Position numbers and translations under genes: made by a program
Notes under the pieces: generated by a model
Database searches by the model: none
What the model was told of the DNA's origin: nothing
What the model saw: only the letters and a program-made list of their open reading frames with translations
Shown: positions 1 to 64,000 of the stretch, piece after piece
Position numbering within the stretch: position 1 is the stretch's first letter
Layout of the letters: every line of letters starts with the position of its first letter
Source of the DNA: an uncultured delta proteobacterium
Lineage (GTDB): Bacteria; Desulfobacterota; Desulfobacteria; Desulfobacterales; B30-G6
Assembly (NCBI GenBank): GCA_963823335.1
Contig: CAWGLD010000004.1
Coordinates: 494,817-558,816, forward strand
Direction: 5' to 3'
Length of the DNA stretch: 64,000 nucleotides

Positions 1-40
1 GAATCACTCCGGGCCTTTTCCTTTTTTAAAATGACGGATA

Positions 41-460
41 TCAGCAGGCTGCCTCGCTTTGTTGCGATGTAAAGTCTTCGTCGAACATGAAAGCAGGCAT
101 ATTTCTTCCAACTTGAATATCAAACTGTGTCGCCAATGCTACCGGTTTTTTACGCCGATCCTCCTCAATGAGATCTACGATTTGATGTCTTTGAAAAGTT
201 TTCAGTGTTCGAGACAAATTGCTCTTATTTCTTCCGGATATTCTGGATAACTCATCTATCGATGCTGGTTTTTCTTTTTCTATAAGTTTTAATAGTTCGA
301 TATTTCTTGTGCTCAAAACCTGCATACAAGTCTCTACAGACTCAAACCAAATCATGGGGGCATTTTTTTGAGGTTTATATTTCCCACAGGCTATTGCCTT
401 TGTATATTTTTGAAATACTTTAAATGGCATTATACCAACCTTGACAATCTTCGTTCTCAT
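41..460 (-). CDS. Putative antitoxin, winged-helix DNA-binding protein (HVO_A0114-like)
   Basis: ATG at 460 with GGAGG upstream. WFES..QVLS..NIELL..I....PASI.EL...SGR..SNLSRTLK is typical of wHTH partners of DUF6516 toxins. Directly downstream of the toxin-like ORF. Confidence 0.7.
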   Translation of the reverse strand: MRTKIVKVGIMPFKVFQKYTKAIACGKYKPQKNAPMIWFESVETCMQVLSTRNIELLKLIEKEKPASIDELSRISGRNKSNLSRTLKTFQRHQIVDLIEEDRRKKPVALATQFDIQVGRNMPAFMFDEDFTSQQSEAAC

Positions 461-483
461 TTTTGCCTCCCCTTCAGAACTTC

Positions 484-846
484 CTATCCATATACTATCT
501 CGTTCACAGCCTTCCAAAAATCGTCCAGAAGTTGGCTGGCTGATGAAAATAAATAGCGCTCAACTTTTTCTTGTTTGTGAACGTGGTCCCAAGTGATGAT
601 ACGGCCAGTGTATTTTTTCGGTCGACGCCCTCTTTTTGGTATCGCATGTGCGTTATCGAAACCTAAAACCCGTGTGTTGTTTCGATCATGCAACGTTAAA
701 GAGTAGTTGATGCCGTGGGGACGGAATTTATCTTTGTCCACTTTACAAGCTTCAAGTTTAACCCAGTAACCGTTGTCGCACCAAAACGAACAGCCATTTA
801 AGTCAAGTAAGGTTAGCAGCTCGGCATCTTCTGCTTCGTATTTCAT
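484..846 (-). CDS. DUF6516 / TumE-family toxin-like protein
   Basis: Motifs RPHGINYSLTLHD..RVLGFDNAH..DHVH..Y.F.....LLDDFW, paired with a wHTH gene. Confidence 0.7.
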   Translation of the reverse strand: MKYEAEDAELLTLLDLNGCSFWCDNGYWVKLEACKVDKDKFRPHGINYSLTLHDRNNTRVLGFDNAHAIPKRGRRPKKYTGRIITWDHVHKQEKVERYLFSSASQLLDDFWKAVNEIVYG

Positions 847-994
847 TTGTATGCCCTTAAGTTATCAACGGATCACAACCTTGTCAACCAAAATATAATA
901 TATTTTTAAATAGTAAAGGTTATATTAATAATTTCATAAGCATTTTTTAAACTAACTTCAGTAAAAAAACAAGCATTTTTACAGTTTAGAATAG

Positions 995-1083
995 CGGACA
1001 CTTCCCGGACACTGATTGCCATGCTTTTAATGTACTTTCATGACTCTCATGCATTTCGTTAATTAAAATATATCAATATATTA
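995..1083. promoter_or_regulatory. Putative integrase arm-type direct repeats plus IHF-binding site
   Basis: CGGACACT twice (995-1002, 1006-1013) and TATCAATATATTA (1071-1083), an exact match to WATCAANNNNTTR, just left of the tRNA fragment. Confidence 0.5.
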
Positions 1084-1110
1084 GATATTTACAGGGGAGG
1101 CGCGGAGGGT

Positions 1111-1154
1111 CTTTCACGCCGGCAACGGGGGTTCAAATCCCCCTGGGGTCGCCA
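1111..1154 (+). mobile_element. 3' fragment of tRNA-Glu(TTC): att core at the right end of an integrative element
   Basis: CTTTCAC GCCGG CAAC GGGG GTTCAAATCCCCCTGGGGTCGCCA gives anticodon loop, T arm, acceptor 3' strand and CCA. The 5' half is absent (upstream AGGGT cannot form the anticodon stem and there is no D arm). Confidence 0.85.
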
Positions 1155-1160
1155 CCCAAT

Positions 1161-1204
1161 TAAAACAGGGACTTAGAAGAAATTCTGAGCCCCTGTTTTA
1201 TTTT
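1161..1204 (+). terminator. Hairpin / intrinsic terminator after the tRNA fragment
   Basis: TAAAACAGGGACTTAGAA..TTCTGAGCCCCTGTTTTA imperfect inverted repeat followed by T-rich sequence. Confidence 0.55.
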
Positions 1205-1349
1205 GGTATTTCTTAGGTCCCCCTATTAGTCCCCCCAAGCACAACAAGAATGAAGGTAACAATCCACACTCGTCACCACTTGACCTTATCGGCCATATTT
1301 GACATCTTGTTCCACCCTACCCCGTTCGCTACATTCAAAAGGAGCATGA

Positions 1350-1634
1350 ATGACACTAACAAAAGCTGATCTTATCGAACATATTCGATCCAACAATGAC
1401 CTGACACAAAAGCAGAGCACCGACCTTGTTGAGACAACCATCAATATCATCAAGAACACACTTGCCTCTGGTGATGATGTCCTGATCAGCGGCTTTGGTA
1501 AGCTCTGTGTGAAAGAAAAAGCGGAACGGAAAGGTAGGAACCCCGTTACTGGGGATGATCAGATGTTGCCGGCAAGACGCGTTGTTACATTCAAGTGCTC
1601 AGGTAAGCTACGGGAGAGTGTAAATAGCAAGTGA
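1350..1634 (+). CDS. ihfA: Integration host factor alpha-like protein
   Basis: MTLTKADL..VLISGFGK..VKEKAERKGRNPVTG..PARRVVTF, with AGGAG RBS. May be an accessory paralog. Confidence 0.8.
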   Translation: MTLTKADLIEHIRSNNDLTQKQSTDLVETTINIIKNTLASGDDVLISGFGKLCVKEKAERKGRNPVTGDDQMLPARRVVTFKCSGKLRESVNSK

Positions 1635-1654
1635 TCATCCTGACATATGAGTTT

Positions 1655-1854
1655 TAAGCCATGCCTCCATGCTCATTTGCACTGTAGTGTATTGATAAAG
1701 AACAACATAAAAACCCGAAATCCGTCTCCGGAAATCGGGTTTTCAGGTTTTGATGACGTTTCTGATGTCTAAAAACACAACTTTTCAAAAATATGGCCAT
1801 CAACATGTCAAAGGATGTTATCACAGGTTTGCCTAACCTGTTGATGAGTTGGAG
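1655..1854. repeat. 200-bp dispersed repeat, copy 1 (copy 2 at 39569-39769)
   Basis: Near-identical from TAAGCCATGCCTCCATG to GATGAGTTGGAG, with internal hairpins. Confidence 0.9.
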
Positions 1855-2099
1855 GCAGTGCGCAACTCGCAAAAGTAGAAAAGCAGGGTCTAATTGGCCC
1901 TGCTTTCACAATAATAGTCGGTGTCTCGGTGTCCCACACTAAACCAGTACCGCCAATAACCTAAAGTGTAGTTTTTCCAATGCTTACGCTTGCCAAGATG
2001 AATATCCTGGTTAAATTGTAAGTGAAACTTTTAATTTTCGGATACGGGAATTGAAGCGGTTCCGCTCCCCGATGACATATCCCCCCAAAAGGAGAAGCC

Positions 2100-3002
2100 A
2101 TGGATCGAGTCGATATCCTCATCATCGGCCAGGGGCCGGCGGGCCTGTCCGCCGCCATCTATGCGGGCCGGGCCGGCATGCGAACCCTGGTACTGGGTTG
2201 CGATCCCAAGGTGGCCGGTGACTACATCATCGATAACTATTTCGGGTTTCCCGAACCGATCACCGGAAAGGAACTCATCGCACGCGGTGTCAGCCAGGCC
2301 GAACGGTTCGGCGTGGGCATGCGCTGCGAACGTGTGTTGGGGATTCATGCCGAAGAAGAGGGTTATGTGGTGCGCACCGAGGCCGAAGAGATCGCAACGG
2401 CGGCCCTGATCCTGGCCACCGGGGTGTCCCGGGTGCGGCCCGGCATCGCAAATATCGCCGACTACGAGGGAAAAGGGGTTTCCTATTGCGTGAGCTGTGA
2501 CGGGTTTTTTCACCGAGACAAGACGGTGGCGGTGCTCGGCGAGGGGATATTTGCCGCCAACCAAGCTCTGGAACTGCTCCAGTATACCCCCCATGTGACC
2601 ATCTACACCCAGGGAAAAGCGTTGGAAATGACCCCAGCCTATACCGACATGCTCGACGAGGCGGGCATTGCCATCTACGAGAACAAGATCGTCTCCCTGG
2701 AAGGAGAGGGCGAATTAATTGCTGCCGTTTTTTCCGACCAGAAGAAAGTGTCCATAGACGGTCTTTATATCGCCATGGGTCAGGCCAGTGCATCGGATTT
2801 CGCCTACAGCCTTGGCCTGGTGCGAAACGGCGATTTCATAGAAGTGGACGACCGACAGCAGACCAACCTGCCCGGCGTATTCGCCGCCGGCGACTGTGTG
2901 GGCCGGTTTCTACAGATCAGCGTGGCCGTGGGAGAAGGGGCCCTGGCCGCCCGGGCCGCCATTGGCCATGCCAAAAAGGTGCGCAAAGCCGAAACCAGCT
3001 AA
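2100..3002 (+). CDS. Thioredoxin reductase-like FAD-dependent oxidoreductase
   Basis: GQGPAG, GKGVSYCVSCDG (CxxC), TNLPGVFAAGD. Confidence 0.9.
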   Translation: MDRVDILIIGQGPAGLSAAIYAGRAGMRTLVLGCDPKVAGDYIIDNYFGFPEPITGKELIARGVSQAERFGVGMRCERVLGIHAEEEGYVVRTEAEEIATAALILATGVSRVRPGIANIADYEGKGVSYCVSCDGFFHRDKTVAVLGEGIFAANQALELLQYTPHVTIYTQGKALEMTPAYTDMLDEAGIAIYENKIVSLEGEGELIAAVFSDQKKVSIDGLYIAMGQASASDFAYSLGLVRNGDFIEVDDRQQTNLPGVFAAGDCVGRFLQISVAVGEGALAARAAIGHAKKVRKAETS

Positions 3003-3150
3003 CCGGTTTCCCTTTCTTAAAAAACCGGTCTCAAGACCGGCGAAATCCATTATGATTTCATCGGGTATTGTTGATTGTTGCATATGGTGCAAAAGTATCG
3101 CTTAGGATAATAACCTTGATAGTCTGGTTTATGGAAAAAAACTGATATCA

Positions 3151-3295
3151 CAGGTCCCCACCCTCAAAAAACAAAAGTTATGGGGTGGTGAATTTTGGAG
3201 CGACGGCAAATATATCGGCACTGTTGGAGAAGCTACATCCGAGAAAGTAATAAGAAGATACATTCAAAATCAGAGTCTCGATAAAACAGAAACCA
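3151..3295 (+). pseudogene. IS200/IS605 TnpA (Y1 transposase) C-terminal remnant
   Basis: Frame from 3151 reads LKKQKLWGGEFWSDGKYIGTVGEATSEKVIRRYIQNQ, the classic TnpA C-terminus. The N-terminal HUH part is absent. Confidence 0.8.
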
Positions 3296-3510
3296 TGCTT
3301 TTCACCAAAGGTAAGAGCTGGAACACAGGTACCTGCCAACAGCAAAATAACCTGCAGATGCAGCTTTCCATTTTCAACGGGTCACATTGGTATCTATTGA
3401 AGGATAGGGCTGTGGGGAACTGATATCTGTTTTCTTTAATGAAGGAACTTGATGTCGAGGATAAGCTATCTTCAAAGAAATCAAGTCGACCTGACCGGGA
3501 GAATATATGG

Positions 3511-4662
3511 ATGACTAATCCGGCCAAACGAACCGGCATCGTTCATCACCCTCGCTATACGGACCATTGTGTAGGCCCTGGTCATCCCGAATGCCCCGGG
3601 CGTTTGGCGGTGCTCTATACTATGTTGGAGGAACCCGGTATGCGGGGATATTTTAAGGACATCACCCCGAGAAATGCAGAAAAAGAAGAGCTTCTCCAGG
3701 TCCATTCTCAAAAATATGTTCGGAGCTTGGAGGCCACACAAGGCATAGCATGCACCTATCTGGATGCTGACACCCAGGCTTCGCCCCATTCCTATGAAGC
3801 ATCGCTGTTGGCTGCCGGCGGCCTTTGCCGGGCCATCGAGCAAGTCCATAAAGGAGAACTGGACAACGCCTTTGCTATGGTCCGGCCCCCCGGACACCAT
3901 GCCGAAAAATCAAAAGCCAAAGGATTTTGCCTTTACAACAATGTGGCAGTGGGCGTGCGCTATGCCCAGACACGCCTTGGCCTCAACCGCATCATGGTGG
4001 CGGACTGGGATCTTCATTTTGGAAACGGTACCCAGCACTGCTTTGAAGAGGACCCGTCGGTACTTTTTTTTTCAACCCATCAGGTATTCACCTTTCCCGG
4101 AGGCGGAAAATTTCGCGAGATTGGAAAGGGCGACGGCAAAGGGTTTTCCGTCAATATTCCCTTGCGTCCCGGATGCGGAGACGGGGAATACATTACCCTC
4201 TTTGAAAAAATTTTAAAACCTGTTGCCCTTGAGTTCGACCCCGAACTGATTCTGGTCAGCGCCGGTTTCGATCCCCATTTCAACGACCCACTCGGGGGCA
4301 TGCGGGTAACGCCTGAGGGGTTTGCTGGAATGACCCGCTCGATCCTGGATATTGCCGACCGCTGCTGTGGAGGCAAGGTGGTTATGACTCTTGAAGGAGG
4401 ATATGGCCTGGAGGGGCTCCGAGATTCCGTCCGGGCGGTTCTTAGAGAGTTGGCCGGACTGCAGCGAACAGATACTGCCGCGATCATGGCTACAGCAGAT
4501 CAGATAAAACTCAAATACGTGCTCTGGCGGGTAAGGCGAGTCCTTGGCGGGCACTGGAAAAGTCTTCAGACGTCCCCAGACGACGACGCGAACCTGAGGC
4601 TTTCCCTTTCAGAGCGGTTGGGTGAAACCGTGGCACGCGTTCTGGATTATCTTAAAAGTTGA
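3511..4662 (+). CDS. Zn-dependent histone-deacetylase-family amidohydrolase
   Basis: HPE, RPPGHHAE, GFCLYNN, DWDLHFGNGTQ, SAGFD..DPLG, LEGGY. Start taken at ATG 3511. Confidence 0.92.
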   Translation: MTNPAKRTGIVHHPRYTDHCVGPGHPECPGRLAVLYTMLEEPGMRGYFKDITPRNAEKEELLQVHSQKYVRSLEATQGIACTYLDADTQASPHSYEASLLAAGGLCRAIEQVHKGELDNAFAMVRPPGHHAEKSKAKGFCLYNNVAVGVRYAQTRLGLNRIMVADWDLHFGNGTQHCFEEDPSVLFFSTHQVFTFPGGGKFREIGKGDGKGFSVNIPLRPGCGDGEYITLFEKILKPVALEFDPELILVSAGFDPHFNDPLGGMRVTPEGFAGMTRSILDIADRCCGGKVVMTLEGGYGLEGLRDSVRAVLRELAGLQRTDTAAIMATADQIKLKYVLWRVRRVLGGHWKSLQTSPDDDANLRLSLSERLGETVARVLDYLKS

Positions 4663-4679
4663 CAAAGAAGGAACCCGAC

Positions 4680-5270
4680 ATGGCACCATTCAGGGAATCT
4701 ATCCGGCGCCTCGCGCAAAACATGCAATCCTGTGAGGAGTGGCTCGAACTTGCCAGGGATCTTAACGAGCCAATTCACATAGGCAAGGCGCCCGCCGGCC
4801 TGCATATGCGGTGGGCCCGCAATGAGGATCTGTTTACCATCAATGCCATGGAAGGGTTTGTAAAAGAAACTGAATTCATGGAAAAATCCCTTCGAAAAGG
4901 AGATCGCTGCCTTCTGTTGGAGGACGACGGAACCATGTGCGCCTTTACCTGGGTAACGTTCCGGGATTTCAAGCTTGCCCCCTGGTACACCCTCAAACTA
5001 CCTCCGGGTTGGTGGTACCTAGTCTATATTTTCGTGCACCCGACATACGGCCGCAGAGGCATCGCTTCCTTTCTGTTGGGGTCCTTGATGGAAGCCCTGC
5101 GCGACAAGGGCGGCAGTCGTCTGGTATCCGGCATGTACAGCAACTGGAAGGCTTCCATCGCGCTGCACCGTAAAATGGGCTTTTTTGTCCATCGGCGCCT
5201 AACCCAGTGCAAACTGCTGAACATATTCCCAACACCGCCCAGTATAGAGGAGGGCGAGGGGATAACATAA
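4680..5270 (+). CDS. GNAT-family N-acetyltransferase
   Basis: FVHPTYGRRGIAS acetyl-CoA motif and SIALHRKMGF. Abuts the deacetylase gene. Confidence 0.8.
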   Translation: MAPFRESIRRLAQNMQSCEEWLELARDLNEPIHIGKAPAGLHMRWARNEDLFTINAMEGFVKETEFMEKSLRKGDRCLLLEDDGTMCAFTWVTFRDFKLAPWYTLKLPPGWWYLVYIFVHPTYGRRGIASFLLGSLMEALRDKGGSRLVSGMYSNWKASIALHRKMGFFVHRRLTQCKLLNIFPTPPSIEEGEGIT

Positions 5271-5555
5271 AATCAGTTGTTCTTTCCTCCCCCGCCTTTG
5301 CAGGGTCGCAGGGAGGCGATCCACTTTTCAGTTAAATTATGTCAATGAGGAAACATACAAGGTATACAAGTATTTGGAGCCTCTCTAAATGTACAGATAC
5401 TATTGACATGATACGGCAGAGTATTTCCAGCTGCTTTCGACGGAAAGCTTAAACACCTAAAGAAAATTAGCGACGCTTATGGCGATGGTCGATTAGATAG
5501 TCTGGCGTCCGGGGGAGATGGGGCCCGGACGCCAGCGATAGTCAGGTTCAATGTA

Positions 5556-7112
5556 TTACTGCCCCAGGTTATTTTGCATCGTCTTTAGCACCTGTTCGAG
5601 ATTAAAGCTGGCCGGTTTTTGTCGCGGGGGGAACTCCTTATACGTCGCGAGGTGATTCGCTACATAGGACGCGCCTGGCAGAAGCAGATAGACGCGCTCG
5701 AAGCGCCACATATTATACGCCTCCGCCTCGTGATCGGCGCGTTCGAAAGGATCGGTTCTCAGGCAGAAAAGCTTAGGCACGCGCAGTGTTACCAGCGGTT
5801 CCTGCCACACATCAAATCCATGTGCCCGCTGTTCCATGAATACCAGTTTCCATCGGTCGTAGCGAAGATTGGCCAAGCCACCGTCATCGGTCCAGTAGAA
5901 AAATTCCTTGCGCGGTGACTCTTTAACCTCGCCCTTGAAAAAGGGAAGCATGTTGTAGCCGTCAAGATGGACTTTGAAATTCTTCCCATTGGCCTGATGA
6001 CCTTTCAGGAGTTTTTCTTTGATATCCGGCTCACCCGCCGCAGCCAGAAATGTCGGCACAATGTCTTCGTGGGAGAAGATATCATTATAAATGGTTCTGG
6101 GCTTGATCACACCTGGCCACTTGATCAGAGTGGGAACACGGTAACCTCCGTCCCAGTTAGAGTTTTTCTCGTTACGGAACGGGGTGGAGCCGCCGTCCGG
6201 CCAAGAGAAACACTCCGCACCGTTGTCACTGGAATACATGATGATGGTATTATCGGCAAAACCGAGTTCATCAAGCTTATCAAGCAGCTGGCCCACATGA
6301 CCGTCATGTTCGACCATGCCGTCCGGATAAACACCCAGGCCGGTGACGCCTTGTGATTCTTTCTTGAGATGCGTAATCACGTGCATCCGGCTGGAGTTCC
6401 ACCACAAGAAGAACGGTTTGTTTGCCTTTTTGGCCCGATCCAAAAAATCGAGGGCGCCGACGGTGATCTCTTCATCAATGGTTTCCATTCGTTTTTTGGT
6501 CAGCGGGCCGGTATCCTCGATTTTACCGTCTGAAGTGGACTTGATCACGCCCCGGGGGCCAAACTTTTTCTTAAACTCCGGATTCTTTGGATAATCAGCA
6601 TGCTCTGGCTCTTCTTCGGCGTTCAGGTGATACAGGTTGCCTAGGAACTCATCGAAACCATGTGCGGTCGGCAGGTGCTCATCACGATCGCCCAGATGAT
6701 TTTTGCCGTATTGAGCGGTCATATAACCATGGTTTTTGAGCAGCTCAGCCAAAGTCGGGTCTTTTTCTGAAAGGCCTTCTTTTGCTCCAGGCAGGCCGAC
6801 TTTGAGCAAACCGGTGCGAAACGGGCTCTGGCCGGTAATAAATGCAGATCGCCCCGCAGTGCAGGACTGCTGGCCATACCAGTCTGTGAACAAGGCACCT
6901 TCATCAGCAATACGGTCAATGTTTGGCGTTTTGTAACCCATCATACCGCGATTGTAGCAACTGGGGTTATTCCAGCCGATGTCATCACCCCAAATCACGA
7001 GAATGTTGGGTTTGTCCACTTTTGCCATTACAGGGGCCGCAAACCAGACTACGGCAATCAGTGCGGCAAATAAAATAATTACTGTGCTTTGATATGATAA
7101 TCGGGCATTCAT
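5556..7112 (-). CDS. Secreted Cys-type arylsulfatase
   Basis: Signal peptide, PNILVIWGDD, SCTAGRSAFITG (CxAxR), GKNHLG, SSDNG. GC hairpin at 5502-5535 downstream. Confidence 0.92.
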   Translation of the reverse strand: MNARLSYQSTVIILFAALIAVVWFAAPVMAKVDKPNILVIWGDDIGWNNPSCYNRGMMGYKTPNIDRIADEGALFTDWYGQQSCTAGRSAFITGQSPFRTGLLKVGLPGAKEGLSEKDPTLAELLKNHGYMTAQYGKNHLGDRDEHLPTAHGFDEFLGNLYHLNAEEEPEHADYPKNPEFKKKFGPRGVIKSTSDGKIEDTGPLTKKRMETIDEEITVGALDFLDRAKKANKPFFLWWNSSRMHVITHLKKESQGVTGLGVYPDGMVEHDGHVGQLLDKLDELGFADNTIIMYSSDNGAECFSWPDGGSTPFRNEKNSNWDGGYRVPTLIKWPGVIKPRTIYNDIFSHEDIVPTFLAAAGEPDIKEKLLKGHQANGKNFKVHLDGYNMLPFFKGEVKESPRKEFFYWTDDGGLANLRYDRWKLVFMEQRAHGFDVWQEPLVTLRVPKLFCLRTDPFERADHEAEAYNMWRFERVYLLLPGASYVANHLATYKEFPPRQKPASFNLEQVLKTMQNNLGQ

Positions 7113-7520
7113 TGTTTTTCTCCTTTCTGAAGTAAAATTATTGGTTGTTCTACAAACCGCGTGCTAAATACTCGGTTCCGAACCAAAACGCTTGGAGACA
7201 TGCCGTCTCCGGATCTTTTTTCGTTTTGCAGAAAAAGAATTTAAACAGGAGATCAATTGATCGGACATCACAACATTTATTCGAATGATGACAATAAGCG
7301 GATTGGCCGGCTTGTTCTTCATCGGTTTCCCCCCTCTCAAATGGTTTGCATGATTTAAAGAAGATGATAGGTCTGAAAGGGAAGAACAGGTCAAGGATCA
7401 GTTCAGATACGGCTCAGATATGGAGATTCAGCTTCAGACCAAATGTGGTTTGAATGCTATAAGAGCTGCATACATGAATAGGTTGAATGTGTCAAGATTC
7501 GGCTATTTCTGCAGTACCGA

Positions 7521-7562
7521 GTCGGGTGGCCCAGGGGAATCTCACCCCCAGGCTCCCACAGA
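7521..7562 (-). mobile_element. Group II intron 3'-end remnant (domain VI)
   Basis: Minus strand TCTGTGGGAGCCTGGGGGTGAGATTCCCCTGGGCCACCCGAC resembles the DV tail and DVI hairpin ending in AC. The rest of the intron is absent. Confidence 0.6.
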
Positions 7563-7640
7563 GGGGGGCATTTTTCGGCCTTAACTTACCACCGCCGTTA
7601 TACCTGTATCGTCCTGTTTTATTTGCCACCGGAAACATAT

Positions 7641-7839
7641 TAGAAGCTATCTCAAAAAAAAGCTTTTGGCCCAATTTCTGTGTTGGTCCCTTGCTTCAAC
7701 TCCTCGGAATACTTCAGTATGCACCCCAAGGGCATTTCCTGCGGGCACCTGCGGGTTGAAGTTCGGGTCCACCTTGAACTTGACGAAGATCCCGCTCTTT
7801 TTGCGGGGAACCAAAAGCTTTTTTTTGAGATGGTTTCTA
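7641..7839. mobile_element. MITE with ~29-bp terminal inverted repeats
   Basis: TAGAAGCTATCTCAAAAAAAAGCTTTTGG ... CCAAAAGCTTTTTTTTGAGATGGTTTCTA. Homologous in inverted orientation to 33870-34015. Confidence 0.8.
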
Positions 7840-8415
7840 ATCAGTGGCCAATTTTCCAAGCAACCAAGCCATGTTCTGACCGAGCGTTGCCATGGTTCCC
7901 TTGGCCTCTTCATCCTTTTCCACATCACCGATATTCCGGCCGAAACCCATGTTCCAGTAATTAGATCCAGGCACAATCATCTGACTGATAAAGAAAAAGT
8001 GGTTCAAGGAATCAAATGTGTGTATAGCCCCACCCCTGCGGGCGGCAACCACTGCGGCTCCCACTTTTCGCTTGAGCATGCCACCATTGGCAATAGATGT
8101 CATACCAGACCGGTCGATCAATGCCTTGATCTGAGATGTGAGATCGGCAAAATATACCGGAGACGCCAAAATTATACCATCAGCCGTGAGCATTTTTTCA
8201 ATGCATTCATTGGCGATATCTTTTTCTACAGCACAGCGCTGATTTTTATTCTCAAAACACTTGTAGCATGCAATGCAGCCGTTGATTCTTTTTCCTTTCA
8301 TCTGGTATAATTCGGTATCGATTCCCTCTTTCTCCAATTCAGCAAAGACCCAGCGAACCATCGTTGCTGTGTTCCCATCCTTACGTGCACTTCCATTGAA
8401 TGCGACAACCTTCAT
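7837..8415 (-). CDS. Iron-sulfur flavoprotein (Isf) / flavodoxin family
   Basis: FNGSARKDGNT, CIACYKC..C, ASPVYF, RRGGA. Confidence 0.88.
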   Translation of the reverse strand: MKVVAFNGSARKDGNTATMVRWVFAELEKEGIDTELYQMKGKRINGCIACYKCFENKNQRCAVEKDIANECIEKMLTADGIILASPVYFADLTSQIKALIDRSGMTSIANGGMLKRKVGAAVVAARRGGAIHTFDSLNHFFFISQMIVPGSNYWNMGFGRNIGDVEKDEEAKGTMATLGQNMAWLLGKLATD

Positions 8416-8465
8416 AGCTGAACTCTCCCTGTTTATCCGTTCCGGATAAAGTTTGTTATTGACTC

Positions 8466-8879
8466 CTATGCCTTCGTATAGACACCCCTACCTACACTCT
8501 TGATCTTGCCCTGCTTCCTCAACTTAAAAACAATATTTGCCAGTTTCTTTTTATCAAATCCAGTCTTTTCTAAAAGATCTGCGGAAGTGACGCCACTTTT
8601 TGACCCTGTGATAGAATTCAGCACAGTATCGGAGGCAGTGTCAGTTTTCACAGCTTCTTTGATCGGTGCCTTCTTCGCTGGTGCTTTCTTGGGTGCCGTT
8701 TTCTTTGGTTTTGCCTTAGTCTTTGGCACAGGTTTGGCCTTAGTCTTCCTAACAGGTTTAGCTTTAGCCGGTTCCTTAGGTGCTACCTTTTCCAGCTTCT
8801 CTGCCAACTTCTCCACACCCTGTGCTATAGTTCTCAGGCCTTCCGCTACTGCTTTCAACGCTACATCAAAATCCTTCAT
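8466..8879 (-). CDS. Lys/Ala/Pro-rich basic protein with C-terminal winged helix (nucleoid-associated-like)
   Basis: PKK-rich linker, LEKTGFDKKKLANIVFKLRKQGKIKSVGRGVY, GGAGG RBS. Confidence 0.7.
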   Translation of the reverse strand: MKDFDVALKAVAEGLRTIAQGVEKLAEKLEKVAPKEPAKAKPVRKTKAKPVPKTKAKPKKTAPKKAPAKKAPIKEAVKTDTASDTVLNSITGSKSGVTSADLLEKTGFDKKKLANIVFKLRKQGKIKSVGRGVYTKA

Positions 8880-9056
8880 AAATTACCTCCTGTAAAATAA
8901 GTTTGGGGTAGTATAGTGCAGGCGTTGAATAACGCAAGTGGAAAAATATAGAGGTTTGTTGGTAGGTGGCCTTTTTATAAAAATACCTCTGTCTATTCAC
9001 CCCATGCTTTTCTTATTTCATCATCAGTGTTGAAAATATAATCTTGGGCATGTGTT

Positions 9057-9491
9057 TCAAACTGCAACCCGTTCCGGAACAGCCCCCGTTTCTTTACCAA
9101 ACACATATGAGAACAGAATCGCAATAAGATCCCCAATAATGTACGATAGGAAGACAACCACATGGAGAATCGCATAAGGCTGAAATCTCCCCGTAAACAG
9201 GATAGGTGCAACAACCCCTATAAACCAGACAGCCTTGTAACAAAGCTGAAGGAGCAAGACTGGTACAAATTTCAAAGGCGCTTTCAGTCCCAGTATCGAT
9301 AGGAGTCCAGATGATAAATACACACTGCCCATTACTCTGTAAACGATTGGATCTTGGGCAGGCCGGTTGAAAATCATACGCATGTAGGCAGGCATCACGA
9401 TTATCCCCAGACCGAATCCCCCTGCACCAACAATGGTGTAGATGTACATGGCTTTGAGCCAAGCATATCGAATTTTGTGATCCCCTGGCAT
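9057..9491 (-). CDS. Hypothetical membrane protein (about 4 TM)
   Basis: Hydrophobic segments and GGAGG RBS. Confidence 0.6.
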   Translation of the reverse strand: MPGDHKIRYAWLKAMYIYTIVGAGGFGLGIIVMPAYMRMIFNRPAQDPIVYRVMGSVYLSSGLLSILGLKAPLKFVPVLLLQLCYKAVWFIGVVAPILFTGRFQPYAILHVVVFLSYIIGDLIAILFSYVFGKETGAVPERVAV

Positions 9492-9673
9492 ATCTCACCT
9501 CCCCACCTCAGAAAAATAGTAAACAAGACCATCACTGACCCTGCATAGGAAACCTCCTTCCATTCAAAATAGTAGCTGTAAATCATGAACGTAATTACCA
9601 CGCGCCTCCATTAGGGGACCTCCCCTCTGGAGGCACCATAAAAGCAACTTTAAACATCCTTGTGTCAGATAAA

Positions 9674-9700
9674 GGGGAATGCGCTCGCTGTTGCGGTTCA
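9674..9700 (+). repeat. REP-like family, partial copy
   Basis: GGGGAATGCGCTCGCTGTTGCGGTTCA matches the end of 62181-62326. Confidence 0.7.
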
Positions 9701-9989
9701 GATATAGATCTTGAACAGTGGTTTCTGCCATTGTAGAAATGACTGATTAAAAGTAGCGGTATGTGTAGGATGCCGGTCTCGCCGAAAATAAGATCGGGTA
9801 AAAAATACTCGAATTGAAACCTATATTAAGTAGCACGATCACCGCAGGATGACAATCCGTCATTGTTTGAACCAAAAACGGGCAACGACCCGCTTAACCA
9901 AATATCAATTGACAGTGAACCGTGCATTTCTGTAACGTGGCGAACAATATCACTGAAAAAACATCTTTTTATGGTGTTCGACTATTTTT

Positions 9990-12900
9990 ATGAAAACAAG
10001 GTCAAAAATAACCCTAATTTCCATCGGTGTGCTCGCCTCATGCCTGCTGGTATTGGCAGTCAGTCTCTCTATCTTTGTCAACACCGATCAATTCCGAAAT
10101 ATCCTTTTGAATAAAATCAACCCTTCCATTGCCGGAAATCTGACCGTGGGCGGCCATGATATTTCACTTCTGAAAGGCAAAATCGCCCTTCAGAACCTTA
10201 CGCTCGAAAACCCCCCGGGAAACCGCCTTGCAGCCCTGGAGTATCTGATGGCGGATATCGCATTTTTGCCCCTTCTGACCCGAACCCTTGTCATTGAAAC
10301 ACTCACCTTAAAAAAACCGGAGATCCGGGTTAAAATCGATAAAGACGGGGTTGTGGATATCGTCGAGGCCTTCAACGCCTCTCCACCGGTAAAAAAGGTA
10401 CAGACCCAGGAGGAGTCGAGCACCCCGTTTAATGTGATCGCAGAGAAAATCTGGATTACAGACGGCGATTGTAACATCACCTCCATACCAGACAATCTTC
10501 AAATGGACCTGAATCGGATAACTGTTCAGGCCACAGCGGATCTTTTTAAAAAAGCAGGCCAGATCGACATCAGGGTTGAGGACACTGCCCTCGCATATGA
10601 TACACGCCACATGAAAATCAGCCCTGTCACATTATCTGTTCTGCTGACGAAAGATCAGTCCGCGTCCGTGGCATTCAAAGCCAAAACCGATTTTGCAGAG
10701 ATCGCATTGACTGGTGAGGTGGGCCAGGTACTTCACAATCCGGATTTGAATCTCGATCTGACCTTTGATGTTTCACTTTCCGAATTGAAAAACCTGCTGC
10801 CCTTGCCGGCTGTGTTTTCGGGGAAAACAAACGGCGTGTTGACCGTTCGGGGCGACTGGCGTAATCCAGAAGCGGATCTGCGTCTGCAGTACAGTGGCGG
10901 TTCTCTGGCAGGGTATCCTGTGGATGGATTGCATACAGACCTGCGATTGAAGGACAGACAGCTTCTTGTGCAGCAACTTCAGATCCTGGCAGGCAACGGT
11001 GAAATCAGTCTTGCCGGCAATATAGACCTGCAGGAAGTATTTCCGGAGGGTCTGGTTTCTTCACGGATACAGCCCCATAAAGTCCGTTATGCCCTGGATG
11101 CAGGTCTGAAACATATCGATGTCGCCTTCCTGGATAAAGACACCCTTGGCGTCAAAGGTTTTTTGAATTCCACGACAGCGTTTCAAGGAGCAGGAATCGA
11201 CTTCAACACGCTGTCGATAGCCGCCAGCATGGATGCTGTACTGGAAAAATTCTTTCTGGAAGGGATGCAACACCCCATTGATCTGAAAATGCATGCATCG
11301 GGAAAAATGGAAGACGGCGTCATCGATTCAAAACAGGTAACCATCGTTGCCGCAGGCACCCGTTTGAATGCCAGTGGCATGCTTGATCTGCCATCCGCTC
11401 ACATCCAGGCGCAATTGACCGCCGACACAGAAAACATCGAAAATCCACTGTCCCTGCTCGGTATGACCGGAAATTCAGGGGTTTGTGCCATGAAAGCAGA
11501 TGTGTCCGGTTCCTGGGAGCAGCCGGTCGTCGGGCTTGAAATAAATGCAAAGAAAATGCAGTTCAACGGTCTGCGCCTGGGGGATGTCGATCTGGCAGCG
11601 AACATGGATCAAAACGGTCTTATTAAGATTCTTTCCTTGAAACTTGACAATCAGGGGACGCAGGCCCAGGGAAACGGAACAATCCAACTGCTCAAGGATA
11701 AATTTCAGCTTCACGAAACCATGCCCCTCAAAGCCGAATTGAAAATCGCCAATGCGCAGGCACGTGATTTTTTAGATGACGTGCCCGTCAACGGCTCTTT
11801 CGAAGGAGAGATGCAGGTTCATGGAAACGTTCGTTCGCTTCAGGCTTCGACAGTTTTGAGCGGAAAAGATGTCGCCTATGAAAAAATATTTTTGGGGGAT
11901 GTGGACACGAATCTACGGTTTTTTAACGGGAAAGTCCTTCTGGATCAATTGCGGATCAAAAACCAGACCGCTGCATGCTCTCTGAATGGCGACATACAGG
12001 TTTTCGAGCCCAATTCATGGCATCGGCTGTCAGACCCTGTTTTGAATCTGGATTTGAAAGCGGAGACACCATCCATTGCAGCGTACATTCCCGACATCGA
12101 GGGAAATCTGTATCTTGACGCGCATCTTGATGGGCCTGTATCCCGCCTGCAGGGAAGAGGATCTGTCAAAGGGGATCAACTTGACTTTTCGGGACAGTCT
12201 GTGGAAAAGGTGACGCTGGATATTGAACTGAAGGACAATCGTCTGCATGTGCAGCCTTTGAAGGTGGTTTTCGAAGCGGAAAGTGTCGTGACTGGATCCG
12301 GCTGGATCGGTTTCGACGGGGATTTTGCCTTGGATCTTCATTCAACGGACTTGCTGCTCAACAGCATCGGCAAGATAAAAGAGACGGGAATGGTCGAGGG
12401 TAAAATGGATTTCCATGTTCGGGGGGAAGGCAACGTCAAAAGTCCATCCATTTACGGCGATATCCATGCCAAAGAGGTTCTGGTCAATAATCAGAAAACG
12501 GATGACTTCGATTTTCAAGTCACGCTGGTTGACAACCAGGTATCCATCAAGGGACGTCAAACCTTTGAACTCAACCTTGTTTACCATCTGCTGAACAAGA
12601 ATTATTCCATCAATCTTTTCTTTGCAGATACGAACACCTCACCCTTATTTCTCATAATCGGTAAAAAGGATATTGGTGGGAAGCTGAGTGGAGAGCTGGT
12701 AGCCCAGGGAAACATGGCGTCTCTCGAAAAAAGCGAAGCCTCTCTGGACATTTCAAGCCTGTCTTTGACCTATCTGGGTGTATCTTTTGTCAAGGCAAAC
12801 CGCATTCAGGGAAATCTGAAAGATCAACAGCTGACACTTCCTGAATTCCATCTGAACTTCCTGGAATCAGGCGAACTGAAGGTAAAAGGATCCGGAACGT

Positions 12901-14207
12901 TAGATGGCTATTTTGATATGGCAGTTGACGGTAATGTCCCGACGGAAGCCGCCGTGTTGTTGTTACAGGATCTCACGGATATGAAAGGCCATATAAGCAT
13001 CCATGCCGAAATTAAAGGAACTGTCTCGGAACCCGATTTGTCAGCAGAAATTGTTTTTCACGATGTGGGGTACACGCTGCCGCAAATAGATCCCACCTTT
13101 AAAGAGATAAATGGAAATCTCAAATTGACGCCTTCCCACCTGTTGCTCGAAGACATAAGCGGAAAGATCGATTCAGGGAGGTTCCAGTTCAACGGAGAGG
13201 TGGCGCTGGAAAATTTTCGCCCCGGTCGCATTCGACTCGACTTGACAATCAATAATATGCCCATCACCGTTCCAGGAACGATGGATGTTTTGATCAATAC
13301 GGATCTGTCAGCTTCGGGAACAATGGAAAACATCCTTTTAGAAGGTGATCTCGTCCTAGGTGAGGGCGTATATTATAAGAAAGTACAAACGAGCCTGCTC
13401 GAGAGCATGAAAGAACAAACCCGGACCATAGAAGTGCCCGCGAATAAAAGGAAGTCCTTTCTTTTCGACAACATCTCCTACAATATCAGGCTGAAATATC
13501 GCGAGCCATTTATCGTGGACAACGATATTGCCTATCTGGAAATTCATCCCGATCTGACCCTCTCCGGAACGTTGAACGACCCTGTCATCACCGGCGCAGC
13601 AAAAGTTCACGAGGGAACCATTACCTTTCAAAACAAATCTTTTGTCGTCGAAAGAGGCATCGTCAATTTTTTGAATCCCTACAAAATTGCGCCGGAGGTC
13701 GATATCGTGGGCAGTATAAATATACGGCAATGGCATATTTCCCTGATGGTGTACGGACCGCCAAACAAACTCGTGGTGGAACTGTCGTCCACACCATCGG
13801 AGGAGGATGCCGACATACTTTCGCTGCTCGTTTTCGGGAAAACCACCTATGAAATGAGAAGCGGCGGTGACGCGGATGCGGACTCTACCGAAGCACTTCT
13901 GGCGCAACTGGTAGCGACATCGTTCGGAGGGGACATCAAAAAAACCACCGGACTGGACTACCTGGAAGTTAATACCGAGGAGGGTAGAACGGAAAGTGAT
14001 CCAAATATCATTAACGTGACGGTGGGAAAAGACCTTACCGATCGGATGGCCGTAAAATATACCATCGGGTCGGGAAGTGGCGAATATCAACAACGCGCCT
14101 CCACAGAATACAAACTTATCGAATACATTATACTGAGCGGATTTCAGAGTATTGAAGGAAGTTACGGTGGTGAAATTATTTTCAGGATCGAGTTCCGTTT
14201 GTTTTAG
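9990..14207 (+). CDS. tamB: TamB / AsmA-like translocation and assembly protein (DUF490 C-terminus)
   Basis: N-terminal TM anchor, long beta-rich body, C-terminal LSSTP..DILSLLVFG..VGKDL. Adjacent to an Omp85 gene. Confidence 0.85.
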   Translation: MKTRSKITLISIGVLASCLLVLAVSLSIFVNTDQFRNILLNKINPSIAGNLTVGGHDISLLKGKIALQNLTLENPPGNRLAALEYLMADIAFLPLLTRTLVIETLTLKKPEIRVKIDKDGVVDIVEAFNASPPVKKVQTQEESSTPFNVIAEKIWITDGDCNITSIPDNLQMDLNRITVQATADLFKKAGQIDIRVEDTALAYDTRHMKISPVTLSVLLTKDQSASVAFKAKTDFAEIALTGEVGQVLHNPDLNLDLTFDVSLSELKNLLPLPAVFSGKTNGVLTVRGDWRNPEADLRLQYSGGSLAGYPVDGLHTDLRLKDRQLLVQQLQILAGNGEISLAGNIDLQEVFPEGLVSSRIQPHKVRYALDAGLKHIDVAFLDKDTLGVKGFLNSTTAFQGAGIDFNTLSIAASMDAVLEKFFLEGMQHPIDLKMHASGKMEDGVIDSKQVTIVAAGTRLNASGMLDLPSAHIQAQLTADTENIENPLSLLGMTGNSGVCAMKADVSGSWEQPVVGLEINAKKMQFNGLRLGDVDLAANMDQNGLIKILSLKLDNQGTQAQGNGTIQLLKDKFQLHETMPLKAELKIANAQARDFLDDVPVNGSFEGEMQVHGNVRSLQASTVLSGKDVAYEKIFLGDVDTNLRFFNGKVLLDQLRIKNQTAACSLNGDIQVFEPNSWHRLSDPVLNLDLKAETPSIAAYIPDIEGNLYLDAHLDGPVSRLQGRGSVKGDQLDFSGQSVEKVTLDIELKDNRLHVQPLKVVFEAESVVTGSGWIGFDGDFALDLHSTDLLLNSIGKIKETGMVEGKMDFHVRGEGNVKSPSIYGDIHAKEVLVNNQKTDDFDFQVTLVDNQVSIKGRQTFELNLVYHLLNKNYSINLFFADTNTSPLFLIIGKKDIGGKLSGELVAQGNMASLEKSEASLDISSLSLTYLGVSFVKANRIQGNLKDQQLTLPEFHLNFLESGELKVKGSGTLDGYFDMAVDGNVPTEAAVLLLQDLTDMKGHISIHAEIKGTVSEPDLSAEIVFHDVGYTLPQIDPTFKEINGNLKLTPSHLLLEDISGKIDSGRFQFNGEVALENFRPGRIRLDLTINNMPITVPGTMDVLINTDLSASGTMENILLEGDLVLGEGVYYKKVQTSLLESMKEQTRTIEVPANKRKSFLFDNISYNIRLKYREPFIVDNDIAYLEIHPDLTLSGTLNDPVITGAAKVHEGTITFQNKSFVVERGIVNFLNPYKIAPEVDIVGSINIRQWHISLMVYGPPNKLVVELSSTPSEEDADILSLLVFGKTTYEMRSGGDADADSTEALLAQLVATSFGGDIKKTTGLDYLEVNTEEGRTESDPNIINVTVGKDLTDRMAVKYTIGSGSGEYQQRASTEYKLIEYIILSGFQSIEGSYGGEIIFRIEFRLF

Positions 14208-16962
14208 CGGCATTTTGCTGCTGCTCCTGGTGTCATTCTGTGGACAGGCTTCTGCGGCGACACTTCCGGAATCACACTACGAGAATTCTCTGATCTGGGA
14301 TATCCGGGTTGATGTCAAAGATTCCTACGGGAGTGAACAGCAATGGATCGATATGGTACAGTCTGTTGCCTCAACGTATATCAAGAAAGGAGACCAGTTT
14401 TCAAGTTTCGAAGTGACGCGTCTGGCGGACGCCCTAAAAGCCTGTCGAAGATTTCGATCCATCCACCTGGACACTGAAATGACCGAAGCCGGCCTTTTAC
14501 TCCTAATCACCGTGACTCCTTTCAGGCTGATCAAAGATATCCGTATCCGAGGCAAATATCCCCTGTTTGAAAAACAAATACAAAATGTCATGACGATCTA
14601 TCCCGGAGATGCCTTTAATGCGGAAGAAGTTCACAAACAACCTGAGTTGATTGCCGAATTATACCGCAGCTACGGATATATCGCCCCGAAGATCACGATC
14701 GAAAGCACCCGGGACCTTCACAACAGTCATTATTTTCTTGTTGTTTTGATTCAAAAAGGAAAGCCGTATCGACTGCGCCGGTTCGAAATGACAGGCAACA
14801 CAGCTTTCCAGACATCCGAATTGAGATGGAAAATGAAATCCGTGAGAAGTACCACCGAAAATTTTTCTGAAAAATTATTTTTAGAGGACCTGAAGAAATT
14901 AACAGCCTTTTACTGGGCTCAGCGGTTTCCGGATATTATGATCAAACATCAACTAGAAAAAAACCCACAGACAGGGGAAGTCGAAATCCAGATAGCCGTC
15001 GATGAAGGGCCTCGTTACGATGTTTCATTTGTCGGTAACACGGCCTTTGGAAACAGAGCCCTTAAAAAAGAACTCGCTCTTTTCAAATCAGGAAACCGGC
15101 GTGGTACTGGGTTGAGAAAAAGCATCCGCAACATAAATGAAAAATACCACAAGGCGGGTTATGCCGATATGACCGTCAAAGTAGAAACCGACACGGCAGT
15201 GGAGGAAACCATCTCTGTCCAGAAACTCCGTTTTATTATCGACGAGGGCATGCGCTCCATTGTCCGGAAAATCGTTATCGACGGCAACGCCTTCTTCAGC
15301 GAGAAGACGCTGAAAAAGCAGATGCTGACCCGTCCTCCCGGCTGGATGCATGACGGCGAATATGTTGCCGAAAGGCTTGACGAAGATATTCTGGCCATAG
15401 AAAACCTGTATCACGGAAACGGGTATCTGGATGTCGACGTGGAAAAAACGGTCGATTTCTCCCCTGAGCAGGAAGGTGGGGTGGTCGCGCTGAAAATTCA
15501 TGAGGGGCAGCAGACCCGTGTATCCCGTGTGGCACTGGAAGGATTGACGGCCGTTCCGGAAGCGATGGTCATAAATAATATGCAGATTCAGCCAGGTCAG
15601 CCGTTTAACCACAGCAAGCTGAACAACGATGAAAAACGAATCGCCATGGTGATTTCCGAAAAGGGATATCCCTATGTAAAGGTTTCAGGCGATGCAACTT
15701 TCAATGAAGACCGGACAAAAGCCGAAGTTGTATTCAAGGTACGGCAGAACGCATATGTCAAGAGCGGCAACACCTTCCATACGGGGAATTTTCATACCAA
15801 GGAGAAAGTCCTCGACCGGGAAATGGTCATGAAACCCGGAGATCCGTTTTCATTGAAAAAAATGGCCGAGGGTCAGAAAAACATCCGCTCCATGAACATC
15901 TTCCGCTCGGTTGCATTTCATCCCGTGGGCTTGAAGGAGGAAGCCGAAACCATCCATCTTTTCACGGAAGTGGAAGAAGAAAAACCCTTATACTTCGAGG
16001 TGACTGGCGGGTATGACTCGGAAAAGGGCTTAAACACAACCAGCACCATTGGGGATCATAATTTTTTGGGGTCCAACAAGGACTTTAAAATCGGCGGTGA
16101 ACTCAGTAAAACAGGTTATAAAGGAGAATCGCGACTTTTTGAACCCAGGTTTTTAGGTACGCGGATATCGTCTGATCTGGGTGTATACTTTGAGCGCAGC
16201 GAACCCTTTAACCAGAATTTCGGTACAGACAAAATTGGGACCGATCTGCAGTTTTCACGAAAATGGAAAAAAAACATCAAGCTGGGGCTTGGTTTCAACT
16301 ACGAGAGACGGGAACAGTACCCCAGGGGTCGTGATGTGGATGAAGACGATGTATTTGACCTCAGAAGTATCCTGTCGGTGACACCTTCCATCAGGTTTGA
16401 CAGCCGGGATAATTTTTTGAATCCAAAAAATGGTGTCTATTGGCTGTTGGAGACCGGTGTGTATAAGGGGATTGAGAACTCTCTGGATGACTTTTACAAA
16501 ACGCGTTTCGACCTGAGGGCATATGTAACACCCATTAATCGATTGACGTTTGCCGGTCGTGGCAGTGTCGGTAAAATAAATCCCTATGGTTCCAAGGGGA
16601 GGATACCGGATGACCAGTTGTTTTTTCTGGGCGGTACAACCACTGTCCGGGGGTTCGATGAAAACCAGCTTTTAACAGATTATGACAATGACCCTGTGGG
16701 GGGGAAATTGATGTTCCTGGGAAATGCAGAGACGAGAATCGATCTTGGTTCGAATTTCGAACTTTCCTTTTTTTACGACATCGGGAATCTCGGCAAGACC
16801 TCCGGTGACGAAAGGTCTGACAAGATCCGTTCTTCAACGGGAGTCGGCCTCCGGTATGTTACACCGGTTGGAGCCGTCGGGTTGGTCTATGGATACAAAA
16901 TCAACCCTGAACCGTACGAGAGTTCCGGTAAATTTCATTTCTCCATCGGCTATACCTTTTAG
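14152..16962 (+). CDS. Omp85-family (BamA/TamA-like) outer-membrane protein with multiple POTRA domains
   Basis: Repeated POTRA motifs (Y..GY, EG, I.GN), FFLGG..TVRGF, terminal FSIGYTF. Confidence 0.88.
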   Translation: MKEVTVVKLFSGSSSVCFSGILLLLLVSFCGQASAATLPESHYENSLIWDIRVDVKDSYGSEQQWIDMVQSVASTYIKKGDQFSSFEVTRLADALKACRRFRSIHLDTEMTEAGLLLLITVTPFRLIKDIRIRGKYPLFEKQIQNVMTIYPGDAFNAEEVHKQPELIAELYRSYGYIAPKITIESTRDLHNSHYFLVVLIQKGKPYRLRRFEMTGNTAFQTSELRWKMKSVRSTTENFSEKLFLEDLKKLTAFYWAQRFPDIMIKHQLEKNPQTGEVEIQIAVDEGPRYDVSFVGNTAFGNRALKKELALFKSGNRRGTGLRKSIRNINEKYHKAGYADMTVKVETDTAVEETISVQKLRFIIDEGMRSIVRKIVIDGNAFFSEKTLKKQMLTRPPGWMHDGEYVAERLDEDILAIENLYHGNGYLDVDVEKTVDFSPEQEGGVVALKIHEGQQTRVSRVALEGLTAVPEAMVINNMQIQPGQPFNHSKLNNDEKRIAMVISEKGYPYVKVSGDATFNEDRTKAEVVFKVRQNAYVKSGNTFHTGNFHTKEKVLDREMVMKPGDPFSLKKMAEGQKNIRSMNIFRSVAFHPVGLKEEAETIHLFTEVEEEKPLYFEVTGGYDSEKGLNTTSTIGDHNFLGSNKDFKIGGELSKTGYKGESRLFEPRFLGTRISSDLGVYFERSEPFNQNFGTDKIGTDLQFSRKWKKNIKLGLGFNYERREQYPRGRDVDEDDVFDLRSILSVTPSIRFDSRDNFLNPKNGVYWLLETGVYKGIENSLDDFYKTRFDLRAYVTPINRLTFAGRGSVGKINPYGSKGRIPDDQLFFLGGTTTVRGFDENQLLTDYDNDPVGGKLMFLGNAETRIDLGSNFELSFFYDIGNLGKTSGDERSDKIRSSTGVGLRYVTPVGAVGLVYGYKINPEPYESSGKFHFSIGYTF

Positions 16963-18122
16963 GGTTGATAATCTTTGAGAAATAATGCCACGACAATACC
17001 GCCGGCAGATATCAACAAACTGCCGATGACGAACACATGCGAAAGACCAAACATATCAAGGATGATCCCCGAAAGGATGGGGGACACAATCATACCCAGA
17101 CTCCAGGCGGCATCGGTTAAACTCATCAGAGATGCCATACCCATGGTGCGCCCGAGTTTTGCGGTAATGACAAGCCCACCAGGCAATGAGACACCATTGG
17201 CCATGCCCATAAGAATATTCAGCAAAAGAATCATTAAAAAGCCCTCAACAAACGGCATCCCCAATACCGTCATCCCCGAGGCAAGCGTGCCCAGAATGAT
17301 AAGATACTTCGGGTTGACCCGGTCGGCCAGGGCGCCACAGGTGCGCTGGAGAAATGCAATCAGAAAAATATTGGCTCCTAAAATGATACCGACCTGGGAG
17401 CTTGTCAGCTCAAGCTGAAGCGCAAGGATCGGCAGAAAAGTATACACCGCACCCTGCCCGGAGGCGGTTAAAAACCGCATCAGAAAAATTCCCAGAACCA
17501 CGCGATGGCTCAACATTTTTCTGATTGAATAACGGTTTCGACTTTCTCCTGCCCCCTGCCGTTGTCGATCGGAAGGTATAAAAATGATAACCAGCAGACA
17601 GGTTAAAAGTGCCAGGACACCCATGGCATAAAAAGCAGCATCCATCCCGAAATGATCACGAATAGTGCCCCCAAGCACAGGCCCGATACCAAGACCGAGC
17701 ATAACCGCCATATTCAGGGTGCCCATATACAGACCGAGTTTTTGTACCGGTGCGATATCAGCTGCAAGAGCCATGGCGATGGGTACCACAAGAACGGATG
17801 CCAGGCCATGTAGAAAACGCACCAATATAAGTGTTTCGGCATGTTCAGGCAACACGTACAACACCGAGACACCGGCATAGACAAAAAGCCCGGCCACCAT
17901 GAACTTCTTTCGCCCCCACCGGTCGGAAAGCTGTCCTGCAAGTGGATTGAAAAGAGTTTTGGAAACATTGAAGCCGGCAATAATCAACCCAACCAGAACC
18001 CCCCCGGCGCCGAGATCCACAGCGTATACCGGTATGAGTGGCCAGATGATGCCGAGTCCGATCATGGCAACGCCGACTGACAATGAGAGAAGGAACAAGG
18101 TGCCGGAAGAAGATTGATTCAT
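16959..18122 (-). CDS. MFS transporter (DHA1-like)
   Basis: GQLSDRWGRK motif A and about 12 TM segments. Confidence 0.9.
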   Translation of the reverse strand: MNQSSSGTLFLLSLSVGVAMIGLGIIWPLIPVYAVDLGAGGVLVGLIIAGFNVSKTLFNPLAGQLSDRWGRKKFMVAGLFVYAGVSVLYVLPEHAETLILVRFLHGLASVLVVPIAMALAADIAPVQKLGLYMGTLNMAVMLGLGIGPVLGGTIRDHFGMDAAFYAMGVLALLTCLLVIIFIPSDRQRQGAGESRNRYSIRKMLSHRVVLGIFLMRFLTASGQGAVYTFLPILALQLELTSSQVGIILGANIFLIAFLQRTCGALADRVNPKYLIILGTLASGMTVLGMPFVEGFLMILLLNILMGMANGVSLPGGLVITAKLGRTMGMASLMSLTDAAWSLGMIVSPILSGIILDMFGLSHVFVIGSLLISAGGIVVALFLKDYQP

Positions 18123-18396
18123 GGTTTCCGTTTTATGCCGCTTGTCATAATAATGTTCCGAAAATAAGATGGCGGCATAAGGGGTTGTAGCAGAAAAAAG
18201 GTCCTCAATCGGAACGTTTTTCTGACAACCCCTATATATCGGGTTTTAGAAAATATGGGAACATCTTTTCGAAATAGCCGGAATGTTCTTTTGGCAGATG
18301 TGGAAATACACGAAAAAATCAGAGGAAGGGTGTTCAATTGGAAAACTGTCTGAGTTAGCAAATTGTCTTTTCTGAAGATTGTATCGCGTCCGTTGA

Positions 18397-18993
18397 TCAA
18401 GAAAATATTTTCTCAATTTCCTTGCGACGAAGATCCGCGACACCCAACTCCATCCTGTCGATTATATAGCGAAGATCCTGCGGGACTCCCTCTATGTCCG
18501 GTAATAATGACAGGTTGAAGGCATTTTCAGTTAGATTGAGCTTGTTGCAGAACAGCAGATAATTTAATTTGGTCCTGTAATGGGCCCGTATCATTTCCTT
18601 ATAGCTATTTCCAGATACAGCGAGCATAGAGCGGTAGTGGTCAACCAGGAGCGACATCCAATCACGGTATAAGCGCCGGGCCTCAGCAGGAATAGTGTCG
18701 GCCTTCTCCACCAGGCGATCAATCTCAGGAAGGTTGCCACTCAGTTCAGCTTCAAATGCTGTGTTCAGGGCACGGCGTCTGGAGATGAGATAGTTCTCTT
18801 CGAAACTTTTCAGTCCATTGGAGTATTGTTTGATCTTCCAGGCATAAAAAACAAAAAATATCGGGATAAGTATCATCCACACAGCAGGAACAGGCTTTTC
18901 GATTACCCGCCTGGCAAGTTGCCTGGCCATAAATTCTTCATTGTCGAAAATCTGTCTTTTCTTATCTTCCATGGAGAGATTGCTCAACTTCAC
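18397..18993 (-). CDS. Conserved hypothetical protein (NF038143-like, accompanies YeiH-family transporters)
   Basis: VIEKP..VWMILIPIFFVFY motif. Last gene of the operon. Family name is from recall. Confidence 0.65.
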   Translation of the reverse strand: MKLSNLSMEDKKRQIFDNEEFMARQLARRVIEKPVPAVWMILIPIFFVFYAWKIKQYSNGLKSFEENYLISRRRALNTAFEAELSGNLPEIDRLVEKADTIPAEARRLYRDWMSLLVDHYRSMLAVSGNSYKEMIRAHYRTKLNYLLFCNKLNLTENAFNLSLLPDIEGVPQDLRYIIDRMELGVADLRRKEIEKIFS

Positions 18994-19079
18994 GACCTCT
19001 GGTACTGGCTGTTTTGTCTGCTATAAGTCGATTGGCGACGGACAGGCCATCCTACAAGACAAAGGAGATCACCCGTTGC

Positions 19080-19322
19080 TTACTTGGTATTGAGGACTGA
19101 ATCCAGATACTGTTCGGCCTCTTTTACCTGTTCGACATCCGTATAATAGTAACGGGTAGGATCAATTCCATTCTCATCGAGATAAGCGGACATGCTGCTC
19201 AGGATGGCGAACGAATCGGTCAAAAAAGGCAGGAAGACATAGACAAACAACAATACACCACCGAGGAGAACGATAAAAGTACGGAATCGATGGAGCAGGC
19301 TTTTGTCGATTATAGTTTCCAT
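19080..19322 (-). CDS. Small membrane protein
   Basis: METIIDKS.., one TM segment, ENGIDPTRYYYTDVE. Lies within the operon. Confidence 0.6.
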   Translation of the reverse strand: METIIDKSLLHRFRTFIVLLGGVLLFVYVFLPFLTDSFAILSSMSAYLDENGIDPTRYYYTDVEQVKEAEQYLDSVLNTK

Positions 19323-19377
19323 GTTTTTCGGGTGAACCGGGGGGAGCCCCCCCGGTTCGCTCCTTTGTAGATTGATA

Positions 19378-21147
19378 TTAGATTTTGGCGGTAATTTCCG
19401 GGAACACCAGATAAAACATGATATACGCCATGACGAGTGTGAGAACCAGGTTGAAGCTCTGACCACAGACATAAAGAATCAATGGCTTTCCACCTTTGAA
19501 ATACTTGGCAAGTTCCCGGAAATTGGTGGAAAGACCGATTGCAGCGAACGACAGGGCAAAGAACCAGCCGCGCAACAGGCGGGTACCGCCACGGACTGCA
19601 CCCTGGTCTATAAGAGCGCCACTCATCTCCTTACCAAGATTACTATCCAGCATTGAGAACACAATGGATGCGGCAAGAAAGCCGAGGACGAATTTTGGGA
19701 AACGATGCCAAATTTCGCCAGCGCCGACCGTTCTTTTGTCTGTGCCGTTCTGTTCCACCTTCATGCACCAGTAGAGTGCCACACAGAAGGCGGTGACACC
19801 GATCATGACGTTCTGGATCATTTTGATGGTTGCCGCTACATACAGGGCTTTTTCACCTAGAAAGGCTCCTGCTGCCGCAACAGCTCCAGTGGCGTCGATT
19901 GTTCCACCCATCCAGGCACCCCCCAGAATCTCCGGCATACCGACGGATTTAATAAAGGCCGGCATGGCAATCATCATGATCGCCGTAAAGACCAGGGACA
20001 GGCCGATGGACAAGGTCAGCTCTTCTTTCTTTGCCCTACAGGCTGCGGCAGTAGCGATCGCAGCTGAGGTTCCGCAGACCGACATGTCAGCGGAGATAAC
20101 GATATTGAGCGTCTTTGAGGGCATTTTAATGACGGTCTGCCCGAAAATATAGGTCAAGATCAGAACGGTCGGGGTAACCACCCAGGCCACGAAAATTCCC
20201 GGAATACCGATGGACATAATTTTACTGAAAAGCACCTCCGCACCAAGCAGCACAAGACCTGTTTTAATGAAGAATTCCACCTTGCAGGCTGGAAGTACCC
20301 ACTTCGGCGTGCCAATGGAGTTGGCTATAATCATACCGAGAAGAACACCCCAGGCTTCGGCACCGAAGCCGTACTGTTTAGAAATCGCCTGGCCGCCAAG
20401 CAGGTAAGCCAATACAGAAACAAAAAAAACGATGAAGAAACCCTTTCCGAAGCCGGCAACACTCTCACCCATCAGTGCTATGCCGCTACCAAAAAAAACG
20501 ATCATAAAGATGCACAGCCCGATCAGGGTTGGGATGTAGTTGTAGGGCTTATTGCCTGCTTTTGCCTTGGCGGATGCGGATTTTTTCTCGGCTGCACGCC
20601 AGTCGGATATTTTTGCTATGACCTCTTCGTTCAGGGCCTGGTTCTTGAATGCGCCGGCTGCTGCTGCCTCCTCTGCCTGGGTGGCGGCGGCCAGCGCGGC
20701 TGATGCCTTGGCCTTGGCTTCATCATAGGCGGGCATAGCCTTTTCGTTCATTGCTTTGGCTTGGGCATCTGTCCGGATGAAGGCATCTACCGGGTTTGTT
20801 TTCCAACTGCCGGGGGACTTTGTCCAGTGGGACAGAAATTTGCCAAAACCAGTGGCACTTGAAGCCTTGAGTTTTTTGGCCTGATCGGCTTGGTACCAGG
20901 CGGTGGTCTTGAAAGGTGCCCTCTCAGCCTCGGTCGCCTGGATCTGCTTTGCCTCATTGATCTTCTGGTCGAATTCCGCCTTTGGCGCAAATCCTAAATA
21001 GGCAATGAGACAGACCACAATGACGAGGAAGCCGAGCCAGATAGCCAGGTAATCCTCCTTGGTCCAGAGATCTGACCAGCGGCTTTGGCCGTGGTCTACA
21101 ACAATGTTTGCATCTGCTTTAGCCATATTTCTTTCCTCCTGTGTCAT
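19378..21147 (-). CDS. YeiH / putative sulfate exporter family transporter
   Basis: EFFIKTGLVLLG, SVCGTSAAIA, GGTIDATGAV, FPKFVLGF. Confidence 0.88.
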   Translation of the reverse strand: MTQEERNMAKADANIVVDHGQSRWSDLWTKEDYLAIWLGFLVIVVCLIAYLGFAPKAEFDQKINEAKQIQATEAERAPFKTTAWYQADQAKKLKASSATGFGKFLSHWTKSPGSWKTNPVDAFIRTDAQAKAMNEKAMPAYDEAKAKASAALAAATQAEEAAAAGAFKNQALNEEVIAKISDWRAAEKKSASAKAKAGNKPYNYIPTLIGLCIFMIVFFGSGIALMGESVAGFGKGFFIVFFVSVLAYLLGGQAISKQYGFGAEAWGVLLGMIIANSIGTPKWVLPACKVEFFIKTGLVLLGAEVLFSKIMSIGIPGIFVAWVVTPTVLILTYIFGQTVIKMPSKTLNIVISADMSVCGTSAAIATAAACRAKKEELTLSIGLSLVFTAIMMIAMPAFIKSVGMPEILGGAWMGGTIDATGAVAAAGAFLGEKALYVAATIKMIQNVMIGVTAFCVALYWCMKVEQNGTDKRTVGAGEIWHRFPKFVLGFLAASIVFSMLDSNLGKEMSGALIDQGAVRGGTRLLRGWFFALSFAAIGLSTNFRELAKYFKGGKPLILYVCGQSFNLVLTLVMAYIMFYLVFPEITAKI

Positions 21148-21257
21148 TTAGTGCCCCGATCGGTCCTGATTGACCTCCGGCGCTTTGGGCCATAAAAACT
21201 ATTTCTTGATTACGCTTATCCATTTAGACAATTGAAAACCAGGAACTAATTATATAA

Positions 21258-21274
21258 TGCAACCGACATGCCAA
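21258..21274 (-). promoter_or_regulatory. Sigma54 -24/-12 promoter
   Basis: Minus strand TTGGCATGTCGGTTGCA, about 110 bp upstream of the transporter and just downstream of a sigma54 activator gene. Confidence 0.8.
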
Positions 21275-21582
21275 ATATGATCTTAATTTATTTCAATTAA
21301 TAACAACAGGTTAAAAACAATATGCCCTAAATCAACACCAGGATGCCGCCAAAAGACGGCACCCTGACTACGGACATGAAGACCATGGGGGGGTTCCAAC
21401 GTTCGAAAGCCGCAAATCATGGCCTGGATAGTGTCTCTGCTATCTTCAGACCGATCCGGGTGAGTTGCATGGTAAATGCCGTCGAAAAGCGGCACTGCCA
21501 CCGACAGTTGCCGGTATTCCTGTTCAATTCCTGATATTTCAGCTTGTTTTGGGTGATAGCTTCCTGCAGGTGGTGCCGATGA

Positions 21583-23013
21583 TCACGGTGCCGGGGTATT
21601 ACGGTAGGATTCCACAGAAATGTCGTATCTTTTGATGATTTTCTGGAGAGACTGCCTTTTGATACCACTGATTTTGGCTGACAAGGTAATATTGCCCTGG
21701 GTATGGGCCAGCAGCTGCCGGAGATACTCCACGGTAAAGGTGTGGATGGCAGCCGCCTTCAGCTTTTTGTATGGTTTGGAAACATCCGTTTCCTGTGGCA
21801 CGGCACTCGTCTGGAAAGACACTGCGCCCGGTATGCGCCTGCCGGTGATGGTATCCCCTGCGGTGACCGCACACCATCCCCGGATGGTGTTTTCCAGTTG
21901 ACGGATATTACCCGGCCAGTCTTTTTCAATTAAATAGCGCACGACTTCGGGCGCCAGTTCCTTCTTAGTTGCTTCCTGCTCAATGGAGACCTTGGTCAGA
22001 AAGTGATCCATGAGAAGGGGGATATCCTCCCTGATATGGTCGAGCCGGGGCATAACCAGCGAGGCTACATTCAAACGATAATACAGGTCTTCCCGAAAGG
22101 TGTGGTCGCCCATTTTCCGGATTAAATCCTGGTTCGTGGCAGCGATAATACGCACATTGACCTGGACGCTTTCCGTACCACCCAGAGGCTTGATGGTTTG
22201 GTCCTGCATGAACCTGAGCAGCTTGGTCTGGAGCGATGTGGGCAGGTCCCCGATCTCGTCCAGAAATACCGTGCCGCCATCAGCGCTCACAAGCAAGCCT
22301 TCCCTTTCCTGACCGGCATTGGTAAAAGCGCCTTTTTTATATCCGAACAACTCGCTCTCGAGAATATTTTCCGGCAGGGCCGGACAGTTGACCGTCACAA
22401 ACGGCTTCCGGCTCCGGCTACTTTTGGCATGGATAGCCTTGGCTGCCAGCTCTTTTCCTGTCCCTGTCTCTCCCAGTATCAACACGGTGACATCGGTCCT
22501 GGCAAGCATCTCAATGGTTCTGAAAATTTCCTGCATGGGTTGGCTTCTGCCAACTATGTTTTCAAAAGGCTCAATCGATTTGATCTTGCGAGCCAGGCGT
22601 TCATTTTCGCGCACCAGGCGGTTACGCTCCAGGCTGTTCCGCAATAGATGCAGCAGGCGCTTTTCATCAAAGGGCTTCTGAATAAAATCGTATGCCCCGA
22701 ATTTTATGGCTTCCACAGCCTTTTCAATACTCCCGTAGGCAGTCATGATCACCACGGTCAGATTCGGATCGTCTCTTAAAGCGCTCTCCAGTAACTTCAT
22801 GCCGTCCATTTCCGGCATCCGGATATCTGCCATAACCAGATCTACGATATCCTTTGTCAGGACATGCAGTGCGGCCCGGGCACTCTGTGCCGTAAGAACA
22901 CGGCATCCCAGGGTAATTTCGATGGTGCGCTTCAAACCTGCCAGAAGATCTGCCTCATCATCCACGATCAGGATGGTCTCTTTGGCTGTTGCATACTGCC
23001 CGGTTTCGATCAT
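21583..23013 (-). CDS. NtrC-family sigma54-dependent response regulator
   Basis: Receiver domain (VDDE, ADIRMP), GETGTGKE, ESELFG, GAFTNA, WPGNIRQL, Fis-type HTH. Confidence 0.93.
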   Translation of the reverse strand: MIETGQYATAKETILIVDDEADLLAGLKRTIEITLGCRVLTAQSARAALHVLTKDIVDLVMADIRMPEMDGMKLLESALRDDPNLTVVIMTAYGSIEKAVEAIKFGAYDFIQKPFDEKRLLHLLRNSLERNRLVRENERLARKIKSIEPFENIVGRSQPMQEIFRTIEMLARTDVTVLILGETGTGKELAAKAIHAKSSRSRKPFVTVNCPALPENILESELFGYKKGAFTNAGQEREGLLVSADGGTVFLDEIGDLPTSLQTKLLRFMQDQTIKPLGGTESVQVNVRIIAATNQDLIRKMGDHTFREDLYYRLNVASLVMPRLDHIREDIPLLMDHFLTKVSIEQEATKKELAPEVVRYLIEKDWPGNIRQLENTIRGWCAVTAGDTITGRRIPGAVSFQTSAVPQETDVSKPYKKLKAAAIHTFTVEYLRQLLAHTQGNITLSAKISGIKRQSLQKIIKRYDISVESYRNTPAP

Positions 23014-24992
23014 GATCGGAGCCCTTTCTCTTTCACCCGGGCATCTTTGGATATTTCCGGGTTCAGGGGAAGACAGATCCTGAACATGCTGCCCCTTCCT
23101 GCGTTAGTATGTACCTCAATATCGCCGCCATGCTGCTTGATAATACCGTAACTGACAGACAACCCAAGGCCTGTACCGCCCTTTTCGGATTTGGTGGTGT
23201 AGAAAGGGTCGAAAATCCTGGCTCGATCTTCTTCGCTGATACCGGTTCCGTTATCCGAAATTTCAATCCACAACTCCCTTTCGATGGAATCCACCAGCGT
23301 TCGAATCGTGATGTCCCCCTCTTCTTTAATGGCCTGCTTGGCGTTCATCAGAATGTTCATAAAAACCTGTCGCATCTGCTGGGTATCCACCGTCACACCG
23401 GGAATGTCCCTTCCGTACCGCCGGGTTATGGTAACATCTTTTTCCTGAAGCTGAATCTCAAGAACAGCCAGGACATCATCGATACAGCGATGAATATCGG
23501 TTTCCAATTTCTCCGGCTTCGACACCCGGGCGAAATTCAAGAGGGCTTCCACAATCTGTCTGCAGTTTTGGGTGTGTTTCTGGATAACAGCAATATCGTT
23601 CTGCACCTGTTCACTGATGGAAGGGTCTTTGGTAACCAGGCTGGCATATAAGCGGATAATCTCCAGAGGATTGTTGATTTCATGTGCCACACCCGAAGCC
23701 AACTGACCGATGGAAACAAGTTTTTCTGTCTGGGCCATGGCCTTCTCGAGATGCCGTTGCTCAGTGATGTCATGCAGTACTGCATTGAGTCCGTCGAAAT
23801 GTCCTGTCTTGTCATACCTGGCCGTAGCTGAGATCATGACCATCATTTTCCGGCCGTGCCTGTCCACCATCGATATTTCCAGGTTTCGAACAAAACCCTC
23901 ATCCTTCACCTCCTGGATAAACGGCCGGGCATCCCGGGGGTCCCAGAAAAGCTGGTATACCCATTCGATGGACCGGGCTTCATCCAGGTCGATGAATCCG
24001 AAAAGAAGAATCCCCGCCTGATTGATATCCATCAGACGCTCATCCCGATCAAATATGAGGATTACCTCCTGGGACGTTTCGAATAACTGGCGGTACTTGG
24101 TCTCGGATGATTTCAGATTCTCATGCGCCAACCTGAGATCCGTGGCCACGGCTTCAAATGCGTTTTTCAGCTGTTCGGTCTCATCTCCTGCAGCTTCGAA
24201 ATCCTCTGGGTCGCGGTCCCCACCATTTCCGGAGATACTAGTAAACTTGGTTAAAAGTCCTTTCAGTTCCAGTACGATGGTGCGGTTGAAGAGTAGATAG
24301 AACAGAAAGAAGAGAGAAAACATCGATGTAACCACCAGCAAGAAAACTGCCCAGGAAATCTCCTTGATCCGCTGAAAAGACACGTCCACGGGAATATAAA
24401 TGGTGTCGGCCGCGACAGCGCTGCCCACATCGTAGCGATAACCGCCTTGAACACCGTAAATCCGCTTCATCTCTTTTGGAGCGTCATTCGGATCACCATG
24501 ACAGTAGAGACATTCCGTTTCTGCATATATCGGCCGCAGCCTTGTAAAATAGGATCTTTCTCCTTTCTGGATCAGACCATGCCACTCAGATCTGGCCTTG
24601 TTGGCGTTGAACCAGGCCAGCATTTCCAGTTCAAATTCGTCAGCCTGGTTGATGGGGTTCATGGGATTGAAAGCGGCACGCTTGTACTCAAAATCGGGAA
24701 AGCGGTTTTTCAGACGGCCCATGACCTCCCGTCCCACAAACGAGGTGGACATGGCCTGGGGAATAAAGGCTTCCGGCGGCAGCAGTCCGACAATCGTCGG
24801 TCTGAGCATATCCTTGACATAGGTCCGTGTAGCATCTGCCGTTGCGATGAATATCTCTGTCTCCTTGTAGATAGTCTCGGTGACATTGTTTTTCAGATAT
24901 AGATAGGCAACTATGGAAGTTGCCGCACAAAAAACGATCAGGATGCATGCCGCCCCGATATGAAACCGGGTCTTGACATTCATTTTTTTCAT
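23010..24992 (-). CDS. Sensor histidine kinase with periplasmic c-type heme (DUF3365-like) and PAS domains
   Basis: Two TM segments flanking a domain with CLYCH, then PAS, AHEINNPL, DNGTG, FDPFYTTK, GTGLGL. Confidence 0.88.
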   Translation of the reverse strand: MKKMNVKTRFHIGAACILIVFCAATSIVAYLYLKNNVTETIYKETEIFIATADATRTYVKDMLRPTIVGLLPPEAFIPQAMSTSFVGREVMGRLKNRFPDFEYKRAAFNPMNPINQADEFELEMLAWFNANKARSEWHGLIQKGERSYFTRLRPIYAETECLYCHGDPNDAPKEMKRIYGVQGGYRYDVGSAVAADTIYIPVDVSFQRIKEISWAVFLLVVTSMFSLFFLFYLLFNRTIVLELKGLLTKFTSISGNGGDRDPEDFEAAGDETEQLKNAFEAVATDLRLAHENLKSSETKYRQLFETSQEVILIFDRDERLMDINQAGILLFGFIDLDEARSIEWVYQLFWDPRDARPFIQEVKDEGFVRNLEISMVDRHGRKMMVMISATARYDKTGHFDGLNAVLHDITEQRHLEKAMAQTEKLVSIGQLASGVAHEINNPLEIIRLYASLVTKDPSISEQVQNDIAVIQKHTQNCRQIVEALLNFARVSKPEKLETDIHRCIDDVLAVLEIQLQEKDVTITRRYGRDIPGVTVDTQQMRQVFMNILMNAKQAIKEEGDITIRTLVDSIERELWIEISDNGTGISEEDRARIFDPFYTTKSEKGGTGLGLSVSYGIIKQHGGDIEVHTNAGRGSMFRICLPLNPEISKDARVKEKGLRS

Positions 24993-25137
24993 TGAAGATT
25001 CCTTCGCTGATATTAGGGCCAGTCGCTGCAAGTTAACACGATACCGACGGGTTGTTTGTTCCGCCGCCCTGTGAACCCCGAAAGCTGCGCATCGATCTGC
25101 AAGCAAAATTTTGCAGCTTATCGCTTACAGCGTAAAG

Positions 25138-26022
25138 CTACCTGCTCGGATCCACGTGCACAATGGCCCGGCCAACGTCATCGATGTCATTTATCAGGCA
25201 TACTTCCACTTCCTTGGCAATACCATGCCCTTCTTTCACCGTCAGTGACGCATCAACGACAATATGAATTTCTATCTGGTGCAGGCCGCCGGAGGTACGA
25301 ACACGCAGGTCGTGAATCTCCATTACCCCTCCCGTGCTCAGGGCGCACTGCCGAATACTGTCCATGGTGGCAGGATTCGGCGCTGTATCGCTCAGTTCCC
25401 GAAATGTGTTGCCCATGATGTCGAGGCCAACTTTTAGGATAAAGAAAGAAACCAGCAAGGCAGCAAAGGCATCGAATATGTGCCAGGAAGGTTTGATCTG
25501 GGCCAGAGTAACTCCTGCCAATACAGCAACCGACGAAAGGGCGTCTGAGCGATGGTGCCAGGCATTGGCCACCACGAGCTGGCTCTTCATACGGCGCCCT
25601 GCCCGCACGGTGTATCGATAGAGCACTTCCTTCAGTATGATGGAGGCACCCGCCCCGATGATAGCCAACGCATTGGGGTGGGACTCCTGGTGCAGATAGA
25701 TATCTTTGGCTGCCTGAAAACCAAGGTACATAGCTGTGATAAGCAGCGATATACCCACGATAGCCGTAAATAAGGCTTCGATACGACCATGACCGAAAGG
25801 GTGCCTGTCATCGGGGGGTCTGCGTCCCCGCCAGATTCCGATCAGCACTACCACATCGGTGAAGAGATCGGAAAACGAATGCACCGCGTCGACAATCAAA
25901 GCGTTGCTTTTCCCGAAAATGCCTGCCACCAGCTTGAGCCCTATCAAAGCAATGTTGACCAGTGCCCCGATCAGCGTGACGTTACGTCCGCTCGCATCTG
26001 ATGGTGATATATTGTTTCTCAT
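25138..26022 (-). CDS. Cation diffusion facilitator (FieF-like)
   Basis: DAVHSFSD, HPFGHGRIE, WHHRSD, VHVDP. Confidence 0.92.
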   Translation of the reverse strand: MRNNISPSDASGRNVTLIGALVNIALIGLKLVAGIFGKSNALIVDAVHSFSDLFTDVVVLIGIWRGRRPPDDRHPFGHGRIEALFTAIVGISLLITAMYLGFQAAKDIYLHQESHPNALAIIGAGASIILKEVLYRYTVRAGRRMKSQLVVANAWHHRSDALSSVAVLAGVTLAQIKPSWHIFDAFAALLVSFFILKVGLDIMGNTFRELSDTAPNPATMDSIRQCALSTGGVMEIHDLRVRTSGGLHQIEIHIVVDASLTVKEGHGIAKEVEVCLINDIDDVGRAIVHVDPSR

Positions 26023-26235
26023 GATGCATCCTGAATTGTGTGCTTCAGCTCTTTAAGAATATTGAAATTTACTTAGTCTCATAATCGAAACCACTTTTCA
26101 AGCCAACACAATTAAAAACGTGTAACGATGTGACAACCTGCTGGACAACGAACTCAAGGAAATCATTATAACCGATACGTCGGGAAATGCCCACACGTTT
26201 AAATAGGATCACACGCCGACCCAAGTTTTCAACCC

Positions 26236-26263
26236 TTGACTTCTTGAGCTATCCGTTTATAAT
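26236..26263 (+). promoter_or_regulatory. Sigma70-type promoter of the sugar ABC operon
   Basis: TTGACT-N16-TATAAT about 75 bp before the start codon. Confidence 0.5.
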
Positions 26264-26339
26264 CACTTAAATTCCTACCCGACATACCAAGCCCTTTCAT
26301 TTGTTCAAACCAACCTACAAGGATCGAAAGGAGGAGACA

Positions 26340-27593
26340 ATGAATTCAACGTTATTTAAAACAATCGCTGTCTTAATATTGGTGGTGTTTCTTGTGCCCT
26401 GTGCTTTTTCCGGGGAGGTTGAAGTCCTTCACTGGTGGACCTCCGGTGGAGAAGCAAAATCTGTTTCTGTCTTGAAGGATCTTCTTGAAAAGGAGGGCCA
26501 CACCTGGCAGGACATGGCCGTAGCCGGCGGAGCGGGCGCTAATGCGATGACCGTTTTAAAATCAAGGGCGGTTTCCGGGAACCCGCCCACCGCAGCGCAG
26601 GTGAAAGGTCCCCAGATTCAGCAATGGGGCGATGAAGGCGTATTGACCAATTTGGATGATGTGGCCATGGCGGAAAACTGGGACAAACTCCTGCCCAAAG
26701 TTGTTGCCGATATCATGAAATACAAGGGCCACTATGTTGCTGTTCCCGTAAACGTTCACAAGATAAACTGGATGTGGGTCAATCCCGAGGTGTTTAAAAA
26801 ATCCGGGGCAACGATACCCACCACCTGGGCTGGATTTGAAACAGCAGCCAAAAAGATAAAAGCAGCCGGATTTATTCCTGTGGGCTGGGGTGGACAGAAC
26901 TGGCAGGAAGCCACCGTTTGGGAATCCATCGTGCTGGGCGTCGGGGGGGCTGCTTTTTACAGGAAAGCACTCATTGAGGCCGATCCCAATGCGCTGGGAA
27001 GCGCCACAATGGTAAAATGCTTCGATACCCTGCGGATGGTTCTGGGGTATATCGATAAGGACGCTCCTGGTCGGGACTGGAACCTGGCCACATCCATGGT
27101 AATCCAGGGCAAGGCCGGCATGCAGTTCATGGGAGACTGGGCCAAAGGTGAATTCAAAGCCGCGGGAAAAAACTACGGCACGGACTATATTGCCATGCCA
27201 GTTCCCGAAACCAGCAACGGGTATCTTTTCAATGTGGACAGCTTCATTATGTTCAAGGTCAAGGACGCGGGTGCCAAAGAAGCGCAGAAAGCCATGGCCC
27301 GACTCATCATGGGGCCCAAATTCCAGGAAGTATTCAACGTAAACAAAGGCTCCATTCCCTGTCGCCTGGGCATGTCCCGCAACCCATTCGATTTTCCGGC
27401 CATCTGTTCCTTTGATACCTTTGAGGCCACCGCGGCTGGGGGCACACTCCTGCCGAGTATGGCGCATGAAATGGCGGTCTACCCGGCCATTCGCGGTGCC
27501 ATGTTCGATGTTGTAACCAGCTTCTGCAACTCAAGTATGACCTCCCAAGAGGCTGCCAAAAATCTTGCCACAGAGGTCCAGAGTGCCATTTAA
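26340..27593 (+). CDS. Sugar ABC transporter substrate-binding protein (glucose-binding GtsA-like)
   Basis: EVLHWWTSGGEA, VPVNVH, QFMGDWAKGEF, signal peptide, GGAGG RBS. Confidence 0.88.
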   Translation: MNSTLFKTIAVLILVVFLVPCAFSGEVEVLHWWTSGGEAKSVSVLKDLLEKEGHTWQDMAVAGGAGANAMTVLKSRAVSGNPPTAAQVKGPQIQQWGDEGVLTNLDDVAMAENWDKLLPKVVADIMKYKGHYVAVPVNVHKINWMWVNPEVFKKSGATIPTTWAGFETAAKKIKAAGFIPVGWGGQNWQEATVWESIVLGVGGAAFYRKALIEADPNALGSATMVKCFDTLRMVLGYIDKDAPGRDWNLATSMVIQGKAGMQFMGDWAKGEFKAAGKNYGTDYIAMPVPETSNGYLFNVDSFIMFKVKDAGAKEAQKAMARLIMGPKFQEVFNVNKGSIPCRLGMSRNPFDFPAICSFDTFEATAAGGTLLPSMAHEMAVYPAIRGAMFDVVTSFCNSSMTSQEAAKNLATEVQSAI

Positions 27594-27716
27594 CCCGGCA
27601 ATTTCAAAAACCTGATCGGTTCGGGCTAAAGAAACTTTAGAAATAATAGAGCAACAGCTTCCACATCTTTGGCTGCGGAAGCTGTTGCAACCTAAAATGC
27701 GAACGGTAACCATTCG

Positions 27717-28634
27717 ATGACGTCGATAGCGCATACAAACACAGTTCCCAAAAGGAGCATTTTTGACCGCATCGAATATCTTCTGCCCAAAATTGTCCTT
27801 GCGCCAACCTTTATCGCCGGACTGGTCTTTGTATACGGTTTCATCCTCTGGACAGCAGTGCTCTCTTTTACAAGTTCACGTCTGCTGCCGAAATACGAAT
27901 TTGTCGGTCTGTACCAGTATCTTAAACTTTTCACCAATGACCGCTGGTGGGTGGCCAGTAAAAACCTTCTTGTCTTCGGATCCCTGTTTGTTGTCATTTG
28001 TGTCCTTCTGGGACTTTTTCTCGCGATTCTGCTGGACCAGCGGATTCGTATTGAAGGCGCTATTCGCACAATCTACCTTTACCCCATGGCGCTTTCCTTT
28101 ATCGTCACCGGTACGGCCTGGAAGTGGATCCTGAACCCCTCTCTGGGTTTTGAACGACTTATCCGGCAACTTGGTTTTGAGAATTTTTCTTTCGACTGGC
28201 TGGTTAATTCCGATATGTCCATATACACTGTGGTCATCGCCGGTGTATGGCAGTCGTCCGGTTTTGTCATGGCACTTTTTTTAGCTGGGTTGCGTGGTAT
28301 CGATGATACGATTATCAAGGCAGCCCAGGTGGATGGCGCCAGCCTTGCAAGAATTTACTGGCGGATTATTATCCCAAGTCTTCGGCCTGTATTTTTCAGT
28401 GCCGTCATTATCCTGTCTCACATCGCCATCAAAAGTTTTGATCTTGTCATGGTGCTCACGAGGGGCGGTCCGGGATATTCATCGGACCTTCCGGCAACAT
28501 TCATGTATGCGTTTGCCTTCACCCGCAGCAGGCTCGCTTTTGGAGCTGCAAGCGCTATGGTGATGTTCGGCGCCGTAATGGCGGTTATTATCCCGTATCT
28601 CTATTCGGAATTGAGGGTGAAACGTAATGGATGA
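27717..28634 (+). CDS. Carbohydrate ABC permease
   Basis: EAA-like loop KAAQVDGA and TM segments. Confidence 0.9.
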   Translation: MTSIAHTNTVPKRSIFDRIEYLLPKIVLAPTFIAGLVFVYGFILWTAVLSFTSSRLLPKYEFVGLYQYLKLFTNDRWWVASKNLLVFGSLFVVICVLLGLFLAILLDQRIRIEGAIRTIYLYPMALSFIVTGTAWKWILNPSLGFERLIRQLGFENFSFDWLVNSDMSIYTVVIAGVWQSSGFVMALFLAGLRGIDDTIIKAAQVDGASLARIYWRIIIPSLRPVFFSAVIILSHIAIKSFDLVMVLTRGGPGYSSDLPATFMYAFAFTRSRLAFGAASAMVMFGAVMAVIIPYLYSELRVKRNG

Positions 28635-29514
28635 CCCAACCTTTTATAGGGCACCCATAACAGCAGGGGGATTTGCCGGCAGGGTGTTCATCTATGGCCT
28701 GCTGATTCTGATGGCTCTTTACTTCCTGCTGCCATTTATTGTCATGGTCCTGACATCCTTAAAGACCATGGAGGATATCCGAACCGGAAACCTGATTTCA
28801 TGGCCTATAGAATTCACATTGGATGCCTGGAAAGCGGCCTGGGGTTCGGCCTGTATTGCTGTGGAATGCAACGGCATCAAGGTCTATTTCTGGAATTCCG
28901 TTAAAATAGTCATCCCGGCGGTTATGATTTCCACCCTCATGGGTGCAGCAAATGGATATGTATTCTCCAAATGGAAGTTCCGGGGCAGCGAAGTCCTGTT
29001 CTCTGCCCTGTTGCTGGGTTGCTTTATACCCTTTCAGGCCATATTGCTCCCCATGGCGCAAACTTTAGGGAAACTAGGGCTGTCTCAGAGTCTTGCCGGC
29101 CTGATACTTGTCCACATAGTATACGGACTGGCATTTACAACCCTGTTTTTCAGGAACTATTACGTCACGATCCCGGATGAACTTGTCAAGGCAGCTCGCA
29201 TCGACGGCGCAGGCTTTTTCAGGATATTCTGGAAAATTTTACTGCCGGTCTCCACACCCATATTCGTGGTCTGCGTCATCTGGCAAACGACCCAGATCTG
29301 GAACGACTTTCTGTTCGGCGTTGTCTTCTCCGCAGGCGGCAATCAACCCATCACGGTGGCATTGAACAATCTGGTCAATACTTCAACGGGTATAAAGGCG
29401 TATAACGTCGATATGGCTGCAGCCATTATTGCCGCCACGCCGACACTACTGGTGTACATTATCGCAGGAAAGTATTTCGTACGCGGTCTGACGGCGGGCT
29501 CCGTCAAAGGGTAG
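28627..29514 (+). CDS. Carbohydrate ABC permease
   Basis: KAARIDGA, WNDF, FVRGLTAGSVKG. Confidence 0.9.
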   Translation: MDDPTFYRAPITAGGFAGRVFIYGLLILMALYFLLPFIVMVLTSLKTMEDIRTGNLISWPIEFTLDAWKAAWGSACIAVECNGIKVYFWNSVKIVIPAVMISTLMGAANGYVFSKWKFRGSEVLFSALLLGCFIPFQAILLPMAQTLGKLGLSQSLAGLILVHIVYGLAFTTLFFRNYYVTIPDELVKAARIDGAGFFRIFWKILLPVSTPIFVVCVIWQTTQIWNDFLFGVVFSAGGNQPITVALNNLVNTSTGIKAYNVDMAAAIIAATPTLLVYIIAGKYFVRGLTAGSVKG

Positions 29515-29569
29515 TCTAATCAGACCATCCATTGGAACAACCGCTTTGCAAAACTGGAATTAATAACTT

Positions 29570-30682
<1,113 letters not shown>

Positions 30683-30733
30683 TCCGGCAGACAGGGATCT
30701 GCCGGGGGATATTATAGCGCTCTTTAACCTTAG

Positions 30734-31675
30734 ATGCTTTTTTCCATGTCAGTTATGAAACCATATCAAATCGGTATCGATCTGGGTGGAACGAAAACAG
30801 AGACCATACTCTTTGACCCTGCTGGTGACGTGTTGCACCGCACAAGAGTCCCAACCCCCAGAAATGACGATAAAGCCAAAAACTACCTTGCGATTCTGGA
30901 CACCGTCCAGGAGCTGATTCTGGACACGGCCAAACTGATCCCCTGCGCTGGCAAATATACCATCGGGGTCGGAATCCCCGGCACCATCAACCCGGAGACC
31001 CATCTCGTTCAGAATGCCAATACCACCTCTTTAAAAGACCGTCCCTTCAAGGCTGATCTGGAAAAGCGCCTCAACGGAAAAATCTCAATGGAAAACGATG
31101 CAAATTGCTTTACCCTGGCGGAAAGCATTGCCGGTTCAGCCAAAGGATATGGAATCGTTCTGGGAATTATTATGGGCACGGGCTGCGGTGGCGGTATCTG
31201 CGTACATGGTAAAATTCATACCGGCAGTCAAAATATCGCCGGCGAAATAGGACATTTTTCCATCGATCCCAAAGGGGCAAGGTGCTGGTGCGGAAACCGG
31301 GGATGCATCGAGACAAAGTTGAGTGGCACCGGCGTGGAAAACATGTTTTATAAAAAGTTCAATCAACGTCGCAAGATGACAGATATCGTCCAGGGTTACA
31401 GAAACAATGATTTGAGCTGTTTGGACATTTTCGATCAGTTTCTCGACGACTTCGGCCGCTGCATTGGTGGACTGATATCCATCCTGGATCCGGATATCAT
31501 CATTCTTGGCGGCGGTCTGTCAAACATCGAAGAGCTCTATAGCCAGGGCGCTGAAAGGGTAATTCGCTATGCCTTTCATAAGCATGTCCAAACACCCATT
31601 CTGAAGAACACTCTCGGGGATTCAGCCGGTGTATACGGCGCCGCCTGGATCGGCACAGGAGAGCACGTCGCATGA
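30734..31675 (+). CDS. ROK-family sugar kinase (Mak/fructokinase-like)
   Basis: GIDLGGTK, ENDANC, GEIGH, CWCGNRGCIE. Start may be 30755. Confidence 0.88.
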   Translation: MLFSMSVMKPYQIGIDLGGTKTETILFDPAGDVLHRTRVPTPRNDDKAKNYLAILDTVQELILDTAKLIPCAGKYTIGVGIPGTINPETHLVQNANTTSLKDRPFKADLEKRLNGKISMENDANCFTLAESIAGSAKGYGIVLGIIMGTGCGGGICVHGKIHTGSQNIAGEIGHFSIDPKGARCWCGNRGCIETKLSGTGVENMFYKKFNQRRKMTDIVQGYRNNDLSCLDIFDQFLDDFGRCIGGLISILDPDIIILGGGLSNIEELYSQGAERVIRYAFHKHVQTPILKNTLGDSAGVYGAAWIGTGEHVA

Positions 31676-31742
31676 TCAACGCTGTCAGCGAGTCTCTACC
31701 CGTGGAAAAGATGGGCTCAAGATACCCTCTATAAAGAAATGG

Positions 31743-31819
31743 AATTGAAGACCCTCGCAGCATGCGAAGCATTGCCGAACGGCAGAACCTACGAGGGATG
31801 CGCTCGCTTTTTCGGTTCA
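31743..31819 (+). repeat. REP-like family copy
   Basis: AATTGAAGACCCTCGCAGCATGCGAAGC..TTCGGTTCA, shared with 55664-55742 and 62181-62326. Confidence 0.85.
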
Positions 31820-32209
31820 TTAAACGGTAATTTCAATTCGGTTGTTTTCCGGATCCAGTACAACACTTTCGTAATAGCCATCACCTGTTTTCCTGGGGCC
31901 ATCGAGAACCTGATAACTATCCCGGACCAGCTCGGAAGATAGCGCGTCTACTTTCTCCACCGAACCGACAGAGATGGCAATATGGATATATCCGGTAAAC
32001 TGCTGATTGGGATCATTAGCGCTTTCCGGAATAGACGGCATTTGCATGATTTCCAAACGTGCACCAGAATCAAAACTTAAGAAATAAGAAGAAAATATTT
32101 TCCCCTCATGGGTGTATTTTTTATTTGAACTGGCTCCAAAGTATCGCACATAGAAATTTTTTAATTTTTCTATATCCCTGGCCCAAATGGCGACATGTTC
32201 TATTTTCAT
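31820..32209 (-). CDS. VOC / glyoxalase family protein
   Basis: IEHVAIW, RLEIM, GDGYYES..LDPENNRIE. Confidence 0.88.
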   Translation of the reverse strand: MKIEHVAIWARDIEKLKNFYVRYFGASSNKKYTHEGKIFSSYFLSFDSGARLEIMQMPSIPESANDPNQQFTGYIHIAISVGSVEKVDALSSELVRDSYQVLDGPRKTGDGYYESVVLDPENNRIEITV

Positions 32210-32307
32210 GTTATGTTTCAAAATTCCTTTTCCGAAATTGTCAGCAACCCTCCATCATGCCACTTCCCCGCACCCCATCATTCCAATCTCCCACCATTTC
32301 ATGATGC

Positions 32308-33750
32308 CTAATTTTCGTGACTGGAAATGTTTTCAAGCCTTTCCAACAGTCTTGCATGAATATTGTCGAACCCACCGTTGGACATCACCAGAATCACGTC
32401 ACCGGGGCGGGTCATTTTTGTTAGAAAGTCGATAATCTCCTCCGTGTTTTCGAAGTAGTCCGCATCCAGACCGCGCTTGTTGAGATCTGACACGAGCTGT
32501 TGCGATGAAAAACGTTCTCCGATAGGAATCTTTTCCAGCAGTGCGGGTCTGCGGATGCACACCTTATCCGCACCGTCAAAGGCTTCTGGATACACATCCT
32601 GAAAAATGTTGCGCATACTGGTGTTGGTCCGGGGTTCGAACACGGCCACGAGACGACTCTCCCGATAATAGCCCTTGATGGCCTGAATGGTTTTTTTTAC
32701 GGCCGTGGGATGGTGGGCAAAATCGTCGATGACGACAATCCCGTTCTTTGTTCCCCGGACTTCCTGGCGCCGTTTCACGCCCTTGAAGCTCTGGAGGGCT
32801 TTTTGAATGAGCTGCCCGGGTATGTTGAGTCGATCTGCCACGGCAATCGCGGCCAGGGTATTGGACAGGTTGTGGTCACCCGGCATGGGGGATTGAAAAC
32901 GTCCATAGAACTGTCCGGATTTGTATACATCGAAAATCGTCCAGGGAGGGTCGATACGAACCGGTTTGATGACCCAGTCACCTCCTTCGTTGCCATAGCG
33001 GTATACCTTGCAGGGGGCTGCCTGGATCACGTCGTCCACATTGCGGTCGTGCTGAAAGGCAACCAGGGTTGCATCTTTTTTCAGACCGGAAACAAAACTC
33101 GAAAAAGCTTTCTTGATATGATTCAGATCTTTGAAGATGTCGGCGTGATCGAACTCCACACCGGTGAGAACCGCGATGGTCGGATCATAATGCAGGAACT
33201 TGGGCCCTTTGTCGAAAAAGGCCGTGTCGTACTCATCCCCTTCCACCACCAGAAAATCACCGGCACCCAGGAAATAGTTGCTGTCGAAATTTGCCAGGAT
33301 ACCGCCTATCACAAAAGAAGCCCCCATGCCGGCGCTGTGAAGCAGCCAGGCGATCAGGGAAGACGTGGTTGTTTTGCCATGGGTTCCGGTAACGATGATG
33401 GTCTGTTTCCCTTTTCCGGCAAAAGCGTTGACAGCCTGGGGCATGGAACAGAAATTCAGTCCCATCCGACCCATCTCCACCACCTCGGGGTTGTCCTTCG
33501 ACACCGCATTTCCCACCACCACCAGGTCAGGTCCATATACAAGATTTTCAGGTCGGAAGCCCTGGGACAGGGTGATCCCCTTCTGCTGAAGAAAGGTGCT
33601 CATGGGCGGGTAGACATGTTGATCCGAACCCGTCACAGTATAGCCCAGCTCTTTGAGCAGGCAGGCCAGTGCCCCCATACCCGTGCCGCAAACCGCTATC
33701 AGGTGAATGCTTTGAACATCTTCTGGGATTTTGTTGTTTTCCAAGTTCAT
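32308..33750 (-). CDS. mpl: Murein peptide ligase Mpl
   Basis: IAVCGTGMG, VYPPMS, GTHGKTTT, EGDEYDTAFFDK, DDFAHHPT, MSNGGF. Confidence 0.88.
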   Translation of the reverse strand: MNLENNKIPEDVQSIHLIAVCGTGMGALACLLKELGYTVTGSDQHVYPPMSTFLQQKGITLSQGFRPENLVYGPDLVVVGNAVSKDNPEVVEMGRMGLNFCSMPQAVNAFAGKGKQTIIVTGTHGKTTTSSLIAWLLHSAGMGASFVIGGILANFDSNYFLGAGDFLVVEGDEYDTAFFDKGPKFLHYDPTIAVLTGVEFDHADIFKDLNHIKKAFSSFVSGLKKDATLVAFQHDRNVDDVIQAAPCKVYRYGNEGGDWVIKPVRIDPPWTIFDVYKSGQFYGRFQSPMPGDHNLSNTLAAIAVADRLNIPGQLIQKALQSFKGVKRRQEVRGTKNGIVVIDDFAHHPTAVKKTIQAIKGYYRESRLVAVFEPRTNTSMRNIFQDVYPEAFDGADKVCIRRPALLEKIPIGERFSSQQLVSDLNKRGLDADYFENTEEIIDFLTKMTRPGDVILVMSNGGFDNIHARLLERLENISSHEN

Positions 33751-33807
33751 AAATAAAGTCATTCCAAGAGTTTATGAAATGCGACGTTGTCGCTCTATTA
33801 GAGATTT

Positions 33808-33859
33808 TACTCCAATTGAAGAACCTCGCAGCCTGCTGCGAGGTTCTTCAATTGGAGTA
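33808..33859. repeat. Perfect 25-bp-arm palindrome built from the REP-like family end
   Basis: TACTCCAATTGAAGAACCTCGCAGC-CT-GCTGCGAGGTTCTTCAATTGGAGTA. Confidence 0.9.
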
Positions 33860-33869
33860 TTATGCACAC

Positions 33870-34015
33870 TATAAGCTATCGAAAAAATAGGATTTTGGTC
33901 CAAGGTCAAGGCGGGCGAGTGTTTCAATCCGGAGGAATACTTTTGTATTTTGAGGAGTTGAAACACGAACCCAACGCAGGGATTGGGCCAAAGGACATTT
34001 TTTCGATGGCTTCTA
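33870..34015. mobile_element. MITE, same family as 7641-7839
   Basis: TATAAGCTATCGAAAAAAT ... ATTTTTTCGATGGCTTCTA. The reverse complement aligns with the 7641 copy (TTTGGCCCAAT, TTCAACTCCTC, CCTTGA.CTTG). Confidence 0.78.
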
Positions 34016-36772
34016 GGGGCGCACAGCCCGCACAGAGCCACACGCCTCCACATCATGGGTGACTTTCCTGAACACCGTTTCCTGCTTGGCTGACACGGTA
34101 TTGACGATGTATGAATACCCTTTGGCGAAAATTTCCGACGTCCAGTACCACTCGGCACCGCTGTCAGGAAAATAGGGTTTGTTCTTGTAAATACCTGCCA
34201 GTTCCGCAGAGGTGGGCAGCCGCCAATCGTCGTGACTGTCGTACCTCAGTTCCTTGACATACCGCCTCGCTGATCTGTGATCCATACAGGCACCGAGCTC
34301 ACGCTGAGAATCGAGCAGACTCCACATGAGCCCGGTTCTTTGATCCATCACAGAGTTGTCTCCAGCTAGAACAAAGCGCCCTTCCGTCTCAGCCAGGGCC
34401 GCAACGGCTTTCTGTTTTTCACGCCTGACCCGGTCCAGCTCAGTCTGTCGTTTTACCAGGGCGGCATATTGTTCCTGGACTTCTTTTTTGGCCGTCTCTT
34501 CTGAACTCAGACTTTTGATGGACTGTTCACGCTCAGAAGAACGTATGTCGGCTTCCTTTTGCAGGGATTCCAGGATTTCTAGGGCTTCCGGACCATAACG
34601 ACTGGTGCTGTTCTGGGAAATATATTTCTCGATCCTGTCGATTTTTGCCTGCAGACTCAGACCGGAACCTTGCATGCTTTTCTTGAGCGACGCCCATTGG
34701 CGCCCTGTTGCGACATCCAGATCCATCTGCTGGAGATTTTTTTTGATTGCTTCATTATTGGGAGAATCGGGATAGGTTGTCATGTATGCCATGTACAAAC
34801 GCCTGACGGCATCATCCTCCACCCCCTGGGCCTGCGTCTGCAAAATAGAATAATCCTTTTGCATCTGCATACGGTGCTGTATACTCTTTATCTCACGGGT
34901 ATCGAGATAGCCTGAAAAATCTGTCAGGTAGTCGTCACATATGGCCAGGCACGTGTCCCACTCGGCATCCCGCTCACAGATCGTGATCTCTTTTTTGAAG
35001 TTCATATAAGACTCGCCCAGGGTCTCCGAAAACATCTGTTTCACGGCATCACGGTGTCTGCCCTGGGGATAGAGAGACAGGTAGTTTCTGTAGGAATCAA
35101 TCTTCTGAATATAGTTCTTTTCCCCTATATTTCTCAAGTTGCTGAAAACGATATCTTCCGACAAACCGGATATCTCGGATACGGCTCGTTGAATATCTTC
35201 TGCATGTGGCGTATTGGGATACTTTTCCAGAAACCGAGTGTAGAGTGTCTTGGCGTTTTTCTCGAAGGCCTCGTCAATGGGTAGTTTATTGACCGCATCG
35301 ATGGTCTTTTGATAATTGACATCCTCGTTCTGCAGCCAGATTTCCTGAAGCTTCATTTCGGCCCTGCTGGTATTCTCTCCAAGCTCATGCGTATTGATGA
35401 AATCCATCAGCAGTTTTTCCTGCGCATCTGCATCTTTGAGCCGTGCCACCTTTGTCATGAGTTGCTCAAAATCACTGATACCGGCCGATCCCTTTATCCC
35501 CTGGAAAATAAAATACCCGGCAACACACAGAACCAGGACCGCCAGTACGGCCAGCATGGCAACCTTATTTTTCGGTATTAAACCGACGGCCGATTTGTCA
35601 ACGACCCGACGTTTTAGGGGCCGAGATGCCTCCTTCTGAATCAAGGTGCTATCGATAGCATCATCCGCTTCGGGTGCTTTTTTCTGTGGTTCAGGGGGGC
35701 TCTCTTCTACGGGTCCGGGCAAATGCCTGTCAGGGCTTTCTTTTTCCGGGGCGACGTTTACCTTGTCCCGTTCTACATCCGGTTCCGGTTTTTTCGGCTT
35801 AGGTGCCGATGGCGCCGGCGCTGCCTTTTTATCACTCCTTTGGGGTGTACTTTCCGGGGGCACCACAGGGGGGTCGGCTTCTCTCCGGTCCGGACTTTCC
35901 GTTTCTTTCTCTTGTGCTGTTTTCCCTATTGTTTTTTTCGGTGGTGCATCTTTTTCAAATTCCAGCTGATCCTTCTGCCGCATGCTGTCCATGAGCAGGT
36001 GCCTCAGGGGCAACTTAATTTCATTCTTGGTTCGACCCACTGTCTTGAGAATTTCGATTGCGGGATTGTCCCAGCCAAGAATGGCATAGGCCGCGTCTTT
36101 GTGTTTCAATTCATCGGTTTCTGCGTCGATGAGGTTCCCGTTGAGAAGATGCAGCATACCGGTGTTACCCCCGGAACTGATCCGCAACGAACACGTGGAT
36201 CCCTCCATTTCCGACATCTGCAAAAACGATGGCAGGCTGATTCCCTGCACCTGGCCGGCAAGACCGCTTTCCACCTCTTCCGATACCCGCTGGGTAATGG
36301 TTTCCGTTACCAGTTTTTCCAATTTTTCAGAATCATCGTCCGACATGACAGGGTTGCACAAACCCAGATGCACGGTAATGACATTGACTTTTCTCTGCCA
36401 CGGGAAAAGAGCGCCATAGAGCTCGCTCTGGCCGATTTTTTTGAGGAACAGCGTCTGGTCCTGCTTGACACCCCCCAGATAGCTGATGGTGAAGTTGTCA
36501 TTTAGATCACTTGGGAGCGGTGCCCCTGCCTGTTTGGCAGGTTCACCAAAAAAAACACCCAGAGCCGCCTCGAGAGCCGCCATCTCTTTTTCTTTGGAAA
36601 TGGCATGGTAAAGGCTTATACCATCCTCGGACACCCGGCGATCCATTTGCGGTAGCTTGTCCAGCGTGTCGACAAGTTCCAGAAATGCGGTCAGTTGGTC
36701 CAGATTCTCTTTGAGAACTTCGAGTTCCGGTCCGCCGTCATCCAGTATTTCCAGTATGGTGTCCTGGTCCAT
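34013..36772 (-). CDS. Membrane-anchored multidomain protein: DUF4388/PATAN-like, Pro-rich linker, TM, helical repeats, DUF1566 (Lcl C-terminal)
   Basis: LAGQVQGISLPSFLQM..G.L.L.NG.LIDA, F/YL..YP repeats, DQRTGLMW, DDWRLPT..EL, YWTS. Confidence 0.75.
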   Translation of the reverse strand: MDQDTILEILDDGGPELEVLKENLDQLTAFLELVDTLDKLPQMDRRVSEDGISLYHAISKEKEMAALEAALGVFFGEPAKQAGAPLPSDLNDNFTISYLGGVKQDQTLFLKKIGQSELYGALFPWQRKVNVITVHLGLCNPVMSDDDSEKLEKLVTETITQRVSEEVESGLAGQVQGISLPSFLQMSEMEGSTCSLRISSGGNTGMLHLLNGNLIDAETDELKHKDAAYAILGWDNPAIEILKTVGRTKNEIKLPLRHLLMDSMRQKDQLEFEKDAPPKKTIGKTAQEKETESPDRREADPPVVPPESTPQRSDKKAAPAPSAPKPKKPEPDVERDKVNVAPEKESPDRHLPGPVEESPPEPQKKAPEADDAIDSTLIQKEASRPLKRRVVDKSAVGLIPKNKVAMLAVLAVLVLCVAGYFIFQGIKGSAGISDFEQLMTKVARLKDADAQEKLLMDFINTHELGENTSRAEMKLQEIWLQNEDVNYQKTIDAVNKLPIDEAFEKNAKTLYTRFLEKYPNTPHAEDIQRAVSEISGLSEDIVFSNLRNIGEKNYIQKIDSYRNYLSLYPQGRHRDAVKQMFSETLGESYMNFKKEITICERDAEWDTCLAICDDYLTDFSGYLDTREIKSIQHRMQMQKDYSILQTQAQGVEDDAVRRLYMAYMTTYPDSPNNEAIKKNLQQMDLDVATGRQWASLKKSMQGSGLSLQAKIDRIEKYISQNSTSRYGPEALEILESLQKEADIRSSEREQSIKSLSSEETAKKEVQEQYAALVKRQTELDRVRREKQKAVAALAETEGRFVLAGDNSVMDQRTGLMWSLLDSQRELGACMDHRSARRYVKELRYDSHDDWRLPTSAELAGIYKNKPYFPDSGAEWYWTSEIFAKGYSYIVNTVSAKQETVFRKVTHDVEACGSVRAVRP

Positions 36773-36773
36773 A

Positions 36774-36801
36774 GTAAGCTGTAAGCTATAGGCTGTAAGC
36801 T
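36774..36801. repeat. Tandem 7-mer repeat x4
   Basis: GTAAGCT GTAAGCT ATAGGCT GTAAGCT. Confidence 0.8.
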
Positions 36802-36816
36802 GTTTAAGGCCATCCC

Positions 36817-38103
36817 TTATACGAGGTTTTTAAATACCTTCTCCGCAGCATCGATAGTCTTTTCAATATGTTCTTTCTTATGGGCTGCCGATATAAACAT
36901 GGATTCAAATTGCGATGGGGCCAGATATATCCCCTGCTCGCGCATTCCAGCGTAATATGCGGAAAACATTTCCAGGTTGGAGGTTTTTGCATCCTCTATA
37001 TTTTGAACGGATTGTCGGGTAAAAAACAGCCCCAGAATGGAAGCGACCCTGCAGACCTGGGCGGGAACACCGGTCTTTTCTATAGCGGCGCGCATTCCCT
37101 GCAGCAGACTTTCAGCACCTTGCTCCAGCGATTCATAAAATCCCGGTTGTTTCAGTTCCTTCAACATGGCTATTCCTGCCGACATGGCCAAGGGGTTTCC
37201 GGACAGGGTTCCCGCCTGATAGACCGGTCCTTCCGGAGCGATTCTGGACATGATCTCCCGGCTGCCGCCGTAGGCGCCCACGGGCATTCCCCCGCCGATG
37301 ATCTTTCCCAGCGTGGTAATGTCAGGCATGATGTTGTAGCGTTCCTGGGCCCCGCCGTAGGCCACACGAAAACCGGTAATCACCTCGTCAAAAATCAGGA
37401 GGCTGCCGGCCGCATGCGTCAGCTCTCGCAAGGCCTCCAGAAACCCTTGTGCGGGTGGTACCAATCCCATGTTGCCTGCCACGGGCTCGACAATCACACA
37501 GGCCACATCAGACCCCTTTTCCTGCATCACACGGCTGATCTGAGGGATGTCGTTGTAAGGAAGAGACAGGGTCTTTTCGGCAAAGCACTCTGGAACGCCC
37601 GGGCTGCCGGGTATGCCCAGCGTGGCCACACCCGAGCCTGCTTCCACCAGAAGTGTGTCGGCATGCCCATGATAACAGCCGTCGAACTTGACAATCAGGT
37701 CCCGCCCGGTGACCCCTCTTGCCAGACGGATGGCACTCATGGTGGCCTCGGTGCCGGAATTGACAAAGCGCACCATTTCCATGGACGGGACTGCCGCCAC
37801 CACCATCTGCGCCAGTTCGATTTCAAGATCCGTGGGTGCGCCAAAACTGGTACCCCGCTTCATGCTTGAAGCAATGGCATTCAGTACGGCAGGGTGGCGA
37901 TGTCCCAGGATCATGGGTCCCCAGGATCCCACATAATCGATATAGCCGTTTCCGTCTGCATCGTAAATCATGCAACCGTCCGCCCTGTCGATGAACAGGG
38001 GCTCGCATCCCACAGACTTGCAGGCCCGCACCGGGCTGTTCACGCCCCCGGGAATGACTTTGACGGCCTGCTCAAATAAAGAACGTGATTTTTGATAGGT
38101 CAT
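36817..38103 (-). CDS. hemL: Glutamate-1-semialdehyde 2,1-aminomutase
   Basis: [45 protein letters not shown]. Confidence 0.97.
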
Positions 38104-38362
38104 GAATTGCAACTCCTCTTCATAAATCCATTCATTACCGAATAGATCATATGCGGCTCTGCCGCTTTTAGCGCAAGCAAACCATCCATAGTTATTTATA
38201 CGGCTTTTAATCTTGCAACAGTTTTATTTATCAGAGACATGAAATCAGGTCAAGCATCCTGATTTCGTTCATAGTTCCGAAAATTTTTATTTATATTGAA
38301 ATCTGACAGCTATCACCATAAAATAAAGGGTATGAAACTTTACAAGGAGACGTTTCCCGCCA

Positions 38363-39094
38363 ATGCATGATCTGAAAAAACAGGCCAGGTTCCTCAAATA
38401 CATGCTGGGATTGAGACCGGACGAATTCGGCCTGGTACCGGACAAGGAGGGCTATGTCAAAATCAAGGATTTGCTCAAGGCCGTCCATGAAGAAGATGAG
38501 TGGCGGTCCTTTCGCCAGGCGAATATCAACGAGATGATGGTCTCCCTGACGGACCCGCCCTTTGAAATCAGTGAAAACCGTATTCGCGCCAAAGATACCC
38601 AGCAGATCCCCAAACGGGTGTCACCGGAAAACCTGCCCAAACTGCTGTTTACCTGTCTGCGCCCCAACGCGTTGCACACGCTTGCCGAAAAGGGGATCCT
38701 GCCCATGGGACGCAAGCATGTGATCCTCTCCTCTGACAAAAACATGGCCAAAAGGATTGGCATGCGCATCCATGCGTCACCGGCGCTGATAACCGTCATC
38801 GCCGACAACGCCATAAAGCGGGGAACCCTCTTTTTACAGGCCGGTGAGAATCTATTCCTGGCCAGAAGCATCCCCGTGGAATGTTTCACGACACCACCCC
38901 TGCCCAAAGAACCGCGGCTGACAAAACTCAAAGAGCCTCCCAAGCCTAAAGAAAGGGACAGATTCCCCGGCAGTTTTTTCCCGGACCTGACCGAGCAGAT
39001 CGAAACCGTCGAACCCAAAAAATTGACCCGCAAGCAACGCCGGGAAAAGGACATCGAATGGAAGAAATCGCGCAAACAGACGCGGCGGCGGTGA
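38363..39094 (+). CDS. RNA 2'-phosphotransferase (Tpt1/KptA)-like protein, divergent, with basic C-terminal tail
   Basis: PDEFGLVPDKEGYV.I.DLL, RIRA, GILPMGRKHVILS..A..IG.R, LARSIP. Confidence 0.75.
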   Translation: MHDLKKQARFLKYMLGLRPDEFGLVPDKEGYVKIKDLLKAVHEEDEWRSFRQANINEMMVSLTDPPFEISENRIRAKDTQQIPKRVSPENLPKLLFTCLRPNALHTLAEKGILPMGRKHVILSSDKNMAKRIGMRIHASPALITVIADNAIKRGTLFLQAGENLFLARSIPVECFTTPPLPKEPRLTKLKEPPKPKERDRFPGSFFPDLTEQIETVEPKKLTRKQRREKDIEWKKSRKQTRRR

Positions 39095-39326
39095 AATAAA
39101 AACAATCACGAAAACACGAAAACTACAAAAATAAAACGGCAAAGCCGCGCCAGAAAAGAAATTTGAGAATCAAATTTCTTTTTTCTCAAATTTCTTTTTG
39201 ACAACCCGATTCAGGGTTGATATGTGGTTTGTTTGTTTTATGGTTTTAATCTGCGTTTAGCGATTCTTATTGGCAAACATAAAAGCGACCTAGTCGCGCC
39301 ATATGAAAGCGCGCAGCGATTTCATT

Positions 39327-39403
39327 GGGCCGTTAGCTCAACCAGGCAGAGCACCTGACTCTTAATCAGTAGGTTGAAGGTTCGATTCCTTCACGGCCCA
39401 CCA
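39327..39403 (+). tRNA. tRNA-Lys (CTT)
   Basis: GGGCCGT/ACGGCCC acceptor stem, TAGCTCA D arm, CTGA-CTCTTAA-TCAG anticodon arm, GGTTCGATTCC, encoded CCA. Confidence 0.96.
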
Positions 39404-39419
39404 ATTTTTAAAATTATTT

Positions 39420-39488
39420 TAAGCACTTAACGGAATATCGTTAAGTGCTATTTTGTTTTATATCCCTCGGTGCTATGCCGGTGCTATG
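39420..39488. promoter_or_regulatory. Hairpin plus tandem arm-like direct repeats after tRNA-Lys
   Basis: AGCACTTAACG..CGTTAAGTGCT hairpin and CGGTGCTATG twice at 39468-39488. Confidence 0.5.
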
Positions 39489-39568
39489 AGAGCTTTTGAT
39501 TTAGGAACTTTAAATGATAGAGTTAGCAATCAGTTTCGCTAACTTTTCCCCTTACTTTTCACTCCCAG

Positions 39569-39769
39569 TAAGCCATGCCTCCATGCTCATTTGAACTGTA
39601 GTGTATTGATAAAGACCAACATAAAAACCCGAAATCCGTCTCTGGAAATCCGGTTTTCAGATTTTTGGTGCCGTTTCTGATATCTAAAAACACAACTTTT
39701 CAAAAATATGGCTATCTATATGTCAAAGGATGTTATCACAGGTTTGCCTAACCTGTTGATGAGTTGGAG
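39569..39769. repeat. 200-bp dispersed repeat, copy 2
   Basis: Matches 1655-1854 with scattered substitutions and a 1-nt indel. Confidence 0.9.
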
Positions 39770-39794
39770 AATGGATTGTTCGGGGAGAATTTAT

Positions 39795-39993
39795 GACTTG
39801 AAGTCCCTTGTAGATAGCTTTGCGGAGGCTCCGCGAGCTATACCCTTCGGGCTCGCTCGCCTCCCCAAAATCTATCTACAGGAAAGGTACCAGTTAGTGC
39901 AGGTTTCAAAGGCCTTGAAAAATCAGCTCCTTTCATTTCATTTTATTGCTGATTTAGAGCTTATCACATTGTCAAATTTTAGGGGATCACCAT
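39795..39993 (+). mobile_element. Possible IS3-like right-end remnant
   Basis: TGTAGATAG..CTATCTACA hairpin and terminal TGTCAAATTTTAGGGGATCACCA. Similarity to the lipoprotein paralog starts right after it. Confidence 0.35.
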
Positions 39994-40032
39994 CCTTTTC
40001 TGCCTGTTTTGGTCCCCCAACGGGGGGCTAAC

Positions 40033-40123
40033 AATGAGCCTCCCCGGGGCAAGCTCCGGGGTATCAATCTCTCATTTTAGATTTTTTTCGCGGCAAGCCG
40101 CGGGGAATTAAACCCTAATCGAT
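40033..40123. repeat. REP-like double hairpin inserted into a lipoprotein gene
   Basis: CCCCGGGGCAAGCTCCGGGG and CGCGGCAAGCCGCG. Absent from the paralog at 51981-52496. Confidence 0.8.
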
Positions 40124-40570
40124 ATTAACTGTTTTGTCATCAATCATTTTCACCGTTGCCCGCTCCTTCCAGTTTTTCAGCGCATACCAGATACCGATTT
40201 GCCTACCGTCAGGGGTGACTATCTCTGAGCCATTTTGAGTCAGGGGAAAACCATTTCTCGAAGGGTTTAGAATATCAAACCATCTTTTCAGTAAAGTTTG
40301 TGTAAGATCAACGGGTTTCCAAAATTTTGATTCGAGATGATACTCATTTCGAATCCCGATCACGGTTCTCGGTAAAGCATCCGGTCCATTGTAATAGTAA
40401 GTGTGATTCGGCGGTATCTGGTAAGTTTCAAATGCCGTTTTTACCTTATCACTATGAACGAGCTTTCCATAGTTTGCATTTCCAGCACAGCTTGCCACAA
40501 AAACAACAGCAACCGATAATAAAAATAATCTTGTCGTACAATTTGCCCGTAATCGATTTAACATATTCAT
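40115..40570 (-). pseudogene. Lipoprotein, C-terminally truncated by a REP-like insertion
   Basis: Lipobox VASC. Paralog of 51981-52496. Displaced C-terminus VSPPLGDQNRQKR lies at about 39994-40032. Confidence 0.75.
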
Positions 40571-40664
40571 ATCTATCTCCCTCTGTAAAATCCGTGCTTA
40601 AATAGTTTTTATGGGATATCTTGACAGTGTCCTATTTTGTTTTGCCCCACCGGTGATATATGGA

Positions 40665-42444
40665 GAGACTGTCGAAAAAGGCATTTCGGCGAACCGGTTC
40701 ATCGCTCGACATTCTCGATTTCAATAGATCCATCTTTTTTACTTCAAGATGCTATCATATTTTACAGATTCAGCCTACTTATTTGGTCTGTACAGCCTAT
40801 GCATGCCCGTAATTAGCCACTTTCTCTATATTGTGTACCATGCAGTACAGCAACCACTGAATATTTACCTTTATCTTTCCCCTTAAGTTAAGCCTGTCCA
40901 TTCGTTTTTGGATGTGGATGTTTCCAAATACAGGTTCAACGATGGCAATTCTTCGCGGATAGATTTTACGACCTTTTTCAGATTCAATCTTCTTGATCAT
41001 TTCATGGGATATATTCTTGCCAGACGCATCCACATAGAATGTAAAATGTCGTTGTTTAGCATCTTCATACCTAAGACACTTAGCCCTGAGTCGACAGGAC
41101 CTACAATCTATCTCCCGAGAAATATATCTTTTTAAAAGTTTGCCCCTATGTAAACCAGGTTTCCCATTTCTCTTAAGCCGCTTACCATTTGGGCAAACAT
41201 AGTGGTCCTGCTTGCGGTCATGCTTAAAATCTGCAAATGTAAACTTTTTAGAGTTTGACTGATTGTTTATCCGACTTGAGAACCTCTCATCTCGATTACG
41301 GAATTTGTTGTCTGGAATATAGGCATCTAATTTTTCATCACTGCATTTATTAATATTCGTTACGCTGTGATAACTTGCATCGGCTGTTAATATCTTATCT
41401 TCGAAATAGTCCTCTGGCTTGCCGATGCTTTGAAGTTATTCTTTGGCACCATCAATCACAGGAGGCAGATTTTCATGATCAAGCCCTTTCCCTATTGCCT
41501 CGCCATTAACAATTACCTGGTGCTTGGAATCGACTAACGCCTGACAGTTATATCCCTGAACAGTTCCGTGTGAGGTATGCATTTTAACAGAATCGTTGTC
41601 AGTTACATTGCTGTGAAGTTCTTTTCCATAGGCACCAATTATTTTGTCGTTTTCTGAAAACCATTGCTCAATCTTTTCAGCCTGCCGCTTAAGTCTCTCA
41701 ATTTGTTTGTCACGATTTGCAGCCATCTGAGTCTTGGCCCTATCGTCTGATTGGTCTTTTTCAAGATGATCTCGAACGAACGACTTAATCTTATGTTCAA
41801 GCTTTTCTTTCTTTTTCTTCAAATCATCTATTTTCCCACTACATTCTTGGGATGCATTGGACGATAGCTTGCAGCCATCAATGGCAAAGAAGGTTCCGCC
41901 TAAAAGATTCTCTTGCTCGCATACTAAAAGAATATCGCTGAACAGAGGTTGAATTTGATCTTCCATAGAAGAAACGAATGAAGCAATGGTGCTGTGATCA
42001 GGACGTTGGTTGCATGACATCGCCATAAAAGTCACATTCTCACAACATGCTCGTTCGATTTGGCGTGATGATATCAACCCACGTGAATAAGCAAGCAAGA
42101 CAACTTTCAGTAGTATCTTAGGATTATAGGCACTGCGGCCGGTATCGTCGTTTTGATACCTCGTATCAAATACGGACATATCCATCCGCCGTTCCACAAG
42201 GGTGTGGATGGCGAACTCTAACGTCCCTGGCATCAATTGTTTTTGGAGGGAAACAGGTATCAATAAACTTTGAGAGTAGTCGTAGTGCTTATACTTTGCC
42301 ATGCCTAATTCCTGTATGTTTGGCCATTGTCATTTGCTCATTTACCTAAACAATGACTAGCATAACGGTAGGATATGTCAACGGTTTATAGAGATAATTA
42401 TACATCTTTTAAGGTTAGATAGGAGGATCTTTTTCGACAGTCTC
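40665..42444 (-). mobile_element. IS1182-family insertion sequence
   Basis: Perfect 16-bp TIR GAGACTGTCGAAAAAG / CTTTTTCGACAGTCTC with GGA on both flanks. Confidence 0.92.
40797..42302 (-). pseudogene. IS1182 transposase with one in-frame TAA at 41436-41438
   Basis: GRSAYNP, SSRQIE, PDHSTI, AIDG, GYN, then in the same frame ADASY, YVCPNGK, VEPVFGNI, HNI. Confidence 0.9.
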
Positions 42445-42535
42445 GGAGACAATCACCGGTTGAGACCGAGTTCATATATCATCAGTATCACAGTCTTATT
42501 AGTTGGGATAGGGCAACAGTAAAGGAAGATGGGCT

Positions 42536-42883
42536 TCAAGCAATCTTAACATTCTCTGCCCCTTTAAACAGTTGAATAATTTCCCTTACATAGGCGCATT
42601 CACATTCGGCCCGACACTGTCTTAATTCCTTCTTGTTCAAACAGTATTCTGGGCACTCATCTGTCCCAGTTTTTGGCTCCGAAAAAATTGGTCCGTCATA
42701 AAGATCGACAAAAAGATCGGCGGATAAGGTGATAGTATTCTTACAACTGTGATTGAAGTATAATAGGCCAGCTTCCAGATTTTTAAAATTCACTTGATAA
42801 CCGACAATCATTATATCCTGGTCGGCAATAAAATCTCGGCGGGTTGACCATTTATGCCCGCAAACTTTACACTGTTTAAACAT
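42536..42883 (-). CDS. Cys-rich hypothetical (putative metal-binding) protein
   Basis: MFKQCKVCG..W..R..F, FNHSC, CPEYC..C...CEC. Start taken at ATG 42883. Confidence 0.7.
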   Translation of the reverse strand: MFKQCKVCGHKWSTRRDFIADQDIMIVGYQVNFKNLEAGLLYFNHSCKNTITLSADLFVDLYDGPIFSEPKTGTDECPEYCLNKKELRQCRAECECAYVREIIQLFKGAENVKIA

Positions 42884-42940
42884 GAAGGTGCTTTCGTAAT
42901 TTTTAATATGTCGTCTGAAAACCAAGTATCAGGACGGTGT

Positions 42941-43122
42941 TGATGAATGGAGACAAGTCCAACTATCCGATAATTGAAAAAAATGCAAGATACCATCTGG
43001 CTATGCCCACGGTACCACGGAGGGGTCTATAGATGCAAGATTTGGCCTGTTGTGATAATTTTCGCACACCGGTAAAATTTTAGGGGTCTGATATCTACCA
43101 TTTTGTTGGAGGTACCGGCAAT
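42941..43122. repeat. ~180-bp inter-cassette repeat, full copy B
   Basis: Conserved blocks AATGGAGA, GATACCAT.TGG, ATGCAAGATTTGGCC, TTGTGAT..TTTTCGCACACCGGT, TGATA, TTTTGT.GGAG. Confidence 0.92.
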
Positions 43123-43141
43123 CAAAGAAACCAGTCCAATA

Positions 43142-43672
43142 TTACTTGTTCAATAGTGACCACATTGAATTTGTCAGTTCGTGCTTCAGATGATCACCAG
43201 TACGGTAGTGATCATTTTTTGCCCAATCATCGCTTACTTGATGCATCCAAGTAATGGGTTTCGGAGGGACATCTTCCCATTCAATGGTTGGTGGATAAAA
43301 GAGATAGATATCCCAAGCGACATGACCATCCCAACCAACACTTGTCGCAATCTCCTTTCCCGATATTTGTTTAGGATCATAGAAATGTTGAATACGATCA
43401 TCATTTAACAACTTGATGGTCGGTAATGCAGCTTCTAATGAATCTTCAGGCAGCATATTAATCCAAACAATGGACCCGTTGATATCGGTCTTAGGAAAAC
43501 TCTCAAACACATTCTTATGCACCGCCCGGGCACCTTGGTCACGTCACAATGGGCAAGTGGGGGATAGAAGGGCAAGGAATCGTATTTTTCCCTTTCCTCT
43601 GTTGAAATGGTCTTTTAGATGGTCCAGCGAGCCCAACAGCTTGATATTGTCCTTTGTTTCGCCGGTTTTCAT
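43142..43672 (-). CDS. Thioredoxin-like selenoprotein, 176 aa, CxxU motif (UGA at 43544-43546)
   Basis: AGGAG RBS, ATG 43672, MKTGETKDNIKLLGSLDHLKDHFNRGKGKIRFLALLSPTCPL-TGA-RDQGARAVHKNV continuing in frame into ORF 43142-43522. Confidence 0.85.
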
Positions 43673-43704
43673 TTTCGAATCTCCTAACTAAGAGTCTGAA
43701 GTCG

Positions 43705-44202
43705 CTAAGCCATTTTGAAAGATTTTTTCCCGGTCAATTTATCCACCACCTGGCGGACATCAGCCAAACATCAGCGGCCTTTGGGATTCTTATTGGCACA
43801 ATCGCATCCATCGGCTTTTTTCTCGGCTGCAATTTCAGCCATTATCGTAGATCGGCCATTTTTCTGATAATCCTGTTCAATGTCCCTCCTGGTATGCTTA
43901 AAACAGTAGCAGACCAAATCATCCAAGTTAAATTCACTGGTTTTTAACGTATTTGATTTAGCGGTATCCCGCACCAGCTGGCCGTTTAATGATGCAACGT
44001 ATCCTGCCTTTATCAGGGCATGCTTCATATCTTCGAATGAAAGCAATTCCGGATCATAGGAAACAACAGCTTTTTTCTCGGCATTACTGGCGGTAGCCTC
44101 CTTTACCCCCTCAAGCCCTTCCAGGGCCTTTACCACTTTGGGCTCTCACCCCATTCAGGTCATACCTTGGATAGACAGTTCGATCTTCAGATCTTTAGAC
44201 AT
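43705..44202 (-). CDS. Triple-selenocysteine HMA (CopZ-like) + 2Fe-2S-binding fusion protein, 165 aa
   Basis: MSKDLKIELSIQGMT-TGA-MG-TGA-EPKVVKALEGLEGV..VCYCF..CDCANKNPKGR-TGA-CLADVRQVV..MA-TAG. UGAs at 44155-44157, 44146-44148 and 43771-43773. Confidence 0.85.
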
Positions 44203-44380
44203 ACATTTCCCACCTTTGTTTATTCGTCACAACAAATTTCCAGATCAATAGTTTCACTGCGTTCAAGATTGTCAAACGATTCCAGTGCTTTCATTGCCCA
44301 TTGTTCCCCGGGGCAACCAGATTCGGTGATTGCCACATTGAGAAATTCTACAAGCTCTTTAGCAAGAACCTGTTTTCTTA

Positions 44381-44680
44381 CTATTTTGAATGCATAATTT
44401 CTCTGACTGCATTCGAAAGTGAATCCATGTCCGGTATGTTGTCAAAGGCTATGCGTTCATTGATAATAATCGATGGAACTGAAGGCATTCGCTTACAGAT
44501 TGTACCGAGTTCAGCGTGCCTCATCACACCCTCTTTAGAACTGACATCGACCACCGTCCACTGGAGAACGCCCTTCTCAAATTCGGGGGCAATTTCTTCC
44601 AGTATTGCAAGCGCCAAATCGCACAACATGCACCCTTTCTTTTTTGCAACAATTTCTACAATTACGTTTTGCAAATCCAT
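44381..44680 (-). CDS. Small thioredoxin/glutaredoxin-like protein (CMLC)
   Basis: CxxC after the first strand and cis-Pro motif SVPSIIIN..FDNIPD. Confidence 0.75.
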   Translation of the reverse strand: MDLQNVIVEIVAKKKGCMLCDLALAILEEIAPEFEKGVLQWTVVDVSSKEGVMRHAELGTICKRMPSVPSIIINERIAFDNIPDMDSLSNAVREIMHSK

Positions 44681-44757
44681 GTACCAGAATCTCTATTACA
44701 CATTTTTCAATTTTAAAATTAATCCTTTTTTCCAATGGCCCTATGTAAGGTCGAGTG

Positions 44758-44784
44758 GTGATAAATGGAGAGTAGTCACGGTTT
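44758..44784. repeat. Left-end fragment of the inter-cassette repeat (copy C)
   Basis: GTGATAAATGGAGA, identical to the start of copy F (49201). Confidence 0.55.
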
Positions 44785-45107
44785 AACAGACCCGTAAAAA
44801 CCTGTGATTACATCACATCCCGCTCTAATAATTGCCACGATCGCCATTACAGATATCATTTTTCTTACAAATTTGCAAAAAAGGGAAAATCGTCGAAATG
44901 ATCCTCCCGCATGATAACATAGAAATACAACGTGAGTGACGATTGCGTGTAGTGGTGATGTGTTATGGTATCTGCAATTATCGTAAAATACCGATGAGTT
45001 GGAGATAGTACGAGTTTACGACCTTCAAAGCGATCTGTGATATAAAAAGTGGCAAAACTAAGGTAGCTCTGCCACTTTAATATATCCAACCTGTACAACT
45101 TAGATTA

Positions 45108-45899
45108 TTAGTTCAGCGCTTCAATAAAGCAGCCACCGCCACCGCCACCGCCACCGCCACCACCATCATCGTTACTAATAGTGGCGTTAAAAGTACCAGT
45201 GTCACCGGTTACAGAATACCACCAGCCTGACATGCTCACACCATTTATTTTACCCCAAAACGCAAATTCCTCGTCATTCGGACCATCTCCATCGTCATGA
45301 AAATAGCCGTCAGGATGCAGCCAACCCTGTTTAAAGGCATAATCAGCACCATCAATTGTCACCGATCCGGTGATGTCGCCCAAGATTTCTCCATTAGATT
45401 TAATTGAGATGACTATTTTACCAGAGTTATCTCCAATATAGGTGCCCTTATAAGTTCCTACATATTGGTCAATAAAGTCGTCTGAAGTGATTTTACTGCC
45501 AATTAAATTTCCTGAATCAGCTGAATCTGTATCGGACCATGTTCCCGTAACCGACCCATTAGATGAATCGACTTCAATGGCGAATTGGTAGCCCCAAAGA
45601 TACGAGGGTCCGACAGAATAATTTCCGACCGTGCCTGCTTCACCTTCATAGTTAATCGAACTTGATGGGCCGATATCACCCTGGCTGATATCTGTCGAAT
45701 AAAACCAAAATTTTGCCCCTAAATTTATATCGAGTGCAAGATACCAAACACCATTATCATCGCCCGAATATGTGCCTTTATATAGGCCGTTATAATCTTC
45801 TTGGGCGCACCATGAATTTGGAGCCAATAAAAACAATAGAAGGGATAGGTATAGTAGGATGTGAGCTATTCTGCTTGGACTGTTGGTCACCATCAGCAT
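45108..45899 (-). CDS. Secreted acidic beta-rich protein with poly-Gly-CFI C-terminal sorting-like signal
   Basis: Signal peptide, repeated G.YKGTY.GD, ends GGGGGGGGGGCFIEALN. Terminator-like hairpin at about 45045-45080. Confidence 0.75.
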   Translation of the reverse strand: MLMVTNSPSRIAHILLYLSLLLFLLAPNSWCAQEDYNGLYKGTYSGDDNGVWYLALDINLGAKFWFYSTDISQGDIGPSSSINYEGEAGTVGNYSVGPSYLWGYQFAIEVDSSNGSVTGTWSDTDSADSGNLIGSKITSDDFIDQYVGTYKGTYIGDNSGKIVISIKSNGEILGDITGSVTIDGADYAFKQGWLHPDGYFHDDGDGPNDEEFAFWGKINGVSMSGWWYSVTGDTGTFNATISNDDGGGGGGGGGGGCFIEALN

Positions 45900-45991
45900 T
45901 TTTCCTTTCAATTTGAGATTGATTTGATAACGCGGGGGGAAAGATAAATAGGTGAAAGTTATTAACATATTTGGAGATTGAATGCAATTGT

Positions 45992-46162
45992 AATGGAGAG
46001 ATATCCAGTTATCAAGCTCAACCAAATTATTACCGATACCATCTGGTCATCACCAAGGTATTACGGCAGGGCCTATCAATGCAAGATTTGGCCCATTGCG
46101 ATTATTTTCGCACACCGGTGATATTTTAGGGGTCTGATAACCTTGTTTTTGTAGGAGGTATC
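45992..46162. repeat. Inter-cassette repeat, full copy D
   Basis: Colinear with copies B and E. Confidence 0.92.
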
Positions 46163-46219
46163 TTGATAACGTTTAAACATCTACGGCTTGACCGTAGCAT
46201 GTTTCTTGCTTGAATTATA

Positions 46220-46927
46220 TCAGATTGTTTTTTTTCTGATCAGGTAGATACCGTCACAGAAGGTGAGGAAGAGTTTCTCCACCCTGTTGTCAGCGTTTAC
46301 CTCTTCGTTAAAGAGGGCTATGGCTTTACTGGACTCATCTTTGGGCTCAAAGATCCGACCGTACCACAGGGCATTGTCAACAACAATGAGGCCGCCTTTC
46401 CGCAGAATCCTCATTGATTCGTGATAGTAAGCCAGGTAGCTGGTTTTATCAGCATCAATGAAGACAAGATCGGTTGCTTCGGACGGCAGGGATTTTAGAA
46501 TATCAATGGCTTCTCCCCGCTGCAGATTGATCTTGTGGCCCTGCGGACTCCTGTCAAAAAAACCTTGAGCGATGTCGGCATTGGCGGAATCATGTTCGAT
46601 TGTCAGCACCTTGCCGTCTGGCGGAATTGATTCGGCCATAGCCAGGGCCGAGTAACCGGTGAATGTGCCGATATCGATCACATTCCTGAATCCCGATAGA
46701 ACGATAATCAACTGCAGAAAACGTCCTTCAATCCGGCCGGTAAGCCAGTTGGGAGACTCGGTTTTGTTGAGAGTGTAGTTCTCAATCTCTTCAAGAAGCG
46801 GAGACAAGGGTGAGGTGTGGTCTGCGGCATATTGTTCGGCTTCCCACGCCACCATGTCCATAAAGGAATGGATGGCCTTACCGGTTTCTTGCTGTCCGTC
46901 TGCGTTTTCAGAACTATTTTTTTCCAT
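46220..46927 (-). CDS. SAM-dependent O-methyltransferase (caffeoyl-CoA OMT-like)
   Basis: IDIGTFTGYSAL, LVFIDADK, GGLIVVDNALW. Confidence 0.9.
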   Translation of the reverse strand: MEKNSSENADGQQETGKAIHSFMDMVAWEAEQYAADHTSPLSPLLEEIENYTLNKTESPNWLTGRIEGRFLQLIIVLSGFRNVIDIGTFTGYSALAMAESIPPDGKVLTIEHDSANADIAQGFFDRSPQGHKINLQRGEAIDILKSLPSEATDLVFIDADKTSYLAYYHESMRILRKGGLIVVDNALWYGRIFEPKDESSKAIALFNEEVNADNRVEKLFLTFCDGIYLIRKKTI

Positions 46928-46952
46928 TTTTCTCCTACCGATACCGGATACA

Positions 46953-47133
46953 GATAAATGGAGAGAAGTCCAGTTATCAGGTTTGATGTAAATATTGCCG
47001 ATACCATATGGTCATGCCCAGGGTACCACGGAAGAGTCTATGGATGCAAGATTTGGCCTGTTGTGATACTTTTCGCACACCGGTAATATTTTGGGCGCTT
47101 GATATCTTTGTTTTTGTTGGAGCTGTCTGCAAT
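46953..47133. repeat. Inter-cassette repeat, full copy E
   Basis: Colinear with copies B and D. Confidence 0.92.
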
Positions 47134-47172
47134 TTGGTGGGGTGTTATTTTCTGGTTTTCAATAGATTTTTG

Positions 47173-48855
47173 CTAAAGCAGGCCTCCTACAAAACAACCA
47201 TAGCCATCACCACCACCGGCATCCGACGTAGAATCATATTCAGGGGATATATTAGCCTTGACACCTGGACCGCCTATATCAACAATAATTCCATTTTCAG
47301 CTAAATCGTCATCTCCCCTTTTTCCATCAACAAAATACAGCGTGATGTTATTTTTATTAATTTTAGCTCCGGTCTGGCCGTTAAAAATGAATTCATACCA
47401 GTGATCAAATGGATCATCCGGGGTCAGGCCATACTTAGAATACGTGTTAAATGTAATCTCAGAGGGAAAATAAAAAGTTACGGATGTAGCGCCCCCGATG
47501 CGAATCCCTGCCACGGTAAATGAAAAAAATCCATATGAGAAATCTACGCCGGACGGATAATTGGTGTCTGGTGGTTCAATAACCGCTTTACAATTTTTAA
47601 TTGACGTGCCGGGAGGCGTTTCGAGCACCACGTAATCAGTCGCATTGTCAATCGCTAAAGAACTCACATTGCTTTGAAGACTGTCAAGTATACCATCATT
47701 ATTTCCATCACCATCGATTGGACCAGCATTTTCCTCTTTATTGCTAACACCATCATTATCATAATCTGCTAAGAATACAGCTGTAATGGTCACGTCAGAA
47801 TTGATAGATATTTTCTCAGGATTATCAGAAGAATCAAGCCCACCGCTCCATTCACTAAACAGCCACCCTGAATTGGCCGTTGCTGTCATCGTAATTAATG
47901 AACCCTTAGAGTAATAATCTTTTTCAGGATCAATCTCGACATTACCTGAACCAACGATATTTATGGTTATGCTCAACAACTTATTCACTGTATTTATTGT
48001 ATAGTTCTGATTTGATTGATTGTTAGTTACGTTACTGTAGCTCCGAGATGCCGGGGAAAAAATGTAACCCTCCTTTGTTGGGGTAACCGTACCACTCCAG
48101 CCATAAGTTACATTACGGCTGTAGTACCCTGAACTGTTTGTAGTATCTGTACCTCCGCCATTACCAAACGTTACCGTGACGCCACTGAATCCGTTGCCTG
48201 ACGAAGTGCGGACATAACCGGAAATGGTTCTATCCGGCTGAGCTTGTGTCCCGGTGTAGTTCTGGTTTGATTGATCGGCGTTTACGTTACTGTAGCTCCG
48301 AGATGCCGGGGAAAAAATGTAACCCTCCTTTGTTGGGGTTACCGTACCGCTCCAGCCATAAGCTATCTCATGACTGTAATACCCAGAGCTATTTGTAGTG
48401 TCTGTACCTCCTCCGTTACTGAACGTAAGCGTAACTTCGTTAATCCCTCCGCCTGAAGATGTACGAACATAACCGGAAATGGTATTGGCCTGATGAACCT
48501 GGGTCCCAATATAGTCTTGGTTTGATAGATTAGAAGTCACGTTAACGTAACTCAGTGATGCTGGGTTAAAGCTGAAACCATCTTTGGTAGGTATACTTTT
48601 ACCACTCCAGCTATTTGGGATACCTATGCTGTAATAACCAGATTCGTTCGTGGTTGTGGATCTGACATTATCGAATGTAACATTGACTCCCTCAATCCCA
48701 CTGCCTGATGATGTGCGGACATACCCGGATATCTCTTTTGCGAAACCATCAGCTACTCCAATGAATAATGAAATTATAAGCAGAATAAACAAGTGTAATA
48801 AGCATACGATAGGAGATATATTGCTGTAAGCAGTTTTTAATTGTTCTGTTTTCAT
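47173..48855 (-). CDS. Surface protein: three ~85-aa ISGYVRTSSG repeats, a B-repeat-like domain, a choice-of-anchor U-like domain and a GCF C-terminus
   Basis: Repeats visible in DNA and protein. DGNNDGILDSLQSNV, KYG.TPD...HWYEF, FVDGKRGDDDL..NG.IVD.GGP. Ends GGGDGYGCFVGGLL. Confidence 0.8.
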   Translation of the reverse strand: MKTEQLKTAYSNISPIVCLLHLFILLIISLFIGVADGFAKEISGYVRTSSGSGIEGVNVTFDNVRSTTTNESGYYSIGIPNSWSGKSIPTKDGFSFNPASLSYVNVTSNLSNQDYIGTQVHQANTISGYVRTSSGGGINEVTLTFSNGGGTDTTNSSGYYSHEIAYGWSGTVTPTKEGYIFSPASRSYSNVNADQSNQNYTGTQAQPDRTISGYVRTSSGNGFSGVTVTFGNGGGTDTTNSSGYYSRNVTYGWSGTVTPTKEGYIFSPASRSYSNVTNNQSNQNYTINTVNKLLSITINIVGSGNVEIDPEKDYYSKGSLITMTATANSGWLFSEWSGGLDSSDNPEKISINSDVTITAVFLADYDNDGVSNKEENAGPIDGDGNNDGILDSLQSNVSSLAIDNATDYVVLETPPGTSIKNCKAVIEPPDTNYPSGVDFSYGFFSFTVAGIRIGGATSVTFYFPSEITFNTYSKYGLTPDDPFDHWYEFIFNGQTGAKINKNNITLYFVDGKRGDDDLAENGIIVDIGGPGVKANISPEYDSTSDAGGGDGYGCFVGGLL

Positions 48856-49200
48856 TATCTTTGCATTTCTTGAGACTATAATCTGTTTAGCAGGGCGATG
48901 ACGTCCTTTTTAATAAATATAAATTCCTAAAATGGGATCCTTGCCTTAAGAACAGAAGCACTATTGATTTATAATAAGAAGGAGTAGCGGTGAAATCAAA
49001 TCAATCTGAGCTGGCTAGGATAACCTTCTTAACCATGAAATGATCCTTTTACGAAGGTTTGATATTAGGATGTGAAAAAAACTTCTAAAGAATACTAAAA
49101 AGCGGTGTTGATGTCAATAAATTTATATAAATCAACATATTGTATAATATCTTGCCACTTTATGGAAAACACTTTCTCAAAGACATTTTTCCGTGAACCT

Positions 49201-49291
49201 GTGATAAATGGAGACAAGTCCAGTTATCAAGATCAACAGCAATATTACCGATACGATATGGTAATGCCCACGTTACCACGTAGGGGCTTAT
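49201..49291. repeat. Inter-cassette repeat, left part (F)
   Basis: GTGATAAATGGAGACAAGTCCAGTTATCAAG ... CCACGTAGGGGCTTAT. Confidence 0.85.
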
Positions 49292-49499
49292 CCTATAAAG
49301 TCCCCTTTTTTAGAAGACGAAACTGCAGCATTTTTATAAATTATTGGTTTCCAAGTCCTATAAATCAGTGAGTTCATAGTTGTCCTTGACAAAGATTTCA
49401 TTCCCCTTTACTTCATTTGAGAGGATTCATCTTTATTTGCAGTGTCATTTCATAATAACCTCTTTTATTAATTACAACCAATTGAAAGGAGGCAGCAAA

Positions 49500-50099
49500 A
49501 TGAAGGCAAAAGAAACAGCGGTAGTTTTGATAGAATTTCAAAATGATTTTTGCAAAGAAGGCGGTAAACTACATGACGGCTTAAAGGGGGAGCTTGCACG
49601 GCAGAATACAATTCCAAACGCCGTGAAACTGGCAGAAGGAGCTCGTAAAAAAGGAGCTACGATTATCCATTCACCATTTATATTTAATGAAAAATATTTC
49701 GAAGATCATCAAATGCAAGGAATTGTTAAAGCTGTGGCTGATGGAAATGCCTTTCGCGAAGGAACCTGGGGAGCTGAGATTATCGATGAATTAAAACCGA
49801 AGGAAGGGGACAAAATTGTCGGTGGTAAGTGCACCTTGTGTGGCTTTAATAATACAAATTTGGACGAACTATTAAAGGGAGACAATATCAAGAATGTGGT
49901 TATTGGTGGTTTTCTGACCAATTTTTGTGTTGAGAGCACTGCCCGCACAGCTTATGACAAGGGTTATGGAGTTACAATAATGAAAGATGCGACTGCTGCC
50001 ACCTCGACAGAAGAACAAAATCACTCCGAAGAAAAAATTTTCCCTTCGCTGGGGCAGACTCTCTCCGTAGATCAATTTATTGACCAATTGGAGGAATAA
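49500..50099 (+). CDS. Isochorismatase-family cysteine hydrolase
   Basis: VLIEFQNDF, GTWGAEII, GFLTNFCVESTAR.AYD.GY, GGAGG RBS. Confidence 0.9.
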   Translation: MKAKETAVVLIEFQNDFCKEGGKLHDGLKGELARQNTIPNAVKLAEGARKKGATIIHSPFIFNEKYFEDHQMQGIVKAVADGNAFREGTWGAEIIDELKPKEGDKIVGGKCTLCGFNNTNLDELLKGDNIKNVVIGGFLTNFCVESTARTAYDKGYGVTIMKDATAATSTEEQNHSEEKIFPSLGQTLSVDQFIDQLEE

Positions 50100-50774
50100 T
50101 CATCATCAAAATCGCGAGGTTGAAATAATAAAAGACCGGAGTAATTACTTTTGTCGATGCTCCGGTTTTTTACATATTCAGATCTGGCTTTTCAAAATAT
50201 TGGCATTCGCCGTCAATGTGGGAACAAACATCAAAAGAAGATGACGAAAAGATGCCAGATTCTTGGCAATAGGGATTAGCTGGAGAGGTCATTGCTTCAA
50301 CTGTTTTAGCGCATGTACATGAGTATAATTTATTCAATCCCCCTTTACAGTCTTTGTTCGTTCGTCTTCTTGTAAGGTTATAAATCGCCCTCCACAGTCC
50401 TGACAAATACGCAAATAGCATTTTTCTTCTTCATCACCAATTCTGCAAACGATATTAAATTCCACTTGAAAACTTTTCCGTTCACCGCAATGAGGGCAAT
50501 ATTTTGTCGGCATTTAGCTCACCTTTTCTATTGTTTGTATTCCTCGTATAATAGTCAAAAGGACAGACCCTGCCTTGTTAATAGACATAAGGTTTATCAG
50601 ACTGAAAGTCATAATTCACAGCGGATATACATCCACTTTTATTCTATATATTCAAGTCGGAGAAAATGTACTTGGTGCATTGTACTTTAGTGCAATTCAG
50701 CTGTTTGGTAACATATCAATGAGGAATTAGGTTACTTGTTGAATAAATATGAAAGTCCATCAATTCACAGCGGA

Positions 50775-50842
50775 TATGTCCACGGTATCACGCAGGGGCC
50801 TATGAATGCAAGATTTGGTCTGTTGTGATTATTTTTGCACAT
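50775..50842. repeat. Inter-cassette repeat, middle part (G)
   Basis: ATGTCCACGGTATCACGCAGGGGCCTATGAATGCAAGATTTGG..TTGTGATTATTTTTGCACA. Confidence 0.85.
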
Positions 50843-51231
50843 GGCAAAAGTTCAATTCATATTATTCGTCGACTTGACATTTACCACAATATGGCAATGT
50901 TTTTAAGATAGTTGCATGGACGATCTTTAGTGTGCTGAAGTATGGATGCAAGCAGTCGAACCAGGTGGGCAAACTTCGGTTCATTATCATGACTGTGAGA
51001 CGGTAATTGACAGCATAAAGGGGCCCGGGCAGCTTTCAATTGAAGAGAAAATCATCGTATTTGGTCCGGACCATACGCTTCATATACCCCTGTTGTCCAT
51101 CAACTCGTCAATAGTGGAAGTTTAGATATTTTCTTGATTACTTTGTTTTCATCAATACCGGCTCAAGTTTTTACATCTGATGGCAAGATGCAGATCTTGG
51201 CCCGGCAATCTTAGGTTCCAGAGGTACAACT

Positions 51232-51615
51232 ATGAGTAATTTAGGATTTATTCGGGTAAAGGGATTAGCATTGGCTGTAACTGATTTGAATAGGGCCAAC
51301 CGTTTTTATGGAGAAACCCTGGCGCTTCCGCCGGACACCATCCGTAATATGGAATCCGCATATCTGATTGGTGACGCGATTGTGATGCTGAAAACACAAG
51401 AGGAATGTCATGCAAAACCTACGGAAGCATTGAACCCTCGCATCACCGTGGAAACCCGCGATGCCTTTGCCACCGAACAGGCCTTGAAAGAGCTGGGGGT
51501 CACTGTCTCAGACCCCGTCACTTTCTACGATGGCACTCCGATTGGAGCTTTTCTCGACAGCGAGGGAAACAAGATATGGTTTTGTTCCGTATCGGACAAG
51601 AGCGGCACAGATTAA
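51232..51615 (+). CDS. VOC / glyoxalase family protein
   Basis: LAVTDLNRANRFYGETL and FLDSEGNKI. Confidence 0.82.
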   Translation: MSNLGFIRVKGLALAVTDLNRANRFYGETLALPPDTIRNMESAYLIGDAIVMLKTQEECHAKPTEALNPRITVETRDAFATEQALKELGVTVSDPVTFYDGTPIGAFLDSEGNKIWFCSVSDKSGTD

Positions 51616-51906
51616 TTTTTTTTGTGCCTCGATTATGGCGCAACTATCCGATAAAATTCGGCGTTTAGTCGGAAATTCTCAACATAATATGGCTTCACTA
51701 TATTTACATTGATGGAGTCGCATTAAAGCGAACCTGGCCCGATCAGGTCAGTAAAGTATCAGTTTTCCCGCAATCAGTGCAGATATGATCTGAAGATATG
51801 CAATCTATCGCACCGTTAAATCAGGTGTCAAACTGTAGGATATATAAACGCTGCTTTGTGACAATAAAAAAGGGGTAAATCCATGGCTCGGATTCACCCT
51901 TTTAAT

Positions 51907-51975
51907 TTGTGATTATTTTCGCACATCGACAATTTTTCAGGTGCCTGATATCTAACGTTTTGTTGGAGATTGTCG
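51907..51975. repeat. Inter-cassette repeat, right part (H)
   Basis: TTGTGATTATTTTCGCACA..TGATATC..TTTTGTTGGAG. Confidence 0.82.
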
Positions 51976-51980
51976 GGTTT

Positions 51981-52496
51981 CTAACGCTTCGAGCGGTTCT
52001 CCTTCCTTTTCTGTTCGGTAGCGTCCTCCAACGGGGGGCTAACATTTACTGTTTTGTCATCAATCATTTTCACCGTTGCCCGGTCCTTCCAGTTTCTCAC
52101 CGCATACCAGACACCTATTTGGCTACCGTCAGGGGTGAGTAGTGCTGCACCGTTTTTATTCAGATAATAGCCATCCCTCGAGCGGCCTGCCTTTTCAAAC
52201 CATCTTTTCAGTTGGGTCTTCGTAAGATCAACCGGTTTCCAGAATTTTGATTCAAGGCGATACTCATTTCGAACCCCGATTATAGCTCGCGGAAAAGCAT
52301 CCGGTCCACTGTAATAGTAAGTGTGATTCGGCGGCAACTGGTAAGTTTCAAATGCCTTTTTAACATTATCATTATAAACAAACTTTCCGTAGTTTCCAGT
52401 CCCGGCACAGCTCGTCATAAAAAAAACGGCAACCAATAAAAAAAACAAAAGTAGTCTTGTGGAACAAGCTACCCGTAATCGATTTAACGTATTCAT
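51981..52496 (-). CDS. Lipoprotein (intact paralog of 40115-40570)
   Basis: Lipobox MTSC, YYYSGPDAFPRAIIG, FWKPVDLT, PDGSQIGVWY. Confidence 0.82.
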   Translation of the reverse strand: MNTLNRLRVACSTRLLLFFLLVAVFFMTSCAGTGNYGKFVYNDNVKKAFETYQLPPNHTYYYSGPDAFPRAIIGVRNEYRLESKFWKPVDLTKTQLKRWFEKAGRSRDGYYLNKNGAALLTPDGSQIGVWYAVRNWKDRATVKMIDDKTVNVSPPLEDATEQKRKENRSKR

Positions 52497-53196
52497 ATCA
52501 ATCTCCCTTTGTAAAATCCGAGTTTAAATAGTTTTTATGGGATATCTTGGCAGTGCCCTATTTTATTTTGCCCCGCCGGTGATACAGGGAAACATTACCA
52601 CCCTGATAAAACTAAAGATCATCATTGCCGGGTATAAGGTCAAGAATATTATGCAGTCCGCTATTGTCATTTTGCCTTCCGATTTTACATCTTGAAACCC
52701 CACAAAATATGATTACGACCCTCTAATTGCCAGGGAGATAATCGAGGAAAGAATCCGCAAAAAATTAGAGTGCGAATGCCAGATCCCTGGCAATCAATCT
52801 GCTGGTGGCGGAACGATCTGATCAATAATATTGGAGTCGATATTAGTGTATCTGGCCGCCGTGATTTTTGATGTTTTCTGATACGTCGTTTTGGGGGTCT
52901 GTCTGACGCTATTCAGAATGAATTACGCACTTGGGGTATAAAAACGATATCCTAAAAAAAATGCGTAGTGCTCGATCTTGAATAGGTTGGAGATCAACTG
53001 TCTGTACCGACTATTTCGTCTGGAAGGTCGACAATGATTGCAACCGATTCACCCATCGCATAAATGGTTCCATCACTAGCGCTTAGCGCTGACATTGCGA
53101 ATAATTTACGCCCATCTCGTCTGAGGTAGCGAGATGTGATTCTGTAATCGCTCTCAATTCCCACAGGAGGCACTCGAAAGATACGAACCCCATCTT

Positions 53197-54960
53197 TTAT
53201 GTATTTTGTTGCAATCTGGCGCAGGCAAAAGCAGGCGCAGGCAGGTAACCTTTTGAAACAGAGTGCGTGGCGCTTTTGGATGCTGCATTTTCAAGGGCAA
53301 GCGCAGCCGGATTTTTTTCACAAAATGTTTTGGGTTCATATGTCCACCCATTTCCTAACCGCTTTTCTTCCCTTTTCATGGTAAGGTGAAAATAGCGTCC
53401 GATCAGGGGGGCTATTATCCGTGGTAACAACCCGAACTCAAGATATATATCGCGAAGAAGGGATGCCAGTTTGTCGGAAAGTCGCCGATCATTTCGGTAA
53501 TACTTATTCATTGCCCACACGGCACCCGCATAAGTGCTTCGAAGGGAATCGACTTCTCGGGCAAAGCGATTCCGGATACGCAGGTCCGGATGACGTTTAT
53601 ACCGTTGCCACCCTGTCAGGAGCGTCCTTGTTAAACGAGCAAGGCTTGGACCGTTTACCTCGAAATCCCTGTTAAAGGCTTTTAAAAGAAATTTTTCTTC
53701 ACGGCCCTGGCGGATATGGGGATGACGAAAATTGAAGCGGTATTGCCCATGGGCATCCGCCACCGGAAAGGTCGTTTCCGGAAGAAGTGTACCGTCTTTG
53801 CGGTGCTGATCAAAAAGGGGTGTTCCCGGAATCGGGGTGTAAAGCATGAACTGGTGGAAGTCAGAATCATGATTGATGGCATCCTCGATCACTTGGTCAA
53901 GGTTTTCGGAGGTGTGGTTTTCCATTCCGATGATGGAAGATCCAAGGACGCGTATTCCGTGAGATTGTAGGTCTTTAACCAGTGCATATGTATCAACGCC
54001 CCGTAGCTTGGGATACTGGCTTTTTTTACCCTCCAGGCCCATCCATATCCATGAGACTCCCAGTCCCACGATCTGTTCAATGGTATACGACCGCAAAACC
54101 CGAGCCGAACTGAAAACAGACAAAGACCAACTCTTTTGATTTGATGTCATTAATTCCAGCAATCTAAGGGCTCTTCTCCGATGCAACAGAAAATTTTCGT
54201 CCAGGATAAAAAATGAGGTGACACCCAATTTAGCCTCAATATCGCTCATGATCGAAAAAAGTTCATCCCCGGTTTCATAAAAGTTGATAAAGTTTCCTTT
54301 GCCACCGAACAGAGAGGAGGTAGAGCAAAAATTGCAGCCCATCGGGCATCCGACTGAAGGGATTAATATGGCGGCTGTATTGCCGTTTTTATGCTCGCGG
54401 TGAAGGGGTATTCCCAAAATACGCGTCCCATGGGCCGAATAGGTAAGGGGATGCCGCACCGGTTTGTTTTCGTTCTGTCCGAGAAATCTTTGAAACCATC
54501 TGATCCCTTCCCCCTTAACGATGTGGTCTGCGTCGATTATTTCCGATAGTTTTTCTTTGTTGGTTACATGACCGCCGACGATGATGGTTGCTCCCGGTAG
54601 GTGTTCCCGAACCAGTTCACACATTTTTTTTACTTTTCCGATATTGGGAATGATCGCGCTTATGCCTACAATATCATATCGATTATCATGAATTTCCTCG
54701 ACAAACCGATCGAGGGAAGGAAAATCGAGCAATGTACAGGGTGCATCAAGATTGGATTGAATCATCATCAGGCCAAAACTGCGGTGAAACATGCGCAGCG
54801 AAAAAATGCCTTGCACGCGGGTAACCTGGTTCTGATAGAGTTCCATGGGATTGATTTCCCGGCTGCCATAATCATCATTTTGTGCATACGGCCCAAAAAC
54901 ACTTGAGAGTAAAATACTGGCTCGGGTCCCGCGCGGATGCACAGGTGCATGTGATGTCAT
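53197..54960 (-). CDS. B12-binding domain radical SAM protein
   Basis: YDIVGIS..IVGGH cobalamin-binding region, GCPMGCNFC (CxxxCxxC), YTPIPGTPL. Confidence 0.88.
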   Translation of the reverse strand: MTSHAPVHPRGTRASILLSSVFGPYAQNDDYGSREINPMELYQNQVTRVQGIFSLRMFHRSFGLMMIQSNLDAPCTLLDFPSLDRFVEEIHDNRYDIVGISAIIPNIGKVKKMCELVREHLPGATIIVGGHVTNKEKLSEIIDADHIVKGEGIRWFQRFLGQNENKPVRHPLTYSAHGTRILGIPLHREHKNGNTAAILIPSVGCPMGCNFCSTSSLFGGKGNFINFYETGDELFSIMSDIEAKLGVTSFFILDENFLLHRRRALRLLELMTSNQKSWSLSVFSSARVLRSYTIEQIVGLGVSWIWMGLEGKKSQYPKLRGVDTYALVKDLQSHGIRVLGSSIIGMENHTSENLDQVIEDAINHDSDFHQFMLYTPIPGTPLFDQHRKDGTLLPETTFPVADAHGQYRFNFRHPHIRQGREEKFLLKAFNRDFEVNGPSLARLTRTLLTGWQRYKRHPDLRIRNRFAREVDSLRSTYAGAVWAMNKYYRNDRRLSDKLASLLRDIYLEFGLLPRIIAPLIGRYFHLTMKREEKRLGNGWTYEPKTFCEKNPAALALENAASKSATHSVSKGYLPAPAFACARLQQNT

Positions 54961-55401
54961 TAAAATCTCCTTATTAGAATTTATTTATAGCTATTTTTTA
55001 GAGAAGCGCTAAGGAATTGGCGTTCATTTTCGGCATGGTACTGATAAGGGAGAGAGATATTTCTCAGCGCGGGATTATGAATCAAGTATAGAGAATCATG
55101 AGGCCATTACAAGGAAATATGCTGAAATGACAATACTATTACAATTCCAAGAACATGCCGGTGTCATTGTTTGTCCGCGTAATAGGTCGTTTTTACACAT
55201 GTAACTGTTCAGTTTGAATTTATTTAAAAATAACAATTAATTAGCTTGCTTTCTCACCATAATGTACTATTATTGAAATAACTCAACAAGGCCCCATCTG
55301 CAAATGGCGGGGCGATTTTTTTCTGCAGGAACAATTCGTTTTTCATATGTTGCATCCTCCAGTTTAAGATTTTGAAAATACTTTGAAAGGAGGATATTAT
55401 T

Positions 55402-55602
55402 ATGGTTAATGGAACTGTTAAGTGGTTTAACGACCAAAAAGGATTTGGATTCATTGAGCAGGAAGATGGACCGGATGTCTTTGTTCACCATTCAGCAATC
55501 AATGCAGACGGATTTAAATCCCTCAATGAAGGCGATCGCGTTTCCTTTGAAATCGAGCAGGGTCAAAAAGGTCCTGCCGCTGCAAATGTCAGTGTAAATT
55601 AG
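55402..55602 (+). CDS. Cold-shock protein
   Basis: [33 protein letters not shown]. Confidence 0.96.
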
Positions 55603-55620
55603 ATATGTGCCCTGAGTAAA

Positions 55621-55660
55621 AAAGGCATTCCTTCTTTTATTGAGGAATGCCTTTCTGTTT
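55621..55660 (+). terminator. Intrinsic terminator after the csp gene
   Basis: AAAGGCATTCCT..AGGAATGCCTTT followed by T-rich sequence. Confidence 0.7.
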
Positions 55661-55663
55661 TGC

Positions 55664-55742
55664 TTGAACCGCAACAGCGAGCGCTAACCCCGTATGTTCT
55701 GCCGTGCGGCAGTGCTTCGCATGCTGCGAGGTTCTTCAATTT
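55664..55742 (-). repeat. REP-like family copy (inverted)
   Basis: Reverse complement of the 31743-31819 unit. Confidence 0.85.
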
Positions 55743-55759
55743 TAAAGAAAGAATTGATT

Positions 55760-56122
55760 ATGGAACAGAAAGAAATTGAACATTTTAAGATAACTCTGAC
55801 TAATCAGTTAAAAGAACTATTAATCAATGCAGGTGATACTGTTTCTGGCATGACCACTCCGAGAGAAAATTTATCAGATCCTGCAGATCGAGCTACAATT
55901 GAAACAGAAAGGGATTTTATGCTTCTCATTAGGGATCGAGAGAGGCTGCTTGCTGTAAAGATAAGTAAAACTCTTTTACGAATTGAAAACGGCACATTCG
56001 GAATTTGTGATAAATGCGAGGAAGAAATTTCTTTTAAACGTCTTGAGGCCAGGCCAGTTACAACTCAATGCATTGACTGCAAAACTGAAGAAGAAACTCG
56101 TGAGAATGCTCTTGGCGTGTGA
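55760..56122 (+). CDS. dksA: RNA polymerase-binding protein DksA
   Basis: DPADRA coiled-coil tip, IRDRERLL, CDKC-17-CIDC, RLEARP. Confidence 0.88.
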   Translation: MEQKEIEHFKITLTNQLKELLINAGDTVSGMTTPRENLSDPADRATIETERDFMLLIRDRERLLAVKISKTLLRIENGTFGICDKCEEEISFKRLEARPVTTQCIDCKTEEETRENALGV

Positions 56123-56360
56123 GTATACAACGCTTGTCCTTTAACAAAAAGCTTAGGATCTGATCAAAGAACAAACCCCTCTATCTTGTGTTCCAACTTG
56201 TAAATCGAAAATTCATGGTACCGAATAAATCTTATCTATCATACCGCACCAATAAAACTCAGCTAATGATGGCACGGAATAATCTTTCAGAGCAGAAAAT
56301 AGAGCGAATCAGGGAGCAGGTAAACGGTCATTCTATAAGCAAAAGTAAAGGAACAGAAAT

Positions 56361-56552
56361 ATGAAAGAGGAAAAATGTCAGGATTGTAGATATTGGGAAA
56401 AATTAGACTCTGGCAAGAAAGAAGAAGGAGAGTGCAGAAGGTATGCACCGACGGGGCCAGAAGGCGGTCTCGCAGCATACACCTGGAACAAGACGAAGCT
56501 GACTGATTGGTGTGGTGACTTCGGGAGGAAGGGCAACAAAACTATTGAGTAG
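56361..56552 (+). CDS. Small Cys-rich hypothetical protein
   Basis: CQDCRYW..GECRRYAP..W..DWCGDF pattern and AAGGA RBS. Confidence 0.6.
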   Translation: MKEEKCQDCRYWEKLDSGKKEEGECRRYAPTGPEGGLAAYTWNKTKLTDWCGDFGRKGNKTIE

Positions 56553-56594
56553 GTTTATAACATTTGATCATATATTACATTTTACGGAGATTAA

Positions 56595-57419
56595 ATGATT
56601 ATGGAATTGAATCCTTTCTTTTTAGGACGTCTCGTTGCAATTGGTGGGAATGAGGACAAGGCGAATGAATTAGTTGTACTTAAACGAGTTGTTCAAGAAA
56701 TTGGAAAGACCGATTACAAGGTCGCTGTAATCACGACAGCAAGCGAAGAGCCTGAACTACGGGGCAAAGATTACCATAAAGTATTTACCACTCTTGGGGC
56801 ATCCGGAATAGAAATATTCAACATTAAAGAAAGGACTCAAGCAAACGACAAAAAACTGGCCAAAAATCTTGAAAAGATTGATTTGATTTTTCTTACCGGT
56901 GGTGATCAATTGCGACTGACAACAATTCTGGGGGGATCAAAGGTCCTTCAGGCAATTCAAGCCAAGCTTGAAGCTGGGGCCCTTATCGCCGGTACCAGCG
57001 CCGGGGCTGCCGTGTTTTCCGATACCATGATTTATGAAGGAAAGAGTGAAGAGGGGTTATTCAAAGGCAGTGTCCTCACGACATCCGGATTTGGTTTCGT
57101 GAAAAATATCATCTTTGACACTCATTTTATGGCAAGAGGCCGCATTGGGCGTTTGATACAGATTATTACAACGAATCCAACCTGCATCGGGGTAGGTATC
57201 GGTGAAGATTCCGGGGTTGTTCTCAAGGGAGATGGGCTTGCCGAGGTTGTGGGTACAGGGCAGGTCATCATCGTTGATGGTAGCGATATCGGGCATTCCA
57301 ATATAATTAATATTCAACCGGGCGCTCCAATTGCCGTAGAAAATGTTCGAATTCATTCGTTAGTGAATGGATATGGGTACAATTTCAAGAAACGGCAGTT
57401 TTTAACACCTTCATCATAA
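56595..57419 (+). CDS. cphB: Cyanophycinase
   Basis: IGGNEDK, TGGDQLR, GTSAGA, DTHF..RGR.GRL, GIGEDS. Confidence 0.93.
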   Translation: MIMELNPFFLGRLVAIGGNEDKANELVVLKRVVQEIGKTDYKVAVITTASEEPELRGKDYHKVFTTLGASGIEIFNIKERTQANDKKLAKNLEKIDLIFLTGGDQLRLTTILGGSKVLQAIQAKLEAGALIAGTSAGAAVFSDTMIYEGKSEEGLFKGSVLTTSGFGFVKNIIFDTHFMARGRIGRLIQIITTNPTCIGVGIGEDSGVVLKGDGLAEVVGTGQVIIVDGSDIGHSNIINIQPGAPIAVENVRIHSLVNGYGYNFKKRQFLTPSS

Positions 57420-57437
57420 AAAAATAGAGGGATATGG

Positions 57438-60050
57438 ATGATTGAAATAAAAGAGTTGCGGGCATTGCGTGGTCCCAATCGGCATACTCGACATACGGCC
57501 ATATCCATGGTTTTGGATATTAACGAGTATGAGAGCCGACCGTCAGATAAAATCAAAGGATTTTCGGATCGGTTATTGACACTTATTCCAACTTTTCAAG
57601 ACCACGGCTGCTCCATTGGAAAACCGGGTGGCTTTATCCAACGGCTTCAAACCGGAACCTGGGCCGGTCATATTATTGAGCATATCGCCATTGAGCTTCA
57701 ATGCTTAGCGGGAATGGAGGTTGGATACGGGAAAACTCTGAATACATCAAAAAAGGGAATTTATATTGTGGTTTTCCGGTATCTCGTAGAATCTGCGGGA
57801 TTAAAAGCCGCAAAAGAAGCCATTTCGCTTTTCGAAGCAGTCGCACAAGAAAAGGATTTTGATGTCAGCCAGGCTATCTCTGAGCTCAAGATTCTGCGCG
57901 AAGATCATATGTTGGGACCTACCACCTGGAGTATTGTTAAAGAAGCCAGATATAGAGGCATCCCCTTTATTCGGTTAAACGATGACAGTCATATCCAGTT
58001 GGGGTATGGCGCCAATCAAAAACAGATTCAGGCCTCTATAACCTGTCATACTTCGGCCATTGCCGTAGAAACTGCTGATGAAAAAACAAGAGTCAAGGCG
58101 TATTTAAAGAGATCAGGTATCCCGGTTCCAAGCGGCCGGGTGGTTTCAACCCAAGAAGAGGCCATAACTGTTTTTAATGAAATAGGTACGCCTGTTGTTG
58201 TCAAACCGGATGTGGGAAACCATGGCAACGGGTCGACGATCAATATTACCAATTTGGATCAATTAAAGAAGGCTTTTCAAGCGGCTCAAGCCTACCACCC
58301 CGCTGTGATTGTTGAAGAGTATGTTGAAGGGGATGATTTTCGTTTTTTAATAATAAATGGAAAATTCATTGCAGCGGCCAGACGAGAACCGGCTCATATA
58401 ATTGGTGATGGAAAATCCTCCATCAAAGAGCTCATTCAAAAAATCAATTTAGATCCTCTTCGTGGGTTTGGGCATGAGAAAGCTCTAACACAAATTGAAA
58501 TCGATGAAATGACTGAAAGACTTTTATCCCTGAAAGGTCTTTCTCTGGGTTCCATTCCAGTGGAAAAGGAGATGGTCTATCTTAAGGCCACAGCCAATCT
58601 TAGCCAGGGGGGTACCGCAACGGATGTAACTGATGAGGTAAGCCCCGATATCCGCTTGATGGCTGAACGCACCGCCCGGATTATTGGATTGGACTGCGTG
58701 GGTGTAGATGCCTTGGCAAAAGACATATCGCTGCCCCTCGATCCATCCGGCATAAAAGTGGTTGAAGTGAATGCCGCGCCAGGGTTCAGAATGCACTTGG
58801 AGCCGACAAACGGTCAACCCCGTAATGTCGCAAAACCGTTAGTGGATATGCTTTTCCCGGAGGGTTACACAAAAGTTCCCGTTTTGGCTGTAACCGGCAC
58901 AAATGGCAAAACAACGACCAGTAAATTACTTGCCCATACATTGAAGTATTCAGGGAAAATTGTCGGTCTGGCCTGTACTACAGGTATTATAATTGATGGG
59001 AAACCTATCATAACCGGAGATTACAGTGGGCCGGAAGGCGCTGGAATTGTTCTCAGGGAACCAACGGTGGATCACATTGTATTGGAAGTAGCTCGTGGGG
59101 GGATTGTTAGACGAGGTCTTGGCGTTGATGAAATTGATGTGGGTGTGCTGTTAAATATTGGAGAGGACCACTTGGGTACAGACTGGATAGAATCACAAGA
59201 AGATCTATGCCTGGTCAAATCCACGGTAGTAGAAGTCGTCAAAAAAACGGGCACTTCAGTTTTAAACGCGGATGACAGCATGACCATGAGCATATTGGAT
59301 CGTGCTTGCGGAAATATCATCCTATTTTCTTTGGACGCAACGAATCAAAAAATTAAAGCACATATAAAGGACGGGGGAACCGTTGTCACTGTAGACAAAC
59401 GAAATGCCATCATTAGAAACAGGGAATTGGACATCATTGTCTGCACACTTGAAGAAATTCCCATTACCTTTGGAGGAATTATTGACTTTAATATATCAAA
59501 TGCTCTTGCAGCCATCGGAGCCCTGCATGGCTTAAACCTGCCTATTGAACAAATTCGAAATGGGATTATGACATTTTATCCTTCGCCGAACCAAAATCCC
59601 GGTCGAATGAATTTATTCGATTTCCAAAAATTCAAAGTTCTCTTGGATTATGGCCATAACCCTGAATCTGCACGCGCCATGGCCAGATTATTACCACGCC
59701 TTACTCAAGGAAGAAAAATTGCTTTATGTCACGGAACGGGAAATCGAACAACTGAACAAATCATTGAGTATGGTGAAGCTCTGGCTTCGGTATACGATTA
59801 TATAATACTGACAGATTTTGACCCCCGAAACAGGCCTATAGGGGAAACCCCAACATTAGTTTATGAGGGGCTTATTAAAGGCGGATTCCAAGAAAAAAAT
59901 ATTGAAATAGTTCCAGAACCGCGCAAAGCGGTAGATTTCATTTTTTCAAAAGCCAAAACAGGAGATCTACTGGTCATTCAGCCCGATGAACTCGAACCAG
60001 TAATGAGTCAAATCATGGAGCGATACAGGCAGATAGTGACGCATATCTAA
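57438..60050 (+). CDS. cphA: Cyanophycin synthetase (CphA1 type)
   Basis: LRGPN N-domain, ATP-grasp (GNHG, ANLSQGG, EVNAAPGFRMH), Mur-ligase domain (GTNGKTTT, PGRMN, DYGHN). Confidence 0.95.
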   Translation: MIEIKELRALRGPNRHTRHTAISMVLDINEYESRPSDKIKGFSDRLLTLIPTFQDHGCSIGKPGGFIQRLQTGTWAGHIIEHIAIELQCLAGMEVGYGKTLNTSKKGIYIVVFRYLVESAGLKAAKEAISLFEAVAQEKDFDVSQAISELKILREDHMLGPTTWSIVKEARYRGIPFIRLNDDSHIQLGYGANQKQIQASITCHTSAIAVETADEKTRVKAYLKRSGIPVPSGRVVSTQEEAITVFNEIGTPVVVKPDVGNHGNGSTINITNLDQLKKAFQAAQAYHPAVIVEEYVEGDDFRFLIINGKFIAAARREPAHIIGDGKSSIKELIQKINLDPLRGFGHEKALTQIEIDEMTERLLSLKGLSLGSIPVEKEMVYLKATANLSQGGTATDVTDEVSPDIRLMAERTARIIGLDCVGVDALAKDISLPLDPSGIKVVEVNAAPGFRMHLEPTNGQPRNVAKPLVDMLFPEGYTKVPVLAVTGTNGKTTTSKLLAHTLKYSGKIVGLACTTGIIIDGKPIITGDYSGPEGAGIVLREPTVDHIVLEVARGGIVRRGLGVDEIDVGVLLNIGEDHLGTDWIESQEDLCLVKSTVVEVVKKTGTSVLNADDSMTMSILDRACGNIILFSLDATNQKIKAHIKDGGTVVTVDKRNAIIRNRELDIIVCTLEEIPITFGGIIDFNISNALAAIGALHGLNLPIEQIRNGIMTFYPSPNQNPGRMNLFDFQKFKVLLDYGHNPESARAMARLLPRLTQGRKIALCHGTGNRTTEQIIEYGEALASVYDYIILTDFDPRNRPIGETPTLVYEGLIKGGFQEKNIEIVPEPRKAVDFIFSKAKTGDLLVIQPDELEPVMSQIMERYRQIVTHI

Positions 60051-60088
60051 TCGATCGATATTTTGTGAAACTGTGAATCTATTTTCCG

Positions 60089-60316
60089 TTAATCTTCCGT
60101 TGGCTCAATGGACACCTCAGACCCCCACCATCCCTGTTCCTGGGATTTCTTTAAATCTCCGGGGGTTGGATTGCGATATCCCCACAAACTGAATTTTGTA
60201 TGGTCCCAATTTTTATATTGAGTCTTATGCTCCGACCATTCCGAGTCTTTTGCAGCATGACCACACCCAATTAGAAGCATCGCTAGTATTCCGATAAAAA
60301 TTGCTTTTTTCATCAT
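60089..60316 (-). CDS. Small lipoprotein
   Basis: MMKKAIFIGILAMLLIGC lipobox and GGAGG RBS. Confidence 0.7.
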   Translation of the reverse strand: MMKKAIFIGILAMLLIGCGHAAKDSEWSEHKTQYKNWDHTKFSLWGYRNPTPGDLKKSQEQGWWGSEVSIEPTED

Positions 60317-60634
60317 ACCCTCCTTTCTTTGTTTAATTGGTCCGCCCTGAAAAATGAGCATTTCAGAGTGCGGTGCAATAAATTGTTCTTTGACAATTGA
60401 AGAAAATACATTAGCCATTGGACCGGGCGGACTAAAAAAAAAGCCGTCAAAAGAAACCATATTGCCCCCCATTTCTTTGTCATATGAGCAAACTATATCT
60501 GACCCATCATTTCCCACACAAAGTTCAGAAAAAGCACACCCTCAGGCAGCGTTAGGGCCCGCTCTGGAGGGTTTTCGATAGCATTGTTATTCAATTTGGT
60601 ATATAGTAAGCTAATATTTTGGGAATCTTCAATA

Positions 60635-62155
60635 ATGAAACAAAAAATCAAAAGTCCTGAAATTGAAAAAGGAGAGTTTAAGACTTTTATTGACGTTTTT
60701 GACAACTTCCTGGGTTCGGTTCGTCAACCGTTGATGGTACTTGATGCTGACTTGAAGGTTGTCAAAGCCAATTCTTCCTTTTACCAGACCTTCAACGTCA
60801 AACCGGACGAGACAGAGGGAGCTTTAATATACGATCTTGGCAACGGGCAGTGGAACATCCCAGGGCTTAGAGAATTGCTTGAACATATCCTGCCTGAAAA
60901 CACCGTATTCAATGATTTTGAAATGGAAAATGAGTTTGAGACCATCGGTCACAAAATAATGCACTTGAATGCCAGAAGGATTTACAAAAAGTCGAATCAA
61001 ACCCAACTGATCCTTTTGGCCATTGAGGATGTGACCGAGCGTGAACATTATAAACGCCATCTTGAGGAAATTGTCGAGAAGCGAACGGCAGAGCTCAGAA
61101 TAGCAAAGGAAGAAGCTGTAGAAAGCAAACATCTGGCGGAAACCGCCCTTTATGAAATCAAGAGCTTAAAAGACCTCCTCGAGGTGGAGAGAGCTTATCT
61201 GCAGGAAGAAATCAAACTGGAGTACAACCACGAGAACATTATCGGTCAAAGCGACGAACTCAATTACGTGCTCTACAAAGTCGAACAAATTGCCGCCTCC
61301 GATACATCCGTCCTGGTTCTCGGTGAAACCGGAACCGGCAAAGAACTGGTGGCAAGGGCGATTCACGGACTGAGCCAGCGTAAGGATCGTGCCCTGGTGA
61401 AGATGAATTGTGCTGCACTGCCTTCAAACCTTATTGAAAGCGAGCTCTTCGGCCATGAGAAGGGTGCTTTCACAGGTGCCGACACCAAAAGGATGGGGAG
61501 GTTTGAAATTGCAAATGGCGCAACCCTGTTTTTGGATGAGATTGGCGAACTCCCTCTGGAATTGCAGCCCAAGTTGCTCCAGGTGATTCAGAACGGTGAG
61601 TTTGAGCGCTTGGGCAGCTCCCGCACCATCAAAGTCGATGCTCGAATTATTGCCGCCACCAATCGTGATCTGGAAGAAGAAGTTCGCAAAGGCCTTTTCC
61701 GCGACGATCTGTGGTACCGGCTGAATATTTTTCCCATCACGGTGCCGCCGCTTCGGGATCGACCGGATGACATTCCGCTGCTGGTCAATTTTTATGTAAA
61801 GAAGATTTCAAAAAGGCTGGGCAAATCCATCGAGATGATCCCGGTGAGCATTATGGATTTGCTGCAGCAATATCATTGGCCCGGCAATATCCGCGAACTG
61901 GAAAATGTGCTTGAACGGGCTGTGATCAATTCCTCGGGACCTAAACTTCGCCTGGTGGATGAACTGAAAAGGCCCAACAAAGCTTTAACCAAGGTGAAGC
62001 GATCCCTTCAGGATGTCGAACGGGCGTATATTATCCAGATACTCGAGCAAACCCATTGGAAAGTGAGCGGCAAAAACAGTGCAGCCGAGATCCTTGGCCT
62101 TGATCGCAGCACATTGCGCGCCCGCATGCAAAAGCTGGGTATCCACAAACCATAA
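60635..62155 (+). CDS. PAS-domain sigma54-dependent activator (FhlA-like)
   Basis: PAS domain, GETGTGKE, GAFTGA, WPGNIRELEN, HTH. Confidence 0.92.
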   Translation: MKQKIKSPEIEKGEFKTFIDVFDNFLGSVRQPLMVLDADLKVVKANSSFYQTFNVKPDETEGALIYDLGNGQWNIPGLRELLEHILPENTVFNDFEMENEFETIGHKIMHLNARRIYKKSNQTQLILLAIEDVTEREHYKRHLEEIVEKRTAELRIAKEEAVESKHLAETALYEIKSLKDLLEVERAYLQEEIKLEYNHENIIGQSDELNYVLYKVEQIAASDTSVLVLGETGTGKELVARAIHGLSQRKDRALVKMNCAALPSNLIESELFGHEKGAFTGADTKRMGRFEIANGATLFLDEIGELPLELQPKLLQVIQNGEFERLGSSRTIKVDARIIAATNRDLEEEVRKGLFRDDLWYRLNIFPITVPPLRDRPDDIPLLVNFYVKKISKRLGKSIEMIPVSIMDLLQQYHWPGNIRELENVLERAVINSSGPKLRLVDELKRPNKALTKVKRSLQDVERAYIIQILEQTHWKVSGKNSAAEILGLDRSTLRARMQKLGIHKP

Positions 62156-62180
62156 GCAATCCTACCTGAAGTTGTACAAC

Positions 62181-62326
62181 CAATTGAAGAACCTCGCAGC
62201 AAGCTACGAGGAATCTTCGACCGTAAGGAATTCTGTCTAATTTAGATTCGCTCGCTAACCCCGCAGCATGCGAAGCACTGCCGAACGGCAGAACCTACGG
62301 GGAATGCGCTCGCTGTTTCGGTTCAA
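62181..62326 (+). repeat. REP-like family, longest copy
   Basis: GAAGAACCTCGCAGCAAGCTACGAGGAATCTTC ... GGGGAATGCGCTCGCTGTTTCGGTTCAA. Confidence 0.85.
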
Positions 62327-62407
62327 AGAATTGTTCCCAGGATCCCAATGGGAACGAAGCCGTAATGCCATCAACTATCTATTCAACGTCGAAGGATCCA
62401 GAAATAG

Positions 62408-62553
62408 GCCATATTTGACCACTGGTCATATTTGACCCAATATTTTTGTGTTGTCTCTCATCTAGGCCAGGACGGCCATTCTGCCAATTATTCATATATT
62501 CAGTGATTTAAAAGAAATACGGCCATCGGGTCCAGCATGGCACGAAAATTGAT
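62408..62553 (+). promoter_or_regulatory. Tandem palindromic activator sites plus sigma54-like promoter
   Basis: GG(C/T)CATATTTGACC twice (62408-62438) and TGGCACGAAAATTGAT at 62538-62553. Confidence 0.6.
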
Positions 62554-62725
62554 AGTATTCTTGATGGCGCTTGGTAAAAACAACACCATGCTGAAAAGAG
62601 AAGAAAAAAGACCGATAAATTGAAATACGCCAGCTGTCAACCCGGCAGAAGAAAACTGGCGCCGCAACTGTCTTTCATCTGCAATCATGCGTGATATGCG
62701 CTGGTTTGTGCAAAGGGAGAATTTT

Positions 62726-63055
62726 ATGATTTTCGTTCGAATTACCATGAACGTGCTTCAGGAAAAGCAGCTGGAAGTCACCCAGACCCTTCTCTCCATG
62801 ATCGAGCCGACCTGCGAGGAATCGGGTTGCTTAAGCTATGCTGTGTCCTGCGATATCGAAAATAAGAATGTTTTCAACATCCTCGAGGAATGGCAATCCC
62901 GCGAGGATTTGGATTGTCATATTAGATCGGAACGATTCAGGGCCCTGCTTGGGACAAAAAGTCTTTTGGGGCAACCGCTGGATTTTCAGATTCATACGGT
63001 TTCCCTGTCGGAAGGAATGGAGGCAATCCAGGCTGCCAGGAACAAACGAAGCTGA
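62726..63055 (+). CDS. ABM-domain (putative quinol monooxygenase) protein
   Basis: ESGCLSY, EEWQSREDLDCHIRSERF. Confidence 0.82.
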   Translation: MIFVRITMNVLQEKQLEVTQTLLSMIEPTCEESGCLSYAVSCDIENKNVFNILEEWQSREDLDCHIRSERFRALLGTKSLLGQPLDFQIHTVSLSEGMEAIQAARNKRS

Positions 63056-63173
63056 TCGGAACCTTAGAATTGGTGGAAGGGGTATATCATCAGTTTAAAA
63101 TAGTGGATCATCTCCAAAAGAGTTGATCTAAAAGAAGGATTCAAGGAGTCCAGGATTCCAGGATTCAAGTGAT

Positions 63174-63417
63174 ATGCTTAAAAATTATAAAGAGTTAAAC
63201 GTTTGGCAGAAATCGTACGCCCTTTGTTTGCATATTTATAAAATCACGAAAGGTTTTCCAAAGGATGAAATATATGGTTTGACCTCCCAAATCAGAAGAT
63301 CTGCTGTTTCCATACCATCGAATATCGCCGAGGGATACGGGAGAAAAACGACCATAGAGATGGAGAATGCTGAAAGCGTTAATCAAATCCCTGGAAAGCA
63401 AACACTTGGATCCTTGA
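63174..63417 (+). pseudogene. Four-helix-bundle protein (23S rRNA IVS / Avd-like) with internal deletion and frameshift
   Basis: YKELNVWQKS..FPKDEIYGLTSQIRRSAVSIPSNIAEG, then the terminal RMLKALIKSLESKHLDP follows in another frame. Confidence 0.8.
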
Positions 63418-63704
63418 CTCCTTGACTCCTGGAACCCTTTCTCCCAACTAATTGGGAGAAGATCCACAAAGGATTACATCAATATTGATACCCTGGGAGG
63501 AAAATATGGCAGACCTTTTGAAAGATAATGTTGAGACATATGTCAGAGAACTGATCGCTAAGGAGTTCGAATCCATCAACAATAAAGACAAATTTTCTTC
63601 GGACAAGCGGAAATTAAATAAGGGTGAACAGCGGAATGAGCAAAAGCGACCCATATGGAGTTGTTCATCAAATAGCAAATAACGGAAAAAACGGATGAAT
63701 AGAA

Positions 63705-63821
63705 ATGAACAGTAAACTGATACTTGGCACCGTCCTTGCTGGATTGGCAGTATTGTTCATCATCCAGAATGTCATGGTCGTAGAGCTGAAGTTTTATTCT
63801 GGCGGCTGCCGTTTGGTTTAA
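63705..63821 (+). pseudogene. LapA/DUF1049-like membrane protein fragment
   Basis: MNSKLILGTVLAGLAVLFIIQNVMVVELKF, with the expected LFW in a shifted frame. Confidence 0.5.
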
Positions 63822-63834
63822 AAGGAGCTCTAAA

Positions 63835-64000
63835 ATGAAAAAAATAGTGATTCAAACGAATTCTCTGGAAAGAAGCGGCAATTTGGTGTCTTGCCTGCGT
63901 ACGCTATTTCCAACATGTGAGATCGAAATGCAATTAGTGGAAATGGAGCGCTATGAAGATATTTCGAGAAAGCCTGAGTCTGAACCGAAACAGCGAGCGC
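63835..64000 (+). CDS. Small hypothetical protein running off the window (ends in a REP-like copy at 63981-64000)
   Basis: AGGAG RBS and MKKIVIQTNS..LRTLFPTCEI. Confidence 0.45.
   Translation, partial: MKKIVIQTNSLERSGNLVSCLRTLFPTCEIEMQLVEMERYEDISRKPESEPKQRA

Follow-up and report, generated by a model that had tools for sequence, protein, structure and literature searches.

A family of ~175-nt repeats in a sediment bacterium, together with an element whose tyrosine recombinase gene lies inside a repeat copy, seems to build integron-like arrays of swappable genes. The reading we favor, and hold to be somewhat likelier right than wrong, is that of a tyrosine-recombinase mobile element with miniature derivatives whose short cores serve as cassette junctions, a system integron-like in its working without being an integron. 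No earlier description of such an element or mode of array building was found.

An array of repeats and unrelated genes beside tRNA-Lys

In the window, the whole 64,000-nt stretch of DNA analyzed here, repeat units alternate with unrelated genes in an array that holds six co-oriented copies of the repeat, three full and three partial, and two bare copies of its end motif. A direct-repeat search aligned the full copies at 72–78% identity over 172-nt segments (42946-43117, 45992-46163 and 46957-47128), confirming copies given in the preliminary description. It also placed the partial copies at 49203-49291, 50772-50852 and 51907-51968 and located a 20-nt end motif at 44758 and 42940/46951/49201. 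A profile search of the window returned six repeat matches, all in the array and none outside it. The stop codons of minus-strand ORFs are separated from the next repeat's right end by 6–58 nt, close to the ~5–60 bp first estimated, and the cargo is indeed unrelated: Pfam families differ (O-methyltransferase, HMA-domain, surface protein, isochorismatase, glyoxalase-like), with several ORFs belonging to no family.

The array abuts the 3′ side of a plus-strand tRNA-Lys(CTT) gene (39327..39403; ARAGORN; Rfam tRNA, 69.3 bits); the features that follow lie on the minus strand unless noted. At the distal array end, 39945..40033 reads by eye as a decayed remnant of the 5′ part of the repeat, a weak assignment at a place where the profile search gave no match, and contains the tail that the two lipoprotein-like cassettes have in common (direct repeat D11, 39981-40033 versus 51992-52044). 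Beside it lies copy 1 of a lipoprotein-like ORF (40115..40570; 151 aa, no Pfam family), a paralogue of copy 2 (51981..52496; 171 aa), the array's first cassette; direct repeats D2 and D8 relate the two at 82% and 87% identity. Upstream of copy 1, a bare core that reads TCTCCATATATC on the minus strand (40645..40666; C4 535471-535482) is cut by an IS (40667..42445) that has terminal inverted repeats and encodes its DDE transposase in two frames (DUF772 and DDE_Tnp_1_6 in Pfam). This IS is inserted into the core, and one repeat of the C7 array holds a 97% identical copy, also in its core.

There follow a Cys-rich cargo ORF without a Pfam family (42536..42925), full repeat copy 1 (42941..43122; profile positions 15-236) and a three-ORF cargo consisting of a 126-aa ORF, an HMA-domain protein and a glutaredoxin-like ORF (43142..44680). 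A second bare core, TCTCCATTTATC, stands without a repeat body (44760..44771; direct repeat D10; C4 539576-539587). These two bare motifs, at about 44758 and 40653, had been taken for left-end fragments; both are 3′ core motifs, and the second is, as reported, interrupted by the IS. Beyond them lie a secreted Gly-tailed cargo ORF without a Pfam family (45108..45902), full repeat copy 2 (45992..46170; direct-repeat and profile searches), the O-methyltransferase cassette (46220..46927; PF01596), full repeat copy 3 (46953..47140), within whose core the shared O-methyltransferase block begins, and a surface-protein cargo gene (47173..48855) with internal 255-nt repeats (D3, D6) and CarboxypepD_reg and InlB-type B-repeat domains (Pfam).

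What had been described as one split copy consists of three partial ones, overlapping by ~30 nt each, with two opposite-strand genes in between: partial repeat A, the 3′ part with the core (49203..49291; D4; profile 119-236), B, the middle part (50772..50852; D5; profile 81-151), and C, the 5′ part (51907..51975; D7; profile search). A plus-strand isochorismatase gene (49500..50099; PF00857) lies between A and B, and a plus-strand glyoxalase-like gene (51232..51615; a weak match, 20 bits) between B and C. Partial repeat C stops at an invariant block, like several other truncated copies. A weak, degenerate core-like motif (52578..52592; compared with 40645-40666 in D8) marks the upstream array edge.

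The repeat family occupies 19 loci

Scanning the genome and its relatives with a repeat profile, a check suggested at the outset, revealed clustering in 19 loci and relatives that carry the repeat. The genome holds 88 matches, with E-values to 1e-63, far beyond chance; the statement that the repeat occurs nowhere else thus holds for the window but not for the genome, and the supposed single platform downstream of tRNA-Lys is one locus among the 19. The largest arrays comprise 20, 14 and 11 copies, co-oriented within arrays, and genes and repeats alternate regularly over 36 kb. Among the ORFs adjoining the 58 near-full copies, 53 of those upstream and 51 of those downstream are co-oriented. Array G+C is 0.39–0.45 at 18 of 19 loci versus 0.488 for the genome, and at 10 of 19 a tRNA gene lies at most 6 kb away. 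IS elements and a group II intron occur within arrays, and some units hold several genes (an eight-ORF run) or a very large one (1443 aa).

The repeat is present in 12 of 41 related genomes (G000 counted); by family, it was found in 10 of 14 genomes of the window's own family (G000 not counted), in the one genome of the sister family and in none of 25 from other families. An exact pattern scan matched 38 stretches, all but one from uncultured Desulfobacterales-type MAGs, the exception being a 2.6-kb contig labelled Zixiibacteriota.

Its conservation pattern suggests that the repeat is under functional constraint. When 51 copies from this genome and 67 from others are compared column by column, their information content correlates at r=0.97, and mean identity is 0.71 within and 0.70 between genomes, values so similar that they indicate no concerted evolution. 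Several blocks are invariant, including one of 23 nt with a TGTG-N10-CACA symmetry that we take to resemble a transcription-factor site. Rfam and folding checks, also suggested at the outset, gave no Rfam match, no consensus fold on either strand and single-strand DNA folds no better than shuffles (z = 0.66 and -0.26). The only stable hairpin in fold predictions is formed by an imperfect 13-6-12 palindrome at the repeat's 3′ end, which qualifies the earlier remark that long palindromes are lacking, a short one being present; the assertion that the repeat is not an attC, CRISPR or TIR element is supported.

Shared blocks begin at a palindromic core

Blocks common to arrays or genomes start within this palindrome (…GATAAC TGGA / CTTNTC / TCCA TGTATC…), where its 6-nt spacer meets the right arm, at TC|TCCAT. 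In the C7 array, one cassette occurs twice at ~99.6% identity, and the matching stretch runs from TCTCCATGTATC of a repeat as far as that motif in the following one. The O-methyltransferase cassette has a 99% identical copy in a congener, alone beside tRNA-Lys, where the flank is only 84% identical, the border falls precisely at TC|TCCAT and no repeat was detected beside the block. In the pooled set, 5′ borders within a repeat occupy profile positions 181-216, with outliers at 244 and 248. The 3′ borders vary, falling at profile positions 30-44 (four cases), 64 (one), 101 (one) and in the core at 204/208 (two), so that the downstream repeat accompanies its gene only sometimes; this pattern calls for either a second breakpoint, at the 5′ CTCC motif, or subsequent exchange. 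Two duplicated blocks take in the whole downstream repeat and end at its core; one of the two begins at the upstream core as well. Outside repeats, 27 TCTCCATNNATC motifs were counted; 14 lie within arrays versus 1.8 expected, an approximately eight-fold enrichment, and 13 of these 14 are co-oriented with the array.

Neighboring genes differ in all genomes compared, and no repeat had both flanks conserved in another genome. The tRNA-Lys array is absent in three relatives, consists of one cassette in another and is a different array in a further one; the tRNA-Arg array is absent or different in congeners. Cargo thus varies among relatives, and the repeat marks site-specific junctions of independently assorting gene units, both as the preliminary description had proposed. 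No product of recombination turned up in the public data compared, which are short assembly contigs in which repeat–repeat joints are indistinguishable from other repeat copies.

A recombinase gene embedded in the repeat

On another contig of the window's genome, the gene for a 277-aa, two-domain, Xer-like tyrosine recombinase separates the halves of a repeat copy and runs antisense to it; in this genome and two others (G000, G001 and G015) the gene sits between repeat profile positions 99 and 145. The likely enzyme is therefore encoded within a repeat copy of the same genome, whereas a recombinase acting in trans had been postulated. Repeat-embedded genes also occur on dozens of metagenome contigs, with the repeat 3′ half upstream of the gene at 10 of 17 loci (at least 80% identity) and 22 of 29 (66–79%), and the 5′ half downstream at 15 of 20 and 5 of 28, respectively; below 66% identity, neither half was found beside the gene (0/21 each). 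The placement between repeat halves is retained from 98% down to 66% protein identity. The best NCBIfam match of the recombinase is a XerA-type model (102 bits, under the 220 cut-off), its relatives carry PF00589 and SAM-like N-domains, and its nearest solved structure is XerC-like.

The recombinase is the only gene of a ~1.06-kb unit. Among 11 units compared, ~1.05-kb homology begins at most 6 nt from the 5′ CTCC in 23 of 34 pairs and stops at most 16 nt from the core in 42 of 43. In unit and miniature alike, the 5′ junction carries CTCCAAC and the 3′ junction the palindrome, so that a short TCTCC word is directly repeated at both ends; since the unit has sharp ends at these same two motifs, the repeats represent its miniature form. 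In the middle of the miniature, 26–45 nt have no counterpart in the unit. A match to a known IS end, named earlier as grounds for rejecting the first interpretation, applies only in spirit: the repeat corresponds to the ends of a mobile element, the ~1.06-kb one, of which no description was found. At 48 of 74 loci read, a run of 8–10 A is present and the long ORF is out of frame by one base, whereas at 18 it is in frame; the G000 copy has an A9 run. Intact close recombinase genes occur in only some repeat-bearing genomes (G004, G005 and G012 have fragments only), and four repeat-less genomes have relatives of the recombinase.

A model for array building and its alternatives

From these features we infer recombinase catalysis, circular intermediates and mobilization in trans, and gene capture by the repeat and recombinase is plausible. 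Recombinase production would need the loss of one A from the A9 run, ~60 nt into the ORF; if this loss occurs by transcriptional or replication slippage, enzyme levels would stay low. The recombinase would bind the palindromic core and exchange strands at the edge of the 6-nt spacer (TC|TCCAT), and the element could then be excised as a circle and integrated in one orientation at TCTCC-ATNNATC targets. Miniatures, which retain both junctions and the invariant inner blocks (probably accessory binding sites), would be moved in trans. Each insertion would leave a full core at the 3′ junction, so that co-oriented cores accumulate, and recombination between two cores would free the intervening gene and downstream repeat as a circle able to re-enter any other core. 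Cassette shuffling of this kind, much like that of an integron, would yield arrays, often beside tRNA genes. Opposite-strand genes within split repeats, as in the window and for the recombinase itself, lie outside what the model explains, and large or multi-gene units are unlike typical integron cassettes.

The repeat could instead be solely a selfish miniature, the 1.06-kb element and its miniatures inserting site- and orientation-specifically behind genes of horizontally acquired islands; the recombinase would then move no genes, and turnover would reflect horizontal transfer, homologous recombination between repeats, and deletion. The sharp ends of unit and miniatures at both junctions fit this account, as do the low G+C of arrays (18 of 19 loci), the tRNA genes near 10 of 19, the long operons that form some inter-repeat units and the four 3′ block borders at the 5′ edge of the next repeat, which are expected if repeats move independently of genes. 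We consider it a credible but rather unlikely explanation, because the 36-kb gene–repeat alternation and the co-orientation of 53/58 and 51/58 neighbors are hard to obtain from independent insertions. Moreover, two duplicated blocks comprise the whole downstream repeat and end at its core, one starting at the upstream core; the transfer of the O-methyltransferase block from species to species has its border exactly at the crossover point, with no repeat detected next to the block in the recipient; co-oriented bare cores are enriched some eight-fold within arrays; and the similar identities within and between genomes speak against frequent homologous exchange among repeats.

That another enzyme uses the cores in trans, either host XerC/XerD or an integrase unassembled here, with the embedded recombinase serving its own 1.06-kb element only or being a passenger, is distinctly improbable. 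In its favor, two Xer-type genes of full length occur in the genome (93.9% complete), the core is laid out arm-spacer-arm as Xer-type sites are, and several repeat-rich genomes show the embedded recombinase as fragments only; yet the gene's place between repeat halves is constant from 98% to 66% protein identity, the other array-adjacent integrase tested was found in none of the 10 own-family genomes searched, and a loose search for a dif-like site gave nothing resembling the core. A shared cis-regulatory module (promoter/operator, terminator or leader RNA) copied with co-regulated accessory genes would account for a repeat that is always intergenic and co-oriented with genes, for invariant blocks such as the 23-nt TGTG-N10-CACA block and for the same conservation pattern across genera. 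We regard this as highly improbable, although the repeat may have a regulatory side-role: the Rfam and fold searches (either strand; single-strand folds against shuffles) were negative, the three copies contain one sigma-70-like promoter site between them and no terminator-like site, a sigma-54-like motif shows no conservation of its GG, and the embedded recombinase and sharp mobile ends would be left unexplained. A true integron, with attC sites and integrase too divergent to recognize, would match the co-oriented cassette array, the typical accessory cargo and the border at the 3′ end of the site, but this reading is close to refuted: the best integron-integrase score is 88.5 bits against a 265 cut-off, with Xer genes as the best matches; the embedded enzyme scores 34.6 bits, aligned only to positions 16-181 of 315; and the repeat has direct rather than inverted ends and the unremarkable single-strand DNA folds given above.

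Relation to known systems

The system described here resembles integrons (IntI, attI, attC, CALIN) in that mostly single, unrelated accessory genes stand in long co-oriented arrays, with a recombination-site repeat after each gene. Further shared features are a unit border at the 3′ end of the site, content that varies among relatives, the involvement of a tyrosine recombinase, the presence of IS elements and a group II intron inside arrays, and many arrays without a nearby recombinase. It differs in having neither IntI nor an attC hairpin but a double-strand-type arm-spacer-arm core with ~145 nt of conserved sequence, a recombinase gene inside a repeat copy rather than beside attI, 19 loci, a repeat that is itself mobile, and some large or multi-gene units. 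In REPtrons, a gene for a RAYT, an HUH single-tyrosine transposase acting on ~35-nt hairpins, is bracketed by its cognate REP repeat, and many gene-less copies lie between genes; the present arrangement is similar, with a Xer-like recombinase and a hairpin-less 175-nt repeat that marks cassette junctions in their place. TnpI of Tn4430, a two-domain tyrosine recombinase of ~280 aa, resolves cointegrates of a Tn3-family transposon with its own transposase, at an internal resolution site whose core of inverted motifs is flanked on one side by directly repeated accessory motif copies. By our reading, arm-like words likewise recur directly at three places in the repeat, whereas no such transposase or inverted ends are present.

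Acinetobacter pdif modules, in the portions of published accounts available to us, are likewise gene modules bounded by short Xer-type core sites, and plasmid cer/psi sites likewise join a core to a long accessory sequence on one side. The cer/psi accessory sequence measures ~180 bp, and pdif modules use host XerC/XerD in alternating orientation; in the present system, every site is direct, the element encodes the enzyme and the core bears no likeness to dif. As in IS/MITE pairs, a gene-bearing element is accompanied by ~88 short copies with the same two ends, and some genomes hold many copies whereas sister lineages have none. Unlike them, the enzyme is a tyrosine recombinase rather than a DDE, DEDD or HUH transposase, terminal inverted repeats are lacking, copies are clustered and co-oriented with genes rather than scattered, and the miniatures are under strong position-specific constraint. 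The enzyme ORF split by an A9 run recalls IS elements that, in the accessible part of one report, use 9A runs for transposase expression via transcriptional slippage (PMC1088944). Finally, Prochlorococcus tycheposons are described, in the available part of a preprint, as cargo-carrying elements with tyrosine recombinases that remodel flexible islands by excision and integration at tRNA genes (bioRxiv 10.1101/2020.12.28.424599); the arrays share this tRNA proximity (10 of 19 loci at most 6 kb away), but their units are mostly single genes, delimited by a dedicated repeat that recurs dozens of times per array.

Unrelated genes alternate with a clustered repeat family

A repeat search of the window recovered three co-oriented 172-nt copies that are 72-78% identical (42946-43117, 45992-46163 and 46957-47128), partial copies at 49203-49291, 50772-50852 and 51907-51968, and the 20-nt end motif of the repeat additionally at 44758. 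These copies bear out the array of unrelated minus-strand genes punctuated by a co-oriented repeat that the preliminary description had proposed; a tRNA-Lys gene lies at 39327-39403. The minus-strand ORFs between repeats encode an O-methyltransferase, an HMA-domain protein, a surface protein and two paralogous lipoprotein-like products, alongside several that belong to no family. Read on the gene (minus) strand, the repeats start 6-58 nt after a stop codon, as close to the neighbouring genes as had been described, and end a few tens of bases before the next start. The supposed split copy needs revision: its three pieces exist, but they are actually three partial copies overlapping by ~30 nt each, with an isochorismatase gene and a glyoxalase-like gene between them on the opposite strand. 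These two genes and the recombinase described below are the opposite-strand genes found inside repeats, and both window cases are flanked on each side by ~30-nt duplications of repeat sequence. Several truncated copies share one end point, immediately past the invariant block of the repeat. Two cargo genes have features of their own. At 40034-40123, a 91-nt insertion with many short G+C hairpins distinguishes the 3′ end of lipoprotein-like copy 1 from that of copy 2 and provides its stop codon, changing the ORF from 171 to 151 aa; the surface-protein gene contains three tandem 255-nt (85-aa) repeats that are 71-91% identical (47999-48732).

Using a profile built from the three window copies with one iteration, we found 88 matches in 19 loci of the window's own genome (11 contigs, 4.37 Mb). 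With 5-kb margins these loci make up 8.3% of the genome, so the copies are clustered and not scattered genome-wide like an ordinary MITE, the distribution that would have spoken against the original reading. The largest arrays hold 20 copies (contig 7), 14 (contig 1) and 11 (contig 4), the window's array holds six, and orientation is uniform within each array. Genes flanking near-full copies are mostly co-oriented with them (upstream ORF 53/58, downstream ORF 51/58), with median gaps of 75 nt from the upstream stop to the repeat and 213 nt from the repeat to the next (longest-ORF) start. G+C content is 0.39-0.45 in 18 of the 19 loci, versus 0.488 for the genome, and a tRNA gene lies within 6 kb of 10 of them.

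The contig 7 array shows a regular alternation of genes and repeats over 36 kb. Its cargo is a mixed accessory set of the kind found in cassette arrays, including URO-D, a GDSL lipase, a pentapeptide protein, Ni-SOD, an acyltransferase, beta-lactamase-fold proteins, hydrolases and many ORFs without a family. The same 20-copy array also holds the DDE-type IS of the window, an IS110-family transposase (217467-218663) and a group II intron reverse transcriptase (233110-234432) encoded antisense to the cassettes; group II introns and IS110-family elements are both known invaders of integron arrays. In several arrays, large paralogous ORFs (590-1030 aa, ~70% nucleotide identity) recur as cargo directly after repeats, at contig 1 103348-105123 and 148275-150086 and at contig 9 16016-19111, 38251-41343 and 41686-43458.

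Conserved blocks of the repeat end in a palindromic core

Column conservation is alike in 51 distinct full copies from the window's genome and 67 from other genomes (r = 0.97), and mean pairwise identity is 0.71 within that genome and 0.70 between genomes. The same columns being conserved, at similar identity within and between genomes, means that the copies are old, have not been homogenised by gene conversion and retain specific blocks through selection; sequence comparison thus indicates that the repeat is under selection as DNA. Four blocks are conserved: the word CTCCAAC at the 5′ end, a stretch of 23 nt that hardly varies and shows TGTG-N10-CACA symmetry, a ATCTTGCAT block and the 3′ core. 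The core (…GATAAC TGGA CTTNTC TCCA TGTATC…) is an imperfect palindrome with arms of 13 and 12 nt separated by a 6-nt spacer, and this arm-spacer-arm layout is that of tyrosine-recombinase core sites. The end motif near 40660 is interrupted by an IS with a DDE transposase. The same IS occurs at 40667-42445 of the window and at contig 7 231150-232953, 97% identical in two different arrays, with the same insertion point in the repeat core and the same orientation relative to the array. The core may be a target of this IS, much as attC sites are for some IS families.

We compared the repeat with several known kinds of sequence. At permissive E-values, an Rfam search of window positions 38000-54500 matched the tRNA alone, leaving the repeat without a family. 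A consensus fold was absent on both strands of a 53-copy alignment (mean z of about -1.2 on each strand against simple shuffles), and single-stranded DNA folding of copy 3 was no better than shuffles (z = 0.66 and -0.26), its sole stable hairpin being a short palindrome at the 3′ end. The two ends of the repeat are direct repeats that share a TCTCC word, and no inverted repeat connects them. The earlier view that the repeat is not attC and carries no terminal inverted repeats therefore holds. A scan of three copies for sigma-70 promoters and terminators gave one promoter-like site (copy 2) and zero terminator-like sites inside the repeats, with totals at or below shuffle expectation. An antisense frame from the core ATG reaches at least 42 codons in just 50 of 111 copies and lacks codon periodicity (1.26, 1.30 and 1.20 bits per codon position), and we rejected a small protein gene. 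Taken together, these results show that the repeat is not attC, an RNA gene, a small protein gene or an evident promoter or terminator. Further candidates were also rejected: a cis-regulatory RNA or riboswitch, by the missing Rfam match and consensus fold; a sigma-54-like reading of the conserved TTGCAT block, in which the GG is not conserved; a CRP-like reading of TGTG-N10-CACA, the spacing of which is wrong for CRP; and a tRNA fragment, by tRNA and Rfam searches. The core is also unlike the dif consensus, and a loose search for dif-like sites with that consensus returned poor matches only.

A Xer-like recombinase lies within the repeat

The preliminary description had called for an associated recombinase, and we found one inside repeat copies themselves, in the window's genome, a congener, a genome of another family and metagenome contigs. 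Among 11 tyrosine-recombinase matches in the window's genome, one, on contig 1, is an open frame of 277 codons inside an array, on the opposite strand, between profile positions 99 and 145 of a repeat; a truncated twin is present in the contig 9 array. The arrangement and its junctions are identical in the congener (97% protein identity) and in the genome of the other family (82%). The gene encodes a catalytic domain (PF00589), joined in relatives by a SAM-like core-binding domain, and is the sole ORF of its unit. Its best NCBIfam match is an archaeal XerA-type model at 102 bits, below cut-off, and the nearest solved structure is a XerC-like protein. Against the IntI model TIGR02249 it scores 34.6 bits, aligning with positions 16-181 of 315 only, and it is not IntI. 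Beside the truncated copy, at contig 9 36793-37158 (positions 7793-8158 of the fetched stretch L040), lies an ORF of AAKKP-type repeats resembling a low-complexity, histone-H1-like tail, the other strand of which reads as a GFFAA-repeat frame.

Public metagenome contigs yielded 244 stretches with relatives of the recombinase, and among the best 80 of these 244 we counted repeat halves within 200 nt of the gene at loci with room for the given half. The 3′ half lay upstream at 10/17 loci with at least 80% recombinase identity, 22/29 with 66-79% and 0/21 below 66%; the 5′ half lay downstream at 15/20, 5/28 and 0/21, respectively. The presence of repeat halves beside the gene down to 66% identity shows that the gene kept its place inside the repeat over long divergence. 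Across 11 complete units from different sources, the ~1.05-kb homology begins no more than 6 nt from the 5′ CTCC word in 23/34 pairs and stops no more than 16 nt from the core in 42/43, between unrelated flanks. The unit is thus discrete, mobile and ~1.06 kb long. The 175-nt repeats share both of its ends but lack the gene, and the middle 26-45 nt of these miniatures has no counterpart in the unit.

Other recombinases were considered. Distant relatives of the embedded gene in two related genomes (55-58% identity in G007, 44% in G018) have no comparable repeat family nearby. A 375-aa integrase 5 kb past the contig 7 array was rejected, being absent from 10 genomes searched in the window's own family. 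So was a 226-aa integrase fragment between an IS21 helper gene and tRNA-Glu (contig 1 1515953-1516722), which has no relatives near other arrays; it heads a three-copy contig 1 array and resembles a relic of an unrelated island integrase that targets tRNA genes. The window's genome contains no serine recombinases.

The recombinase gene opens with a strong ribosome-binding site, an ATG and ~20-22 codons resembling the N-terminus of relatives, followed by an A run. In the contig 1 copy (163901-164738; positions 4901-5738 of the fetched stretch L038) this run is A9, and the first ~22 codons and the remaining 277 are one base out of frame. Among 74 readable loci from the best 80 of the 244 metagenome relatives, 48 have a run of 8-10 A (mostly 9) with the long frame one base out of phase, one is out of phase without such a run, 18 are in frame, several having one A fewer, and 7 have no recognised start. 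The contigs come from many separate assemblies (their sequencing platforms are not visible), making one assembler's error unlikely. Nine-A runs are described as a transcriptional-slippage signal that fuses two frames in IS elements (PMC1088944). The split makes the embedded recombinase a candidate for programmed transcriptional slippage, and replication slippage leading to heritable phase variation is also compatible with it.

Arrays turn over between relatives

A BLAST search with one copy as query detected the repeat in 12 of 41 related genomes, the window's own included: 10 of 14 others in its family, the one genome of the sister family and 0 of 25 from other families of the order. An exact pattern drawn from the most conserved block, searched in a database of one genome per prokaryote species, returned 38 stretches, all labelled as uncultured delta-proteobacterial, Desulfobacterales or Thermodesulfobacteriota MAGs; the one exception is a 2.6-kb contig assigned to Zixiibacteriota by its label. 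Searches of plasmids, phages and viral contigs gave zero matches.

At the tRNA-Lys flank, three congeners lack the repeat (12-20 kb fetched), one has only the O-methyltransferase cassette and one a different array. At the tRNA-Arg flank, where the window's genome has its 20-copy array, four congeners carry none, one or two copies (8-40 kb fetched). An 8-kb stretch of one relative combines cassettes found in four different arrays of the window's genome, and in the pooled set no repeat had both flanks conserved in another genome, the sole double matches being the same DNA twice. Cargo order therefore varies among relatives, where an invariant order would have counted against the original reading, and units assort independently.

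Shared blocks frequently begin in the core. In the contig 7 array, one 1.1-kb unit is present at two places, ~99.6% identical; identity begins at TCTCCATGTATC in the upstream repeat, itself otherwise only ~65% alike, spans the gene and the entire downstream repeat, and ends right after the TCTCCATGTATC motif there. The O-methyltransferase cassette of the window has a 99% identical counterpart in a congener, with just 84% identity at the tRNA-Lys flank. There the cassette is solitary, the profile detecting no repeat in the 20 kb fetched, and the border of the shared block falls exactly between TC and TCCAT, at the junction of spacer and right arm. A Ni-SOD cassette common to the window's genome and another likewise starts, at its 5′ end, in the core. 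When arrays of the window's genome were compared with 38 + 23 loci of relatives, in-repeat 5′ borders lay at profile positions 181-216, corresponding to the core, with two ~40 nt further on; two resolved 5′ borders fell at the TC/TCCAT point or within 12 nt of it. The 3′ borders were less uniform, with two at the core, one at position 101, one at 64 and four at 30-44, the 5′ CTCC word. For the two at the core, the whole repeat travels with its gene.

Core motifs also occur without a repeat body. We found 27 TCTCCATNNATC motifs outside repeats, 14 of them in arrays versus 1.8 expected by span, and 13 of these 14 are oriented as the array; two are what is left, on the right-hand side, of cores that the same IS interrupts in the window and on contig 7. 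At window 44437-44903, where there is a bare core alone, summed contig depth from four metagenome runs peaks as high as at full repeats, and contigs of two runs diverge from the window at 44889-44892; this stretch may contain a further abundant repeat. Public reads from 20 runs in 6 studies contained 16-58% of sampled array words. In the four public runs compared, all of them short assembly contigs, repeat-to-repeat joints had sides of 21-60 nt at 90% likeness and are indistinguishable from other copies.

A possible origin of the cassette junctions

These observations can be assembled into a mechanism. A mobile element whose sole gene is a Xer-like recombinase, accompanied by ~88 miniatures, would insert in a single orientation at a core that contains TCTCC. 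When a circle integrates, the two hybrid sites formed would be the 5′ CTCCAAC junction and the 3′ core, and cores left by element insertions would serve as cassette junctions. Bare cores would represent empty or stripped targets, and core-to-core recombination would release a gene plus its downstream repeat, as fits the contig 7 duplicate and a duplicate in G007 whose shared block ends at a core.

A mobile recombinase element with miniatures whose cores act as cassette junctions is the simplest account and, on balance, a probable one. The main alternative is that the element and its miniatures are mobile while the genes move by ordinary island turnover. The four 3′ borders found at the 5′ junction agree with it. 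Three other features do so less well, namely the regular gene-repeat alternation, the exact 5′ borders of genes that moved recently and the shared orientation of bare cores and arrays, and we consider this explanation unlikely. Reaching beyond cores as junctions, we tentatively entertain a second, independently evolved cassette system, in which a recombinase inside its own ~175-nt double-strand site would move single genes at the 13-6-12 core and build many integron-like arrays per genome in sediment Desulfobacterales, with output gated by A9 slippage.

To our knowledge, integrons stand alone as a well-understood system for storing and shuffling single genes in cassette form. If the cassette-system reading is true, a different site, recombinase lineage and logic, with the enzyme inside the site and the site itself mobile, would give the same outcome, and cassette platforms would have arisen more than once. 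Such a system would account for much of the flexible genome of abundant uncultured relatives of sediment sulfate reducers (~8% of the genome studied here), give annotators a marker of such islands and provide a small recombinase together with its site, available in natural alleles both in and out of frame and directly testable in E. coli. Even the modest reading describes an apparently undescribed family, a mobile element with a tyrosine recombinase only and constrained miniatures.

Comparison with known systems

The main texts of the literature searched describe integrons, pdif modules, tycheposons and IS slippage; within this scope nothing matched the element, and no family was described that combines a tyrosine recombinase as sole gene with strongly constrained miniatures. 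As in an IS/MITE pair, an enzyme-encoding autonomous copy shares its ends with miniatures, but here terminal inverted repeats are absent, the sole ORF combines PF00589 with a SAM-like N-domain instead of a DDE, DEDD or HUH transposase, and the copies are clustered in 19 loci rather than scattered. Xer/dif-type modules (pdif, IMEX) are defined by a 28-bp dif-like site that host XerC/XerD bind; the core described here has an arm-spacer-arm layout with a 6-nt spacer and is unlike the dif consensus. Tycheposon-like island builders integrate into tRNA genes; here a tRNA gene lies within 6 kb of 10/19 loci, but the repeat is no tRNA fragment.

The arrays can also be compared with integrons. The differences are that, although integron integrases (IntI) carry an extra domain specific to their family, no gene of the window's genome reaches the TIGR02249 cut-off (best 88.5 bits versus 265), and that the repeat has direct end motifs instead of an attC hairpin with R″/R′ and L″/L′ boxes (RYYYAAC...GTTRRRY). 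The likenesses lie in the architecture: a co-oriented cassette array (53/58 upstream and 51/58 downstream neighbours) in which a recombination site ends each cassette, a cassette 5′ border that keeps to one position within the 3′ end of this site, albeit with less uniform 3′ borders here, and cassette content and order that differ between relatives.

Follow-up and report, generated by a model that had tools for sequence, protein, structure and literature searches.

Four genes lie close together on the minus strand at positions 43142-44680 of the window, that is, of the whole 64,000-nucleotide stretch of DNA from an uncultured delta proteobacterium that was analysed. The genes, the hairpins associated with them and a neighbouring repeat are as follows:

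43142..43672, minus strand: thioredoxin-fold (Trx-like) selenoprotein of 176 aa with the motif TCPL-U; one TGA at 43544-43546
43705..44202, minus strand: triple-Sec fusion of 165 aa, HMA(UxxU) plus CopZ-N-terminal/BFD-like(GR-U-C); three in-frame TGA
44220-44336, with homology up to 44402, minus strand: small Cys ORF with an ICCDE end; CMD/AhpD-like C-terminal half
44381..44680, minus strand: thioredoxin-fold CxxC protein of 99 aa (GCMLC), physically first in the row
43740..43759, minus strand: SECIS-like hairpin, 8-bp stem, AGGU loop, 11 nt past the GR-U-C UGA
44113..44129, minus strand: SECIS-like hairpin, 7-bp stem, GGA loop, 25 and 16 nt past the first and second UxxU UGA
43517..43533, minus strand: weak SECIS-like hairpin, 10 nt past the TCPL-U UGA
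42942..43117, strand unspecified: one copy of an intergenic, dispersed repeat about 170 nt long; further copies at 45988-46163, 46953-47128 and 49203-49291

A preliminary description of this DNA had reported a CxxC thioredoxin, a possible small Cys ORF, a triple-Sec HMA-FeS protein and a CxxU Trx-like gene, co-oriented and closely packed, with four UGA recodings in 1.5 kb. The open reading frames and TGA positions bear this out: the entire gene set is present, the four genes all lie on the minus strand, four in-frame TGAs fall within about 1.5 kb, and 17 and 32 nt separate the last three genes (small ORF, triple-Sec fusion and Trx-like gene). It was also correct that neither a P-type ATPase nor a MerR gene is adjacent to the row in the window. 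Both selenoprotein genes have ribosome-binding sites. A promoter and terminator scan, whose counts did not differ from those of shuffled sequences, gave no minus-strand terminator-like site between the four genes and one such site upstream of the row (44908-44883), and an Rfam scan of 40000-48000 returned only two matches, both at chance level. From a run labelled as metatranscriptomic there were four short contigs, none of which crossed the gene junction between the fusion and the Trx-like gene. DNA contigs of other runs do cross junctions (X2 record 16, 43566-43716; X1 record 5, 43612-43769; X5 record 26, 44185-44512), which shows no more than that other samples contain the same gene order.

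The triple-Sec protein carries its motifs in the order GMT-U-MG-U ... GR-U-C (TGAs at 44155-44157, 44146-44148 and 43771-43773), and its C-terminal domain, a member of the core pair described below, has the pattern CxC...CxC...GR-U-C. The protein passed the Pfam HMA model (PF00403, 57.4 bits, cut-off 24.8) and matched four others below their cut-offs: Pfam Fer2_BFD (PF04324, 21.5 bits, gathering score 26), UxxU_metal_bind (NF041115, 61.5 bits, curated cut-off 95, the U-x-x-U motif being present), CopZ_Nterm_CC (NF047645, 56.3 of 100 bits, covering only profile positions 70-137 of 138) and CopZ_Nterm_CU (NF045877, 23.6 of 190 bits). The best fold match of its AF2 model (pLDDT 83.3) was 2hu9 (prob 0.96, E 0.22), the CopZ-NT structure of A. 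fulgidus CopZ. When aligned to 2hu9, the protein shows the CxC...C...(C/U)C ligand pattern of the CopZ N-terminal families: the CYC, C and CC of 2hu9 correspond to C98, C100, C135, U144 and C145, U144 aligning with a Cys, while CYC, C and the second C of CC match four conserved Cys of the BFD-like domain. The Cys of the CxC...C...CC pattern are what we take to be the cluster ligands of 2hu9. Within the BFD-like domain, C14, C16, C49, C51, C60(U) and C61 show little or no variation among 19 sequences.

Could this protein, then, be a copper chaperone of the A. fulgidus CopZ kind that supplies a CopA-type pump whose gene lies elsewhere, with an HMA site that binds Cu(I) and an Fe-S domain that reduces Cu(II) to Cu(I)? 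In favour of this, CopZ also joins an HMA domain to a CxC...C...CC Fe-S-type domain, 2hu9 is the sole PDB relative of our C-terminal domain, the best PDB scores of the HMA domain are to copper ATPase domains, the NCBIfam CopZ models match the protein, and an 818-aa open frame on contig C5 that matches HMA at 33% identity (E 5e-5) is a candidate P-type ATPase. Against it, the HMA domain comes first in the window protein, so that the domain order is reversed relative to CopZ, and only the C-terminal half of CopZ-NT is represented, the N-terminal Zn-site part being absent. Other differences from CopZ are that three Cys positions are Sec in the window protein, that a Trx-fold selenoprotein is encoded by its partner gene, and that the context in relatives is mer instead of copA. 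Taking the domain architecture together with the gene neighbourhoods described below, we regard the copper chaperone as unlikely.

No Pfam or NCBIfam model matched the Trx-like protein at E<=1. Its AF2 model (pLDDT 90.6) has a Trx fold, for which the best PDB matches were TlpA/ResA/CcmG/DsbE/Sco-like (E about 1e-4, TM about 0.5). The predicted fold and a CxxC-type motif at the start of helix 1 are common to the protein and to TlpA/ResA/CcmG/DsbE and Sco, but it is 9-18% identical to them, has no sequence-family match and, as read by eye, has no signal peptide or membrane anchor. The family to which it belongs also differs from them in its active site: among 51 covered genome loci the motif was CxxU in 11, UxxU in 18, UxxC in 19 and CxxC in three (L035, L039 and L056), so that Cys codon and TGA alternate at both positions and at least one TGA is present in 48 of the 51. 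This is a widespread Trx-fold family that current Pfam and NCBIfam models miss and whose genes come out truncated in standard annotation.

That the TGAs are read as selenocysteine is indicated by several lines of evidence. The genome encodes SelA, SelB and SelD (610.4, 373.4 and 372.2 bits, each above its cut-off) and a tRNA-Sec (75.4 bits). The GR-U-C codon of the BFD-like domain is TGA in 22 of 22 copies, with no Cys form at the U position among them; both UxxU TGAs are kept in all 11 fused HMA domains; and conserved sequence flanks every TGA on both sides. From these alignments we judge that the conserved TGAs of the row exceed chance. The evidence from RNA folding is more mixed, as the single-sequence folding energies of the SECIS regions were not better than those of shuffled sequences. 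The GR-U-C hairpin (z -1.11 against shuffles) is unexceptional alone and is conserved in 22 sequences, with CG changed to UA at one pair in four of them; the UxxU hairpin (z -1.30) is conserved in 11 sequences, with UA changed to CG at one pair in three. The TCPL-U hairpin, less stable than its shuffles because its z is +1.79, has a 5-bp consensus stem across 13 sequences and one double change in one of the 13. The bases of the SECIS-like hairpins also encode conserved protein, and their distances to the UGA are as expected. If the TGAs were instead true stops and the selenoproteins fragments or pseudogenes, the products would be those of the public gene callers, which stop at the TGAs and yield proteins of 121 aa and 126 aa, and the unremarkable folding energies would agree with this. 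Such a reading is exceedingly improbable in view of the conservation on both sides of every TGA, the Cys/TGA alternation at motif positions and the complete Sec machinery of the genome.

What is the unit of this row? The preliminary description had proposed that all four genes form one packaged cassette, for which the gene neighbourhoods of relatives provide a check. In 64 of 69 metagenome loci and 16 of 47 genome loci, the Trx-like gene is immediately preceded by a BFD-like Sec gene in the same orientation; counting each cluster of at least 90% nucleotide identity once gives 50 of 85. These counts refer to loci with at least 300 nt of upstream DNA; the metagenome loci counted are part of 324 metagenome relatives, and loci from the same habitats are not independent. 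An HMA(UxxU) domain is sometimes fused to the BFD-like protein and the small ORF sometimes precedes the pair, and in the nearest relative with the module (G008, of the same genus) only the pair is present. The CxxC gene, by contrast, was found in none of the 133 related loci. The cassette of four genes is accordingly not supported, as the CxxC gene was not found in the related loci, the small ORF is partial and only the pair co-occurs; the real unit is a two-gene selenoprotein module, BFD-like plus Trx-like. We found no published description of this pairing or of its mer link, although Haft and Tolstoy (2025) may already cover the neighbourhood.

The component families are in part known. Both the HMA-UxxU and the GxUC family have been listed before as predicted selenoproteins, GR-U-C and U-x-x-U being motifs given for such proteins in Table 1 of PMC13188914; the window differs in fusing both into one three-Sec protein, and the table entries consulted name no fixed Trx-like partner and no setting in mer operons. 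In the same source, the SAO (Sec-assisted organometallic) operon likewise has several selenoprotein genes in a row, metal or organometal chemistry and a Trx-like member, but the families and host group of the window differ. The NCBIfam Sao models (SaoT, SaoC, SaoL and others) gave no match at E<=1 to five window proteins.

The CxxC gene scored 58.6 bits on HUIPC_Trx_selen (NF047660, cut-off 105), with the motif G-C-M-L-C rather than H-U/C-I-P-C. It has 736 database relatives, those listed being 76-89% identical, and an 80% identical paralog on contig C7 of the same genome, next to an unrelated repeat-rich ORF (by eye, a pentapeptide-repeat gene). An equivalence with the ArsE/MTH895-like thioredoxin of mer operons was considered and rejected, the similarity extending over 28 residues at E 0.039. 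The Cys-rich gene at 42536-42883, which had been suggested to be functionally linked to the row, was rejected as a partner: none of the 133 related loci was found to contain it, and similar genes of its own kind exist at other places in the genome and in relatives. The repeat copy at 42942-43117 and the short similar sequence near 44757 do exist, as had been reported, but they are not ends of a cassette, since dozens of members of this dispersed family are present in this genome and in others of the genus.

The small ORF (GCPGEQW ... ICC) resembles 45 library proteins at E<=1e-3. It has no Pfam match of its own, while its full-length relatives of 119-131 aa match PF02627. Only the C-terminal half aligns, the CEPC segment (the CxxC half) of CMD/AhpD being absent, so that a full CMD/AhpD-like domain with CxxC was not found in it, and no ATG, GTG or TTG codon precedes the GTG at 44336. 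In seven other loci (L014, L089, L107, L129, L132, L152 and L165) the same short CMD form immediately precedes the BFD-like gene. The small ORF is either a remnant or a short form of a CMD/AhpD-like protein; a HesB/IscA-like identity (TIGR00049, weak, E 0.095) was dropped in favour of this homology.

The preliminary description had also proposed that the row handles a soft metal, and here the evidence comes from relatives. In loci with at least 2.5 kb of upstream DNA, mer genes lie within 5 kb upstream of the pair in 13 of 24 metagenome loci, in 4 of 13 genome loci and in 10 of 27 cluster representatives, and in many related loci the pair comes immediately downstream of merR, merF and/or merA. 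The genes concerned encode MerR and, in some loci, MerF and/or a MerA of 467 aa that ends in SCCV and that we consider to lack NmerA because its PRK13748 match starts only at position 98. In L012, for instance, the order is MerR (143 bits, cut-off 150.85), a small thioredoxin-like protein, MerF (79.6, cut-off 50), MerA (504.7, cut-off 454.45) and then the pair; L029, L034, L015 and L014 resemble it. In L133 a CopZ and a P1B-ATPase (580 bits) precede MerR (149.7), MerA (527), a triple-Sec HMA-BFD fusion resembling that of the window and the Trx-like gene. MerR, MerA and a mercury transporter occur in one locus in L012, L029 and L133. The MerR regulators fall just under the Hg-specific cut-off and score nearly equally on the CueR and ZntR models.

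Two of these observations, the CueR-like scores and the CopZ and P1B-ATPase upstream in L133, would suit a copper chaperone. On the other side, L133 is the only locus with an identified P-type ATPase (the loci were screened without a CopA query), its merR-merA sits between that ATPase and the pair, and the neighbours that recur beside the pair are MerA, MerF and MerR.

Not all contexts are of the mer type: roughly half of the long-flanked loci lack a mer gene in the vicinity. By eye from translations, G008 has CsoR-like, CDF and FTR1-like genes, CDF-like matches to the G008 gene being present also in L016, L026 and L131; L011, L017 and L122 have DUF364, ArsR and ArsP, or ArsR-rhodanese; further loci are mixed (Pirin, flavin reductases, DsbD-Trx, rhodanese); and some neighbours are unrelated (sugar ABC transporters, AcnX). 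Might the pair, then, be a general selenol/thiol module for redox or repair (oxidative or sulfide stress, Fe-S repair) that has no metal specificity and is near metal genes through co-regulation only? The mixed contexts are in keeping with this, as are the typical peroxidase-type nature of the CMD/AhpD-like relatives and the existence of the Trx-like family without a BFD partner in Chloroflexota, Acidobacteriota, Nitrospirota, Kofleriaceae and an archaeon. Yet the partner is fused to HMA in 10 related loci besides the window, its BFD-like domain is akin to a metallochaperone domain, and in many loci the pair is placed tightly, on the same strand, directly after merA or merF. We consider a general redox role to be quite improbable.

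In the window itself there are no mer operon genes, and in this genome (93.9% complete) no MerA (best 385.4 against 454.45 bits) or Hg-type MerR (best 35 bits) scored above its cut-off, because of which any MerA-linked role could not work here in the way that it would in the operons. The module stands alone; its neighbours are a CMD-like gene that is partial and a small thioredoxin-fold gene unrelated to it. One explanation would be that a mer-type operon has decayed here and that the row is what remains of it: merR, merF and merA would have been lost, the CMD-like gene would have been truncated and the original role would be gone. Besides the missing MerA and MerR, the small ORF without its N-terminal half and canonical start fits this account, as does the surrounding region, which contains a truncated transposase gene and is absent from most members of the genus; MerR or MerA fragments beside the pair in L013, L014 and L015 indicate that such decay occurs. 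However, both selenoprotein genes are intact (four TGA, SECIS-like hairpins, ribosome-binding sites), the short CMD form recurs in other loci, and in many loci the pair occurs without mer genes. Decay is thus, in our view, a distinctly unlikely history for this row.

The proposal that soft metals are handled is supported by context elsewhere, with Hg the best candidate, while no mer genes accompany the module here. Because it is often found inside mer operons of related sediment bacteria, the pair probably handles mercury or similar soft metals. The explanation that we favour, with a confidence only slightly better than even, is that the module is a cytoplasmic, selenolate-based relay for Hg(II) or another soft, thiophilic metal, whose action would be capture and hand-off of the metal and possibly its reduction. 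What the analysis establishes is the anatomy of the genes, the decoding of Sec, the conservation of the pair, its mer-operon context in relatives and the assigned folds; we infer the identity of the metal, the binding of a cluster, the direction of transfer and any contact between proteins. The earlier suggestions that the row is an electron relay and that it could move only between hosts that decode Sec are likewise inferences. The steps may be these: the HMA diselenolate would bind the metal, which would then move to the U-C pair beside a presumed [2Fe-2S] cluster; the CxxU thioredoxin-fold partner would resolve or release it; and in mer operons it would be delivered to the MerA that has no N-terminal HMA domain of its own. 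The canonical mer accessory proteins (NmerA, MerP, MerT/MerF) offer a parallel in their HMA fold and in vicinal or CxxC-type chalcogen pairs that suit Hg(II) ligand exchange, and the pair likewise adjoins MerA, MerF and MerR in relatives. It differs from them in being, as far as can be read by eye, cytoplasmic with no hydrophobic N-terminus, in using selenium for sulfur, in adding an Fe-S-type domain and a dedicated Trx-fold partner and, in contrast to canonical mer operons, in residing in a window and genome without mer genes.

A bolder and rather doubtful version of the relay is that the pair serves anaerobic sulfate reducers as a selenium-based system for processing Hg(II). It could possibly work in one of two modes, either replacing NmerA and MerP as the obligatory feeder of a core MerA, or acting alone, as it would in this genome, and independently of MerA in detoxification or in stripping Hg(II) from cellular thiols with electrons from an Fe-S cluster. 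If this were true, either mode would add to microbial mercury resistance a new mechanistic branch that relies on Se-Hg chemistry, together with a large family of Trx-fold selenoproteins for which no curated model exists yet.

The triple-Sec fusion offers a compact natural model for comparing selenium and sulfur ligation of soft metals. Desulfobacterota are the main drivers of mercury cycling in anoxic marine sediments, and their mercury-resistance operons are less studied than those of the aerobic Tn21/Tn501 type. A selenoprotein pair placed after an NmerA-less merA would link selenium use directly to mercury handling, and it provides a testable candidate for the delivery of Hg(II) to MerA, or for the neutralisation of Hg(II), in these organisms.

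All genes between 43142 and 44680 lie on the minus strand, and the preliminary description of a co-oriented, tightly spaced row with four in-frame TGA codons was borne out, the intergenic spacings among the last three genes being 17 and 32 nt:

44381-44680, minus strand: CxxC gene, 99 aa, motif G-C-M-L-C
44220-44402 (frame), minus strand: small Cys-containing ORF, C-terminus I-C-C-D-E
43705-44202, minus strand: triple-Sec HMA/BFD-like gene, 165 aa with three TGA read through, M-T-U-M-G-U towards the N-terminal end, G-R-U-C towards the C-terminal end
43142-43672, minus strand: Trx-like gene, 176 aa, T-C-P-L-U

Reading the sequence by eye, we found both selenoprotein starts preceded by AGGTGGG / AGGAG, 7-9 nt away. 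A scan, whose overall counts were no different from those of shuffles, gave no minus-strand terminator-like site between the row's genes.

On all lines of evidence together, we consider it established by computation that the row's four in-frame TGAs are Sec codons. The window's own genome (G000; 4.37 Mb, 93.9% complete) encodes the full Sec machinery: SelA (610 bits), SelB (373 bits), SelD (372 bits) and tRNA-Sec (75.4 bits). Its selD (contig C5, 144246-145172) itself holds one in-frame TGA, so SelD is a selenoprotein there. Apparently full-length database homologs of the window selenoproteins show W exactly at the TGA positions, from which we conclude that these genes were called under a TGA=W code; other homologs end at the TGAs. 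At the DNA level, the TGA of NPKG[KR]-U-CL is kept in 22/22 BFD-like copies examined and both TGAs are kept in 11/11 fused HMA domains. In the Trx-like family, both motif positions alternate between Cys codons and TGA and all four combinations occur (11 CxxU, 18 UxxU, 19 UxxC and 3 CxxC among 53 genome loci, L010-L062, two of which lack motif coverage). Hairpins with SECIS-like spacing lie downstream of the UGAs, the best (11 nt past the third UGA) having an AGGU loop on a stem of 8 bp, and they are conserved with one double-sided change apiece (in 4/22, 3/11 and 1/13 sequences). Because their folding energies are not better than those of shuffles (z -1.11, -1.30 and +1.79) and the same bases encode conserved protein, the structural evidence for SECIS is by itself weak. 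In the window and 10 related loci, a small conserved hairpin, UGGGC-UGA-GAGCCCA (44139-44153, minus strand), lies upstream of the main SECIS-like hairpin and has the second UGA of U-x-x-U in its loop; this may be relevant to decoding a pair of Sec codons with a spacing of 9 nt.

In the triple-Sec protein, an HMA domain (Pfam, 57.4 bits) makes up the N-terminal half; the best PDB relatives of this domain are copper-ATPase metal-binding domains, then MerP. In its C-terminal half, the protein is related to CopZ of A. fulgidus, specifically to the Fe-S domain at the N-terminus of CopZ (NCBIfam CopZ_Nterm_CC, 56.3 bits, profile positions 70-137 of 138). Against PDB 2hu9 (E 0.02-0.045), its C98/C100, C135 and U144-C145 align with CYC, C and CC, and 2hu9 is also the sole credible fold match (prob 0.96, TMq 0.57, E 0.22) to an AF2 model of the domain (pLDDT 83.3). 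No curated cut-off of the selenoprotein-aware NCBIfam models was reached. The BFD-like protein is an Fe-S-like domain of the metallochaperone type with adjacent U and C, to which the window adds a diselenolate HMA site. A second, stand-alone BFD-like Sec gene occurs on contig C1 of the same genome (1761472-1761669; L073:1495-1725, minus strand; 76 aa, 52% identical, TGA kept), with no Trx-like partner nearby.

For the TCPL-U protein, neither Pfam nor NCBIfam gives a match at E<=1, and thioredoxin-type Pfam models match 0/17 members of its family; its AF2 model (pLDDT 90.6) has a thioredoxin fold that most resembles those of TlpA/ResA/CcmG/DsbE and of Sco proteins (E about 1e-4, TM about 0.5). 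The gene is single-copy in this genome. Since a hydrophobic N-terminus is absent from both selenoproteins, as read by eye, we take both to be cytoplasmic.

The row had been proposed to be one packaged cassette, a claim that comparison of neighbourhoods reduces to two genes. Trx-like relatives were found at 53 loci in a scan of one genome per species and at 324 metagenome loci, of which the best 80 were taken further; neighbourhoods were called with a tblastn panel, and pairing was counted where at least 300 nt upstream was present. A BFD-like Sec gene lies directly upstream of the Trx-like gene, on the same strand, in 64/69 metagenome loci (from the best 80 of 324) and in 16/47 genome loci, or in 50/85 when loci with at least 90% nucleotide identity count once. 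Pair-bearing genome loci are titled Desulfobacterales, Desulfobacteraceae, Desulfobacula, Desulfacyla, "delta proteobacterium" or Olavius symbionts Delta 1 / Delta 3, the sole exception being L014 ("uncultured bacterium"). The fusion to HMA(UxxU) recurs in ten loci (L017, L021, L027, L101, L131, L133, L147, L155, L160 and L161). Among genome loci, the BFD-like partner more often accompanies the CxxU form of the Trx-like family than its other forms. By tblastn, both the CxxC gene and the Cys-rich gene at 42536-42883, which had been thought possibly linked in function, are found in 0/133 related loci (genome loci plus the best 80 of 324 metagenome loci). The conserved unit is thus the pair, with HMA and CMD pieces optional, and the four-gene "cassette" has arisen as a local juxtaposition.

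The small ORF corresponds to the C-terminal half of a protein of the CMD/AhpD-like type: a profile built from it and its L014 counterpart matched 45 proteins, of which those with 119-131 aa match PF02627 and contain CEPC, a motif missing from the window. At the position of the relatives' ATG the window reads TAT, and the ORF's earliest canonical start codon is the GTG at 44336. The short CMD form stands upstream of the BFD-like gene in L014, L089, L107, L129, L132, L152 and L165. The CxxC gene weakly matches glutaredoxin-like/thioredoxin-like models (Glrx-like, E 9e-4; NCBIfam HUIPC_Trx_selen, 58.6 bits against a cut-off of 105) and belongs to a large family (736 database matches, with 76-89% identity among the matches listed); an 80% identical paralog lies on contig C7, beside a repeat-rich ORF that reads by eye as a pentapeptide-repeat gene.

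A DNA search of 20 related genomes did not find the whole row, only parts of the pair in G008 (same genus, 75%), the related genome G009 (69%) and a few others. A tRNA-Lys gene (39327-39403) precedes the region, which contains a truncated DUF772 (IS-type) transposase gene (41436-42302, minus strand; a 97% identical copy on C7); the accessory region proposed earlier is a fair description. Repeats do not delimit a cassette, as the flanking one, a dispersed intergenic repeat of about 90-170 nt (42942-43117, 45988-46163, 46953-47128 and 49203-49291; also 44760-45005), recurs dozens of times, at 75-90% identity, in this genome (with clusters on C7 and C9) and in others of the genus. Each window copy is upstream of a minus-strand gene; a small mobile element is one possible identity of the repeat, a promoter or leader shared between genes another. 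Another copy apparently lies just upstream of the stand-alone BFD-like gene on C1. The gene at 45108-46025 (minus strand) encodes a predicted secreted protein with an 11-Gly run then C-F-I-E-A-L-N at the C-terminus, and has no Pfam match.

In relatives, the pair is frequently last in operons with MerR, MerF and an NmerA-less MerA, as the following loci illustrate (NCBIfam assignments):

L012: MerR (143 bits, cut-off 150.85), MTH895/ArsE-like thioredoxin, MerF (79.6 bits, cut-off 50), MerA (504.7 bits, cut-off 454.45), 174-aa protein, pair
L029: MerE-like (below cut-off), MerR, thioredoxin, MerA (532 bits), pair
L034: MerA, then pair
L015: MerR fragment, MerF, pair
L014: MerR, thioredoxin, short CMD, pair, membrane protein (DedA/TVP38-like as read by eye); plus a fragment of MerA and another, degenerate BFD copy
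L133: CopZ-like HMA, P1B-type ATPase (580 bits), MerR (149.7 bits), MerA (527 bits), triple-Sec HMA-BFD fusion as in the window, Trx-like gene

Counting as mer genes whatever matched L012 or L029 proteins by tblastn with an identity of 50% or more and lay no farther than 5 kb upstream, at loci with the pair and at least 2.5 kb upstream, we found them in 13/24 metagenome loci (from the best 80 of 324), 4/13 genome loci and 10/27 cluster representatives. The MerA proteins of these loci have 467 aa and end in S-C-C-V; their match to the long MerA model starts no earlier than position 98, which leaves them without the N-terminal HMA domain (NmerA). In several mer operons (L012:6665-7186; also L095, L131, L153 and L163), merA and the pair are separated by the gene for a conserved 174-aa protein whose N-terminus is signal-peptide-like and which matches no NCBIfam model at E<=0.001.

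Other contexts of the pair include CsoR-like, CDF and FTR1-like genes in G008 (translations read by eye), with matches to its CDF-like gene in L016, L026 and L131, and ArsR-type sets (DUF364, ArsR and ArsP in L011; ArsR-rhodanese in L017 and L122). A role as copper chaperone like A. fulgidus CopZ appears unlikely to us, the CopZ-related domain and the P1B-type ATPase of L133 notwithstanding. Neighbours are unrelated, e.g., sugar ABC transporters, in L097, L105, L111 and L122, and in the genome scan the Trx-like gene without its partner reaches Chloroflexota, Nitrospirota, Acidobacteriota, Kofleriaceae and Haladaptatus. A redox role that involves no metal we rate slightly lower still.

The mer operons surrounding the pair appear, from their gene remains, to decay and rearrange. 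MerR fragments occur in L013 and L015, and at L014:2164-2469, immediately ahead of the Trx-like gene, a MerA fragment (residues 108-149) is joined with another BFD-like copy, which is truncated. The window's own genome has no MerA above cut-off (best 385.4 bits) and no Hg-type MerR above cut-off (best 35.2 bits). That the pair is a remnant of a decayed operon is, beside its kept TGAs, about as improbable as the non-metal role. The reading we favor, with somewhat better than even confidence, is selenolate-based handling of Hg(II) or another thiophilic ion. Ligand exchange along chalcogen pairs of the vicinal or CxxC type (MerF CC, the CC of the short CMD form, BFD-like UC and the MerA C-terminal CC) would bring the ion to the two selenoproteins, which would hand it to MerA or, where MerA is missing as in this genome, would sequester or resolve it. 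Regenerating the selenolates would fall to the thioredoxin-fold partner, and the putative [2Fe-2S] cluster could give electrons.

Table 1 of a 2026 review (PMC13188914) covers multi-selenoprotein operons, e.g., SAO and Tso, and, among predicted selenoproteins, the U-x-x-U motif, a HUIPC thioredoxin-like one and, with motif GxUC, a "(2Fe-2S)-binding protein (CopZ family) form 1"; judged by the families in that table, both domains of the three-Sec fusion are of known predicted kinds. In titles and abstract starts, and in passages of that review, a 2022 review (PMC9312934) and the Olavius symbiont paper (PMC1976440), we found no description of the three-Sec fusion, the fixed pairing or the mer-operon setting, nor of the Trx-fold CxxU/UxxU/UxxC family, for which there is no curated model. 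The pair is of relevance to both selenoprotein research and mercury cycling.

Follow-up and report, generated by a model that had tools for sequence, protein, structure and literature searches.

CopZ of Archaeoglobus fulgidus (PDB 2hu9; family model NF047645, CopZ_Nterm_CC) joins a Cys-rich domain of the [2Fe-2S] type to an HMA domain on one polypeptide, and reportedly reduces Cu(II) before passing on Cu(I) (cited in PMC7830388). Selenoprotein versions of both domain types have been catalogued. The model NF041115 describes 'UxxU_metal_bind' (seleno)proteins, single-domain HMA folds with the loop GMT-U-x-x-U, and the member that we examined has a signal peptide; stand-alone genes for proteins of 70-90 aa encode CopZ-family (2Fe-2S) selenoproteins of form 1, which have a GxUC motif. 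A CopZ-NT-type domain combined with HMA modules and linked to mercury transport recurs in NF045683, the 'MerT/CopZ fusion-like heavy metal transport selenoprotein', and in the proteins P0189, P0200 and P0222. Two of these, P0200 and P0222, are Cys-form fusions of CopZ-NT, MerT-like and HMA domains.

The window, meaning the whole stretch of 64,000 nucleotides that was analyzed, contains a gene that brings such domains together in another way. Translation of its minus strand from ATG 44202 to TAG 43707..43705 gives a single frame in which three TGA codons (16, 19 and 144) are the sole internal stops, exactly as the original prediction had described it. We conclude that sulfate-reducing bacteria of sediments almost certainly share this frame as a real and conserved gene, whose stops encode Sec. 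Its parts are listed here.

43705..44202, minus strand: coding sequence of the three-Sec fusion, 165 codons and a TAG stop, with full-length homology to 41 other distinct genes.
44209..44217, minus strand: putative Shine-Dalgarno-like element AAAGGTGGG, read from the sequence, 6 nt 5' of ATG 44202.
44155..44157, minus strand: UGA1, codon 16 (Sec), the first metal-binding position of GMT-U-x-x-U; TGA in 42/42 unique fusion genes.
44146..44148, minus strand: UGA2, codon 19 (Sec), the second metal-binding position; TGA in 39/42 and TGC or TGT in 3/42 unique fusion genes.
43771..43773, minus strand: UGA3, codon 144 (Sec), in the motif NPKGR-U-C; TGA in 42/42 unique fusion genes.
43999..44178, minus strand: HMA domain, residues 9-68; Pfam PF00403 scores 57.4 bits, above its cut-off of 24.8.
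43960..43998, minus strand: linker, roughly residues 69-81, with variable alignment columns and predicted disorder.
43744..43917, minus strand: BFD-like or CopZ-NT-like [2Fe-2S] domain, residues 96-153 (elsewhere about 85-160), placed by NF047645, Fer2_BFD and the alignment to 2hu9.

Since both domains belong to catalogued selenoprotein families, the novelty lies in the fusion and in its count of three Sec rather than in the domains. It had been stated that single-Sec versions of such domains were on record and that no description of the three-Sec fusion was known. The second half stands, in that we did not find the fusion in the sources searched (supplements of selenoproteome surveys might list it), while the first understated prior knowledge: NF041115 proteins have two Sec, and the GxUC family is catalogued. 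Three-Sec bacterial proteins are rare, and in the parts examined of the table of a 2026 review (PMC13188914) one family is marked as having three.

How does the fusion differ from its relatives? Its VCYC...C...NPKGR-UC aligns with VCYC...C...NPxGR-CC of A. fulgidus CopZ, and domain scores together with the 2hu9 alignment bear out the earlier view that an HMA domain and a CopZ-type domain are present in the reverse order. Unlike the archaeal protein, the fusion is bacterial (Desulfobacterota), has Sec in place of three ligand-column Cys, and lacks the Zn-binding first half. The proposal of a CopZ-like Fe-S domain therefore holds for the cluster half, where the Cys pattern matches 2hu9, and does not extend to the rest, the CPxCG-type Zn-binding N-terminal half of CopZ-NT being absent from the fusion translation. 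With the NF041115 proteins the fusion shares the HMA fold, GMT-U-x-x-U and, in the case of the member in locus L051, the ALEGLEGV peptide; it differs from them by its lack of a signal peptide, its second, Sec-bearing domain, and a score of the N-domain of 61.5 bits, below the cut-off of 95. In a six-frame search with the same model the fusion reached 48.5 bits, less than the HMA domain of the host CopA (65.4 bits). The stand-alone GxUC proteins are 55-75% identical to its C-domain and have the same motif and the same SECIS hairpin, and in contrast to these genes the C-domain of the fusion lacks a separate start codon and runs in frame from the HMA domain. The motif NPQGS-CC-LxNV[RK]QVV of P0189, P0200 and P0222 matches NPKGR-UC-LADVRQVV of the fusion, but all three have Cys at these columns, and the Cys-form group with CopZ-NT, MerT-like and two HMA domains consists of membrane proteins of 455-500 aa with a full CopZ-NT. 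NF045683 itself gives P0001 only 29.5 bits, through the HMA part.

A census was made of 161 sources (the window and L041-L200), comprising Desulfobacterota MAGs and sediment metagenomes; its codon counts left out 12 of the 161 in which neither motif pattern matched (L144, L154, L163, L185, L074, L080, L097, L099, L104, L107, L111 and L112). The fusion was present in one frame in 48 sources, which reduce to 42 unique DNA cores with the window included. The codon pattern is TGA/TGA/TGA in 39 of these cores and TGA/TGY/TGA (UxxC) in three; beyond these three, column 19 is also TGC or TGT in L141. Cys occurs at column 16 or 144 in none of the 42 unique fusion genes, and the UGA3 column is TGA also in 94/94 unique genes that lack an in-frame HMA motif. 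No full-length Cys-form ortholog of the fusion was found among the 42 genes, the 66 database relatives or the profile-search matches listed. The alternation of Cys and TGA that the original prediction had suggested looking for is accordingly seen within the family at column 19, whereas for columns 16 and 144 it rests on more distant relatives: GMTCxxC of ATP7B and CopA, 'GRCC' of 2hu9, and 'GSCCLxNV[RK]QVV' of P0189, P0200 and P0222.

U16 and U19 align with the two Cys of GMTCxxC, and U144 with the first Cys of 'GRCC' in 2hu9, so that the TGAs do sit on Cys columns as claimed. The chance that three stops in a 165-codon frame fall on three of eight conserved Cys columns is about 56/735,130 (8e-5), and recurrence of the same three TGA in 39/42 distinct homologous genes makes chance or sequencing error untenable, in keeping with the improbability of random nonsense argued earlier.

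The structural predictions agree with the assignment of the HMA domain. In the HMA part of the AF2 model (pLDDT 86-92), the predicted elements E5-12, H19-28, E33-39, E44-49, H56-65 and E69-76 follow the beta-alpha-beta-beta-alpha-beta order, and Foldseek aligns this part to 3dxs and MerP 1osd with TMt of 0.88-0.93; for 1osd, 69 columns align at rmsd 0.7 (TMt 0.93). In the metal loop GMT-U-M-G-U both ligand columns are Sec, as against GMTCxxC in solved HMA domains. pLDDT falls below 50 at residues 74-88. The fusion product is predicted to be a cytoplasmic protein of 165 residues without signal peptide, made of two domains and a disordered linker. With the full model, Foldseek matches were to HMA domains only.

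For the C-terminal domain, the scores of the curated models stay below their cut-offs. NF047645 matches residues 79-149 through profile positions 70-137 of 138, and its 56.3 bits fall short of 100; Fer2_BFD (PF04324) has E=3e-4 and 21.5 bits, below the gathering cut-off of 26; and NF045877, the 'CU' form of Csac_0668, gives 23.6 bits against 190, the Sec of the fusion being the first of the pair, UC. In KGR-U-C, with Sec first, the domain has the GxUC motif, and it is 55-75% identical to 38 homologous sequences, of which three come from fusions and 35 from genes that show no in-frame HMA motif. C98, C100, C133, C135, U144 and C145 are invariant, and C98, C100, C135 and U144-C145 align, with a residue offset, to C75, C77, C109 and C118-C119 of 2hu9. 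Of Cys118 and Cys119 the latter may be the cluster ligand in 2hu9, a point to which we give no evidential weight. The model of the domain (pLDDT 85.5) has no Foldseek match in the PDB at E <= 0.001. VIA-align against 48,161 chains places the Bfd structures 4e6k_G (Z 5.4, rmsd 2.1, 53/57 residues) and 6e6q_A (Z 5.0) first and second, both with Z < 8. The fusion differs from Bfd by an additional Sec-Cys pair and by the greater length of its C-terminal helix, and we saw no link of the fusion to bacterioferritin.

The gene lies between two others on the same strand.

43142..43672, minus strand: downstream neighbor, a 'RFLALLSPTCPLU' protein of 176 aa, beginning 32 nt past the fusion stop and with one in-frame TGA at 43546..43544.
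44381..44680, minus strand: upstream neighbor, a thioredoxin-like protein of 99 aa that has 'GCMLC' and represents a HUIPC-like family in its Cys form.

The SPTCPLU gene is a probable operon partner of the fusion. A CxxU/UxxU thioredoxin-motif selenoprotein gene, for which there is no family model, lies 3' of the fusion in 18/37 loci. The gene context is otherwise heterogeneous across loci. In L149 the order is merR, merA (TIGR02053, 527 bits), the fusion, and the SPTCPLU gene; this merA has no HMA domain of its own, and the fusion that follows it recalls NmerA in that respect. The merA context was found in only 1/12 large-flank loci, and the fusion further differs from MerP and NmerA in having Sec for Cys and an Fe-S domain. 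L041, L042, L152 and L134 have ArsR, ArsE-like and ArsM-like neighbors. In L051 the fusion occurs in split form, as an NF041115 UxxU gene with a stand-alone GxUC gene immediately 3' of it, and the genome of the window also has a stand-alone GxUC copy. No copA adjoins the fusion in the 12 large-flank loci.

What would such a protein do? We propose that SelB and Sec-tRNA would read UGA16 and UGA19 with one shared hairpin and UGA144 with a second one that doubles as codons for DVRQVVD. With its pair of selenolates, the HMA loop would bind a soft metal such as Hg(II) or Cu(I), and perhaps others, with a tighter hold than a dithiolate would have. In the C-domain a [2Fe-2S] cluster may be held by Cys98, Cys100, Cys135 and a fourth ligand, and would serve as a one-electron redox center as in A. 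fulgidus CopZ. The original prediction spoke of a Se-ligated Fe-S domain; Sec144, which aligns with one Cys of a CC pair, would either be that fourth ligand or lie next to the cluster as a reactive selenol. If true, a Se-ligated 2Fe-2S center would be the first natural one to our knowledge. The fusion would act with the downstream CxxU/UxxU selenoprotein in selenium-based handling or detoxification of soft metals and metalloids in anaerobic sediment bacteria. The same kind of anaerobes dominate sediment mercury cycling, and merA in one locus, together with the unannotated CxxU/UxxU partner, hints that mercury or other soft metals may be handled by a route based on selenium. As a whole, an intact three-Sec gene whose product couples a soft-metal-binding HMA domain to a [2Fe-2S] redox domain is the explanation that we consider probable, its functional part being inferred. 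A more ambitious joint reading would have an obligately Se-dependent family (no Cys ortholog in 42 genes), one SECIS that recodes two UGAs 9 nt apart, a diselenolate HMA site that binds Hg(II)/Cu(I), a Sec144 that ligates or contacts the [2Fe-2S] cluster, and, with the CxxU/UxxU neighbor, a 4-5-Sec cassette for soft-metal detoxification or trafficking in marine-sediment sulfate reducers; that all of this holds together is rather unlikely, and we offer it as a tentative picture. The fusion raises the questions of how a diselenolate HMA site affects the affinity for and transfer of Hg and Cu, and of whether Sec sits on or beside a 2Fe-2S cluster.

Could the Sec residues be real and the protein nevertheless be a selenol/thiol redox relay rather than a metal chaperone? 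By analogy with ferredoxin:thioredoxin reductase, UxxU would be a diselenide/diselenol couple with which the [2Fe-2S] cluster and the vicinal Sec-Cys pair exchange electrons, and the flanking thioredoxin-motif proteins would be partners or substrates. Thioredoxin-type motifs are indeed present in both neighbors (CMLC upstream, CPLU downstream), genes for DsbD_TM, rhodanese, MauE/DoxX and ArsE-type thioredoxin lie near other loci, and a metal transporter adjoins the fusion in 0/12 large-flank loci and is likewise absent from the window's own neighborhood. Bacterial selenoproteins are, moreover, mostly redox proteins according to PMC1976440. Against this relay, score and fold both identify the N-domain as HMA, its Sec lie exactly on the metal-ligand columns, one locus lies within a mer operon, and related CopZ-NT domains are fused with MerT-like and HMA modules. 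We also know of no HMA domain that acts as an oxidoreductase, and we count this against the relay, which we regard as distinctly unlikely.

The UGAs are followed by two SECIS-like hairpins.

44113..44129, minus strand: hairpin 1, AGGCCCU-GGA-AGGGCUU, a stem of 7 bp closed by the loop GGA, at 16 nt downstream of UGA2 and 25 nt downstream of UGA1.
43741..43758, minus strand: hairpin 2, GUCCGCC-AGGU-GGUGGAU, a stem of 7 bp closed by the loop AGGU, at 12 nt downstream of UGA3 and within the codons for the conserved peptide DVRQVVD.

Hairpins had been predicted after the second and third UGA, and both proved to be present and conserved. Folded alone, hairpin 1 has -9.5 kcal/mol and hairpin 2 -11.5 kcal/mol. 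Hairpin 2 is paired in 94.1% of cells across 126 distinct sequences and has compensatory double changes at three pairs, 10 cells compared with 1.2 in shuffles, a count that 0/500 shuffles reach. Hairpin 1, short and with 5 conserved bp, is the weaker of the two SECIS candidates: the pairs of its core are kept in at least 40/42 sequences, and pair 39-47 is CG in 22, UA in 17, UG in three and broken in none, a covariation that may go back to one Gly/Glu divide within the family. The NF041115 member in L051 (110.3 bits) has the identical GGCCCUGGAAGGGCU hairpin at the identical 16-nt spacing after UGA2. Hairpin 1 presumably serves both UGA1 and UGA2; its distance of 25 nt from UGA1 exceeds the optimum in E. 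coli, and the fusion raises the question of whether a single bacterial SECIS can act on two UGAs that lie 16 and 25 nt away. A search of positions 43000-44800 against Rfam at E <= 10 gave chance-level matches only and no SECIS family. An extra hairpin overlapping UGA2, GGGCU-GAG-AGCCC, was dropped, as G12-G24 and A13-C23 mismatch in several sequences by eye.

Sec insertion in bacteria competes with termination, and three UGAs multiply the losses. Read-through might then be partial, with at least one UGA, for example UGA144, acting mainly as a stop, so that the main product would be residues 1-143 without the last helix, or nothing past residue 15. The 25-nt distance of hairpin 1 from UGA1 would fit such a failure. 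The protein sequence is nonetheless kept downstream of each TGA, which was the conservation that the original prediction had called for: in the last 20 residues V149, V152 and V153 are invariant and a helix is predicted at 146-160. The TGA triple is also kept in 39/42 genes even though a single-base change to TGY would remove the cost, and hairpin 2 has its compensatory changes, all of which makes predominantly truncated synthesis very improbable next to full decoding.

Why, then, has this gene gone unnoticed? Calling of the window with table 11 yields only a 121-aa GTG ORF (44136..43771) between the second and third TGA. In the sources searched, public entries for the fusion are either 121-aa stubs called 'hypothetical protein', 'CopZ' or 'cation transport ATPase', or have Trp at the Sec codons. 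Among the 66 database relatives, 52 are stubs of 120-129 aa, and 11/11 stubs examined stop just short of the third TGA column; nine are proteins of 161-182 aa, each with W at all three columns. Three more W-form database proteins are exact translations of loci that we examined, with TGA at every W. A profile search of 1.84 billion representatives returned no Cys-form fusion ortholog among the 150 matches listed. Multi-HMA ATPases predominate there, and also listed were two fusion stubs of 123 aa (P0105, and P0120, for which the assignment uses only its length and the range matched), a fragment of 87 aa (P0197) and three CopZ-NT/MerT/HMA proteins. Since the public sources searched show the fusion only as stubs or Trp forms, it has been missed by selenoproteome counts and by metal-resistance annotation of sediment Desulfobacterota.

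The nine full-length W-form proteins and the frame broken under table 11 could be taken to mean that the TGAs are not Sec codons at all and reflect a pseudogene, assembly errors or a TGA read as Trp, yet this is scarcely credible and already contradicted by the data: the database W is the gene caller's translation of TGA, as the three proteins that match our DNA letter for letter attest; TGA ends 8/30 window ORFs of at least 250 aa and is therefore a normal stop here; Trp at both metal-ligand columns is absent from all solved HMA domains aligned; the same three TGA recur in 39/42 distinct genes at 47-65% protein identity; and contigs from other sequencing runs over the TGA sites (short Logan contigs, such as one spanning 44007-44161, with the whole gene spanned by none) show no alternative letter. 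The host genome has the Sec machinery that the original prediction had named as a check: selA (610 bits), selB (373 bits), selD (372 bits) and tRNA-Sec (75.4 bits) each score above their cut-off. The host selD gene itself contains one TGA.

The fusion of an HMA domain and a [2Fe-2S] C-domain is a real, conserved three-Sec selenoprotein gene. As originally predicted, a single minus-strand frame runs from ATG 44202 to TAG 43707..43705, and its translation is interrupted only by TGA at codons 16, 19, and 144 (UGA1, UGA2, and UGA3). The sole ORF listed here under table 11 is 121 aa long, starting at a GTG and lying between the second and third TGA (44136..43771); the one named NCBI entry among those examined is a 121-aa 'hypothetical protein' (MBT8350466.1). 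The fusion was missed or shortened in the public annotation examined. It shares the minus strand with both neighbours, with gaps of 17-32 nt around it:

44381-44680, minus strand: upstream neighbour, a 99-aa thioredoxin-like gene with 'GCMLC' and a weak match to NF047660 (HUIPC family; 58.6 bits against a cut-off of 105)
6 nt 5' of ATG 44202, minus strand: Shine-Dalgarno-like AAAGGTGGG, read from the sequence
Residues 9-68 of the fusion, minus strand: HMA domain (Pfam, 57.4 bits against a cut-off of 24.8)
43142-43672, minus strand: downstream neighbour, the 176-aa SPTCPLU gene, with one in-frame TGA (43546..43544) in RFLALLSPTCPLU

Is the host equipped to insert Sec? The machinery that the prediction presupposed was found in the window's genome (4.37 Mb, 11 contigs), each component scoring above its curated cut-off. 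Profile searches gave selA (610 bits) and selB (373 bits; C1:1747105-1748997); selD (372 bits; C5:144246-145172, minus strand) and tRNA-Sec (75.4 bits) are likewise present. Since selD has an in-frame TGA of its own, it encodes a Sec-type selenophosphate synthetase.

In the HMA domain, U16 and U19 align with both Cys of the GMTCxxC motif of ATP7B, CopA, MerP, and others. Residues 79-149 match NCBIfam NF047645 ('CopZ_Nterm_CC, putative iron-sulfur cluster-binding metallochaperone'; E = 3.9e-15), a sub-threshold match (56.3 bits against a cut-off of 100) that spans only profile positions 70-137 of 138 and therefore represents the [2Fe-2S] subdomain but not the Zn-binding half. No NCBIfam model spans the full length of the fusion, and its match to Pfam Fer2_BFD (E = 3e-4) lies under the gathering score. 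The sole solved sequence relative of the C-domain is A. fulgidus CopZ-NT (PDB 2hu9), whose VCYC, C109, and NPSGR-CC correspond to VCYC (C98, C100), C135, and NPKGR-UC (U144, C145) in the fusion. In an AlphaFold2 model derived from 34 family members (mean pLDDT 78), two confident domains are joined by a linker, residues 74-88, with pLDDT below 50. Foldseek matches to the full model were HMA domains (3dxs, TMt 0.88; MerP 1osd, TMt 0.93). Modelled by itself, the C-domain reached pLDDT 85.5 and pTM 0.74; Foldseek returned no PDB match for it at E <= 0.001, and VIA-align ranked P. aeruginosa Bfd first and second among 48,161 chains (4e6k_G, Z 5.4, rmsd 2.1, 53/57 residues; 6e6q_A, Z 5.0). The Bfd resemblance of the predicted structure is modest in score yet consistent with the sequence evidence. 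Both domain types are catalogued as selenoprotein families in PMC13188914 (2026) and PMC9312934 (2022), the reviews' list including, as form 2, the Csac_0668 family (CU). We found no entry for an HMA + CopZ-NT fusion or a three-Sec protein in the searched tables of these two reviews or in the other literature searched (including PMC2398784, PMC1976440, and PMC12013277). The fusion is a new domain architecture made of two catalogued selenoprotein domains.

How widespread is this architecture? In a search of 61 genomes from the same order, the window's own was the sole one to match across residues 1-165. The same genomes held 29 further in-frame-TGA matches, each limited to residues ~73-163; those inspected are short separate genes (70-100 codons) in which the column of the Sec-Cys motif GxUC holds TGA. 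One such gene lies in the window's genome (C1:1761472-1761669, minus strand, 1 TGA), ~12.5 kb from selB and 52% identical to fusion residues 92-157. A word-indexed protein search detected 66 relatives, 52 of which are 120-129 aa long. All 11 of these short proteins that were fetched stop at ...NP[KN]GR, right before the third TGA column, and most start right after the second. In nine relatives of 161-182 aa, each of the three columns holds W (GMTWxxW, GRWC). For three further W-forms (P0073, P0085, and P0090), the DNA of loci L129, L123, and L121 matches the protein at every letter and has TGA at every W. The W at Sec columns of database proteins is TGA translated as Trp by the gene caller.

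Codons were counted in 161 sources, namely the window, the best 80 of 317 relatives from a scan of GTDB species genomes, and the best 80 of at least 527 from a scan of JGI metagenomes; 12 sources matched neither the fusion nor the C-domain pattern and were left out. In these best-80 sets and the window, HMA and C-domain share one frame in 48 of the 161 sources (42 unique DNA cores), with TGA/TGA/TGA in 39 unique cores (L042 among them) and TGA/TGY/TGA in three (L135, L137, and L048). In another 101 loci (94 unique cores) the C-domain occurs without an in-frame HMA pattern, and TGA stands at the GxUC column in 94/94. This group mixes stand-alone genes with a few variants: L141 ('QDMTUVSC'), L045 (disrupted N-terminus), and L051 (split form). 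Fusion homologues are 47-65% identical to the window protein and invariant at G13, M14, T15, U16, U19, C98, C100, C133, C135, P140, G142, U144, and C145. Named records with homologues are Desulfobacterota or 'delta proteobacterium' MAGs, and sediment metagenomes, marine and other, from several studies contain near-identical DNA.

The Cys/TGA alternation expected at the three columns was borne out within the fusion family at column 19 but not at columns 16 and 144, where none of the 42 unique cores has Cys and Cys appears only in more distant proteins. Cys is the rule at column 16 among HMA domains; at column 144 it is found in A. fulgidus CopZ and in P0189, P0200, and P0222. These last three are Cys-form proteins of 455-500 aa sharing the motif NPQGS-CC-LxNV[RK]QVV, in which a full CopZ-NT (Zn half + 2Fe-2S half) is combined with a MerT-like membrane segment ('SSACCW') and a pair of HMA domains reading GMTCEGC; P0200 (103.9 bits) and P0222 (106.8 bits) pass the NF047645 cut-off. 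We have not met a discussion of this layout.

Both proposed SECIS-like hairpins are present, 16 nt after UGA2 (hairpin 1) and 12 nt after UGA3 (hairpin 2), and fold alone at -9.5 and -11.5 kcal/mol. Hairpin 2 was examined in DNA alignment A3 (135 sequences, 126 distinct; UGA3 at columns 7-9), where columns 22-28 pair with 33-39 in a stem beginning 12 nt past UGA3 and closed by an A/G-G-G-U loop. Pairing holds in 94.1% of cells, versus 30-69% with the partner slid. Two-sided changes occur at 24-37 (CG to UA, seven times), 25-36 (once), and 28-33 (CG to AU, twice); the 10 compensatory cells compare with 1.2 in shuffles, and 0/500 shuffles reach 10. The stem also encodes D-V-R-Q-V-V-D, with synonymous positions almost fixed. 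Several short Logan contigs from three sediment metagenomes match only the ~50 nt of window 43739-43791, which hold UGA3 and hairpin 2, with 3-5 differences and divergence on either side; at the DNA level, many different community genes therefore share the SECIS core.

For hairpin 1, RNAalifold on alignment A2 (42 sequences; UGA1 at columns 7-9, UGA2 at 16-18) pairs columns 37-41 with 45-49 around a GGA loop. Pair 39-47 (22 CG, 17 UA, 3 UG) is broken in none, the third base of an Ala codon tracking a Gly/Glu change. Support is weaker than for hairpin 2 because this covariation may stem from few evolutionary events. The same GGGCCCUGGAAGGGCUU lies 16 nt after UGA2 in the bona fide NF041115 UxxU gene of L051 (110.3 bits, above cut-off), and in L048 (UxxC) RNAfold gives a different stem, nearer the single UGA. 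As no separate conserved hairpin for UGA1 was seen in the 42 sequences of A2, one element probably serves both UGA1 and UGA2.

A homologue of the 99-aa gene upstream of the fusion in L134 (2198-2491) reads N-U-I-L-C with a TGA; the window gene is therefore the Cys form of a Sec/Cys-alternating family. The SPTCPLU protein has no Pfam or NCBIfam match at E <= 0.1, and of its 141 database relatives the 120 listed all lack a precomputed Pfam domain. Its motif appears with W in code-4-style gene calls, 'SPTWPGW' being SPT-U-PG-U (UxxU) in the loci, and as CxxC in the Cys forms P0341 and P0330. Of 37 unique fusion loci with at least 300 nt of flank, 18 have the gene on the same strand <=1 kb downstream, as CxxU in 13 (window, L121, L122, L124, L128, L137, L142, L149, and L151 having this form) and as UxxU in 5 (L155, L156, L157, L043, and L044). 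The gene seems to represent a thioredoxin-motif selenoprotein family for which no curated model exists.

Context is mixed among the 12 large-flank fusion loci, and copA adjoins the fusion in none of them. L149 (818-4798) has a mer-like operon of merR (149.6 bits against a cut-off of 150.85), merA (TIGR02053, 527 bits; 467 aa, without N-terminal HMA), the fusion, the SPTCPLU gene, and a VTT/DedA membrane protein gene. Elsewhere we found an ArsE/MTH895-type thioredoxin (L152), ArsM-like fragments (L134), MauE/DoxX, ArsR-rhodanese, and DsbD_TM (L041), and ArsR (L042). In the split form (L051:1002-1560), the first gene codes for an exported NF041115 protein with a signal peptide and GMT-U-A-V-U; a stop and four codons further on, in the same frame, a stand-alone GxUC gene (MNDLICYCF...KGK-U-C) begins.

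What might the protein do? The gene is conserved and intact, encodes two domains, and contains three Sec-type UGAs and two SECIS-like elements, in a genome competent for Sec insertion. Two selenolates of the HMA loop would coordinate a soft metal, and the C-domain may carry a [2Fe-2S] cluster ligated by C98, C100, C135, and one further ligand, Sec144 being either at the cluster or next to it. Its redox function could be akin to that of the A. fulgidus CopZ N-domain, which is reported to reduce Cu(II) (cited in PMC7830388), and the CxxU/UxxU neighbour might keep the selenols reduced or join in transfer. Mercury, or a soft metal like it, is favoured over copper specifically by the mer locus, by the split NF041115/GxUC pair, and by the CopZ-NT/MerT/HMA fusions. 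The main rival, in which the protein is solely a selenol/thiol redox relay and carries no metal, we regard as improbable, and partial termination at the UGAs as very unlikely. That the TGAs are artefacts or Trp codons is scarcely credible: metagenome contigs over these places give no alternative letter there, and elsewhere TGA is an ordinary stop, terminating 8 of the 30 window ORFs of at least 250 aa.

Other features lie around the cassette. A short minus-strand frame within 44220-44400 (...ESGCPGEQW...EICCDE*) ends 17 nt ahead of the fusion ATG; it has no ATG, its first start codon (GTG) leaves only 38 codons, and the last part of the 99-aa gene overlaps it in a different frame. It may be a small gene, a tail displaced by a frameshift, or nothing at all. 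An IS1182-family transposase fragment (41436-42302, minus strand; 148 bits, below the cut-off of 270) lies some 1.4 kb downstream of the cassette, adjoined by a 129-aa Cys-rich ORF (42539-42925, minus strand) with no family match.
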